DNA of 64,000 bases from Botryllus schlosseri (lineage: Eukaryota), in assembly GCA_051294905.1 (NCBI GenBank), contig CM119372.1:2792001-2856000 (forward strand). Direction: 5' to 3'. The position numbers were made by a program, and so were the translations under genes. This document shows, piece after piece, positions 1-64,000 of this stretch (positions are counted from its first letter, which is position 1; every line of letters starts with the position of its first letter). The notes beneath the pieces are model-generated. The model had not been told where the DNA came from and did not search any database. It was given only the letters and a program-made list of their open reading frames with translations.

Positions 1-585
1 ACTAAAAAATGACATTTTTTACATTTTTGACCTTGAAAAACATTATTTTGACAAAATATTGCCCTCATGTATGTACATTATAGGTGTTTTCGCACATAAT
101 GTGTGAATTGTACCACGTATCTTCATTTCTGGTTGGATCTGTCTGTCCTTACGAAATATTTTGACCTGAAAAAACTTTTTGACTTAAAAACTGACAACTT
201 TTTACATGAAAAAACTTTATTTTATCGAAATCTGGACCTATGAAGAATTTCAGTAGTTACATCACGCATTATGGTAGAAATAATTACAATCGGTTGCAGT
301 ACAACGAAAGATACTTTCCTACATTCTCAGGAAGAATGAGTCTGTCCTTGCTAAGTAGCTTGTCAAGAACCGAGAAAGGAAGTTCAATAGCAGCAGTTGT
401 TGGCTGGTAGCACGAAAGTTGTACGTACACTACTGGTGACGCACCGTGTTGCTTCATTCTGAGATTGTCTACATCACAATTTTTCATCATGCGCTTCTTG
501 GTATAAGAACCATGTAATGCTCATGCAGTGTTACGTCGAGCATAACACCATGTGAATTTATATTCATCTCATTTTTGACCTATTA

Positions 586-2189
586 CACTGGGCAACAATT
601 TTGAACGAAAAATTTGTTGACTTTGATTTTGCACTTGATTTAGGCTAATTTTGGCGTGCTGATTCCAAAAATGCCATTGGTTTTCTTCCATCACGTCAAG
701 TGTTTGCTCTACGGCATATGCCCAAAATATGCAAATTTTCACGAAGTTAGCCATATTACTTTTCGATACCATATAAAAATCCACACTTTTATTAAATAAT
801 AAGTTATGTGGCCAAGGGCTCAATTGAATTAGCAAGAAAAAAGGTACTGGTATCGACCTAGGCCGATGCTTTCAACCATTTTTGGTTAGAAGATGCAATC
901 ATCCGAGGATATTTCACACACATATTTGATGCAAACTGTAGGATATGGCAAGAAAAATAAATATTACATTTACTATCAGCTATAGGTCTAATGCCTCATT
1001 TAGCTTATCCAGTGTAAGTTGAAACTCCTATACGCTCTATAATGAGGATCAAGATGAAGATCTTGGGAATAGCAGACAAATGCTCAAGATTTCGAAATCG
1101 AAGATGATTCAGAAAGTAGAGTAGTTTATCAACACAGGTTATTGATCTGACTTAAGCTTTGGGACTAGAAATAGAAATCTTCGGAACTTTTAACATCCTT
1201 ACGAAGTGAGAAAAGATTACTTGGCAAGGTATAAAGAAAGTAACTCACTTTCGATCAGGAGAAACATCCTTTTCTTCGTAGGCCTACTTTCGATAGCTTT
1301 AAGTAATGCCGCGATACTGGCATTGGCGTGGTACTGTTACCATGGATTACTGGAGGAGTTGGGAATCCCGATTTACAACTCAAGTGAATGGCAGTTGCCT
1401 ATAGGTAGCTCAAAAAGAATCCTAAAGTGTGGCATTCTCCAAAATGCCAACGTCTTAGGAGCAGTAACAATTGCACACTCAGTTATAGTCATCGTGAATT
1501 ATATACAGAACCATTGAGAACAGTACAGAAACATTGAATTGATGCAATATCAAGAGCACGATCGGATCATATGTATCAGCTTTGAAATATTGTGCATTCT
1601 TAGTGGTCATGGTCAGACAACAAGGAAGCACATGTTACCCTGATACACATGTGTCACAGCCATATGTTTATGTCGGACAGCAGACATTACAAAAAGCTAA
1701 AATATCTAAATAATTTCCCGGAAAACCTTGACATAGTCAGAGGTGGGAAGGAGAAAATGTCCCCCAACATCTGAAGATCTTGGGAGTAAGGTACCTAAGT
1801 AGATTGGAGCTTAAATATGGTACCTGACTATTGCCCGAGTATCAAACTAGACAACCTATAGAATTAATGGTTATTAGCGTAAATTTGGACCCTGGAACTC
1901 GCACTTTATTTGTCCTGTAGAAGCAATATCAGATTAAATCAACCAATTGAAGCGGTGCAAATGATCATTTGAAGTCTATTGATTTACTTCCGACTATGCT
2001 TGTGTTTTTTGAAACGTTTTATACAGTAAACCCCAAACAATAAAAGTTGTGCTAGAGACAATGTGAGGGTACCTACCCCAAAAACTTGACGTGATGGAGA
2101 AAAACGAAAGTCATTTTTGAATTCAGCGGCCAAAAGTTAGTCGAAATCAGTTTTCTGATCAAAGTCAACAAAAATTGTGTTGACCAGTG
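586..2189 (+). mobile_element. Degenerate Chapaev3-type (CMC) DNA transposon with transposase remnant
   Basis: Termini CACTG(G)...(C)CAGTG with imperfect ~100-bp inverted ends (TTTGTTGACTTTGAT...TTTTGGC.GCTGA.TTC.AAAAATG on both sides). Flanked by TTA at 583-585 and 2190-2192 (3-bp TWA TSD). ORF 1206-1517 (GLLEELGIPIYNSSEWQLPIGSSKRILKCGILQNANVLGAVTIAHSV) resembles the Chapaev3 transposase motif EWRLFIDSSKRSLK.VLLHNGN, recognised from memory. The reading frame is broken. Confidence 0.8.
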
Positions 2190-3005
2190 TTATGATTCAC
2201 AATGAGCAGACAATCGACCCTTTACAACGGTGGGCTACTAGATGTCAAATATGAAATGATAAGTTCAACGACAGTGCAAACATCTACGTTACAAACGAAA
2301 TGCAGGTTGCAAAAATTTTTGAAAACAATATTACCAATTTTTTGACGTAACGCTACAATTTTGACAAATGTTCAACTTTTTTTGACCTATTAAAAAACCG
2401 CCCTATTTAAATATTCTTGGAATGAAATGGTAATACATGCAAGTTTCGTTTTATTAGAATGTCAAGAATGTCTTACGAAATTTCGAGTTGCATCAGTTTC
2501 TTGTCTTATAGTACATTTGTGTCAACGAATGAAGTCGTTGGCCGACTTATGGGTATGATATTTCAACTTTGAGTTTTAACCGGAATGTAGTTTTATGCTA
2601 ATATTAGGGTTACTATTTATTCCATGTCTTGTCGATAGCTAAGACAATAGCAAAAAATCCTTATATAGCTCTCGGTTGCTTCGATTATTAGGAACTTGAG
2701 CCATCTCGGAACATTTGAGTATTTCAGTTAATGTTTAGAATTTGGACCCACAGATCATTCGTTTAAAAACAATTTTAAACGCTCACAAATATTTTGGGAA
2801 GGCGGAAGATACCGGTATATGTTGATTGTTCAGGGTAGGTAACGCTTGTAGGCTGCCAAAGTTTCGGATGACCAGAAACTACATTATTGGGTGAAGATAT
2901 GTATGACAGAAGGCGTTTAACATTTTCGGCCCATCGCTACTACATCTCCCCTACGGGTCACGAGTTATATACGGTGATAGGCTACTGTTTGACATAACGT
3001 GGAAC

Positions 3006-4241
3006 CAGAGGTGGTCAGTAACGAAGTACTTCTACTTTTTCGAAGTACTCAAGTAGTTTTCCTCTACTTCTGGTACTTAATCAAGTAGATCTGATTTCCG
3101 CTACTTCTACTTCTACTTCGTAATATTTTGTGATCTACTTACTTACTTTTCGCTATTTTCAGTTTGTCAAGTAGGAGTAGTTCAATCTTCCAATCAGGAA
3201 GATAGCCTGGAGTATCAACATTTGATTTTCATAAAAGTTTAGTAAAGCCCAGAATTCTCGTCGCGCTTCGCGCGCAGTGGATACGGAGTGACCAGTATGA
3301 TTTCACGAAAGTTTCGGTGAATATAATTTAGGTAGAGGGTTGCTGTGGTTCCGTTCACACCACATTGTCGCCGTTCACCCATATGAAATATTTAATTACA
3401 GTATATATGGCTCATCATAACGTTTGAAACTGATGTTTCGCAATCTAGCATTTACTTCCAATATCGTTATCTAGCATGTCCATGGCGTGTCCTAATCTGG
3501 AAAAGTGGACTCTGACTTTTTTTAGTTTTAGGGCTGTTTTAGCATACCACCTTTGAAACTTTCTGGATTTAAACCATGAGATACATGTTCTGCATTTAGA
3601 AGTAGTATTTATATTTCACTTTCAATTCCCAGTATCATATACTTTGAGTTATAATTAATACCAGTTCTTTAGTCTGGATAACATACCTGTTGAAGTATAA
3701 AAGCAAGTGTAGTAATGCCTTTAATTTCTAAAACTAAAGCTACACAATATTGCATTTTTACGGTCCACCATATTTTTTATTAACGTTTACTAATCGCACA
3801 AAGTGTTTACACCGTATTATATACAACTTCTCCGTATTGCTCTTTGACTAAACTACGGGCCTTATAGTATGGGGATGGCGCCATACCATGCTATTTTCTA
3901 ATACGTGCTGTACGAGAAAACAGAGGATTAGCATCGCTTTTCCATATCAATACTATCATTTTCATCACATGATGTGGACGACTGCTTATTGCTATTGCTA
4001 TCGAATCACGTGTCGCCTAGCTCAATTTGCACCATTTTACAATCCATGTGAACGAATTAGGATCGTTTTCACAACTACTTACTTACTTGAGTACTTTTAA
4101 AGTCAGTAAATTCTACTCCTACTTCAAGTAGTTTTAGGTTGCTTATGGAAGAAGTACTTCTACTTGTACTTGAGTAGATTTTTTTCGTCACTACTTCTAC
4201 TTCTACTTGAGTAGCTTTTTTGACTACTTTGACCACCTCTG
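3006..4241. mobile_element. hAT-type non-autonomous element (MITE) with subterminal TACTTCTACTTGAGTA repeats
   Basis: TIR CAGAGGTGGTCA...TGACCACCTCTG. Perfect 8-bp TSD CGTGGAAC at 2998-3005 and 4242-4249. Fragments of the same family at ~10000-10130, ~12000-12160, ~23460-23650 and ~50310-50590. Confidence 0.85.
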
Positions 4242-4253
4242 CGTGGAACTCAC

Positions 4254-5101
4254 CTTCGCAATTTTTTCTCCTTCCCAATGACGATGAAGGTAATTGTATT
4301 TCCGATTATTCCAATCGCAGCCATCAAGGACATAATTATCCAAAGTAATATATCTTGTACAACAGGAGCAGCGCCTGGATCTTCCCTGTGATAGAGGGTG
4401 GCATGGAAATATAACTACGTAACGAATTCTGTATTATAGTACACTGGGCTCTAATTCATCCTATAATTCATACAGCTCGATCGCTATAAGCAATAGATAT
4501 AACTGATTTTGATGGTTAGTAGAGAAATGCGGGCTCTCTATGTTGTGGAAATATGGGATCGAGTAACAAGGCCCCCAGATAACTATAATAATTACACGTG
4601 GTATAACATAATATGATGTGATTAAAATAGTTGATTGTGCAATTACTTTCTTACAGGTTCACCTTGCAGTTGCATTCTTCGCAAAATATGCAGTGGTTGT
4701 ATTCACCCAGAGTAATATATCGTCTTCTCCTACAGCGGGAGTGGAGTCTGCGTCTTCCCTGTTATAAGAGGTTGACATGAGAATTAAAACATAAAACAAT
4801 TTGTCTATTATACTACACTGGACTCTAATTGATCCCATCATTTTATTTGTTAACCCATATAGTTGGATGGTAAAATAGGTCCGCGTTGATATAACTTACG
4901 AAGAAATCATGGTCTCTCTGAAGCAATGTTATAGAATTGGGGTAGACCTACCAATTTCAATTTGTTTAAAATATTAGGTATGATAATAATTGTAGGAATA
5001 GGAATAGGACGTAACTGCGATTATGCATGTGCACCATCTTGCCGACAATCTTACCTCGGAGTTGAGCTGACCGCGAAATATGCAGTTGTCGTGTTCGTCA
5101 T
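4254..5101 (-). CDS. Class A GPCR paralogue 3, first three coding exons only (remainder presumably left of the window)
   Basis: Exons 5101-5055 (MTNTTTAYFAVSSTPR), 4758-4663 (EDADSTPAVGEDDILLWVNTTTAYFAKNATAR) and 4385-4254 (EDPGAAPVVQDILLWIIMSLMAAIGIIGNTITFIVIGKEKKLR: TM1 with the GN motif). All junctions are GT-AG and phase 2. The 132-nt TM1 exon matches both complete paralogues and the 47-nt first exon matches paralogue 2. I found no TM2 exon in 1-4253. Confidence 0.8.
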
Positions 5102-7374
5102 CTTTACCTATATCACTGAGTACCACAGCGTTCCATATGTAATGAAGCGCATAGTTGCCTGCTTTTTATTAGTCCCGGATATCCATGCCACGTTTTTGAT
5201 TGATAGGCCGTCATGCGAATAATACAATTTTGGGTAAAATAACATATTGTTTCCAAAATTGATCCTGATCCATATTTTTGATATGTCATGCATGGTTATT
5301 GTAATGAACGACACATGCAATCCAAGTCAATATGGATAATGATCATTATGACTTAATTTCCAGACGTACATTGTACAATCTTCACTCATTATATATTCGA
5401 ATGCAAGGCTCAGCTATTAACGTGTGCTGTAAAGTTCAATTATTTCCTAAAAGCTGAGTGTAAGTTGTAGTTCCACATTTGCAGCACCACAACAGCTTGC
5501 GCGGGGCTATGATCGACGTTGAATTGATCTTGCAGAAGAATTTAGTATACCCATCGACCTGATATTGATTTTTCGGTTCCACAGTGATTGCAAAGACAGA
5601 ATATCTCCGGAATTAATTTGTTCATTCACATTTCCGATTACTATACACCAGGGGTGGCCAACCTTTTTGCTATTTACGAACGTATTCCGATTAATCATGT
5701 AGTCTACGGCCTCATTCCATTGCAAGAATACTCGTAACTCGTAATGAACTAGCTGGGCGCCAAATAGCCATGTTGAACTGTCCATGTCCATTTCCGGTGA
5801 ACCCCGGACCAATCCATTGATTCGTATCGGCTTACAATACGCACCGAAAATCCGTGTGGTCATGTGACGTTACGCGTACCGTGAAATTTTTTTCTGATTC
5901 ATGAATGAATTTCATCATTATTATTAGTAGTTTTACGTATTACTTTTAAACATTTATCATTTTTCAGCCCCTGTGATCAGATTCACTGGTAGAGTTGATG
6001 GTGAGGGTGTCTTCGAAAGTTTAGGGCACGTTTCAAATGATGATGCATATATGGGTGGGTCAATTGTTATTAGTCACTTTGTTGCATGCTGTTATTTCTT
6101 AATCTCCCGTCAGGGTTGTCGGTATCGTGGTAACATATTGGAATTGCCCGAACGTACTACAAACAAATTTCATTCGTGAGGAGCACAGGATTCCGAGTTG
6201 ATATATCTATGTGGGGCTCCTCTGCTGATCGCATCTGCACTGTGGGACTCAGATTGCAAAGGGCGCCACTACATTAAAATCGAAAAATGAAGCCACATTG
6301 AATCGCAACTAGCGCGAAGAAAATTTCAAGATTAATTGTAATCTCTCAAGAATCCGCGGGTCAATTCGTTAATTTAATTGACAGGTCTACAGCCGCCAAC
6401 ACATACTACACACGTATTGTTTAACTGCTGTGTCATAACATGGGATGGTGCGAGACCGTAAACTGTTTAGACGCGCGTAGGCGTGCACTCTTATGATAGT
6501 TCGCTGTGATCGCCAATGTTTTCAGTTGGGATCAAGTCACGAGGTTTCACGTAACAAGGAAATCTCTGATGACCACGTTTGACTAGAGGCAAGCCCAGTT
6601 ATTTTCATTATGTAATCGAAACAAGTCCGCGTCCAAGTCCTTGTGTGAAAGGCTGACGCTGAATCCAAGTCAGTATCTTCAGGCATGAATCACAAGTGGG
6701 ACATTTTCAATGACTTTAATCCGGCGATACGTAATATATCGCAGTACACGAGCCCATGTATTCCTTTCTTGCGATCAAAACGACGGATCAAAATTAAATA
6801 CAAGTAGCGTTATAACTTCGACATTTTCGGGCTTCGACGTCAGGTAGGCCTACTACTACAACTATTACTTAAAATGGCGTATTGGCAGCATAACTCATTA
6901 ATTCAAATTGCAAAGATCGTGATATGGAAATATTTAGGACTTTTGTCGAGTAACATGATATTATCTTCTGTGAATCGTAGCATACATACGCCTACAAACA
7001 TCACAAGTTCTTGTGACAGAACGCAGTGATGATGAGAGCACTTTCTGGGAACTATGTTCTGCGGCTGACTTCAAGAGTCGGGGTGAAAAAAATAACCAGA
7101 AAGCTATTATCGAATCTGTAGTCCTTAGTTTTTGTTATACGTCGACCTTGTTTACCACATTTTCTCGCCGCAACGCTGTGATGTCCAATCGGCACACCGT
7201 TTGAGAACCACTGCCTTAGAGGATAGCAAATGAAAATGTTGACTACGAACTATTGCAATTCTAGGTTAGTAACGGATTCTGCGATAATGCTAATAATAAC
7301 AATAATTTAGGATATAATTGAATAAATTCGGATCATTTCAAGTCGGTTCAGAAATCGTAATTTGAAGTTATAAG

Positions 7375-7871
7375 TAGGGCGGATGGCAAAATGATTCTGA
7401 ATCGAATCCTAATGATTCGATTCGAGTTGAAAAAGACGATTTTTCAAGTACTAATATAATACGCTCCTCTCCACTGAAAGTACATGTATCAACGAGTATT
7501 ATAGTTTCAATAGTAATTTCCACTGTGGATGCCTTGAAACTTTGATTGGCCGTATGGCAGCATACGAAACAGATAGTACAAAGCTACGCAGGTCACTGGA
7601 AATAACATATTTATGAAATCATGATCAAGCCACAACATTGTCACAAAATGCAACGAAATCGGTATGGTCGAAAGAATGTCAAAGTATCTTCAATGTGACA
7701 TGAACTGGCATTATATTCTTTGTAGTAGCCTAAAAGGTATATATTTGAACTTTATCACCTTGCATACTGTGATTACGTCCTAATGAGTGATACTCGAATA
7801 CTCGACTCGACTTGAAGCACAATACGCGATTCAGAATGAATCACTCAGGTACTCGAATTTGCCCAGCTCTA
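7375..7871. mobile_element. hAT-type MITE with GAATCGAAT-like internal repeats
   Basis: Ends TAGGGCGGATGGCAAA / TTTGCCCAGCTCTA. Near-TSD GTTATAAG / GTCATAAG. Confidence 0.6.
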
Positions 7872-8143
7872 GTCATAAGATACAGTTATCCATTCCCGAT
7901 ATCAGCCTCAAGAAAACTAGATTATACCAATATCTGCCGATCTTTTTCAATGATCGTGTTTTGAATATTACTATTGGTGAATTTCCGATCGACTGACGAT
8001 GAGATATACCCTATTGCGTTGATAAGTTTTGTTTTCAGTTGGACCTAATTGCCCGCTCTTTTGTGAAAATACAAGAATCATCGCCCATATATTTTCCCGT
8101 TGTGCGAATAGAGAATATGCTTTCTGGATCACGCAGCAAATTT

Positions 8144-11100
8144 TTAACTTGAAGTCGCAAGTGTTGTAGAGTTTTCCATTGTCTTTTCCTGATCTGCGAC
8201 ACGCCGTGCACTCCCGCAACGCCACAGCTTCCGAAGAACTCGGCCAGTTGCTACTCTTATGCTCCTAAGGAATGAAATAAGTTGATTAAGACATATTAGG
8301 CTTAGGATGAAACAACGAATACGCTATGCCGATTACAATGAAATCTCAAATGCGATATTGATTTGCGATCACATAAGGACTTCGAGAAAGAAAGATATTT
8401 CACCATACCTGGAACATATGTTGTAGAGAAACGGGTTGAGTGATTCCGATAGTCTCAGAAATATTAGCCGAAAGAAATCATACTTGTAGACAGCCAGTCC
8501 AAGATTACCATTTATGATAGCGATCCTGAAGGCTGTAATATACATAAATATACTGCAACTTGGAAGTCAAAGCTCAATGTATGCTACAACGGTAACAAAT
8601 CTCTTTCATATTACGGATTCAAATATCACATGTTTCTGGTCATTCCCGAGTAGCAAAATATCAGGCTGGTGATCGTTGCAAATATATTTCTATATTCTGT
8701 GTGTGGAGGACAAGGCAACGACACCTACCGATTTCCGGAGCATATCCCACAACAAACGAACCAATGATGAAGCAGATGTGCAGAACGGCTCTGTTTTCAT
8801 GCCTCAAATCCCTTGCTTTTGCTGAAAACATTCGAAAGGTGTAATGCAGTCATTGCCCCCTACCTGGATACTCCTGTCTTCTCACTACCCAATATATGTA
8901 TATGTTTCTTTCGATAGACAGCTCTGCAGTCAATCATTTAAATGGGCTCACAATTAGATAGCTTTTCGGCACTGTCTCTAAATATTACTGTAATAGTCGG
9001 TATTCAGACTATAGTCCGGGGGTAATTAAATATGAATGAACATGAACAAGGAACTAAACGATAGCATGTAGGGCCATGGTCTGGTGCAAGTCAACGCTGG
9101 TATATGGCTAATTGGGCATTGGTCTTAATATAGCCGAATTACCAACAAAGCGTTAACAATCATGCAACGACTCACCATTCTTCATAGCCCGGCGAGTTTT
9201 CCTGATGACAGCGAGTATGTAGATCGACAACGCTATCACGAGGAACGCGGGCAGAAAAAAGGCCACCGGCAGATAGTATTTGGTGTAATTTCGCGCGTAC
9301 GTCATCCTACAGAAACGAAAGTATGTGTGCTATGGTGCTATAGCTACGTGTGTATTGCTATACCATCCTACACCGTGGCAACATTCGAATTTTAAACATC
9401 TTTAAAATGATCTATAGCTTTCGCGTTGAACAGAAGCATAATTATGGACATTAATACGTTGAAACTGTTATTTATCAACAGATGCATGCTGTCTACTAGT
9501 GCGTAGCGGATCGACAAATTCTTTGGTCCAACGCCGGTCCGACTCCCGGGCCAGATTCGCGATCCGGCCTTAAAAACTTAATAATTATCTACTCACAGGA
9601 TGGTATTGAATATTGATTGAAACAATGCAAACAGGACATTCAAAACCAAACGATCAAACACAACCCTTATCTGCAGTAATTATGCCAACTTGGACTTAGC
9701 ATGTGGTTTATTCCGTGAACGCTTCACTTAATCGATTCGAGGGTGGAAGATGGTGATGCTGTCATATTTTTAGTAAAAAGTACTGTTCCGACTCCGATCC
9801 GACTCCGGCCATATCAGAAAAATTATTGATTCGGATCCGAACCGGCTTGGGCAAAAATGAGAAAATCCGGCTCCGCCATACTGTCTCTACTTACATAATT
9901 TCAAAGACAATCCAGCCGCATCAATATTGCATATGCTGTTAGCGTATGCTAACGCAAATTGACGTACGCCGGTAGGGAGTTTGACATGTGCAATCAAAAC
10001 TACTTCAAGTGCGTAAGTATAATAAATAACAGATCTGAAATGTAGTCAAGTAACTAATTTAAAAGTAGATTTAATCGTTGGCTCGCATACTTTTAGTAGT
10101 TACTCTAAGGTGGCTATACTGAAACACGACTTGACTAATGACGCCATACAAGTAGGGGCAATCTCGGAACATGTATTTACGAGTCGCGAATCGTGATACA
10201 GGGGCTAGCCAATAGGTTCATCCACTGGTTGTTAACCCCTGGGCTATAGCCTATCTCACACGGTTTTCATGACAATTTGACTCGTAAAAATGATACAAAC
10301 ATGACGGCCCGGAAACACGTTAATCTTTCCAAAATCAAGGGTATGTATGTAAGTAGATGTGCCCAAAACGTTCAATTAAATCGAAAGTAGTCAAATAACT
10401 ATTTGAGTAGGCTAATTAGTGCCAATTAGGCAAAACTTTTTTAGATGATTCGGACAACTATAATAACGTCGTGACTTAGCACCTCTTGGATTATCTTATT
10501 GATAATATTGCGCTTTATAGCACTATACACCGAATCCACGTTTTATACCCACAATATATGACTGTAAACGTAACAAATGCTTACCAATGGCGACTCATAA
10601 AGCAAGACCGCCGATACGGCTGAGAGGGTTGTACGATTTCCATTCCTGCGATTGGGTACCAGCCACTCGTGGCGAACGTTTCAATCCAAATAAAGCATAC
10701 TAGAGCCTGGAATGCAACGAGATTTTCGAAGATTCAAGCAAATGCTGTTATTGTAGGTTTGTACGTACCACGGCGAACTTCGGTGTGATTGTTTGAGCTC
10801 GGTCCACGCTCCTGAGCGCCACCACGTGGTATATCCCGATTGTTAAAATATGATGCACGGTGGCGATAGTTGTCCAGTGATCGATTGCCACTGCGAGCTA
10901 ACAGATACAAACGATCACCGTGAATCCATGCGTGAAAAATATAGATGTATTTATCAGATTTCCGCCAGGTTCTGTTTACGAGTACTATATATTTGTATTT
11001 CATGGCGTGGTACACGAAAATAGAACCCAATACAACACCGGGATCTGTATCCCTACGAATTGTTCTATTTGGCTCATTTTCACCCATTGAAAGGTTGCGA

Positions 11101-14100
11101 AAGTGCAAGTTGGTAGCTGAAATTGTCATTTGTCTGATTTATATCCCAAGCTTGGTGGAAATCAGTGAAATTCACGATTTCCGTTTACATTGTTGAACAT
11201 GTAACTTCGACCGAGACACATTTTTCCAAATTAGATTACAATTAGAATTACTGAATTCGCGAAAACAAGTACCGTTAAAATCAAATCATAATTCAGAATA
11301 GCAAATGTCTGTACAGCAAGCTTGGCTCGTTTCGCACTATAACAGTTCTCCTGTGGCAATTAGGGGAGACCAGAAATTAAATTAGAATATAAATTAGTGC
11401 ATGGAAACATTTCAAAAATTAGATTGGACTTGGAATTGGAATTGGAGCGAAGAAATATTTCACGAATTAGATTAGAATGAGAATTAGATTACCGGCATTT
11501 TGCTATAATTAGTCTAATTAAAGAACTCGAATTGTCTTCTGCTTCGGCCCATAGCTGGTTCGCGTGGTCGTCGTCGGCACTCAAGTAGAAGTAGATCGAA
11601 CGCAGACAATTTTCGCTCGGTTACACAAGTAAGTAACCATTTTCAAGACGTCAAAACTGCTTCACGAGGGTTTGAGAAGTGCAGTCCTGAGAGTGCTTGT
11701 AAGTAGATTGAAAAGGTAGATTCGGCCGCAAATTCTCATACGTTTAGTAGACGACCGAATGTCTTGACTTTTGAAATTACAGGATGTATCGTAGACGTAT
11801 CGTAATATTCACTTCACTTACACTAATGCAAGATGGTACACCGGTACAAGTTTTCGAAAACATAATCAAAATCACCGACAAGAGTATAAGTAGGTGACAA
11901 TTTCGAAAATGTATTTACTTACCTGATACAGGGGCTATTTCAAGCAGTCTTATTGACAATTTCGCTGCAAACGTGATGGAAACTTGTCCCAAGCCTACTG
12001 CCTACTTTACAAAATCCAAACTCTCAAAATTAATTAGTTTTGCATAGAAATTGCAAAATAGAAATGGAAGTACTTAAAAACACTTGATTATGTACCGCAA
12101 GTAGTATGACTACTTGTCCGCAACAGTCTACTACTAACACGTTACCGACCACCTCTGCTTCGGACTACAGCTGTACGATTATAATAATTGGACAAGGTTG
12201 CTACCCGAACGCCGAGACAAATGAATTACTTCGTAATAAATACTAGACATGCGGCTATTAGAAATTGTACGTATTATGTTATATAAAATAAAACCAGGTG
12301 ACATTGCTCGCTGATTAAACTATCGCCGATTAAGGAGGTTGGCGATTACCTTTCAATCGGCATCTGTGCAATCCACCCTAGTGGGTGCTTTCCGTATCAA
12401 AGGCGTTTTGCACCACGGCAATTGTTTTTTGTTTTGATTGAGGTATTCATGGTGTGTGTCGACTACTATGGTCCTCTACACCAGACAAATTCTGTTGTAG
12501 CACGACCCAATTCTAGGCTTCTTACAAGACACCGCTTACACGGATGAGATGGCGAGGACCACAGCAGCAATTGAAGTGTTATGCCCGATGTTATTTCTCG
12601 TACGGCTCCGGTACAGAAGATGACTAGGTATAGTTGAGTTTGCAATCGACGTCGATCCAATAAGGTCGTTTTTTCTTTGTTTCGGCGTCTTCGTTATCAA
12701 TAATTATCGGGTCATATGTATGTATATTCTCGTAATTTCTAGACAACCTCTAAATATTATTACATTATAAAAATAAATAATTGGAATGGCGTTTTTAAGT
12801 GTGTTTAATAAATGAGCCTGGCCTTCGGCCTTCGATTAGCTGCACATGAATTTAAATCGTGTTGCTATCTAGGGAATTCAGAGATTTTCACCATGTATGA
12901 ATAAGCCGATAAAAGTAGCTTGCGATGCGCGTCGTAAGGCAAGCTGGGGATGTTCGATAATCGTGAGTGTATAAAGAATTAGATGAAACAATAGATGACT
13001 GAATTACGGAATCCCGACACTTGAAGCCGTCGCAATTCACGGAACAATGCATGCCTTGTACGAAAATGATATTACTTTCGATAATAGATAACGTTGTTAC
13101 TCGCTGCGATCACGTAAACAAATTATGTTTGTTCTTACCTTGCATGTCCACACGGGCATATTGTAGTCTCTCGGTACAAGGCCTGATTTGTAATACATAA
13201 TCGGACTGACCGCGGCTGACATGAAGTCGGAAATGCATAGACTCATCAGAACGATATTTAGTGGGTTTCTGAAAGACGAAAATAACACTAAAGTTTACAT
13301 GGTTGATATACGTTCAATGGAATGTGGATTATTGGAGCGATGGGTATTCGTGGCGGACTTTTTTAATTTACTGGCTCTGTCTCGATACGATTGGAATACA
13401 GGCTACGTCCGGTTTCGTGAAAAACATTATTTTATGTTGAAGCTATAGTCACTGGTGAACTGGTCAAAGTGGTCATTAGGGCTGTTCAAAAATAACTTTT
13501 TTTCCTGAATCTTGCTGGTTACTTGATTAAATCGTTAGGTTGCCTTAAAAAACGACGCATACCAAATTTGAATTCATTCCGACAAATATTCGCGGGTTAC
13601 GTAGAGTTTGAAAATTTTGGATTTGCCCAAAAACGCAAAAAAAAATTTTTCTCAAATTTTTTTGCCAACCCCATGAAATTGTTGGGCTGTCTTCAAAAAC
13701 TATGCAAAACAAATTTGACTCAATTCCAAGCCGTAGAAGCGGAGTTATTCCAGTTTTTCGGTAATAATTCTTGGATTATCCACCAATCAAGGATAATCTC
13801 AGAATTATCGAATAAAAACTGAAATAACTCCGGTTCTACAGCTTGGAATTGAGTCAAATTTGTTTTGCATAGTTTTTGAAGACAGCCCAACAATTTCATG
13901 GGGTTGGCAAAAAAATTTGAGAAAAATTTTTTTTTGCGTTTTTGGGCAAATCCAAAATTTTCAAACTCTACGTAACCGGCGAATATTTGTCGGAATGAAT
14001 TCAAATTTGGTATGCGTCGTTTTTTAAGGCAACCTAACGATTTAATCAAGTAACCAGCAAGATTCAGGAAAAAAAGTAATTTTTGAACAGCCCTAGTGGT

Positions 14101-14935
14101 CATACATGATGATGACAGATGGGGATGGTTCAAACTCATAAAATGTTCCTTGTGATATCGCTGTCAGCTATTTATATGCATACAGGAATACATATTTCAT
14201 TGTATTAGGTTTTCATTTAATTCAAACCATGAAAAACCATATCTGCATAGATTACACATGCCAAATTATCAACTTCAAATGATAGCGATAGACGTAAAAG
14301 CCATATTTCGGATTCTAGTCAATAGTATATTAAAAGCTTCAAGAATGCTTTCGTATATTTTCATATATTTTATATGCCATATCATAGTTGAAAAACCAAA
14401 GCAAACTCAGCTCATCGTTCAGATTTTGCTAAATTTGAGTAAAACAAAAATCAAAAGTTTATATTAGCCAATGGTCACTTTTGTACAGATACTCCAACTG
14501 TAATTATCAGTCATAATCGTACTTACTGTCGGAGCGGTTTGCTTGCGGCAACAATAGCGAACACAGTGCCATTCGCGATGACCCCAACAACGGCTGTTAT
14601 GTACACGAATATCCAAAGTCCAATGTTTTGATCTTCCGTAGCGAACTGATATGGCATGCTGATATGAAGATGGATAATTGTTGGAAATTATGTTTAGAAA
14701 TATTTATAAATTATATGATATTTTATAGCAGTTCGTAGTCGGAAATATTATGTTGGTTCTTCCGAATCCATCACCCAATTTATTCAACTCTAGATTGTCC
14801 GAGATCATCTCCATGATCAAATATTGTTCTCAACTTATTGCACCAGATCATTTTGGTATTTTATAAATATATTTGCAGCCCTTACCCGAAAGTAGTGCCA
14901 ATAACATCCATGGGACTAGGGCTTGTGACGTTCAT
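8144..14935 (-). CDS. Orphan rhodopsin-like (class A) 7TM GPCR paralogue 1, 9 coding exons, 343 aa
   Basis: Exons 14935-14886, 14658-14527, 13268-13139, 10897-10769, 10706-10585, 9306-9176, 8821-8729, 8532-8409, 8264-8144. All are GT-AG with consistent phases, 1032 nt including TAA. Protein: N-glycosylation site MNVT; TM1 GVIANGTVF; TM2 NPLNIVLMSLCISDF; WTCK (TM3 Cys); TM4 CFIWIE; ECL2 SCF; TM5 YYLPVAFFLP; TM6 GSFVVGYAPE; TM7 LSESLNPFLY (NPxxY). Confidence 0.93.
9497..9881. mobile_element. MITE with CCGGCTCCGATCC repeats (GPCR intron)
   Basis: Starts TAGTGCGTAGCGGATCGACAAATTC. Same family as 43110-43504. The right end is approximate. Confidence 0.6.
12425..12570 (-). mobile_element. SINE body fragment (family of 20042, 35770, 42740)
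   Basis: Reverse complement of the 42805-42950 segment (GGTATTCATGGTGT.TGTCGACTACTATGGTC...TTCTAGGCTT.TT.CAAGACACCGCTTACA.GGATGAGATGG). Confidence 0.65.
13477..14095. mobile_element. Fold-back hAT MITE, nearly a full-length palindrome
   Basis: TAGGGCTGTTCAAAAAT...ATTTTTGAACAGCCCTA. Arms of ~280-300 bp are almost exact reverse complements, which is why ORFs 13523+ and 13720- give the same peptide. Perfect 8-bp TSD GTGGTCAT at 13469-13476 and 14096-14103. Confidence 0.93.
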
Positions 14936-17413
14936 CGTTCAATTCTGCAGTTCCGGACGAGGACACGGTGATCGCTGATTAAGCTACAATTTCCGTATGA
15001 CTGAACATTTAACCATTTCGTATTCCAATATTCTATTGCCGTAATAATACGTGACTGAAAACGAATCCGCTTGTAAAACAGAGTCTGCTATAAATTGCCG
15101 TCAAGTTTATCCACACCTCACTTCAACAAGCCAACAAGGTAATTATAAGTCAGGATCATGATACCGACACGTGCAATTATTGCCTGGCTTACATTACGAT
15201 CATTAAGTTCGATTTTAATTAGAGTGGAAGAATGTCTACCTAGGTGGAATTTGCCTCCGGATTCAACTGCTTGCAAAACAAATGGCATCCATAGCCCGCG
15301 TTGCATTAGCACTGCTGACGTGTATGTAGTAAGTTTATATAGCCTATAAGCTATCTATAAACCATCGGTTCTTAACCAGGGGTCCATTGACCCCGTGGGA
15401 TACGAAGCAACAAAGCCGGGAGTACGAGATACAGTGTGAAATCATACGCTACTGAAGTTATTTCGCAAATCTACATGAAGTAGAATATTTGGTCGGATAT
15501 ATTCAATTCGGAAATTTTCCTCGCGCCTGGTGCAATTTCATGTCGGCAGATTTACTGAGTGAAATTTGGGTACCATCCATCATATATTATCCTGATTTTG
15601 TACCTGCATCTCAATTTATTTTCTACTCGTGATCCCCGATTCCAATCTTATAAGCTATTTCAATGTAGCTGACTAAATTCCGAGTAATCTCAGTGTCATA
15701 TTTAATTTTCAGTAATTTGTGATGTTAATATCCAAACTCTATCCCATTCGGATGCGTGAAAAAGCATCACTCTCCATTCAGACGTGCTAGTAACACCAAG
15801 TTTCGTCATATCGAAGGGTAAAAATTTACCACTGTAAATACTAATATCACAATAAGTTACCGAAATTTCCATTTAGGATTGTACGACTTCTACTGGTCGG
15901 AATTGACCCGAATTTAGTGTCTAGCGTGTTTTAGGCAACCTGGCCGTTTAATCGCTAAGCAAGTGAAATTCGGAAGAACGAGTTATTTTTTAACAACCCT
16001 ATTTTTAACAACCCTATTATTCGTCCATGCTGTTGACTCTATTTTGTGGGAAGTCTCTTCCCGGTTTTCAGAGGCGGCATTGAGCGGCTAAGACATAACT
16101 AACAACCGTTATTTTAGCTCTGATATACAGAAATCGAGGAAAACTATTCATAGGAAGAAAAAAAAACACTGTCTATGACTGTCTATTTTATTTTTCGTTT
16201 GATAAACAGCGGTCAATGAGAGCCGCAAGATTCTAGCTTTAAGCCGCGGTTGGGAATCACTGATCTAGATTGAAAGAAGACTATGGAGCTCACAATGCCA
16301 CGCCCGCGCTACTTTATCGCCAGACCTCCTGTAATGTGCGTGATTACAGTGTTATTTAGACCTGGCGTGTATAAGCAATACAAAACTCGGCACGATCTTG
16401 ACATGATATCATCCCTCGGAATTCATGGTTTCTCTTTACGTGACCAGATGAGGTGACTACATTCGCTTGAATCAGTCATTATTGCATATACATCCGACAC
16501 TAACTCACGTCTGCGTGCCTCCGAGCAAAATCAAAAATAATTCAGCCGCATGCGCTGCTGCCACGCCTATTTTCCTCAAAAAAGTAGGTTTCCATGATTC
16601 ATTATTCGTGATTCACAACAAGTCGACAGCATCACGAAATAAACTCATTCAATGATGAAAATTCAAATATAACTTACAGAAATGAGTCCATCCTTTTTCG
16701 TGATCTTGACAGATTTGAGACCGTTGGATTGCTCTAAGGGTGTAAAATCTGCTGTTGCTACGAAGTTTCGGCGCACCTGCGCACCGCTGGGAACTGCACT
16801 GCCGAAGAGACCGGCGGCGATAACACTTTCGTACCCCAAAATTCTCCCGCGTTGGACAAATCCTTCAGTATTGACATCACTAGGTGCTGAAATGCTCGGT
16901 TCGAATAGTGCTGCCCCCGCAGTCTCAGCCACGCGGTACAAATGCGACCGTCAGAGTAAAATAATGCGCAACGTGAAGAAATGCGAATTTGGATCGCGTG
17001 AGTCTCAGGTATCATTATTATTGACAAAATGTTCATTACTTACCTAAGAAAACAAGTTGTGGTAGTCACATAGAGAAGAATAGATAACGGACACGATCGA
17101 AAATTGCGTGATCTTGGGCTGAAAGGAGCTTTTCTGTTCGTGAGCCGTGCTAATAAACCGTATATATAGTGATGAAATGACCTGTATTACAGAGGTTCTG
17201 AAGAGGTGAGGTCCCCCAGAGGTTGTGTTGAAAACCCTACGGGGGCCGGAGACCAGCGCTTGGGGCGGCCTCAAAAAGTGCTGCTCCGACACTGGATAGG
17301 GAGCACGAAAAAATTTCATAAAGGGTACGAAATCGAAAAAGGTGACGAAACGCTTGAGCTTGTCACGATGACCTGCTTGAAGCTTTCGAATCATACCCAT
17401 GACTTGTTCACAC

Positions 17414-19406
17414 CAGATATGGGGTAATCGCGATTAGTAATCGTAATCGATTACGACGATTACAGCATCTTCAAGTAATCGTAATCGCAATCGATTACAT
17501 TCGAAAAAAATCCAAAGTAATCATAATCGTAATCGATTATTTCACATATCTAATCGATATCTTTGTCAGAGAACGATTACTTCTTATTTGTACAAGGACT
17601 ATGATATGAACGGAACAGTGAACATTCTTGAACGAAACGATTTAATACCAGGTTATTGTTGGCAGAAACGTCGGATTTTCTAATGCCACTTCCCATTATT
17701 ATGTCACGAGTATTGGAATTTCTCGTCATTGCGTAACGAATGATCCAAACGTAGTAAATAGATATTCGATGTGCATGTATTTGTGTGATTGTAAGAGCAC
17801 CCGCCATGCCTTATATCAGGTTATCAATACACTCACAAGCTACTACCTCGCAGCAGGATAATAATCACAACTTTGCCCAGTTTCAAATAGTAACGTATGT
17901 ATTGATGTTTGGTCATGCTTAGGTAAATGCAGCTGGACCATTGCTGCTTGGCGAACAGTACGCCTATATACAATTTTACATACACCGGACAAAGATTTGA
18001 AATTTTATACTCGACAAAATCGAACATGACGATTTGCACATCGAAACACTAAAAATCAACGGCTGCTGATATAGATCATAACCGAGTCGGTATTTGCCGC
18101 AATATCTGCATTGTAGGCAGAATTTTATGCTCACTTTCTTATTCTCATATAGCCCTACTTCAAACGGGCAACAATCGTTATTTCGCAATTCTTAACTCAA
18201 CATCTGGATCTGACACCATAGCCATCCGCTTTTACACCATGTTAGCTTGGGTTGCAGCTAGAATCAGGACCGAGACAGCATTTCGTACCCGAAAAGTTGG
18301 TCTCGGGTCCTTACTGGGTGAAGTCCCCCAGACGCCCCTTCACGATTGGGCTTTTTGCCACAACTGGAAGACACGTTTTGAGGCGATGTGGATTCGCGCT
18401 GTATATTTTCTTTCAAGTCGTGCCAAGTTCAAGACTGAGTTTAATATATAATATTGGTAATTGCATATATTACTATTCATTTTTGATCCTCTCTCAGCCC
18501 CGTGGTCAGATATACCGGTCGAGCGTGTGTGGGTGGTGTCTTCGAAAATTTATGGAACGCAATTCATAATTATAGCATATTCGGGCGGACCCAATTCGTG
18601 ACCTCCTGTCTGCTATATAGTCAAAAGATATTGGAGTCACCCTAGCGTAGCAGCCTATGAGGAAACTAAAGGAAATCTTTCGAGTGTCGCACACACAGAT
18701 TGTCATTTCTTCACCGGGCGCATCATTTTCCTCTGTAGGTGCCCTCTGTCCCGGGTGGCGTTTACAGTGTAGGGATCTGATTAGCAGCAAGAAAATATTA
18801 TTCGTCACGCCCATCCAGCGCGGTTAAGGACATTGGATGCATACACAAAGTTTCGGCCAAGGCCTTTCTTTGATAGCACACTTCTTGAAGTCACATATTG
18901 CCGAAACTGCATAATATCTTAGTGTGTCATGACATGGTCATGGCCGGCACCGAAATGCCTATTTCCATAAATTATGAATATTTTTTCTTGAGGGCGAGAG
19001 GTATGGATTTCAAAATCAAGCTATTCAGCAACATTAAATCGCAAAGAGCAAAGATGTTTTTCAAGTTAGGTCATTAGATCTCTCAAAAATACTCTGTTAT
19101 ATATGTTGTTTACAAAATATGATGATCACGTCATGATGACGTCATGATGTCTCATTTAAAAAAAAAGCTGTTCTATCATGAGACCCATAATCACAATCGT
19201 TATATTGTCTTCCAATATGAGTTCAAAGACGAATTCTAAGAAGGAAAATAAATGTAATCGTGAGTAATCGTGATTACTTTTTCAATGTAATCGTAATTGT
19301 GATCGAATACTTCCAGATTTTGCTGTAATCGTAATCGTAATCGCGAGATTCAGAAGTAATCGTAATCGCAATCGATTACATTCATGAAGCAATCACCCCA
19401 TGTCTG
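17414..19406. mobile_element. ~2-kb non-autonomous hAT element with GTAATCGTAATCGATTAC subterminal repeats
   Basis: TIR CAGATATGGGG / CCCCATGTCTG. Perfect TSD GTTCACAC at 17406-17413 and 19407-19414. Confidence 0.85.
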
Positions 19407-20041
19407 GTTCACACATTCCTGAGAATATACTCGATCTAAATAGCACATGCTCCTGACATATCCATAGAGAAAAAGGGCCCAGATAGCAGTGCAATATTTC
19501 TTACCCGTGCGGGTATTTGAGTATGAGCCCCATGTGGCTCGTACATTCGGACATATGATCAAGGTCCATAAAAAATTCCAATTGACACATGTCGACTCAA
19601 GCCACGAAACGACCAAAATGAATGAACTGATCTATCAACCTACGATATTACTGTGCGGGAGATCTACAAACATACTATATCATCGAAGTATATTCTCGTG
19701 TCCAATTGTTTCGTCCTTTGTATACATTTAATCAATTAATACTTAAATACCGTCTGCTCCGCTTTTTTATTATGTCGCTCCCAATTTGTTCATGCTTGGT
19801 ACCTTGGTTGTTAGCTATTTTGCTTATAGTGCTCTATCACGTTAATAAAATCCTTGGGTACTTGACGCAATAAAGATCATTCCAATGCTATTAACTGAAA
19901 AGGGCGATGTAATGCACAACGTAGCTTTGCTATTGCGACTCGTACGGTTATAGACAGTACAAAAGTGCGCAGTGAATGACAAAATTTGCGAAAGATGTGT
20001 TGAGTATTTAGTTGAAATATAGTAGCCTGAATTACCCTAAA

Positions 20042-20159
20042 TGGCCTAAATAAACCTCCAACACTTACGTAGGAATTTTGGAGTCGACCTCGGTCTTACT
20101 CGAACCAGCAATCTATTGATGTTGCTGCTGTGGATTATACCACTGCGCTATCTCGCCCC
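20042..20159 (-). mobile_element. 5' head of a tRNA-derived SINE (Pol III A and B boxes)
   Basis: The minus strand reads GGGGCGAGA-TAGCGCAGTGG (A box)...GGTTCGAGTAA (B-box-like). It continues GAGGTCGACTCCA.AATTC.TAC.TAAGTGTTGGAGGTTTAT, which is shared with 42740+ and partly with 35770+. Confidence 0.7.
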
Positions 20160-21311
20160 TATTTGGTGATTGTGTATTTACATGAAGTCAGTCGATCTAT
20201 CTACAACCTATATACATACAACATAAAAAGTGATGCTCCCGTTTTTGTGCATCCAATACGGCTGGAGATTTAACAGGCGTATCTTTTCTGCATAAATTGA
20301 TAACTGAATATTCTTCATGACTCTGGGCTAAGGTACTTTCCCATTTTCATAACTTACATAGACTTACCACCAGATAATAGGCTTAATTTTTATTTATAAT
20401 TATTGCACTTTATTCGTTTTAAATCGCGATTGAGAGTTCGAACCGTCTGCACGGAATGGTTTCATGTGGCCGTTTAACTTAATTTTGGGCGCAGCACTAC
20501 CGTTATTCAAGTGCAGAGGGCAAATTATAGAGCCTAATAATAATTCTCCTGATAAACAGACGGCGAGAGTGTTATTTTCATTTCCTTTTGCTAATTTGTC
20601 AACGCAAAACGCGTTCTTTTTATCGTCGCCGATTAGCTGCAATGCGAGTCGGAGAATGTTCAACAAAGTCTGGTATGCTGTAATTACTAATTAGCAGGTT
20701 TCCGCGCTCCCTTCCTATGGTAGGCTGTAATCCACACGCGATTTCGTGAAATCAGTGCCTCAAATCAGATATTTGCGTACATGTGGGTGGCGGTGAATCG
20801 AGAATTCTATTCGTGCGAATGCTTACACACTCACAGGACTATTCTCCATAGCAGGGTTTCTTTACGTTTTTGGGGCGCGAGCTCCTGAATGGTTTTGGTT
20901 AGTTGCGTGGACCCGCCACTCAGAAGTGTGGGAAGTTATAATGACTAAACATAAAAGTCATCACTTCCGACCAGCCTTAATCACGGTCTCATTTTGCCAT
21001 CTAATCTGGTTGTTGCCTAAAAATCTACCTGCTGCCTAATAAAATGTCACTATTTTCGCCCGTGAGCTGTACTGAGCGCTGAAATTGAGATAAAGTAAGA
21101 CAGCAAGTAAAAAATAACGTCATATCTTACAAAGGACAACGTATTTATTTAATTGTAGTTGTAGGACCCGAAGGGATTCATGGACCCCAGGTTAATATAG
21201 GAATATTACACAGTCGTAAATGTGTGGTAAGAACAAAACGTTCGTCTGTGGTTCATAAAGAGACTATATTTCTTTTGATTAGCAACGGTGTGAAGTAAAA
21301 TCAGTCCAGAC

Positions 21312-22221
21312 CAGGGACGTGCGGTCCAATGAGGCAGGTGAGTCAGTGCCTCACCTGTCGTCAGCGCGAATAAGTGAAAATTGTGAAAACCCTCCATGAG
21401 TCGATGATTATTGATATTTTAAGTCGATGTTCATAAATAACGAAATTTGAACATTTTTTCACACAACATCATCAATTTGCATAATTATTATTCAAAAATA
21501 CAGCGCGAAAGGAGAGTTGCGGCACAGGTGAGGCACGGGCGCGTCGTGCATCACCTGCGACAATGCAATTCCTCATAAATAGCTCGGAATTCATAACAAC
21601 TGGTATCAATCAAATGCTATCGTCACACTGATTCCGAAAATCCAAATATTAATAGTGTCAGACCACCGGAACCCCCTCAAAATCGCCGAGGAAGGTGACA
21701 TTCGGCTTCCGCAGAGAAACAATAGCCAGGTGAGGCACAAACGAATTTGCCTCAAGCACTATTCGCTAACAATTGGAGAATCGTAGCACAGTGAAACGCG
21801 CTATCGATTTTGGAATACAACAGTCTTGTAGGAATTATATAGTAGCGACGGCCAATACGTAATGCGGAGCAAATACATTCCCTTACTTATGTAGCTGTTA
21901 TTTATTTTCCGTTAAATTATGGTATGTGATAGCTGCTGGCATAAGCTGCATTGTCGTTGCTTTATGCTTCGAGTCATTATTATCCGTCTAAACTTGCTCA
22001 TTTAGCACAATTGCGACCAGTCCTACATGTATTGTATAATGTGGAATTGCAACGGCTATTAGTGTGCATAGAAAATGCTCTCTATACCCGCTGCCGTTGT
22101 CATTCACATTTTGGATCTCTTTATCAGGTAGGCTACTTTACGTGCGTGTGTGTTTGTGTGTGTGTGTGTGGGGGGGGGGGGTCGGTGTCTCACCAGCCAT
22201 GAACCTCACCGCACTTCACTG
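21312..22221. mobile_element. hAT-type MITE with CAGGTGAGGCA subterminal motifs
   Basis: TIR CAGGGACGTGCGGT / ACCGCACTTCACTG. Perfect TSD GTCCAGAC at 21304-21311 and 22222-22229. Confidence 0.8.
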
Positions 22222-22432
22222 GTCCAGACGAATTGCTGCTGCGTACACGAAGCAGGTCATAGATGTTGTTGAAATAGAAAAGACAGCAATATAGAAATGA
22301 ATGTAAAAACCATGACTACACAAGAGGTATTTTTCGGACTTCCCTCATGTTGCGTTTCACCACAGAAGAGTTCATTTTCTCTATTACAGAATATCTATTA
22401 TGCGACTCGCAATGAAGACTTTTTGTGACATG

Positions 22433-25400
22433 CTACGACGACGTAGTTTGTCTGTCTTTCGGTGACGACTCGTCCGGTGACTGCATTTCTTCTGGCTTCG
22501 AGGAATTCGTTGGACAGCAACGACAACATAACACAATAAGAAACCGGTAGCATGCCGTTCTTATGCTCCTGTAAAAGTGGAAAACGACAACCTGTTGAAT
22601 TTTATCTCCTAACGTTTCATGGATTAACGAGATTCACTAATTTTCAGTTGTTACATCTTTGGGTCAATGATGGGATTATTATTATTATCATTATTGTAAG
22701 AGTAGTGACCCTTATCTCCCGTAAGGGTCTGGTGCGCCACGGTCAATAATGGGAATATCACCCTATTTCAAGGATAGACAGTCTCTACCTTGCCAAGCAG
22801 AGCCTAGGGACGAGAACGAATGCAATGCATACATATTGCCATCAGAGGTAGACAGTAAAGATGAGCTTCCACTTATAGTTCAGGTATATTGTGTCTACTG
22901 ACACACTGACTCACCCCACTTCGGATTTCGTGCCGTAGAAAGTAGATTTTGAATATGTGTTTGTACTGCTTGTATGAGTAAAATCACTATACAAACTGGG
23001 TGATATAACTCCTGTACCCGGTAATAGAATATATTTTCGATAATTGCACCTATTGGTGGAGTCGTTTGTAATTTTTATTGGTCGCGAGGACTTATAAAAC
23101 TATAGTTGCATTTAAAACCAATGGTTGTTTGAAACACTGTGTTTAAAACATGTTTTGAGCAGTGTTTTAAACAAATGCCTGATATGAGCCGACAGGCAAT
23201 TACCACCCAATATAGCCGACGTATACAATATCGGATGGTTGGAAACCTCAAACTAGTCCGTTCGACAGCTAGATAGTACGTAGATATTTCGTCAAAAGAG
23301 CTATATTAACCCTATATTTGCAATTTTTAATGTCACTCCACTATGTCGTCACAACTGAATATTCGTGACGTCATGGCTTGAAAAAAACAAGTTTTAAACA
23401 AGGGCCTTGTTTTAAACATGCTTGTTTCAAATTGATTGTTGTTTTAAATGCAACTCTACATAAAACTATTCCAGTCCTACATTTGAAACTACGTACTTCA
23501 GTTTTTCGGGGACCTTAATTTTTTACTTCCACTTGAAGCAGTTTTGAAGTATCCTGAAAACCGCTACTTCTACATTTAATTCGATAGAAATTTACGGTGT
23601 TACTACTTTTATTTGAGTTACCATTATTAATTAATTTGACCACCTCTCATTGTATTACAACCAGGCTGCAAAAACTATTATGAGTATTAACACGGTTGGA
23701 AATCGTATCAGGTACGGTTTGACCCAGAAAACCCCAAAAGACAGCCCCATTATAGCCCGTGCGTTAACTTTGCCTTTTGCTACTAGTAGAAGACTATTGG
23801 AATACAGTTTGCGATAACTAGAAAATCTAGGATGCAGTTACTTACCTCGAGCAGAGCGTGTAAAAGAACGGATTAAGGGATTCGGATATTCGCAGTAATA
23901 TGAAGCGAAAGAAATCATACGCGTAAACAGTCAGTCCAAAATCAGCGCCTCGCATCACGTTTATCCTAAATGCTGGAAATATGCAACAAAATAAGTACGC
24001 ATACACAAGTAGGCTACATATATCGTTATTAAAATAGAGCCATCTGACGATATACTTTGAAAATTGGTTGTTATCAGTTGCATGCATTGCCATATTGATA
24101 ATTCAAAAAAAATGTTATAACAATAGGGTCAACTCATTTATGCCATTAAGCTTGAAACATCCGTACTTACATACTATATGCCTACTTTGGTTTGTTCAAT
24201 CATTACCGTCCTCATAATAAGCGAATGATGTAGGTCTATAGACCTATATATGGCGTGAGAAGTGAGTTTATTAGTTAGTAAAGATTTATTCAATTTCCAT
24301 ATCATAACATGAAATAAGGGAATATGCGTGTGTAGCAGAAATGAGGAGAATCTAATTTGGTTTGAATCAGAAACATGGCCATATCGAGTAAAAGAATTAA
24401 TTTCAAAGATCGATAAAACTTCCGCTCTATTCATGATTTACAGTCAAATCCGACATTTCCAATCCGGTTAAAATACTCAGTCTTACCTTCAAGTCAATAC
24501 CCACAGAGAGTGGATTGCATAGACATAGGTTGTGGCCTCAAAAGATTGAACTGGTTACTATAGCATGATAAACGCTCTTTTAACATTTTAATATGTTCGG
24601 TGTACGCGGTGCTCATGACTTTATATCCCCAGTACTCGCTACTGTAACCGTTAGGTTGCTTAATAATTTACCTATTTCCGGAGAGTAACCTACGATGAAC
24701 GATCCAACGATGAAACAAATGTGAAGAAGAGCTCTGTTCTCTCTTCTCAAGTCACGTCGACTTCCTTGAAAGGAATACATAGACTGGTAGTCTATCACAT
24801 TGTGGAAATAGACATGTTGTTTACGCGGTCGACTGGACATTATGTGATGAACGAGGTATTCCATGAATCTGTCAGCCTAGCGCTTGTAACAATACGCTAA
24901 AATGCATCGGTATACCTTGGAAAACAACGTCAAATTTGACCCACTACCCACTGCTGCCATATAGTATAACATTCGACCCATTAGGCTATACGGCCTTTGT
25001 AAAGTAATAACCTCAATAAGGCGCTACGTTCCACGCGCATTGCTCATCGGGCAATTTCAGATTATGCGACTAAAATAAGCACATGACACACATTGAAATA
25101 CAATCTGTATATCACATACTTTCTCTTACAATTCTGCGTATCTTTGCGATTACGTGGAGGATGTAGATTGACAGAATCACAATTACGAACACTGGAGCGA
25201 CGAAGGCGATTGGAAGATAGTATTTCGAATATCTAATCCCGTAGCCGATCCTGAAATTGTTATGTATATTTATATGTGAAAAGAGAATAAATTCACCCAA
25301 TGTTGCACAAAATAAGATTTTACCTTATAGGCTATAGTCCCCACCTCGCTAGTACATACTCAATGTTGGGTTTTAAAAAATTGTCATCAGTTTATCACAA

Positions 25401-28400
25401 TACCGTGATTGATACTAACAAGTAATGCTAACTGGTTTGCTGATCTCACAAGATATATCATAAAGTGCATGAAAAGACTCACAAACATTTACGGCAGGGG
25501 TCGGCAACCTTTTTTTAGTCACGAGCCAAATTTCGAGTGTTCAAGTTTTTGGCGGGCCGGAATTTTTCCTAATACTATATTTTACGCTCACGTCGGTATA
25601 TTATCCTATATTGCTGCAATCTCAATCATACCAATCACAAAACGCGTATTTACACTTCAACAACGCAGAATAAATGTAACAATTGACGCAGCTTGCTCAG
25701 TGAAAGGTTTGATGAAGCAAGTCCGGAATACGTGATCTTAGCTTGGTTCTTCGTGAATTTCATTGTTAAAAACTATTGTTCCCATGCGTAGCCTACGTGC
25801 TACCAAAAATTGATGCAATTTCTTCTGCATTGTTGGTCATGCTGCGATAAACACTAATTTCAAGAACGTACTCTTTGTCAAAGTCATGCAGCGATATGCT
25901 CTTTGTACGAAATTTGTCATTCAATTAAACTGCATCGCATTTCAAAAAGGCCCATTTGAAATTTTCAGGCAATGTTATTGGCGTCCACATTAAACGGCCT
26001 ACTGAATAGTCAGAATTTATTTTGTAGAGAAGGAATCTCGGAAAAGCGGGTGAATATTCAGTAATTAGATTTCATATCACAATTACAAATGTAGTGTTGG
26101 TACTCGGTTTTCTCTCCTCCAGTACAGGAAAGTGAGCATAAATTTCTTTGTACTGTTGACATTCTTAGAGTCGTAGATTTGTTTCGAATGCGCCGCAACA
26201 TCTCATGTATTCAGTTGCCCCCCCCCCCCGAAGTTGCAAATTCAATTTCTTCAGATGTGTCGTTAAATGTACCAGGAAAGCACGATTAGCTACCCATTTT
26301 CGATTATGACATTATGAGTCGGCGATATTTGCATTTTCGAGGAAAGTTGCTATTTCATTTCAGTTCATACAGTCGTGCAAGCATAGCTGCTCGACTTAAT
26401 GCGCGAGCACGGCAGATATACAGGACATCGCCTTATTGATTCTCTGCTTCTAGTAATATCTGGCGTAACTGTTGGTGATTCAGCTTGTGATACAAAATCA
26501 TATTAACAGTTTTCATCATTGTGGCCGAAACATCTATTCAGGTTTGTTGTCTTGGCGCACAATGCATTCTGGTGAATTGAACTATAGATAACTAACCTAT
26601 ACAGAGGCTATTTATCTATTATTAAACACTAAACAGTGTAAGTTTGAGATTTTGTCATTGCGTCTGAGATGTTCCCAGTGTTTTTAAAGCAGAGAAAGGA
26701 CACCTTTATTGTCACACCCCATCAGAATGGTAAGCCCTTCAATAAGTATGGTAGTTTACACCTTCGGTTGCGAGATACACCCGATTGATAAGCACTGATC
26801 TAGTCTACTCTACAGACAATCTCCATCTCCTACTTTAACCGCCTTCGTTTTATGGCGTAGCAATAGACTAATATACGATGTAGGATACTTATATATATTG
26901 TAGCAATGCCACATTCTTTCCAAACATTGCTGTACTGCGGATTGAAACTCATGAAACGGCGGGCCGTATCGTTGTGATATGACTGATTACTAATTATTAT
27001 GTCGCGGGCCGGACGATTTCGCTTGGCGGGCCGGATCCGGCCCGCGGGCCGTAGGTTGCCGACCCTTGATTTACGGAATACTTCCAGGACATGTTAGCAC
27101 TGCTGTACATTCACGAAAGAAGGGTTATCTATCTCTGATCTTCTTGTATTCCCCACAAGGTCACAATGGATTTTTCGCATGACTGTTCATATGGGTATAT
27201 ACTTTACAAGTTCACTTGGAAACGCCATACCCGTTGCACTTGACGTAAATTTAAAAGTCAATTGCTAATAAGCAATCATTTATATTTTCAATTTTGTGTA
27301 ATTGGGAGCAGATACGAACGTTACGTCAGATGACTACAGGCGTAATTGCCTGCCTTTTAACCAAGTTCATATGTAACAACTTCATTATGTTTCGTCACAA
27401 CAACAATACTACAGTAATTCCTTACCACAAGTCTGACATGAAGCAGGATCTCGTGTAGGGATCTGATGCCTCTTCAATCTCCATCCCTACCATCGGATAC
27501 CACCCGCTGGTTGCGAAACTTTCGATCCAAATGAAGCACATCAATGCCTGTGCTCGATGCGACACCAAGATGACAAATCTAGTTATTGGTAAGGTAGCCG
27601 TGAACTTACTGCGACATGCTTCGAATTGATTCGACGCAATCTCTTCGGTTTATTCAGAACGAGGACTCTATATATCACAGTAGCGAGAATATGGTGAACC
27701 GTTGCGATCGTAGTCCAATGATCAATCATAACAGCAAGCTGAAAATAAAAGCAATGATTCCGATTGCCAGGTTTCCAACAAACCCTATTACACATGCTCT
27801 TAAATTGACATAAATCAAATACCTAGATAGTATTACAGACGTATTTTATTTACTCTAATAATGAGAATGCAAAGCTCAGTCGTGGTGTAGACTATATAGC
27901 AGGGGTGGGCAAACTTTTGAGCTCGCGGACCGCATTCAATATCTGAATCCATTCGCGGGCCGCACTATATAAAATTGGGATTATGAACCAAAACGCAATA
28001 TTGGAATTTGATTATATAGCGAATTTACCGTGGAAAAGGAAACTGATGCTGCCCTTCCCTTTTTAGACGTGTTAGTAGAGAGATCAGGACAAATGTTTTT
28101 AACGTCGGTGTACAGAAAACCTACTTTCACTGGTCATTATATTCGTTGGGATTCATTTTGCCCGAAGCGGCGTAAATTAAACCTCATTTCATCGCTCGTT
28201 AATCGCGCCTTGCGCCTCTGTTCACCAGAAAAACTGTCACGCGAACTGGATGATATCCACTTGATTCTCTCCAAAAATGGCTATCCGGACCACATATTGA
28301 AATGCTCCATCTCTAGGGTATTGAAAAAATCGGATACAGCTCCAAAATATGGACCAGAAAAATGCCCGGCATTTTTGCACCTACCTTGGCTAGGTAACGT

Positions 28401-31400
28401 GTCTAGCCGTTTTGAAAAGCTTATTAAATCGGCTGTTCACCGTTGCTATTACAGCGTTAACACGCATGTAGTGTACACGACGAAACCCTTGTTACCCAAC
28501 TCTCGAAAAGATGTACTTCCTGCCTTTGATGCAAGTAATGTTGTTTACCAATACAAGTGCCACTGTGATAGTAGGTATGTAGGACGTACATCTCAAAGAT
28601 TGTTTGAGCGTATCAAGCAGCATATCCCAAAATTGATTCGGTCAAAAACTTGCGCAAATGATCGCACGGAGCTCGCACGTCAGTGCAAATTGGCTGCAAA
28701 AACAGACTGCTATGATGATTACCAAGCATATGCTTCGTCAATTGGTCAGCATCTGAGTGGAAACCTTGCCTGTGCACAGCACTATGATGACAATATGTTC
28801 ACTGTCATTGCGCGTGGTAGGTCTGTGTTTCATTTAAAAGTGTTGGAGTCTACTATTATTCAGTTGAGCAAACCTATTTTATGCAGACAAAAAGATTTCC
28901 TCTATAACCTACAAATTTCTCATTAGTGCGTGTTGTTCCGTGCGTGTAATTGTTTATTTACAAATTGTGCTGCTACTATAGTACCGTATGTCCGTATACT
29001 TCATAGTTTAACGCGAAACAATAACTTCATATTGTTAATTTATTCGCTAAAAGCTTTTCGACTAACTCTCGTCAGTAGCGAACGTTAGTGATGGGGTGAA
29101 TCAAATTCGAAATGTAAGAACTATTTTGTCTGTATGACGTAATAATAACAAAAACAAACAACTAGTAGACGGGCTAGATACGGTAGTAACGGTACAAAAC
29201 AAACGTTACGAGTACATATTCGGTTATAAATAACCGAAAACACAACACATAACATTAATGAAATATTCCAAGAGTGTAGAGGCGTTCCTTCTTCATAGTT
29301 TCAACTTCATAGTTTGTTATTGTTGCCATTGGTACAATGCGAATTTCATGGTTTGTGATTTTGATTGTTGCGTCATACTTTGCCTTTTTGGTTTTGCTTT
29401 TAAATCTGTTTAAATCCCTTTAGTGTGCCGATAACTCTTGAAAAGAGGCCCCGAAAAGTCTTCGAGTTAATAAATATTATTCTACAATGGATATTGTATT
29501 GAAAGCGAAGACATGTAGATAATATATAGGCTTATTTAAAACAAACCAAACATTGCTTTGATGATATCGTACACGCGTCAGAAACAGTGGCGAGATTTCT
29601 TAGGCTGGTCGACTTCAATTACCAATTTGTCAAAACTATAGTGATGAAAGTCGGTTGTCCCGATTCTTGGAACAGGATTGAAATTTAAATCTGTGAGCAC
29701 CGATCTGTTCATAGATTTACTAATCCTACTTTTGGTTCAGTTCCAGGACACACAATGCTGACAGCATCATAACGATGTTAGCTTCAAACCATACGCTTCT
29801 ACTATGTGTAATAGATAAAATATAAAAAAATCTACCTAAGACACGCGCGAATCGTTTTTTGTAAGCACATCACTGAAATAATTAAAACTGGGGTGGCCAA
29901 TCTGAAATCATACTCGTTATCCGAATTATGTCAATCTCGTTCATGATTTCTGTGATGTTTAGCAGTTGAAACCTTTGAAACTGCGTGGGCCTTGAGATCG
30001 GGCTGTCGCGCCAGAAATGAAACATAAAAAATAGTATAGGAAGTATTTAACCTAGAACAGTTGTTCTCAAACTTTTTAAGACACGCTACCCCCCTCTTAT
30101 GATGGTGAAGCATTTCGCGCCCCCTTATGGTCATATCACAAAACGCAACCAGGATGCTACCAAACCTAACGGATAGTTTGATGGCATGAACGGTTACGGC
30201 TGTGGATGAGAGAGATTTTCAAATATGAGATTCAGACTAAACACGGATCAATAATTTTGAACCGGATGTAAATCGCGCGGAGCGCGAAAAAAATTTTCAG
30301 TTGAGCTCAGCTTCGCGCCCCCTTCAGATGCTTTCACGCCCCCAAGGGTGCGCGGCCCCCAGTTTCAGAAACACTGCCTTCGAATATTGTTAATAAGTTT
30401 CTTCAGACTGTCGCGGGCCGCACGGAACGGCGTTGCGGACCGCATGCGGCCCGCGGGCCGTAGTTTGCCAACCCCTGCTATATAGCGATCGACCAATGGT
30501 TCTTATAGCCGGAATGTTAGCTCCCCAAGGCTCCCTAACATGCTTCACAACTAAATATATGGTTCCGGCGTACACATCACACTCCCGTGTACTCACATGG
30601 AAAATGCATACCATCATTTCACGTTATTGTTTATTCATTGATATGAATTAGGTTTCTTTTATCAATGACTGCTCATATGCGAACTTTGATTCTCTGCAAT
30701 TGTTGCTAACCGAGCGATAGATTGAAAGAGAAATATGGTATTGTTGTATAAAATATACCCCGAATGAAATATTTATAGTTGCAAAAAAACAGTATACTGT
30801 CATAATTATTATAGCGAAGTTGTACATGTGATCAATATATTTACACTGGACACATTATCTTTTACTCTTAATTAAAGTCACGGACTTGAAACCAGTACTC
30901 TAAATTGAAGAAGGTTCAGCATCGAAAAGCCTATAAGAACAGCCACTCTTAGCATTACGTAACATCGCATTGTACTTCACTAAATGCGTTTGCCTGACAA
31001 CTTATGCAAAGGTTGGAGTTTAGTTACGTCATAGTGTCCTACAATGGTGTGGACACAAAGCAAATCTCACGGCTCACAGCCTACGTCGCACTTTCAATTT
31101 GGACGAAGGCAATTTTACGGTAATTTTTGACCGGCTTTTTGAGCGCGCAAAGTTATAAAATTGGTATCAATCGACAGCTACAGTGGTAGGGATTGCGATA
31201 ATATAAATTTTGTTCTGCTCGTGGTCCTGGAACCCCCCGAAATCAGCCTCGAGTGTTGCATTGTAACGGCGTTTGGTATCGTGACGCAACAGTGCTGTCT
31301 AGAATAATATGACGCCGCACAGGGGCAAATGCGCACGAGAGTGAGCGTGTGAATGCTCGATCGCTTGCGCAACAAGGGCCAATACGCTTGAGGTCGGCGC

Positions 31401-34400
31401 GGCTCCTCAACTTCACGCGGGCGGTATTCTTGCGTCACGATACCAAATTCTGTAACAATGCACCATTTGAGGCTGATTTTGGTGGGTTCCAGTCCCACAA
31501 GTGGAATAAAATTTAAATTCTCGCAATCAGTACCGCAGTAGCTTTCGATTGATACCAATTTTATCAATTTTCACTCTCGGCAAGCCGGTCAAAAATTACC
31601 GTCAAATTGCTCTTAGCCAATTCGAAAGTGTGACATAGACTAATCTCAGTGAGCCGTGAGATTTGCTTGTGTCCACACCATCTTTAGGACACTGTAGTTG
31701 CTTGAGCCATACTATCCAGGAGTGCCTATAGCGCCCGCCACGAAACCGATGGTCGAAGGTACTATTTTTACAAGCAAGCCGGTGGACACTCAAACCATGA
31801 ATTACCGACAGCAAAGTCTAATGCTCAACGAGATGTCCGTTCAATTGATCCATAGTTGTTGCGCAAGAATTGATGAATTGTCATAAACTTCCATGGATAA
31901 GACGTATTAGCATTTAGTTGTAGGCTAATAAAATTCCAATTTGTACATCCGTCTAGGGCGCGCCGCACAAAGATTTTAACGCATTCGAACAAGTATTGAC
32001 CTGAAGAGCGTATCCAAATATCATTGGATTACGACAGCATCAACGTGCGAATTATTACCGAGGAAATTCTAAACATTTATCGGCTGATGCAACACAAATC
32101 CGATCCAGTATGTCATAAAATAAGATAAGAAGACTAATTTTATGTCAGTACAAACCATATCGTATGATGATGTACCTTGCACGTCCACTCGGGAAGATTG
32201 TAATCTCGCGGTATTAAGCCAGACTTGTAATACATAATTGGACTGGCGACGGCTGACAAGAAATCGGACACGCAGAGACTCATCAGAATGATGTTGAAAG
32301 GATTTCTGAAACAATTCTATCGATTTAAGGTAATATATATTACAGTGTGGAAGAGGGTTCGTCAAATTGAAAGTTTTTCGACCGAACCAAAGAAGATAGG
32401 CGATGACGCGGCGAAAGTTACACTTCGAAATCCCTACTTCTATTTATAAATGAGCAGACATTGACGGCGATTGCTTTGACTTGAGGAGCCTATACTAAAA
32501 GTGATTACTTTGGACACCTCTAGTTGCGGTACATATCGTCTTATAGGGCACATATTACATACATATTAATACCCAAGGATGTGTATTATAATGCCTGATG
32601 TTGTGAACTCTGTGAAATCTGACATCAACTAGTAAAACATTGGACTGAGATACATAATATAGTTTTGATTCTCAGTTCTGACCAACTTCTATGTGTCGGA
32701 GATTTATCCAGGCTCGTCGTCGCCGACTTCACTGCAACTGCAGTGCATTGAAAAGCACAGACGTAAAGTGAGCCGAGCTGCAAGTCGGCAGCAACGACCG
32801 CGATCGAGACGTAGATAGGGGTGACAGCAACTGAAGAATGACTGCGAGAGAAATTGAATGACGTCCACGAGAATACAAAAAGCAAAGAGCGATGAACATT
32901 ACGAAGTTTTGTGTCGTGGAGCACAAGGCCTAAAAAGACGATAAGCACCACTGTGTTGTGACCATTACCACATACATACATACATACATACATACATACA
33001 TACATACATACATACATACATACATAGGCCTACATACATACATACATACATACATACATACATACATACATACATACATACATACATACATACATACATA
33101 CGTACATTTATACATACATACATACATACATATATACTCACTCTCTCAGAGTCTTGTTTCTTGTGATGACCACGAATACGATAGCATTGGCAATGGTGCC
33201 AATTAATGCCGCAATGACCACAAATACCCAAAGCAACGTATTTTGCTCTTCTGTCGCGAACATGTACGGAGCCCTGATCACAAAACGAGAGATACGCAGA
33301 TAGACTCAATGTGATATGAATTATTTTCTACGACCATTGTCACAATATGGAGGAATGATTTGATAATAATCAATGCACTCAATTCCAATTGGTGGATATA
33401 CTCATTCGAATTGTCGAATACTTTCCAGACCCGCACCAGATTTATGTTCGCAGTCGCAATCTGTTGGAACTGATCTATGCATATTGCATAACCATTCGTA
33501 TGACTGACACTGCCATACAATGCATAATGTGCATATGCACAGTGCACACCCAGCTACATTTCACAGAGAAATGGCATAACATCGGCAATCGCGTGAATAC
33601 ATTTGGTGACTGGGGACAGACAAAATAGAGCAGCTGAGTGATTTGATTCCATAAGCCAGTGGTTCTCAACCGGGGGTCCGCGAAGCCTCAAAATAGTTAA
33701 TAACTAAATTTGTATTTTTTCAATTAGGAAAATTACAAGGCAGTTTCGCTTCATTAGTAATGAAACTCCAGAGCTCACATCAACAGAATGGCCCTCCGAA
33801 ATGAAATATCCTACTTAGCAGATTCATTTTATTTGCTAAATTGCCAATAGCCCACTGATACAAACATTTTGTTGTAAAGAGATGTTTTGTTGTGGACTGT
33901 GGATAAAAAGTTGCATGAGTAACTTCGAATTGTTTACAAAAATACGTTTTCTTCTGTGGTATACACAACAATTTTTTTCATAATTACTTCAAAAGCTGTT
34001 AGATGGAAACGACTAGACTTGACGATATATGTTCAATAAAAATATTTGTTTGTCAATTTTGGTGCCATATTTGTTAAGATCATACCCAAATGTGTCGTCG
34101 GAAGCGTTATGCGGTATTAATACTTTCGCCACCACCTTTATTTATGGAAATGGATTTTCGGCACTAGTTCATATCAAATCGAAGGCGCGTATTTTCAAGA
34201 CACGACCACGTATTTCAAGAAATGCAATTGCAGAAGTCAACCTAATTTCTACATGAAATAGTAGGATCTTATTTTCAAGAAACGTCATTTTGTTGCTGTT
34301 TATCACTAAGCCTACAGTTGTCATTTGCAGACAGATGACGATTGCACGATATTTGAGCTAAATTTGAACTAAAACTTCTTGGGGGTCCGTGAAGGTCCGA

Positions 34401-36110
34401 AGCGGGTACGCGAAGACAAAAAGGTTGAGAACCACTGCTATAATCCTTCGAGTATAGTATACGAGTATCACTCATTTTGACGTCACAACAGTACGAAAGA
34501 TGCCACCACCAAGACTTGAATGCCTGTTCTACATGAGATTATGGTATTCTGGTATTTCGTCGACTATACCAATTTCACTGCATTTTGTGACAATGCTGTG
34601 GATTGGGACATCGCAAATATGTTATTTCTATTAAGGTGCTCAATTTAACTTTGTACTACATGTTTCTAATGTTGCGATGAGACCAATCAATGTTTCAAGG
34701 TTCCGCAGTTGGTGAAAGTATCGAATCCTTGATAAATAATCTCTCTCTCTATTAGGGATGCTGTGAACCTCTAAGAGGCTCAGGTTCGTGTGAACGCGAA
34801 CGTGAACCTCATGACGTCACGTGACGTCATATTGCTAATTCCAACCATACATACATGATAACTAGCGACGAGTCGGGCCACATAATGCCACAATATACCG
34901 AAGTACATATTGACGTTTTAAACGTCGCCAAATGCATTAAGTGGCGCAATCAAATGATATAATAATCCCATAAAATCAATACCATCCGTCGCTTTGCCAA
35001 CAATTCCGACGAAGACTTGCAAGAGAATATAAGCTTACGCCCTAGGCCAGACCGGGCAAGGTATTCGGCGTCTGAGTATTGCTACGTTGACATTATGCAG
35101 AGAGTAAAACGGGTTTCTATACTTGATATCGATATGACCCCATTAACAGTTATACAGCAGTAGCCAACACCCCAATCGCACGGATTTGGTTTTTATGATA
35201 CAGTGAAAATATGAAGTCAAGATTGACCCCGTACGCCTGCTAGATTTTTTTTTACATCAGACTACGATATCGATCGCATTGATTGGTTATATAAACATCA
35301 TTCGCTGACTACATGTAGTGTATTTCGCTCTTGATGCTGCGTGATTGCGGGTCAAGCTCACAGCGGAGAGTCACTGCATATTCACAAAAGGAAAGCTGGA
35401 TATTTCGAGCAAACTTTTGTAACAAAGCACGTAAAATTTTTGCGTTTGTCAAGGTGCATGCTCGTTTAGTATTGATTTTTTTTATGCTGCCAGTGCCATG
35501 CATGTAGTGGCCCGCAGTTGAAATGTAATCAATTTCAACCAAAGATGTTTTAATGAAGTGAAAATTGTATTATATGAAAAAGGTTCAGAGCGCAGATCCT
35601 ACCACGGTTCGTTTGTGAAGGTGAGCCTCTAAACTTCCGAGAACACAGAACGCTAACGTGAACCTCTCGTTCACACCATCTCCACTGTCCATGTCTCACT
35701 ACTTCACTCGAATCATTTGAATTAATACTCGATTCGGATACAACGGAGATTCACTGCAGAACCCCTTTTCAAGTGTTGGAGGTTGATCTATGCTCCTCCT
35801 CGCCAACTAATACACATAAGGGTTGTTTTACAAACGCCTAGAATGGGCTGCGCTATACAAGTCAGCAGAAACGGAATCCTGATAAAGAATATCCGTATGG
35901 TGTAAATTACCATTGCAGTCGAAAAACACCATGAATACCACAAACAAAAACAAGATCCGATTCCTCGGATCACTCTGTCCATCCATATTGGTGGCCTATA
36001 ATGTCTGGCGTATAGCCGGGCGATTAGCGCTTTTCAAATAAAAATAAACGAACAAACACTCACCATACTGTGGTGTTTCTATACTCCCGAATTATAGCGG
36101 TTGTGTTCAT
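22433..36110 (-). CDS. Orphan rhodopsin-like (class A) 7TM GPCR paralogue 2, 9 coding exons, 348 aa
   Basis: Exons 36110-36064, 33273-33142, 32305-32176, 27738-27610, 27547-27426, 25250-25120, 24764-24672, 23972-23846, 22568-22433. All are GT-AG, 1047 nt including TAG. Internal exon sizes 132/130/129/122/131/93 are identical to paralogue 1. Motifs: MNTT, NPFNIILMSLCVSDF, WTCK, IYRV (DRY position), GSFIVGYSPE, ISESLNPFFY, and a C-tail CCRCC (candidate palmitoylation site). Confidence 0.93.
23101..23457. mobile_element. hAT-type MITE (GTTGCATTTAAAAC family)
   Basis: Inverted ends TA.AGTTGCATTTAAAAC / GTTTTAAATGCAACTCTA. Near-TSD TATAAAAC / CATAAAAC. Related copy at 40586-40956. Confidence 0.7.
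25495..27068 (-). mobile_element. Degenerate hAT (Buster/Charlie/SPIN-like) transposon with transposase remnants
   Basis: TIR CAGGGGTCGGCAACC / GGTTGCCGACCCTTG. Perfect TSD ATTTACGG. Minus-strand broken frames around 26340-26580 read IHQNALCAK...MMKTVNMI..KLNHQQLRQILLEAENQ*GDVLYICRARALSRAAMLARLYEL, similar to the IHQ-ALCAK...LNHRQF...WLSRG region of Buster-type transposases. Confidence 0.85.
28030..28926 (+). CDS. Penelope-like element ORF: C-terminal RT/thumb plus GIY-YIG endonuclease (5'-truncated, 298 aa open)
   Basis: Motifs FTxEKE...LPFLDVLV...TSVYRKPT.TG.Y..W.S and NGYP are typical of the Penelope RT C-terminus. VVYQYKC.C...YVGRTSQRL.ERI.QH...LES..I is the GIY-YIG signature. Confidence 0.92.
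   Translation: MEKETDAALPFLDVLVERSGQMFLTSVYRKPTFTGHYIRWDSFCPKRRKLNLISSLVNRALRLCSPEKLSRELDDIHLILSKNGYPDHILKCSISRVLKKSDTAPKYGPEKCPAFLHLPWLGNVSSRFEKLIKSAVHRCYYSVNTHVVYTTKPLLPNSRKDVLPAFDASNVVYQYKCHCDSRYVGRTSQRLFERIKQHIPKLIRSKTCANDRTELARQCKLAAKTDCYDDYQAYASSIGQHLSGNLACAQHYDDNMFTVIARGRSVFHLKVLESTIIQLSKPILCRQKDFLYNLQISH
29432..29469 (+). ncRNA. Minimal type I hammerhead ribozyme motif with variant U3/A8 core
   Basis: TAACTC-TTGAAAA-GAGGCCCC-GAAA-AGTCTT-C-GAGTTA. Helix I is TAACTC/GAGTTA (6 bp). Core UUGAAAA and GAAA, 1-bp helix II, quasi-palindromic helix III AAG(T)CTT, NUH triplet UUC. Located at the Penelope 3' end. Confidence 0.7.
30058..30377. mobile_element. Nested hAT MITE inside composite copy A
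   Basis: CAGTTGTTCTCAAAC...TTTCAGAAACACTG. Same insertion as 56864-57164. Confidence 0.75.
31032..31694. mobile_element. Long-TIR MITE (Tc1/mariner-like)
   Basis: Imperfect inverted repeats of ~250 bp starting (T/C)AGTGTCCTA.A(.)ATGGTGTGGACAC. The right end is followed by TA; the left flank is mutated. Confidence 0.75.
32969..33131. repeat. (CATA)n microsatellite, ~40 units with interruptions
   Basis: Read directly. It lies about 10 nt from the donor site of GPCR2 exon 2 and produces the spurious MYVC/YIHT ORFs. Confidence 0.97.
33657..34437. mobile_element. hAT MITE (CAGTGGTTCTCAAC family)
   Basis: TIR CAGTGGTTCTCAACC / GGTTGAGAACCACTG. Related inverted copy at ~48973-49956. Confidence 0.75.
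34753..35684. mobile_element. ~1-kb hAT non-autonomous element, TAGGGATGGTGTGAAC family, copy 1
   Basis: GTGAAC-rich ends. Internal sequence aligns with 53745-54757 and, inverted, with 58680-59548. Confidence 0.8.
35770..35950 (+). mobile_element. SINE body fragment
   Basis: AAGTGTTGGAGGTTGATCTATGCTCCTCCTC...AAACACCATGAATACCACAAACA, shared with 42740-42950. Confidence 0.65.
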
Positions 36111-38563
36111 CCCAGTATTAGTCGGCTTTGAAGTGACGGCGCGAACGGATTGACGCTATTCAAACACGACTGACGCTTGATTTCTTTAGCTGCGCATTTA
36201 ATTAAATTTAATTTCCTGTCTCTGTCGATTTTTAAGGAATTTTCTTTCGTGTGATTACGCGCTGGATAGCAATTACACCTATTATAGAGAAAGGATCAAG
36301 CAATGTTTCCAACATCGCATACACCACGCTGTGTCGACGGATAAACTATATAATCATCATATCTAGCCGAATAACACAATGACAATTATAATACAATTAT
36401 ATTGCAATACAATAGTTTTATCGTCAATGCAATTATAGATCAGCTCTATGGAAATACATCTGGGCGCCTGCCTGCGCGGTGCAAAACCATGGTGTGATCC
36501 ATATCGCAAGCAACGTTATTATATATACCGGCTTTTTCGGTATATAATCCAACGATAAGCTATAGACAGATATTATTCCAGTCTCGCATGGACCATGATA
36601 TGTAATCATATTTTATGTATGAACGAGAGAGTTTCCCCATTGATGAACCATACGCCCGGGCCGTGCTTGACAAAAATATTATTGGGAGTCAAAAAACATC
36701 CAGGATTTAATATATTTTGATCCAATCACCAGTTATAATTATTAACGACACTAATTCTATCTGTTAAATAGAATAATGATGTAGTCATATGGTCATATAT
36801 CCAAATATTTTCGGTGGACACTCGTCAGGGGTAATCGTTAGCCGCTATAGCGGAGAATTGGAAGAACATTGTATATCAACAATTGTATCACCAAATATAC
36901 ATAAGACAATGTTTTTCAATATTCGGGTTCATTTCAATATGAATACACTATTCAATTGTGCATTGAAGCTCTCTACCTCGAAGAGCCTATTCTATATGTA
37001 TCCTTGCATTGACTATCTCCGTAGCAAATCTTTATACCTGATGATGAATCAGCGACATAGGCTGCTCTGAAAATAGATCAGACCACCGGTGTATACTCCA
37101 CTCTCGAAACAGGACATTCATCATTACCGCGAAACAAGATATACATTGGATTTTACTATCAGACGCTCAAATCCCGGATAGCAGAGCCGGATTAGACCAA
37201 ATATACCTAGACACTTTGAATGTTTACGCATGAAAATCTGTTGATATTAAATTTCTATGTGTAAGTGCTACTTGGTGGTTCGCGTACGCCAAAGTGTTTA
37301 TTAAACATAGCGTAACATTCAAAATATAGCGAGAATCACAACAGCAAAGCGTTCCAGTGTATTAAGCAATAAAATTCTACATTGAGTCGACACAAAATAA
37401 CTTCACATCTAAAATCTACATAATTTCGTAGCTACCTGTTCCCGACCAACTCATCGTGTTACCACTACGCTTATGGTATACGTTATAAGCTGCCGTCTGG
37501 CTACACTCTGCGGCAAGGTCTATGCTTTGCGTGCCTACTGCTTACCGAATAGTGAGGTCTATGAAATCGCACAATATTGTACATTTTCACAAAATCCATT
37601 CGAAAACTAGAATGGTCGGAAAATACGCGAGACGACAGACATCGTGACGTCAGGAGAGCCTGGGCTATCTGTTTGCCTCCATTGTTCGATTTTTTTAAGT
37701 CAGTGAAGTCATATTTCGCGATACGACAGTTCATATACAAAGTTATTTTTAAATCTCTACCAGTTGCTGACGATTACACCTGGCTAGTGTCAGCCGAAAG
37801 CATTCGGATTTATTTCAATTTGAATATGATATTCAATTAACTCTAACCATTCAACACAAATACAAGCTAACCCTATAACATTATCCTATCTCAATCCTAA
37901 CCCTCACTGGATATTTTGAATGCCCATAGCAAATTTTCAATGTGTCGTTATTTTATGACTCGGTGTTATGACATTCTGACACTCGTATTTCGAATTCCGC
38001 GCTTTTATGACACTGGGTTGAATATCACCTATTTTTACAATCGCTACATTTTGGTACAACTCTGTACCTTCGATTCTATCACGCTAGCGGCCTTCCAACA
38101 TACCAACGGTCAAGGTACAGTGTAGCAGCGGTATGAATATCAAAAAAATCATCCTCGCTTTGTTTCAGGTTTAATATAAACGGTTTACACGCGATTTCCA
38201 ACTGCGATGTCATGACCGGTGATGTGACGACTGAATTTTCGACAAATTGTTTAATTATTTCTATTTGAGGTGACGACCGAGCTATTATTATCGGACGGTA
38301 CAGCACAGAAATCCGTCTCTTCACCAACATGTGCTCGTTTGCGGTGATTTAATCCTCGCGTCTGAATCACGAATCATGTCGGTTTCTTTATTGAGAATAT
38401 AAGATATGGCGTGTTTAGTTGGCTAAAGTACCATGGTGTAATCGCACTGTTAATATTGGCAATATTGGCAACGAAGGTTACCGTGATTGAATGTGGTAAT
38501 TATCAGGTAGGCGATATACACTTCAATTCAAAATGGATTTGGTGTATCGTAACCGTTCAATAT

Positions 38564-40536
38564 CACCGTGTAACACGATTTTTGTTCCCGGGTTCTAATT
38601 GATATTTCCTGATCACCCTCACCTAGAAACTTCCAAAAATCAATATAGCTCAATCCAAACTTTGATTTTGTGGTTAGGAGAGTGATTTTTTGAATTTGTT
38701 AGTATGTGCAATATTGTGCATTGTTATACTGATTCACCCCATAGGAAATTCATATTTACCAAACTGTCTTTGATCGCTGATACATGGTACATGGGAATTT
38801 GCACATAACTGTATTAACTGTATCCGAATCAATGTTAAATGGAAACTAAATAAATATTTCAGGCTAAAACAGATCAGGTATAAAATCAGTTAAAAATGGG
38901 ATATTTTGCTGGATTTCATCCTGTAACAAGATTTTTGTTCCCAGGTTTTAATTGATATTTCCTGATCTGTCTCACCTGGAAACTTCAAGAAATCAATATA
39001 GCTCATTCCAAACATTAATTTTGTGGTTGGGAGAGTAATTCTTTGAATTTGCTAGTATGTGCAATATTGTGCATGGTTCAACAGGAAATGGATATTTACC
39101 AAACTGTCTTTGATCGCTGCAAGTCCATTTTTAATCGCCTGGCATCGACTAAAAAGTTATATCTATAAATTTATTACCTACATATTCTGACGCGTTAGCC
39201 GTAGGCTATCGATTGCTTTTTCGCAAAGCAAATTAGAATCAACTTTTGGCTATTTTTCTGTCTGGCATGGTGTTAATTCTGACATTGCATAATAATAGGC
39301 AACGAATTAGAACTTTTGTTATTAAAATCAAATCACAAAGCACAGTCATTTGGTACCTGGTAATTTGCACATAAATGTCTTAACCGTATCCGAATCAATA
39401 CCATCGTTAAATGCAAAACTAAATAAATATTTCAGGCTAAAACAGTTCGGGTATAAAATTATTAAAAAGGGGATGTTTTTCGGGATTTTCTTTTGTACTC
39501 TGCATCTCTACTTTCTCGCATTAAGGCCCAGACATAATCTCCCATCATGCTTTCATTATATTGCCCTTGGTATCTCATTTCAAAATCTTTCATTTCTTGA
39601 TGCAATCGCTTACCTTGTTCTTATGGATAAGCTCCCATATTATCTTTGAACTCGTCCAAGTGAGCATCAAGCAAATGTAGTTTCATAGGCATTCAGCACC
39701 CCATGTTTCCATACGACTTTAACAAATTGGCAACGAGTTCGGCATAGTTATATCCCTAATTATTGCCCACGAACCCATTCACCACATCTGCAAAGCTATC
39801 CTAAGCCTTATTTTTAACATCAGTAAGCATTTGGATAAAATCATTCGACTTGAAAATATTTTTAATTTGTGGGCCAATAAATACACCAATTTCTACTTTA
39901 GCTTCTAAAAATTCATGAAACAAGTTCTGGAGAAACTGGAATGCGTTACCACCTTTATCCAATGCTTTCACAAATTGCTTTATAATGCCAAGTTTTATGT
40001 GAAGGGGAGGCATAAGCACTTTTTTTGGGTTAATCAACCGAGTTTGCTTTACGTTTTCTCTCCAACAAAAAATCGTTTCGTTTTGGCCTTATTTGCTTTT
40101 TGTAGTGTTCTGTGGTAGCACTATTTTCCCAAAGACAAAGGTGCCAAAGATACTCCTTGCATACCCATCAAAAACGCTACCATTTTCAAGTCCCCAATTA
40201 CTTCAGAGTTATATTATAAAATATTTAAAAATTATCAATTGCCAATCATAAAATATCAAAACCTGAAAAAGCAACCCTGCAAACAGAAATATCTATAAAA
40301 TGGCAAATATTGCAGAGTATATTAACATTTAAAAGTGATTAACATCCATCTTGGATGCTCTTTAGCCATATTTTTGATTTCTTTTCTCAAAAATAGTGCA
40401 ATTTTAGAATTTCATTCTCTAAACCACAAAATCAAAGTTTATATGGAATAAAGTTGATTTTTGGCACTTACTGGTCCTAAGCAATAGAGAAAAATTGATT
40501 AGAACCTGAAAACGAAAACATTTTTTTTACATTGTG
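38564..40536 (-). mobile_element. Degenerate Chapaev3-type DNA transposon
   Basis: CAC...GTG termini (CACCGTGTAAC / TTTACATTGTG) with imperfect TIRs, flanked by TAT on both sides. Contains internal duplicated blocks (38570-38900 vs 38920-39120 and 39350-39480) and a transposase remnant. Confidence 0.75.
39650..40200 (-). pseudogene. Chapaev3-like transposase fragment
   Basis: ORF 39801-40037 reads INPKKVLMPPLHIKLGIIKQFVKALDKGG.AFQFLQ.LF.....AK...GVFIGPQIK. Flanking broken frames read GDLKMVAF and MPMKLHLLDAHLD. All match the Chapaev3 transposase core as I recall it. Confidence 0.85.
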
Positions 40537-40585
40537 TATCCTGTGAGCGTATAAATAGTGGTCAGAAATTACGTTGTGGTCCACA

Positions 40586-40956
40586 TAGGGTTGCATTTAA
40601 AACAAAATCAATTTAAAACAAGCATGTTCAAAACAAAGCCCTTGTTTACAACATGTTTTTCTGCAAGCCATAACGTCACGAAGATTCAATTGTGACATCA
40701 TAGTGTATTGACATTGACAATTGAAAATATAAGGTAAATATAGCTCCTGTGATGAAATATCCACCTACTACAGCTGTTGAACTGACTATTTTGAGGATAC
40801 CAACCATCCCATATCTTACACGTCGACTGTATCGAGTGGTAATTGTTCGCAGGCTCATACAACATGTTTTTGGAAAGTATTTACACAATTATGGCATGAT
40901 TTTACAACTTGAAAAAAACATAATTGTTTTTTTAAGGCAAATAAATTGCTACCCTA
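40586..40956. mobile_element. hAT MITE (GTTGCATTTAAAAC family)
   Basis: TAGGGTTGCA / TGCTACCCTA ends. Perfect TSD GGTCCACA. Confidence 0.8.
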
Positions 40957-41621
40957 GGTCCACATGCTTAGTGTTAATTTTATTATGAAAATCTGGGTTT
41001 GAGTAACCGCGCTGCGCTTGCCCAAGCAGTTGGTATCATCGACAATTAAAACCATATATATCCGTTTTGCATCTACGGCAGTGGTTCTCAACCAGCGTTC
41101 CAGGAACACTAGCGGTTCCATGAGCCAGTCACATGGATTACCTGGAGGACAAGATACACATTCAACTCATACATAATGATTAGTGATGATACGGCCGTCT
41201 TGGTCATATTGGCTGCAGGTAATTAGGCACGATAAGTAGTCGAATTGTTACTGCTTTGGTGGCATGGCGTGTCCGGCGGCGAAATCGAAACCTTGTCCTT
41301 CTGAGATGCTAACTACATCTACAATATTCTTCAGCTTATTTGTAATTGAGCAATTTGTATCACTCTGTTTTGTTTCGGCCAAACAATTCGAGGACACTTT
41401 TCAAGATGAAGCCACGCCTTTCAGAACTGATGTATGAAAAGGAACTGCAAAAATCACACTGACATGCAACAATTGAATAGTATATTTATATTGAAATGAA
41501 CCCGAATATTTTCGACTGACACTCGTCAGGGGTAATCGTCAGCAACTAGTAGAGAATAGAAAAGAACATCGTATATCAACAATTGTATAACAAAATATGA
41601 CGTCGTCAGCGTAATATGTAA

Positions 41622-42553
41622 CAGTGTTGGTATCAAGTATCAAAGTATCAAAAATCACTTTCGGGTCACAAGTCATCTCGACTCATTGCACATTTTGACT
41701 CGAGTCAAGTCAAGTCAATCAATTTTTAAAGGTGACTCGAGTCAAGCCAAGTCACTCGATTTTTGGAGATGGCTCGATTCAAGTCACAAGTCAAGTCACA
41801 ATTGAAGCCATGTAGCATTTTCGGGGTTCGAGGCGTGATTACGTCATCGCATTTGTCAAGCTGATTGAAATACGGATTGAGTGGTCGTTACTTTAGAATT
41901 GAAGAACGGTCATAGAGTTTAGTATACATGCAAGAAGGCGTTGTATCACTCACACATACGTAGAACTGCTAAACTACGTGAGTAGCTGTAGAGCCTCAGT
42001 CTATAATTATAAGCCAAAATACGAAGTAAAACGTGAGACCTCCGAAAGTAAAAAGGAATTGATATGATGCAATACACTACTCACCTACACATCCGTCAGA
42101 TACATTTCTGCACCAATGGATGGCAATAGTAATATAATATAATCAAATTCTATTCAAATCAAACGAGAGGGTTGATTAAGGTGAGAACATAGCACAATGA
42201 GAAGTTTGTAGATTAGAACTAGATATTTTGATATTAGATTAATTTACTATTAGTGGATGACAACGTAAACTGTAAGCTCCAATCACTACGTTTGCAGTCA
42301 ATAGATTTGTGGAATAACAACGGTGGCTCAGTAAAACGCACCATCATTGAATGATTGGTTGTTCTCACAGGGTACACCAGCGTTTCACGAACAATCCGAA
42401 CGTATGCAACCGCGATTTATTTCGACACCGATCACTTGATGACTTGAAAATGACTCGAAAATTTTGTCCCGAGTCACGAGTCAATCCACATTTCTGATAC
42501 GCCGAGTCAAGTCAAGTCATACGAAAATGGCGACTCCAGTCATTCCAACACCG
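41622..42553. mobile_element. MITE with GACTCGAGTCAAGTC repeats
   Basis: CAGTGTTGG / CCAACACCG ends, with clusters of AGTCAAGTC and GACTCGAGTC motifs at both ends. Confidence 0.65.
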
Positions 42554-42739
42554 AAATGCAATTAATATTCATTATATTGTCAACATTTTTATACTAATAT
42601 ATATACTAATGATTTTGTTCTTTCAACACTCTGTAGGTACACAGTTCATTTTATGCACCCGTATTCTAATTTATTATATATGCAGTTACTATAGTAAGAT
42701 GTACATTGTGGTAGATTTTTGATTTGCGTGACTCAGCAG

Positions 42740-42950
42740 ACGGAGGTCGACTCCAGAATTCATACCTAAGTGTTGGAGGTTTATCTAGGCTCCTCCTCTC
42801 CATCTCATCCTTGTAAGCGGTGTCTTGAAATAAGCCTAGAAGCGGGCCGTGCTACGCGTCGGCAGTTACGGAACAAAAGTGAAGAAAATCGGCCTGGCGT
42901 CAATGACCATAGTAGTCGACAAACACCATGAATACCACAAACACAGAACG
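42740..42950 (+). mobile_element. SINE body copy
   Basis: GAGGTCGACTCCAGAATTCATACCTAAGTGTTGGAGG... overlaps the sequence that follows the tRNA-like head at 20042-20159. Confidence 0.7.
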
Positions 42951-43109
42951 CAGCAAAATGTTGGGGTTCCGTGATAGCTTGCAGATTAGCGTAAGTGTCC
43001 CTCGCGTTAATATAGGTGAAGAGCCTCTGCTCCAGGTACAAAAGTTTGGAATATAAATTCCTGCAGGTTATCACATGTTTTGTCGCGTAACAGACCGCAG
43101 TATAGAAAG

Positions 43110-43504
43110 TAGTGGGGAGCTGATCGACAAATTCTCTGGTCTGAGTCCAATCCGGTTTTTCAATTCTCTGGTTCGGCTCTGATCCGGCTCCGGCCTTATG
43201 AGGAAAAAGTGTTGATCCGGCTCCGATCCGGCTTGGCCATAAGTGAAAAAGTCCGGCCGGAAATCCCCCCCTACACGGTGCGGTGGTTGCGTGAATTTAT
43301 AAATATGGCTCGTTTATTTTCGCACCGGCTTGACGGGTACTTGCGTGTTGTTGGTTGGCAGTTATTTAGTCACAAAAGTCACGCCTATCCATGAAGATTT
43401 TAGCCGTATCCGAAAAAGTACTGATCCGGCTCCGATCCGGTCCGGCCAAAATCGAGTAAATCCGGCCGGATATCCAATCCGGCTCCGATCCATGCTACGC
43501 ACTA
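43110..43504. mobile_element. hAT MITE with CCGGCTCCGATCC repeats
   Basis: TAGTG.GGAGC / GCTACGCACTA ends. Perfect TSD ATAGAAAG. Confidence 0.8.
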
Positions 43505-44594
43505 ATAGAAAGCCATCATGTCCCGCCGGTTAGAAGTCATGGTTATGTACTCGACCGGCTCGCGGGTAAGCAAAGTTAGAAGACGTTATCGCTAGCTAGC
43601 GTTGGCTTTCTTATAGTTAATCATTTACAGTAAGCGCTCTATGGACCCTAATACCAGTGACATATTAATGTTCATTAAAACAGTGAACAGGACGTTTTAA
43701 ATTACATTAATCGGTAATTTCGGGGGATCACACATCTTTAAAAAGATCAACTGAAGTGATGCTTGAAGAGATGGAGTCGGAAGTGTGTGTAGGGAACAGT
43801 CATCGGGCCCACTGAAGATTTCGGAAAATTCATCCTATATTTCGATCAATATATTGCACTGTGAAGCTCTTCACGGGACAATCTACACCAGTGGTTCCCA
43901 GACTGTGGTATATTGTCCTTGTTTATAGGGCTTGTAATTATTTCTTTACTACCTTCTTATTTTGTCTTAGTGTTCTAGGGCATCAACCAGACCATATACT
44001 TATGAGGCCCTGAATAAAACTAAGCGGGTGTGATGACGATTTTTCAATAAGTTTCCCGAATTTCGCGGTTAGGCATTCAGATTGTCTGTCCTACAATTTT
44101 GGATCCATATCGATGGCTAGCCTGCCTATAGCACGGCGCGTGACTGGTATAATTCGTCATGGCAAGTCTTAGCAAGTACTGATACTTAGTTTGAGTACTA
44201 AAGTTGGATCTGTTTACTTAAAGTAATCATTAACAAAGAGGATTTGTTTGAAGGCCATCCCAACCTCAAATTCAAGCTTAAATTATATGGTCCGTAATCT
44301 ACTGAAAGTTACACTATAGGTCGGTGCCTACGTAAGGCTCATTTCGACAGGTGGTATACAACCAATAAATGGCCGATCACCACTTGCAAACCGTCCACCT
44401 TAACAGGTATAGTCGGATGTTATGGTCGCACAGTCATACATCGTCATGTTTGCGATACTCATTAACACCTAAATCATGGTAACACGAATGAAACAAATTT
44501 TCTGCTTGTCGACAGGTGACTATAGCAGGTAATAGACATATATAGAACCAGCTATTACAGAGCTCTTTAACCGGGTGTATCTTACACCCTAAGG

Positions 44595-44851
44595 CAGTGG
44601 TCGGGAACCTATGGCTCGCGAACCATGCATGGCTCTTCTGGATGTAATATATGGCTCTTTGACAAATTTTAATTTTCCACCTAATTTATCAATATTGCAG
44701 CAACTTGTTAGAACATTTGCATGACGGCAAGAGTAATTATTCTCATATCAGCATAAACATGTCTTTGAGGGTCAAGACAGTTGGCTAGGTGCTCGTAACC
44801 CGCTTTTCAAACTCCCCAAATTTATGTTGGTGTCGCGCCGGCGACTAACGA

Positions 44852-44888
<37 letters not shown>

Positions 44889-45012
44889 ACTAATACGTCA
44901 GAAAATTTTAGTTGTAACGTAACAGTTTATTAACGTGTATGGCTCTTTCGTAGTTACATTTGAAGATATTGGTCCAATATGGCTCGTCCGTCGAAAAAGC
45001 TTCCTGACCCCG
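44595..45012. mobile_element. hAT MITE (ATGGCTC repeats, internal (CT)n)
   Basis: CAGTGGTCGGGAA / TTCCTGACCCCG ends. Near-TSD CCCTAAGG / CCCTAGGG. Confidence 0.7.
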
Positions 45013-47966
45013 CCCTAGGGTGTGCAAAATTTTTTAAAGGGTATATCAATCAGATGGGGTGGATAGGGGTGTACCAGATACGCATTGAAACAAACCGATG
45101 ACTAGCTATTACAATAAACAGACAAGTTTATGCTTCAGAACATGTTGACCGGGTGTGCAATATCGTACGATGTTCATATTAGCTGTACGTAGCTTGTAAG
45201 TAACATTCATTTTGTGATATCATAAGCAGATGTTTTCCCCGTCATTTGAACGTTGGTAGTGGACTAATTTGCTCCTTTTGGAGTAGAACAGGATGGATTT
45301 GACGTATGTTCCACTTGCGATATCTGTCTATAAGGATTCTTGAGGAAACCATGTACCACGAAAGCTCAGAAATATTGAATTGGTACTTTCTGCGAGGTGC
45401 TTATAAATAGCGCACTGTACATTATTGAATGGGCGTAGACACGGTGTCTTAGGGAGCCGAGTTTGAGCACCACTGTTCCAGAAGGTGGTCTGGTAACCTG
45501 GAGCCCTGATTATTACTTAGCATTTCAAATAATTGGCAGCCTTGTTTATCCTTATTCCAACAGGCCAGAGGAGACCAACCTGCAAGCGTGCGGTCGCATG
45601 CAGCCGGTAAACAATAATTATGCGGCGTGCGTTGGCGACCGTCAATATGCAATTAGAATTAACGAATTGGGTCCAAATCGTCGAGTGATTTTAAACTTGA
45701 AAATTTTATTCGCGCATCGCGCGACTCAGGGTGACTTGGATTTTTCGTTTTATTATAATAGAGTAATCTGAGTCTCACTGTACAAATGCCAACCGCAGAA
45801 AATGATGCATCCCATAAAGAAATACTAAGCCGGTATCGTGAACGTCTCACGAATGAATGTTTCTCTCGTACATTTGGCCGATTCCACTGAATATTTCGAC
45901 TGTGCTACAATCCTGATAGGAGGTCAAAGAATGACAACATGCGTCAAGCGACCGTATGCATAAAAACCAGTAGATGCATCATCATTAATTTTGTGCCCAA
46001 AATTTCTGAAAACCATCATTGCTATCGTTTAATCAGATCACGTGGGCTAACATTGGATAAATAATTAACAGCAATACATGAAACAACCAATATAATCGAC
46101 AAAATAAATTTCTCAGATGTGAAATTTTTTCGCGCGGATAACTTTTCCTAACACGTATACGCGCGATTATGGTCCATAGATAGTACGCCTGCGGGGATGT
46201 TCTGCTGCCACAACTGAAAACTTTTATACGCAAGGAATATCTCAAGAAATGAGTGATGGTACAGAACACCACAAGCGCTCTCCTCTGTGCGAAGCTCCCA
46301 GTAGCCAATTTTACATGAGTATACGACGTCCAGACGGGCCACGACGGGCCACGACGATTCTCCGCCTGAATGTGGCCGTATGCTATATATGAATTCGAAG
46401 CACGGCCGTGAATAACAAGCAGGTTGAACTCCTCTGAATTAGGCTTACTATACGGAATCAGTGACTTATCTGGTCAGGGGTGTACGAGTTTCGAGTAAAC
46501 GTTAAAAGGGTGTACCTCGACGAAAAAGGTTGAAGAGCCGAATATTGATCATGCTGGATCATTTTTTTATCTCGTTAATAACTCTCCTCATGAAATACAA
46601 ATATCCACTGTCGAAGATTAACGTTTCGAAGGTGATGGGGCTTTATATTTATTCTCAATATTTGGATTTATACAAAGTCAATACTTCGAACCCGTATATG
46701 TCGTCACGGCATAGAGCAGGTTTATGACTTCAATAAGTTCCTGTTACCCGTTATGTGCCGTTTCTATGTTAGGGCTTGATCTGAGGTGACCGTTCTGAAT
46801 GCAAGGAAGCAGATGAGCTTAAATCTAGTTTAACAGTATCGCAACGGGCTGATTGCGTGGTGCTAAGCGTATCAAATATCACCGAATCGCCTTTATGTAT
46901 ATGAATTTTTGCAAAAGGCTCTATGTGCAGACAAATGTGAACTGCCAGATATGTAGATACCTACAATTTCTAACTAACGGTTCATTATAATTTAGATTGG
47001 CAGGTTTTATATGTCTGGCATCGATAATCTGAATATGCAAAAATACCGATTGAAGTCTTTAAACATTTGTTCGATAGAGAAGGTATTGGAAAGCGCTTTG
47101 TCTTTTTGTCCACGCTCTGCTTGTATAAAGTATTGCTGAAGTACTATAGGCAGTAATAACAGTATCTTTAGTGCAATTCGTGATATGTCGCTCATAACGA
47201 TCCGACGTAGCGTAATGGCTTAGCAGAGGGTGTTGTAACTAGTTTTTGGTAACGTTCTAATAGATGTAATTTCACTTTGTACCCGTGACCGCATTTCACC
47301 CATGTATTGTAGAGAGGCTTCGAGAATCTTCCGAATCAGGAACTAATCAGCACCACGGACCTATTTCAATAGAGATGCACTATACTCCAACCCGACGGAA
47401 ATATGTTCCTATGGATCAAAGACATGACAGTGTAGGAGCGATTAAATTCACAGTAAAAGCTGAATAGCTTAACATATCAAGCGAAATCTCAAAATCTATG
47501 AACTCACAAAATCCCTCTTAATTTTGTTCTAAATTGATTTTCCTTCTGTCATTGTGATGCAAAGAATAATAAAAAGTAGTAATCAAAGGAATTTTGACCG
47601 CTGATCTTAAGATTATTGTGGAATGTTGATATGTCAAAATCTGTTTACAAGGAGCCGCTGTTTCAAGGTTTGTATGACAACACAAGCTTCCGAATTATGA
47701 AGGTTCGCATACATATCGCAAATGTAAACCGAATCTTCGTACAAATCTTTGTGAGACATATAACGAAAAATTTTGAATCTGTCTCATTCAATTAAATTTG
47801 TGAGGGCAGCCTATGTACAAATATCACCCGTACACCAACCATGACCTATTGGTTGTGCAGTAACCATAAAATATTTTCCTGACTTCGACATGATTCAGGA
47901 ATGGATTTTCGAAAATCCGAAGTATTCAGGATTCCACGCCTTCATAAGCCTTCATAAGCTTATCAT

Positions 47967-48791
47967 GAGGGCAAGTTTTTGTTGCACTAATCGAAAGAAA
48001 GTTGCACTTCATTTTAACAAAAGTTGCATTTGTAATTTTTGTTACATTATTAGGATATAAGATACTCGGACGGTTCCGTTGTATAACCTAGCTCCTGTAG
48101 AGCTGTCAAATTTGTTACTTTGCCATTTCACGGCGGACCGGCGAGACCGCCAAACATTTTCCCCGGTACACAGCAGGAAGAAAAAGACTAAATGCGAGAA
48201 TGGTTCCCCCTCCAAAAAAAAGCCAAACAACACACCGATTACCCCCTCACGGAAAAGAAGTCAAATACGACACCCCAAATCCCCTAGGTCTGCAAACTTG
48301 ACCCAAGTCATTGCAACAAAACTCACTGTTGGTGTTCTGCGGTGTCGCCTGGGCGTTCGTGAAATGGGAAACTAACTCAAATTTAAACGACAGAACTGAT
48401 GAAGCCGTGAATCTATTGACATATTGTTCGGTCTCGGCCGTGCTGGTAGGGGTAGTTAAACTTCTTTTTTGCAAGCCATTGTGTCATAGATAGCAGAGAG
48501 ATGCAGCTAACCCATCTACATATCTTTGTAATGTAGGCCTAAATATAAAAGAATAGAACCATACGTGAAATAGTTTGTAGCATGTTTTTAGTCACTCATT
48601 TACATTTTGACGCAATATTGATAAAAGTTGCAGTAACAATTGGCATAAAAAATGGAGAAAAGTTTCAAAAAGTTGCACTATAATAAAATCCCACCAAACA
48701 GCTTAAAACATCATAGTGCATAGATTCTGAGTATCTAGGAAGCTACCGCAAGCTGTAAAAATAGTTGCAAAAGTTGCAAAAACTTGCCCGA
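47967..48791. mobile_element. hAT MITE with AAAAGTTGCA repeats
   Basis: GGGCAAGTTTTTG / CAAAAACTTGCCC ends. Perfect TSD CTTATCAT. Confidence 0.8.
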
Positions 48792-50712
48792 CTTATCATA
48801 TTCAGTCATTGTTACTAAATCCAGAGATCAAACTAGTTCAATAAGGGGAACATATTTGAGCAACAAAGCACAACCGATTACACTGCCAAGTTGAACTGTA
48901 CGGAATGGAGCCGGATAAGTCATCGCATGAGCAGATAAGTCAAGTAAGCATATATTATAGGATGTAATAATGCAGGGTTCTCGACCTTTTTGTCTTCGCG
49001 GACCCCCTTCGGACAGTCACAGACCCCTGCGGACCCCCAAGTTTTAATTTTAATGCAGGTCTATTACCGTGCAACCGCCATCTCTCTTATGCAAGTATTA
49101 ACTGTAGGCTAGTGATAAAAAGCAACAAAATGACTTTTCCTCAAATGACCATCAGACTAGTCATATCGAAATTGGGAAGACGTTTTTTTATTTCAAAGCG
49201 AAATCTGTGACTGCATTTCTTGAAATACACATGCCGTGTCTCAAAAATCCGCCCCGTCGATTTGACATGAACGAGTGCCAAAAATTCATAAATTTCCTCA
49301 AAGATACGTGGTGGCGAATGTAATAATAACGCGTAACGCTTCCATAGACACCTTGTATTACACACTGTATTACATACTGTGTATTGTAAGCCGATATCTG
49401 AAAGTAGATTACTCCGGAATTCAGCGGAAATGGACATGGAGAGTTTAATATGGGTATTTGAGCCCCAGTTAGTTGATTACGGCTTATCCACAGGAATGCG
49501 GCCGTAGGCTACATAAGGAATCGAAGTGCGGCCGTGAATAGCAAAAAGGTTGCCAACCCCTGCGCGTCTGGTCGTAGCATACATGGCACCAATATCATCA
49601 TCATTTCATTACCATACCGTCCAGCCTGGTGATTTCTATGTAGCAGGTCATCTTGAAGTTATTTTTGAAAAGCGGTTATGTATATCAGAGCTTATACCGA
49701 AACCCCAACAAAACATCCCTAAACAGAAACATGTTTGCAACAGTAGGCTATGGGCAATTTGGAGGTTTGAATGAGTTTACACAGTAAAATATTTCATCTC
49801 AGACGTGAGTCCTTAAGTGTTAGCAGTTATGAAGCCAAACTACTTCGTGATTTCTCTAATTAAAAAAATATGAAGTAGGTTATCACACATTTTGCAAATT
49901 TGGATTTTTCGCGGACCCCGTGAAATTGCTTCGTGGACCACCGGATGAGAACCACTGATCCAATGCTTCCTAAAGGTGTGGTAGTGTCACATTTGATAGC
50001 AAGTCGCATTGATAAAGATGTGTTCAATGTAATAGTAATACTCTACATTTTTGCTCTATATCGTTGTCCCCAAATTTTTTGTTTTCACGGACCCCTTGAG
50101 ACAAATTATTAATTGAAATAAACTGCATGTTTTCTATTACGTAATAGACGAGGCAATCTTGATTTGACTGTAATAGTAAAAAGTTGAAAGTAACAAGTTC
50201 GCTTTTCGTTCTTCCCTAAATTCAGCAAGATAGTCAGGGCCCCCCAAATGCTTTCTCAGAGACTTATTCCAATGCATCCGTTGCCCCAGGTGTGAACCAC
50301 TGCTATATAAGAAGTAGAAGTAGTGTTTGCCATACTGCTTCCCGGGACAGTAAAAAGTGACCTGCTGAAACGAACTGAAGTAGAAGTATAGTTTGAAAAG
50401 CCGATTTCATGTTGGGGTCACATCCTGTTCATGTAATCGAAATGGCAAGATGCCATCTTCGAATACATATTTAGCTACCGTAATACAGGGGGTATTTCAC
50501 GCTAGTTATATGATACTTGAACTCCATAGAAGTGACGCAGACGTTTTCCATAATTACATTCTATATTTTTCCGAGTCCAAGTAGTTTTCCCTAATGTTCA
50601 ACTATGAGTTCTACTTCCGTGACTGGGCAGTGCAGAGGTATGAAGAGGGATTAGGTCGATTATATTGTACGATGTTTGTAAACGTAGATTGACCACAATG
50701 ATTTCGTTATAG

Positions 50713-53700
50713 GTGAAAAAATTCAGAAATATCATCATAACCAGAGAAGAGACAGACAAATTTGGTGAGCAGAGACTGAGAATAGACCACGGTGCATTGA
50801 GAAGGATACTCATTCAACCGGATATCGGCAAAAAGCCTGTCGCATTCATCAGCATAACAGGATGCAAACGAACTGGAAAGTCTTTCATTTCGAATTTTAT
50901 TCTTCGGTATCTTCGAAGGAAAGGGGTGAGTGAAATTTATCCTGGAAATATCCCCACCTTCAATATAGGTAAAGGTTATATGGTAAACATTTGAAATAAA
51001 CTGCGAACGGTGGAACATTATGTCTCATTTATGTATATACTGGTCCATTTGTATTTACACATGTAACTGCTGGTTACATTCAGTGGGAGAACCCAGACTG
51101 GATCGGCGATCACGATACCAAAGCTGACAGAGATGTTGACATCGAGTGGAAGCAATCGAAAGATAGGCACACCACCGGCATCAGAATATTCGAAGAGAAA
51201 TTCGAAGTTCCAATAGGAGGAAAGAAAACTGTGGGTTCCGCATGAGATGCATATCGCAGATTTTAGCTTCAGTAGAAAACTGATTCAAAATTCGATTTCA
51301 AATAATAAAAAATTCCGATGAAGGCTGGAAAATAAATTTTTATGCAGCCCTTCTGTTCATAATGCACATTGCAATACTGTTTCTAGGCAGAATACCATTA
51401 ATCAACAACTTGTTTAGACATTACGAATAAATGATGAATTTTATAAGTAATAATGTCATCGCTATAATAATTGGAACAATAGTTATGTATTTTGTTCAAA
51501 TCAATAAGATATAGCTATGACTTACAGACCAATTTGAACTTGAAAACCCCAACACAACTTGTTCACAAAGTTCCCCAATATTGCCCGGGTGATTTCAAAC
51601 TTATTTCCGAGTTTAGGAATATATGCCTCTGCATAAGACCAGATTGTATATGACAACCGCTATATTCTACATCTATTACCCAAGGAGTATTCTTCTATAT
51701 GTTCGTTTCTCATAAATCAATCGAGTTCGATAAATATCCGTAACTAGCACAAGAGTTTTCCAGTCAAGTAATAATTAACCATCTGGTATTGCAAATCTGT
51801 ATAGTTGACTATATGTAGTGGTGACCAACTTGGTTTGGGATTGAGATGTGCTCAGCGCGTAATAGGGGTGAATGTGTATATAATTCACTTTTAGTTATGG
51901 ACGTTATTATTTTAATATAATTTCGATATATATGTTTTTTCAGATGATTGTGATGATCATGGACACACAAGGGTTATACGATTTCGAAACGCCCGAACAA
52001 ATGAATAAAGCAATACTGACGCTCAGTACTTTGCTCAGCTCCGTGCAAATATTTAACGTTATGAGACACATAGATGCACAACATCTGCAATATTTGGAGG
52101 TGATGATTAGACTGTCAAAGCTCAGATTTACTTTCTATATCAAATGTTTGATTATGGTCTTGCTGCAACCGCAGCCGCAAACCCCAGCGGACATCTATTG
52201 CTTGTTTTCTAACAACGATGATTTTTGTTTCAAGCGTACATCATAATGTAATTCATATGTTGTTAATCTTCTAGTACTATAAATTAAACACATTCACTGA
52301 ATACTAGCTGAACACAGCGGACAAAGAGAGAGAGAGAGAGAGAGAGATAGTCTATATTTTCATCCAACCAAAATACATAACACACGGCAGTGGTGGTGGT
52401 ACAGAAAATATGCATGCACAGTATTCGGTATTAGATAGGAATGATCGATAAGACCGTGAAGGTCATCTAGTCTAGGGTTACCATATTTTGGCGGAGCAAA
52501 TTCCGGACACTCTTTAGCGTCCACTAGCGGATTGCACAATGAGATGAATACACAGTCAGTTGTTATGACGTCACACTAGCAAAGCTTCGCCTATCGCATG
52601 TACAAGAGCTGAGTGGAATATACGTTTTGAATTGGGCCATCTCGAATGTAACCTGCGGTTATTGCTTTGGTCTGCAACAGATTTCTTCACGGGCCGGATG
52701 AAATCGTCTGGTGGACCTTATCCGGTCTATCCGGTTGTGTGCTTGACAATGACAGTCCTGCTATACTGTTAGGTCGGTGCAGTTATCTGGCTGCGTGTTG
52801 TAACCAGGTCCGAAACAACATTGTTTCAGTCCCCTTCCGCGCAAAAAAGCACTAATCTTGGGCCCAGCAACATAGGGTAATCGACGCAACTTCTTGGAGG
52901 CTTACTATGTGCATCTGCTTATTAAAATTTGTGAATGAATTCTGTTAATAATATTGGTTCTTCCATATATTACTATAAAATACACCAGGGGATGTCACAT
53001 CCGGTGGTTTCCAACCATTTATGGTCGCGAACTCATTTCCAATTGGAACATGTTTCGTGGTTCAGTTCAAGAAATGATAGGCTGATTAATAAAAAAGTCA
53101 ACTTGCCCTGACTTACTCAATGCATATTTTGGTAGCTGATGACGTCCAACATCTTCGCGAGCCCCAGAATGAAGGCAAACAACCCCCAGGTTTAGAACAA
53201 CTGTCTTTGACTAAACCCCAAACGGCCTCAACCAACTCCACGAATATACCGTTATCTTGTAATTGCTAAACCAATTACACTTATTTCAGTAATTATTGGT
53301 TATTTTTATTTAATTTTGATTGCATTTTTTGCGAGGGCGGTGCGTGATCCCCATATTAATATCAATATACGTTGTATCAAATCGCGCATAGCGCGAAGAA
53401 AAATTTCAAATGGCATAAATCTGCTTGAAAATAATATTATTTATGCTGATTTACGAAAAAATGTTGAGCCTACTTCAAGCCTTCAAAATTTCGGACATTC
53501 AGGCATATTTTAGAATTTCCTCTCGGACGCAGATTTTACAGTGAAATTCCGGACATGTCCGGGAAATTCCGGACGTATGGCAACCCTAATCTAGTCTGAT
53601 CACACCAGCATCAAACAGGTACACTTGACTCTAAACAGTCTGGCTGTAAAAAATGTTACGATAGTTGAAAAAAAATAGAAGAAAAATTAAACGATGGTAG

Positions 53701-56700
53701 CAAATGATTATTGAAGCAATGTCGGGGCGGGGTAGGGCAACAGTTAAGGATGGTGTGAACCTCTGAAAGGTTCATGTTCGTGTGAACGCGAAACGTTTTG
53801 AAAGGTTCTGTATGAACACGAACGTGAACCTCATAACTTCACGTGACGTCATATTGCTAATTCCAACCCTACATTTCAGCGAAGTAATAGCCTGTTTTAA
53901 TGTACACGATGCCTAGCGACAACGCAGGCCACATAATGTCACGATGATGAAGTAGATATTGATGTTTTTACCGTCGCCTAATGCATCAACTGGGGCAATC
54001 AAATGGTATAATAATCCGATAAAATCAATATCTTCCGTCTCGTTGCCAACAATTTCAAAAAGGACTTGCAAGGGAATATAAGCATACGCCTTAACGGTCT
54101 AAGCCAGACCGGACATTATATTCGACGTCCGAGTATTGCTACGTTGATTAATTGAGCAGAGTGTAAATCGGATTTCTATTCTTGCTATCGCTATTACCTC
54201 ATTACCAAGTTAAGTTATACAGCAGTAGCCAACACCCCGATCGCACGGATTTAGTTTTTATGATAGAATAAACATGTGCGTGCAAGCAGGATTGACCCCA
54301 TACGCCTGGGCTAGATATTTTACATCAGACAACGATATCAATCTCACTGATCGGTTGAATAAGTATCATTCGCTGACTACCTACAATCCTACATGTAGTG
54401 TATTTCGCTCTTGATGTTTTGTGATTGCGGTTCACGCTCACAGCTGAGAGTCAATAAATATTCACAAACGGAAAGCTGCATTTCGAGCAAATTTTTGTAG
54501 CGAAGCGAGTAAAATTTTTGAGATTTTCAAGGTGCATGCTCGTTTAGTGTTGGTTTTTCTATGTTGCCAACGTCATGCATGTCAGTGGCCCGCAGTTGAA
54601 ATGCAGTAAATTTTAACGAAAGATGTTATAATGAAGTGAAAATTGTAATTTATGAAAAAGGTTCACAGTGCAGAACCTACCAAGGTTCGTTTGTGAACGT
54701 AAACGTGAGGTTCACACACAGAACGCGAACGTGAACCTCACGTTCACACCATCCCTAGCAACAGTGTTAGCGTAACGACAAGAGGTGATCAAGTAATGCT
54801 TTTTTGAATCTGTTATAAGGCAATTCACGGATATGTGGTGGTAATGCATTCCAGATGATACGTCCCGAGTAGTCGATAGACCTCTTCGTTAGGTTGGTAT
54901 TGGGTGGGCGTAAGTAGATATTTCCTTTAGACGAGGATCTCGTGTAATGGGAGTGGACATTTTTAGCAGGCATGAAAAAGTCATCAAACACAGGAGGCAA
55001 ACTATAGGAAAAATATTTGTGAATGACTTTTGATACTTCGAAGCGATATAGGTCGTCAACTTGCAAAATTCGGTGCTTATGGTAGTAAGGCGATAGTTTG
55101 GTACGTAAAGGTACATATGAGATCAGCCAAATCGCACGGGTTTGCAGGGTTCGAATTCTGCACAGAAATGTTGTGCAATTGCATGCACTTCCCCATACCA
55201 CGATTCCATATTGCAGGTGAAAGTGGAAAAAAGAGAAATAGATGGTTCGCAGTATTGATCTGGATATCAAAGATTGCCATACACCGAACTAGTTTTGATA
55301 TTGTGCATTCAATATGCTGCTTCCAAGACATTTTGGAAGTATATGTGGTCCGAAGAATCCATGTCTCTGCGTGAACATACAATAAATGTATGTTTGCGCC
55401 CTAGACAATTTATGAGGTCTCGTTTCAAACTTCTATATTCCATATGTCCGTATTGAGTCGTTAGCATTTTGTGGCTTGCAACTATTCAAGCCTTTTTACA
55501 TATAAAAACTAAATCATATAATATAGGTCTACTACCCAGAACCGGGGATATCGGTTCCCAACATCTATGTACGCCTGTGAATATTTTTCTATGTATCATT
55601 TGAAAGCTCTTTTAAAAAATGGACGTAAAATAACTGCTAGGGGAATAGGGTCAAGCATCTAACTTGATCACGCTTTGTGGGAGTGTATCTCAATTATTTA
55701 AGTAAATTTTCCGGCTTTTATTATGACTCAACAAATATTATTTCAATTGTTTTGCAGACGAGTGTGGATTTTGCGCAAGAAACCTCAAAGCAGCAACTCG
55801 ACAATGGCTACCTAAAGGTTTGTTATAGTTAAATAAAAAATAAAAAAACCAAGAAGTTCAGCGCGAAGTGTGCACTCGTCGATCAACACGCTTCGAGGCT
55901 CAGTCCATTAATTTTGCGGTCATTTAAATGCGAAATCGAGCGGATTCCTGCCCAATTATTTCATGCTGCAGTCCGGCACAACTGTATGGTAGTCCCCATC
56001 AGTTGACATCGGATATCGACATATTCTTGTTTGAAGTTGCATTTAGAACGGTGTCATAAAATCATGTCGGTGAAATAAATGGAATATTGGAATAATTCAA
56101 TGTGGGCGATGTACTTGTTACTCAATGCACATTTCATTAAAACTTTGGTTGTAATGTAGTTCCAATTGATGAGTATCTTTCTCTTTGAATGAGATGATTG
56201 ATTGTCGCACAAATATGGCTGAGATAACATAACAAGATCAATATATATATATATAATAATTTGAAATTTTGTGCTGGAATGTAGCTTTTGTCCAAGTATA
56301 AACCGGACACTGTAACATCAATAAAACCAATCTCACTGCCGTGGACTCGACAGATGAGACTCATTGGACTTTGACTTTGGTCACCAAGTCAACATGCAGC
56401 GTTTGCTTTCCCACTACGCGAGTGTGAACCATGAAAAGTGTCCCTATACACACACACCTCTCCGCAGCGTCACAGGAAAGGTTTCGAGAACCACTAGGTG
56501 AAAAACAATATTAATAAAGGCAACATTACTTGAACACCGTATATTCATCACCAGGCTGCAGATCGTCATGTTACAGTTGACAGTTTGCAATCCTACAGAT
56601 GAAATATCCGGTTACATGATGAATAGATAGGCAAAATGGCTCACATATTGAACTGCAATAGTAATTAGGTCTATACGGCTATACCAGGGGTGGGCAAACT

Positions 56701-59700
56701 ACGGCCCACGGGCCGCATGCGGCCCGCAACACCGTTCTGTGCGGCCCGCGAGAGCCTAAAGAAACTTATTAAAAATATTGATCAAATGCGTACTAAATAT
56801 CGAATTAATGCAGGGACTTGATTAAACTTTTTCTTAGTATATTTCACCATGATAATTCTAAGGCAGTGGTTCTCAAACAGGGGGGCGCGTGAAATTATCT
56901 GAAGGGGGAAACGAAGCTCATGAGCTCAACTTTAAAAAAAATTTTGCTCTGCGCGATTTCCGCCCAATTCCTAGTTATTGCTCTGTATTTGGTCTGAATT
57001 TCATATCTAAAAGTCTCTCAACTACAGTCGTAACCTTCCATGCCATCAAACTATCCGTTAGGTTTGCTACCATCCTGGTTTCATTTTGTGATCTGATGAT
57101 AAGAGAGCGCGAAATCTTTCACCATCATAAGATGGTCGTGTCTTAAAAAGTTTGAGAACCACTGTTCTAAGGTAAATAGGCCTACTTCCTATATTTTTTA
57201 TGTTTAATTTCTGGCACGACCAGCATCTCAAGGCCCTCGCAGTAAGAAAGGTTTCAACTGCTAAACATCCCATAAATCCTAAACGAGATTGACATAATTC
57301 GGATCACGAGTGCGATTTCAGATTGGCCACTCTTTTTTTTATTTTAGTGGCGTGCTTGTAAAAAAACGATTCGCGCATGTCATATTGTCATATGTAGATT
57401 CGTGCTCTGTATGGTATTTATATTCTATCTACAATTAGTAGAATCATGTTTGAAGCTAACATGGTTATGATGCTGTCAGCATTGTGTGTCCTGGAACTGA
57501 ATCCAAATGGGAATTAGTAAATCTATGTACAGATCGCTGCTCACAGATTTAAATTTCAATCCTATTCTAAGAATCGGGATAACCGACTTTCATCTCTATA
57601 GTTTTGACAAATTGGTCATTGAGGTCTCGACCAGCCTATGAAATATCGCCACTGTTTGTGACGCGTGTACGATATCATCAAAGCATCAAGGTTTGTTTTA
57701 AATAAGCATATATGTTATCTCCATGTCCTCACTATAATCAAATGCCAATATTTCATTTTGGTTTATAATCCCAATTCTATATAGTGCGGCCCGCGAATGG
57801 ATTCAGATGTTGAATGCGGCCCGCGAGCTGAAAAGTTTGCCCACCCCTGGGCTATACCATATCATCTGTAATTTACGCAATTTTTCTGCAAGACTTGCTA
57901 AATCCAAATAAAATGTGTTCAGCTGGAACGATTGATGATCCTTATCCGAGACCAACCCCCGGACCACGACTATGAAGACGGAGGATTCAAATCAACGTAT
58001 TCTCTACAGTACGGGAATGATCATTTGCAATCCATATTGGCATCCGAAGGCGGAGGACGCGATCAAATTGTTGTCCGTAAAAAGATAAAGAAAACATTCA
58101 ACGATGTTTCGTGCTTTCCGTTGCCACATCCCGGGAAAGGACCTGAACGAAGGGGGTTTACAGGAAGTAATGGAGGTAACGTAGCATGTCTTTAGATCGC
58201 ATCTCGCTTCTATTTAAATTAGAAAAAAAGCACAATATTAGCTTTCCCATAACTTAATCCACATTACTAGATTCCATCAACAGCGTGATGTTGATACTAA
58301 ACAGCTCATTGTCACAGCAACATCATCGCCACTAGTAGCAACTACCCAATATCATAGACCGCTATTGCTGCTGATATATTGCTGTAGCGAATACCTTGAG
58401 CCGGTGGACACAAAATATCAGGGACCGGGGACGATACTCGTAATCTTATTCTACTTAAGATGTCAGGAAGAGATTGACCTTTTCAGTAGAAGCAAAATTG
58501 ACTGGGTTATTCCTGCACATTATTATGGTGATGCAGTTGGACTATTATTTATTGTCTATTCGCATCATTCCTGACTAGTTTTCGAGTCTGGACTCTGAAC
58601 TTGACTTTCATACCACGTGGTCATGAAGTCATAGTAAAAATAAATTATCCCGGTATATGGAGTTGAATCGCCTTAGTACTAGGGATGGTGTGAACGTAAG
58701 CTTCACTTTCACGTTCTGCGTGTGAACCGCAGAAAGTTAGGGGTTCACGTTCACAAACGAACCTTGGTAGGTTCTGGACTCTGAACCTTTTTCAGATATT
58801 ACAATTTTCAATTCATTATAATATCATTCTTTGAAATTTATTGCATTTCAACTGGGGATCACTATATGCATGGCGCTGGCAGCACAGATATTAACAAAAA
58901 TCGAGCATGCACTTTGACAATCTCAAAAGTTTTACTTTCTTTTATTCAGCGAATGGTGCTCATTCAATCAATCAATGGAGTTGATATCGCTGTCTGATGT
59001 AAAACATCTAGCAGGTGTGCACGGGATCCATCTTGATTACATATGTCTATTGTATTATAAAAACGAAAGCCGTGCGATTGGGGTGTTGGCTACTGCTGTA
59101 TAACTCATTAATGGGGTAATATCAGTAGCAAGTATAGAAACCCGCTCACTCTGCTGAACATCAACGTAGCAATACTCATACGCCGACCTGGACCGTTGAC
59201 GCTTAAGTTTATATTCCTTTACAAGTCCATGGCGAAATTGTTGGCAAAGCGACGGAAGATATTGATATTATGGAAATATTATATCATTTGATTGCCCCAG
59301 TTGATACATTTAGCGACGTTTAAAACGTCAATATGTATTTTAGCATTGTGGCATTATGTGGCCCGAGTCGTCGCTAGGTATCGTGTACAATACATTAATA
59401 TGCGCTACACGTCACTGAAATGTAGGGTTGGAATTAGCAATATGACATCACGTGACGTCATGAGGTTTGCGTTCGCGTTCACACAGAAGCTTTCAAAAAT
59501 TTCGCGTTCACATGAACCTGAACTTTTCAGAGGTTCACACCATGCCTACTATGTACCCGTAGCAGGCATTAGTCTTCAACCAGTAACTCGCAGATAAGTC
59601 AGCACCGGCTCTCATCGAACTGTGTTGCCTACAGTACGCAGGGCATGGTATAGTATGGAATGTAACGGGAAATTTCCATACTCCATACCCGCCCCAATCG

Positions 59701-62700
59701 TTCCATACCATACTTCACAATTTTTCATACCATAGCAACATTCCTCCATTCCATATTTGATACTTTTTCCATACTTTCGCAACTTTTCCAACCTCTCAAG
59801 CGATATTTTTCTATTTTGGACGTGTGGAAAGATCCGGCGTTAACATTCTAATTATTTTTGATGACATTATCCATTCAAACAGTCCTGATGCACAAATGAT
59901 ACAATGATACAGAATAATGAATAGGTCAGATAGACCTCCTGGTGTTGACGAACTTATGCGTATGGTAGATATAAGCCGCCATATGCTGCACTTAAGCATG
60001 TTGTACTATAACTCGAAAATAAAAAAAATATGTCATTTCATCTGTAACGAGTCCGCCTATGCTCTCAATTTGCGAGTCCGCGATCCTCCGTGAATACATA
60101 TTCATGTACAATTGTACATATGAGCTCTTATTATAACGAACCAGGAGATTTCAATCACGTCATATCGCATACAGATGAATAACGACATTCGCGAAAGATC
60201 GCACACCGCTGTCCATGTCCAGTCGATTCTTGCTAATTGGAGGCACTGATAATACGAATTGCTGAATTGCAAATGAGCTGGGAAATATTAGAGATACGAT
60301 CGGAATTTCATAAAAACATATAATAAACGAGGTTAACAATGTAAAGAATTTTTTGCAAGTGCTTCTATTCCCAATCAGAAACCCCCAAGTTCCCCACCGG
60401 TTGGGAACCACCGAATTAGAATATATCTTAGCATATAATTCAGTGGCGGCTCGTCCTATAGGGCAACTGGGGCATTGCCCAACCTAAAATTCTGTTCAAT
60501 AACAATTTAACCATTTATAGACGCACAGCAATCAGTATATACCGAGATCACGGCGAAACCCGCATTATTCTTGTGCTTTCGCTAACAAATGCCCATACAT
60601 AGCGAAGTCTCTGCGAAAATCGAATTCTCTTCTGTGTTTTCGCTTTGTGAGTGCCTAGCCGGGGCTTGCCCCGGTAGCGCTCATAACAAGCTTTCACTAT
60701 CTATTCTCTCAAAGCCGCGCACAATAAAGAAACGGTGATTTACTCTCTCCTATTCGTAAAATGGCCAAGCAAGTAGGGCAACTATGCCTGTCGCCCTTAA
60801 GGTGTGATGTAGCAATCGTATCTATATCTGAACTCGGTTACCGTGATATGCGTTGACTCGACCTTTGCTGGTATATGTCGATTTTGACGGTGTTTCGCAC
60901 CATGATAATTCTTGAAACTTGGTACGATATGTCGTGAAGGTAGTATTTAGCACTGCTCCAAGTTTCAGGCTTGCTACTCAAAGATAAGGGTGGTAATTTC
61001 GTTTCCGAAGTTCAGTGTGTGCTGATCTATCATGTACATTGTACAGCAAACAGATTTTACTCAAAAGCCGGTATTGGTCTCCATTGATTTTGACGATGTT
61101 CCATACCGAGATCGGTCATGATATTTGGCACAGTAAGTCTTAATGTTAGTATCGACCGCTGTAATAAGTTTTAAGTTTGTCACTGAACTATGTGGGTGGT
61201 AATTTCGTTTCCAAAGTCGAGTGAGAGCTGACTCTTCATTTATCGCTAACAGATTTACGCAAAAGCCGTTATTGGTCTCTATTGATTTTAACGATGTTCC
61301 ATACCTAGATCTGTCATGAGCTTTTGCACGGTATGTCTTGATTTTAGTATCGAACGCGGTGCCAAGTCTTAAAGTTGACGCTCAATGATTGAGGCAGTTA
61401 TTTCGTTTTCGAGGTCGAGTATGGTAGAGATGCGCGCTGATCTGATACTTAGCCTACCTACATCATTGCGGATCTCACGGAAAAGCCGGTGTCTGTCTGT
61501 GCTAATCTAGTCTGCGTTCCATAACGAGATCGGTGATGATATTTCCAATGGTATATCTCGATGATCGCATGAAACAGCTAACTAAGATTCTCGGTTTGCA
61601 TTCAAATATTCACATAATTTTATGTTCGCCAATGTGCATGTCACTGTGAAATTGTGGCCTTCAAACCATTTGCTTACAATCCCCTGTCAAATGCGATAGC
61701 TATTTCATTTTCGATGTCGGCTAACAGCTGATCATTCGATCAGTCTATTCCTCGATCTATTTTACTCAAAGTTCGGTGTTCGTCTGTTTGTATTGATTTT
61801 GACAGTGTACCATGCCGGAATGGGTTATGAGATTGCGAATGCTACTTCTCGATGATTTCATGTAACAGTATGCTAAGTTTACGGCTTTCATTCATGTATT
61901 TATTGATTAATATATTTTCCAACGGCGATTTGGCAGCAGACAGTAAGCCGTATGTGTTGCGTCACAATCTCCAGTTTCAAGGCCAAAATGTACTATGTTG
62001 TTCCGAGACCGAAGTTCCGAGGCTGCTGTCCTTAGTTCTTCAAAGACCATTCAAATTGATGTTCTGGATTCAATATGACAGGCCCAATCTATGAGATAAC
62101 AATTGCGTATGTGTCCGAAGTCGTTGACCTTTGCAGTTAGGCTTACGCAATCTCTCGAGTTCTAGTCATTGGAATTAGTCTGGTCAAGTCAAGTGCGAAC
62201 ATGAATCGTATTAAATCTTTGCTCCGTACGTAGGCTAGTTTACGCAGTTGCCTTTAGAGCGAAAATTAAAGGTCTAGAAGACTACTCCTTGTCGCTTCGA
62301 CATATTCCTGTCTTTTCATTGTATCGCATTTTTGTGGTGTATTGAACTGATAAAATTGCTAATAAACCAATGATGATGATGATAGAAATTGTCCAGTCCA
62401 TTGATCCAATCGTACGCCGGGTACCTCCGCTTTGGTTGCCTATCACCTGGTCGTAACTCGTAACCACCAGCTCAGTGGTCGTAACACACCAGGATCGTGT
62501 ACGAAACACTTTCGGACGGCCTATCGATTTGAGTAATCTCTAACTCTACCATTAAATCATAACGCATGCTACTAAGGATGACCTGATAATTGATTCGTGG
62601 CATAGGGACGATTCTTAGTTCACGTGCATTATGTAAAATAATCCTTTGATTAAAAAAAAATGAATAAAACATTTGTTACCACACTTCAAGTCACGGCTCA

Positions 62701-63863
62701 CCGGCAAACCTCTCGCGGCACCTATACGTTAAAATCACTGTTGTCGGGAAATTCATGTGACCATCATATTAAAGTTACTTTTTTACGTTGGAAAACGCCA
62801 TCGTGACGTCATGTTGATAAAAGTCGCTCGCAGCCCTTGCCCCACCACCCGATATTGTCACGAGCCGCCACTGATATAATTTCACATCGCTACAATCATT
62901 TTGCGACAGCCGATCAAATGTCAAATTTCCTCGCCAATCTGTGGGTCCAACACTCACACTTATTGGCATCATTAGCCAACAGCAGGATGTCCATTTTTTT
63001 TATCATAGACAACCAGGTTTTATGAAGTTACAATGCGTGTTGGAGGCCGGCATCTCGTAACGTTGCTCCAAGACAAGCTACATATATTTTTGAATTGCGA
63101 TGGTGGTTATGTTAAATGGATATTGCGTGATAACCATTCTACCAAATCGCAGAAAATTCATGTCACTGGTAGCTACATTCTTAGAGTCTACGATTTAAAA
63201 ACTCGCTTGGTAGTTTACGGAGTAGAAGTGACGATAAGCGAAATGCAAGTTGTATCGCGACAGCGGTTTATGATATTTATATAGGAATATTTATCATTAA
63301 TATTACTTTTATTCATATGCGCGTTGCGCAACTTTGTCTTCAAATAGACGTCGACCGGGGTGGGTGAGTCATGAATCACAATATTAGATATGAACGTAGA
63401 CAGTGAGCGATTTTCTGAGTTATGCAATCAATTTGACAAATCGAATGAAAGATCATTATCACGGTTTTGGCAAAACTGTAAACGTATGGAAAAAGTATGG
63501 AAGTATGGAAAATCAATTCCATACCATACTTGGGAAACTTCCATACCATACCATACCATACCATGCCCTGAGTACAAGGCCCTTCGTTCTGTCGTCACAC
63601 TTAAGCTGTCGTAATCCACAATCTGAAAGTTGCAAAGTATCTACGAGATAGTACTGTTGTAAACCAAAATACTTTCTTCAGAACTGGATAGAGACTTCTT
63701 GGATTCGGTAAAAAAATTTGTCGAGGAGATCGCCAACCCAGAAAAGCTCAAGCCCAAAAGATCTCGTCACAGGCTCTTGAATGCGAGGGAGATAGTCAAC
63801 ACTATTGCAGGATGCGATCAATTGTTTGCGGACAAAATGTTTAAAGCAAGCATGATGGTTGAG
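50713..63863 (+). CDS. Atlastin-like (GB1/RHD3-type, dynamin-superfamily) GTPase, partial: six exons covering the G domain
   Basis: Exons 50713-50925, 51084-51230, 51944-52099, 55758-55817, 57923-58175, 63682-63863 (GT-AG, phases consistent). Motifs: G1 ISITGCKRTGKSFISNFILRYL; DWIGD...W.....RHTTGI (G2); IMDTQG (G3); LSTLLSSVQIFN; LMILIRD (G4); SCFPLPHPG; LDRDFLDSV. These are colinear with atlastin. The 5' start is not identified and the 3' part lies beyond the window. Confidence 0.9.
52473..53588. mobile_element. hAT MITE (TAGGGTTGCCA / CCGGACA family)
   Basis: TAGGGTTACCATA / TATGGCAACCCTA. Perfect TSD ATCTAGTC. Confidence 0.85.
53745..54757. mobile_element. TAGGGATGGTGTGAAC-family hAT element, copy 2
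   Basis: TA(A)GGATGGTGTGAAC / GTTCACACCATCCCTA. Perfect TSD GCAACAGT. Confidence 0.88.
54767..55270 (-). pseudogene. LINE ORF2 C-terminal fragment (post-RT region)
   Basis: LRTIYFSFFH.HLQYGIVVWG...LQ.RAI.LI...HSHYTR...G..IWNALP...FKKAL, typical of CR1/L2/Crack-group ORF2 C-termini. Confidence 0.85.
56685..57849. mobile_element. Composite hAT element copy B (no Penelope insert), with nested MITE 56864-57164
   Basis: TIR CAGGGGTGGGCAAAC at both ends. Perfect TSD GGCTATAC. The nested MITE has a perfect TSD TTCTAAGG. Confidence 0.9.
58680..59548. mobile_element. TAGGGATGGTGTGAAC-family hAT element, copy 3 (inverted)
   Basis: TIRs present. Degenerate TSD CTTAGTAC / CTATGTAC. Confidence 0.8.
60441..62873. 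mobile_element. 2.4-kb non-autonomous hAT element carrying a ~200-bp degenerate tandem array
   Basis: TIR CAGTGGCGGCTCGT / ACGAGCCGCCACTG. Perfect TSD ATATAATT. Confidence 0.88.
60850..61900. repeat. Degenerate tandem repeat, about 5 units of ~200-290 bp
   Basis: Units anchored at ATTTTGAC...GTTCCATAC.GAGATCGGT.ATGA near 60881, 61087, 61286, ~61505 and 61796. Confidence 0.75.
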
Positions 63864-63928
63864 GTAAGAAGCTCTGGACCGAAAAATTAAGATTACAATA
63901 TATGTTCTATATAGACGTATGCCCTAGC

Positions 63929-64000
63929 TCAGGGGTGGGCATACGGGTATACGGGCTCAGGTATTTGATTATATAGTGAGGACATGCAGATAATATGTAT
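63929..64000. mobile_element. Start of a third (internally deleted) copy of the composite hAT family
   Basis: CAGGGGTGGGCA followed by TTTGATTATATAGTGAGGACATGCAGATAATAT, which is the empty Penelope site. Confidence 0.65.

What the first reader, a model, noticed from the sequence alone, without database searches (positions are those of the whole stretch)
4340..5101. New hybrid exon created by intragenic tandem duplication in GPCR paralogue 3
Seen: paralogue 3 has an extra 96-nt, phase 2-2 exon (4758-4663) that paralogues 1 and 2 lack. Its first half (EDADSTPAVGEDDILLW) resembles the start of the TM1 exon (EDPGAAPVVQDILLW). Its second half (NTTTAYFAKNATAR) resembles the end of exon 1 (NTTTAYFAVSSTPR). 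The two flanking introns are also homologous (TATTATAGTACACTGGGCTCTAATTCATCC vs TATTATACTACACTGGACTCTAATTGATCC). Inference: a ~375-390-bp block (exon end, intron, exon start) duplicated in tandem. This gained an intron, added 32 aa and added two N-glycosylation sequons (NTT, NAT) to the ectodomain. The frame and both splice sites survived despite visible divergence, which hints at selection. The exon is symmetric with a weak donor (GTGAAC), so it could be a cassette exon that toggles N-terminal length.
Basis: partly seen in the sequence, partly recalled or inferred. Interest (0 to 1): 0.72.

Follow-up and report, generated by a model that had tools for sequence, protein, structure and literature searches.

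The report
Receptor N-terminus doubled with its intron
A likely sea-squirt receptor gene carries an old side-by-side copy of its first intron with the exon ends around it, making an extra 96-base exon-like piece that would double the receptor's short outer tail; the mechanism is already known, and splicing of the new piece is not shown.

Summary
The duplication is real. A 374-392-bp unit (end of exon 1, whole intron, start of the TM1 exon) sits twice head to tail. It leaves a 96-nt, stop-free, phase 2-2 piece (4758-4663) with inherited AG and GT. The two paralogues have one intron there. The piece would repeat nearly the whole ectodomain (32 aa; sequons 1 to 3). Selection is suggested, not shown: dN/dS is about 0.27 over 28 codons, but a neutral hybrid is disfavoured by only 0.3-2.7 log units. 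RNA gives no support so far. Two raw RNA runs have zero depth there; a third run's contigs use the TM1 donor but keep both duplicated introns, and most joints were not displayed. The rest of the gene is not in the window. This is multiplication of an existing intron (as reported for Arabidopsis TOUCH3), not de novo intron gain. Two relatives in this ascidian orphan family carry independent N-terminal repeats (2 of 49, against 1 of 71 distant hits: not enriched). The scan noted a related splice-site repeat in a worm GPCR before. Ordinary, tidy; interest low.

The parts
5055..5101 (-). Exon 1, coding part (47 nt; Met + 14 aa, one N-x-T sequon), phase-2 donor GAG|GTAAGA
   Evidence: paralogue 2 exon 1 is 50 nt, paralogue 1 candidate exon 1 is 47 nt
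4759..5054 (-). Intron copy A (296 nt, GT-AG)
4663..4758 (-). Predicted hybrid exon (96 nt, phase 2-2, 32 aa). 4758-4707 copies the TM1-exon start, with a 6-nt in-frame insertion; 4706-4663 copies the exon-1 end. Junction at about 4707/4706
   Evidence: splicing not shown
4653..4654 (-). Competing GT (CCT|GTAAGA), 8 nt into intron B; its use would add 8 nt that hold an in-frame TGA
   Evidence: sequence; U1 match 6 vs 5.5; read-through stop
4386..4662 (-). Intron copy B (277 nt, GTGAAC ... ACAG)
4254..4385 (-). TM1 exon of paralogue 3 (132 nt, phase 2-2, same length as in paralogues 1 and 2); donor AAG|GTGAGT
   Evidence: an X1 contig leaves the window exactly at 4254
4707..5096 (-). Duplicated unit, upstream copy (about 390 nt)
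4333..4706 (-). Duplicated unit, downstream copy (about 374 nt)
3006..4241 (.). 1236-bp element with 12-bp terminal inverted repeats and an exact 8-bp target-site duplication (hAT-like by these marks; family features recalled), 12 nt behind the TM1 donor; absent from an X3 contig, so polymorphic
8147..14935 (-). Paralogue 2: nine exons, 343-aa open frame, no extra exon; comparison gene
22436..36110 (-). Paralogue 1: seven modelled exons 33273-23846, candidate exon 1 at 36110-36064, candidate last exon from about 22570; comparison gene

Best explanation
An old tandem duplication copied the first intron of this GPCR gene together with nearly all of the coding sequence ahead of TM1, and the fused middle piece is likely spliced in as an ordinary exon in at least part of the mRNA, which would give a receptor with its short outer tail repeated twice. 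Shown: the duplication, its unit, the inherited splice sites, the open frame and the single-intron state of the paralogues. Follows from the geometry: a unit that starts in one exon and ends in the next copies both splice sites and gives a symmetric exon. Inferred: the event (unequal crossing-over or replication slippage; not distinguishable), the use of the exon, and weak purifying selection on it. Predicted effect: the conserved TM1 Asn moves from residue 45 to 77 and sequons go from 1 to 3. In a family whose tails are short, Ser/Thr-rich and variable, this most likely acts as a tolerated longer glycosylated spacer that affects folding and surface delivery, not as a new domain.
For: Homology of both exon halves and the intron, 0 of 300 shuffles each. 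Paralogues have one phase-2 intron before a 132-nt TM1 exon, which also marks the 6-nt indel as an in-frame insertion in the hybrid. Over 28 codons: 10.3 synonymous changes at 20.3 sites, 12.7 non-synonymous at 63.7 sites, dN/dS 0.27 (0.24-0.34 by gap placement); the first 8 tail codons show 4 silent and 0 replacement changes (stretch picked after the fact). All-neutral evolution is disfavoured (2 dlnL 6.7). In simulations the joint chance of no stop and the observed counts was at most 0.033 in 16 settings with a neutral hybrid, and 0.07-0.62 in 8 constrained settings. The introns took 5 indels and fell to 56% identity (154 of 275) while the hybrid kept frame, AG and GT. An X1 contig leaves the window exactly at the TM1 donor, so the gene seems transcribed and spliced there. 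Two relatives carry the same kind of tail repeat in otherwise whole 7TM proteins, so such tails look tolerated.
Against: No joint 5055-4758 or 4663-4385 is among the rows shown (15 joints shown, 411 hidden). X1 contigs cross the exon-1 donor (4867-5069) and the TM1 acceptor (4600-4254) unspliced. Depth arithmetic leaves no room for a spliced exon-1 contig in X1 (left over -1 of 210). Raw runs X8 and X12 have zero depth over 4397-5338, while X8 covers the last exons of paralogue 2. 'Both copies constrained' beats 'hybrid neutral since the duplication' by only 1.1 log units on exons alone, and by 0.3 if the conserved 3' intron is the clock. The last 96 nt of the introns are 67-72% alike, about the same as the exon halves (71-76%). 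The hybrid donor is weak and has a stop-bringing competitor 8 nt on. No later exon of paralogue 3 lies in 1-4253, and no database protein held its TM1 exon (weak search), so a pseudogene is not excluded.
Confidence: 0.55

Rival explanations
1. The gene works, but the hybrid piece is a decaying pseudo-exon: it is skipped (5055 to 4385), which restores the ancestral 45-residue spacing, and its frame survives by chance or by gene conversion around the acceptor.
For: Weak donor with a stop-bringing competitor. The skipped form has the TM1 Asn at 45, like paralogue 2 (46) and P0001 (45). A neutral hybrid stays stop-free in 42-64% of simulations. The likelihood gap is 0.3 with the 3' intron as clock. 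Patchy intron identity (44-60% vs 67-72%) fits conversion.
Against: dN/dS 0.27 is below the 0.5 expected if one of two branches were neutral and the other fully constrained; the gap is 2.1-2.7 log units with the whole or 5' intron as clock. The tail half, outside the conserved intron stretch, has the clearest silent excess. No skipping joint was seen either.
Confidence: 0.2
2. Paralogue 3 is a dying or dead gene (or its 5' end is poorly spliced), so the hybrid exon may once have been used but no longer matters.
For: Later exons are not within 4.2 kb, while the matching introns of the paralogues are 836 and 1258 nt. All listed X1 contigs over the 5' end keep introns; zero depth in X8 and X12. 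A transposon sits 12 nt behind the TM1 donor in this haplotype.
Against: All three exons are open with canonical sites. The 132-nt TM1 exon is intact and groups with its paralogues. The X1 contig goes on for 262 nt off the stretch from the exact donor, as a splice to further exons would. Intron-holding contigs at depth about 5 also occur in intron 3 (2546-2743), so they may be nascent RNA or DNA. Only about 6 and 13 in 100 of X8 and X12 were read.
Confidence: 0.13
3. The hybrid is a regulated cassette exon that switches the receptor between a 45- and a 77-residue tail.
For: Symmetric 96-nt exon, both forms in frame, weak donor. N-terminal splice variants alter ligand selectivity in other GPCRs such as PAC1R (PMC12663942, start of abstract only).
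Against: Symmetry is automatic for this duplication type. The donor is no weaker than a donor of paralogue 1. Neither junction was seen.
Confidence: 0.12

Closest known systems
Intron multiplication by internal tandem duplication: Arabidopsis TOUCH3 (Knowles and McLysaght 2006) and segmental duplications holding whole introns (Gao and Lynch 2009), both seen only as described in the introduction of PMC4974935
   Same: A whole pre-existing intron is duplicated with exon sequence on both sides; both splice sites are inherited; a fused exon results.
   Different: Here the unit is the unstructured tail of a GPCR, not a folded domain, and splicing is not shown.
De novo intron gain by tandem duplication: Rogers AGGT model, ATP2A1, potato RdRp (PMC4974935, part 1 of 5 read; PMC3443670, passages)
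   Same: A tandem duplication adds one intron to the gene.
   Different: There at least one splice site is newly recruited from exon sequence. Here none is.
Amphioxus 'mirage' repeats over intron-exon boundaries in globin and Adh3 genes (PMC3087553, passages)
   Same: Tandem copies of splice boundaries in an invertebrate chordate, proposed as a source of new exons and introns.
   Different: Mirages are multi-copy minisatellites of one boundary, 81-100% alike in BflGb6. This is one old two-copy unit with both boundaries.
Ascidian orphan rhodopsin-class GPCRs: Styela clava XP_039252057.1, XP_039252305.1, XP_039269978.1 (P0013); Ciona XP_078481676.1; unnamed P0001 and P0037
   Same: The cluster belongs to this family (P0001 is 59-67% identical to paralogues 1 and 2; named hits are 32-39% identical to P0001). 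P0013 (period 31 aa) and P0037 (period 24 aa) also repeat the tail just ahead of TM1, in separate supported clades.
   Different: Whether those repeats include an intron is unknown. The automatic names (NPY-, ghrelin-, galanin-receptor-like) disagree with each other and give no ligand.

Membership tests
Intron multiplication by internal tandem duplication (TOUCH3 type) | Adjacent direct copies within one gene | tested here: met
Intron multiplication by internal tandem duplication (TOUCH3 type) | Unit holds a whole earlier intron plus exon sequence on both sides | tested here: met
   (tails, heads and whole intron: 0 of 300 shuffles; intron middle alone not significant)
Intron multiplication by internal tandem duplication (TOUCH3 type) | Relatives keep the single-intron state | tested here: met
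   paralogue 2 clearly; paralogue 1 with a candidate exon 1
Intron multiplication by internal tandem duplication (TOUCH3 type) | Both intron copies are spliced out of mRNA | tested here: inconclusive
   no such joint among 15 shown, 411 hidden; low or no depth
De novo intron gain by tandem duplication (Rogers AGGT / potato RdRp) | At least one splice site newly recruited from exon sequence | tested here: not met
   both sites align to the old sites
Whole-exon tandem duplication | New exon is a copy of one whole neighbouring exon | tested here: not met
   its halves come from two different exons
Cassette exon | Length a multiple of 3, same phase on both sides | tested here: met
   96 nt, phase 2-2
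Cassette exon | Both included and skipped mRNAs exist | tested here: inconclusive
Rhodopsin-class (class A) GPCR | 7tm_1 domain above the Pfam cut-off | tested here: inconclusive
   met for the close relative P0001 (81.9 bits vs 30.5); single exons of the window gave no Pfam hit; only TM1 of paralogue 3 is in the window
Rhodopsin-class (class A) GPCR | TM1 homologous to family members, with the conserved Asn | tested here: met
   profile hit E 2e-7; 53% identity to P0001 over 34 aa; tree
Ciona LF / YFV neuropeptide receptors | Sequence kinship with the deorphanised receptors | tested here: inconclusive
   three short family motifs had 0 occurrences in the supplements of PMC6475428, and the two printed passages look unrelated by eye; no alignment was made

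The most novel reading that the evidence does not exclude
This ascidian orphan GPCR family repeatedly doubles its membrane-near tail by copying the first intron with its flanks. Each copy becomes an optional exon that lets one gene switch tail length and glycan number, and so tune surface level or ligand access. Three independent tail repeats (this gene, P0013, P0037) would be the visible cases.
Probability: 0.1. Interest if true: 0.55.

Novelty: new member of a known kind. Interest (0 to 1): 0.3.

Why it matters
It is a clean, readable example of intron multiplication in an animal receptor gene: unit, junction and ancestral state are all visible in one 36-kb cluster. It shows how a GPCR tail can gain length and glycosylation sites in one step. 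It opens no new mechanism. It would matter more if the exon proved to be regulated, or if the repeats in the two relatives arose the same way.

Tried and rejected
No whole genome is held, so the exons beyond the window start could not be read. The run search listed no RNA holder on record (no evidence either way). The single lay used 1-9400 to include a control; repeats crowded the tables (411 joints and 642 letter differences hidden), so the junction question stayed open, and I cannot say whether X3's 11 substitutions and 7 gaps in 4545-5479 touch the hybrid. Protein searches: TM1 exon of paralogue 3, 0 hits among 2 candidates; P0001 found only itself among 1902 candidates. Metagenome scan with P0001: 61 pattern matches, none confirmed. 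The atlas's top cluster was ctenophore; rejected as a taxon lead because 9 of 10 top named sequence hits are Styela clava and 1 is Ciona. Assembly artefact and dispersed repeat were rejected: copies 56-76% alike, single-copy depth in X3. Enrichment of tail repeats in the family is not shown: 2 of 49 family members vs 1 of 71 distant hits (this gene left out as the ascertained case; rows without Met start, aligned Asn or a 30-200-residue tail were dropped). P0052 (p 0.007, score 21) was rejected as chance and vanished. The tree is the quick one, with paralogue 3 at 10% of columns and nine short or partial rows left out. No fold was run: the tail is short and only one exon of the membrane part is in the window. 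Eight paper searches listed no paper on this gene or on tail duplication in ascidian GPCRs; most subscription papers are not covered, and Gao and Lynch 2009 is not held.

Full report
Verdict. It is an old copy of exon end, whole intron and next exon start in a likely ascidian GPCR gene. The mechanism is known. Use of the resulting 96-nt piece as an exon is more likely than not (0.55 as an ordinary exon, 0.12 as a regulated cassette), but no spliced read shows it.

Anatomy (minus strand). Exon 1 coding part 5101-5055, intron 296 nt, hybrid piece 4758-4663, intron 277 nt, TM1 exon 4385-4254. The copies lie 392 nt apart at the 5' end and 373-374 nt apart at the 3' end. The exon-1 tail matches the hybrid tail (z 7.7), the hybrid head matches the TM1 head (z 8.7) and the introns match (z 9.2); 0 of 300 shuffles reached each score. 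The intron match is uneven: 44-60% in the first 200 nt, 67-72% in the last 96, 154 of 275 overall. The first two thirds are not significant alone. The unit starts one or two codons after the ATG and ends at the Trp before TM1, so nearly the whole ectodomain is repeated with a period of 32 residues.

Ancestral state. Paralogue 2 (14935-8147) gives a 343-aa open frame over nine exons. Paralogue 1 has seven matching exons of the same phases and, but for one, the same lengths. Both have a 132-nt TM1 exon after a phase-2 intron, and exon 1 is 50 nt and (candidate) 47 nt. So one intron is ancestral, and the 6-nt indel is an in-frame insertion in the hybrid. No later exon of paralogue 3 lies in 1-4253, although the profile finds eight exons of paralogue 2 and seven of paralogue 1 at E below 1e-12. 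The rest of the gene is beyond the window start or lost.

Selection. Over 28 paired codons dN is 0.23, dS 0.85 and the ratio 0.27. A model with both copies constrained beats full neutrality by 2 dlnL 6.7. The relevant rival is that only the old exons were constrained and the hybrid drifted. That rival loses by 1.1 log units on exons alone, 2.1 with the whole intron as clock, 2.7 with its 5' half and 0.3 with its 3' 80 nt. Kept frame and kept AG/GT add a little. This is suggestive only. The hybrid donor matches a U1 consensus (recalled) at 5.5 of 9, the low end of 15 paralogue donors and tied with one of them. A GT 8 nt further on scores 6 and would bring an in-frame stop.

Reads. Four of 24 listed runs were laid on 1-9400. 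X3 behaves as DNA and holds the duplicated region at depth 49-60, with 11 substitutions and 7 gaps over 4545-5479. X1 (RNA by guess) has a 609-nt contig that matches 4600-4254 without differences and leaves at the exact TM1 donor for 262 nt off the stretch, as a splice to later exons would. That contig keeps intron B, another keeps the exon-1 donor unspliced (4867-5069), and bin arithmetic leaves no depth for a spliced exon-1 contig. At depth 5, with an intron-3 contig present as well, this may be nascent RNA or DNA; contigs also drop rare forms. X8 and X12 (6 and 13 in 100 read) have zero depth over 4397-5338, while X8 covers the end of paralogue 2. Fifteen joints were shown and 411 hidden; none shown concerns the hybrid. 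The reads therefore neither confirm the exon nor exclude it, and they lean slightly against efficient splicing.

Family. An exon of paralogue 2 found one database protein, P0001 (356 aa, 7tm_1), 59-67% identical to paralogues 1 and 2. It retrieved 58 proteins at E 1e-10 or better. Of the ten top hits looked up, nine are Styela clava and one is Ciona. Their automatic names disagree, and the best solved structures (motilin, serotonin, opioid receptors) are distant, so the ligand is unknown. In 50 full-length members the TM1 Asn lies at residue 33-123 (median 53.5) with 0-4 sequons ahead of it. Paralogue 3 would have it at 77 with three sequons, or at 45 with one if the piece is skipped. Two members carry their own tail repeats: P0013 (Styela XP_039269978.1, period 31) and P0037 (unnamed, period 24), each 0 of 300 shuffles. 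They lie in different supported clades from paralogue 3 (three changes forced; quick tree). The rate, 2 of 49, is not clearly above 1 of 71 among distant hits.

Mechanism. A duplication with one end in exon 1 and the other in exon 2 copies both splice sites of the intron between them. If its exon part is a multiple of three, the fused exon is symmetric and in frame at birth. That explains the symmetry without any appeal to regulation. The likely result is a longer, more glycosylated spacer before TM1. That N-glycans on class A tails help folding and surface delivery is general knowledge, recalled and not tested here.

Known kind. The introduction of PMC4974935 (part 1 of 5 read) describes this event for Arabidopsis TOUCH3 and calls it multiplication of a pre-existing intron, not creation of a new one. 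PMC3443670 (passages) leaves such cases out of its intron-gain count. PMC3087553 (passages) reports boundary-spanning repeats in amphioxus. PMC2396169 and PMC6475428 (passages; supplement search) show that ascidians hold lineage-specific orphan rhodopsins. I found no paper on this gene in eight searches; bioRxiv supplements and most subscription papers were out of reach.

Scores. Novelty: new member of a known kind. Interest 0.3. The boldest reading, a recurrent route to switchable receptor tails in this family, has probability about 0.1.

Noticed in passing
window 3006-4241: 1236-bp element with 12-bp terminal inverted repeats and an exact 8-bp target-site duplication, 12 nt behind the TM1 donor of paralogue 3. 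An X3 contig jumps from 2997 to 4242, so the insertion is polymorphic; very high summed depth suggests a large non-autonomous family.
   Followed up: partly
P0013 (Styela clava XP_039269978.1) residues about 52-104; P0037 residues 1-50: Independent tandem repeats of the tail just ahead of TM1 (periods 31 and 24 aa) in two relatives; gene structures not seen.
   Followed up: partly
window 4432-4455 and 4806-4829: A 24-nt intron stretch 47-70 nt before both acceptors differs at only 2 places, while the intron middle is 44-48% alike; no other copy in the window. Gene conversion or a splicing element; unexplained.
   Followed up: partly
window 10769-10897 and 27610-27738: The TM3 end of paralogues 1 and 2 lacks a canonical DRY motif (GIYHV and VIYRV at about that place; motif recalled), as does P0001.
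   Followed up: no
window 5096-5098 and 4704-4706: The codon before the first Asn is ACG in copy A and GTG in copy B, each one change from ATG, while the closest relatives start Met-Asn. The ancestral start codon may have been inside the unit and lost in both copies.
   Followed up: no
window 6715-8263: X1 contigs run from the last exon of paralogue 2 down to 6715, which suggests a 3' untranslated region of about 1.4 kb ending close to paralogue 3.
   Followed up: no
window 13474-14098: 625-nt palindromic element, 95% self-complementary, in intron 2 of paralogue 2.
   Followed up: no
window 28012-28926 (+): 304-aa open frame that looks like the C-terminal end of a Penelope-type reverse transcriptase with a GIY-YIG endonuclease (by eye, recalled), inside an intron of paralogue 1.
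   Followed up: no
   Followed up: no
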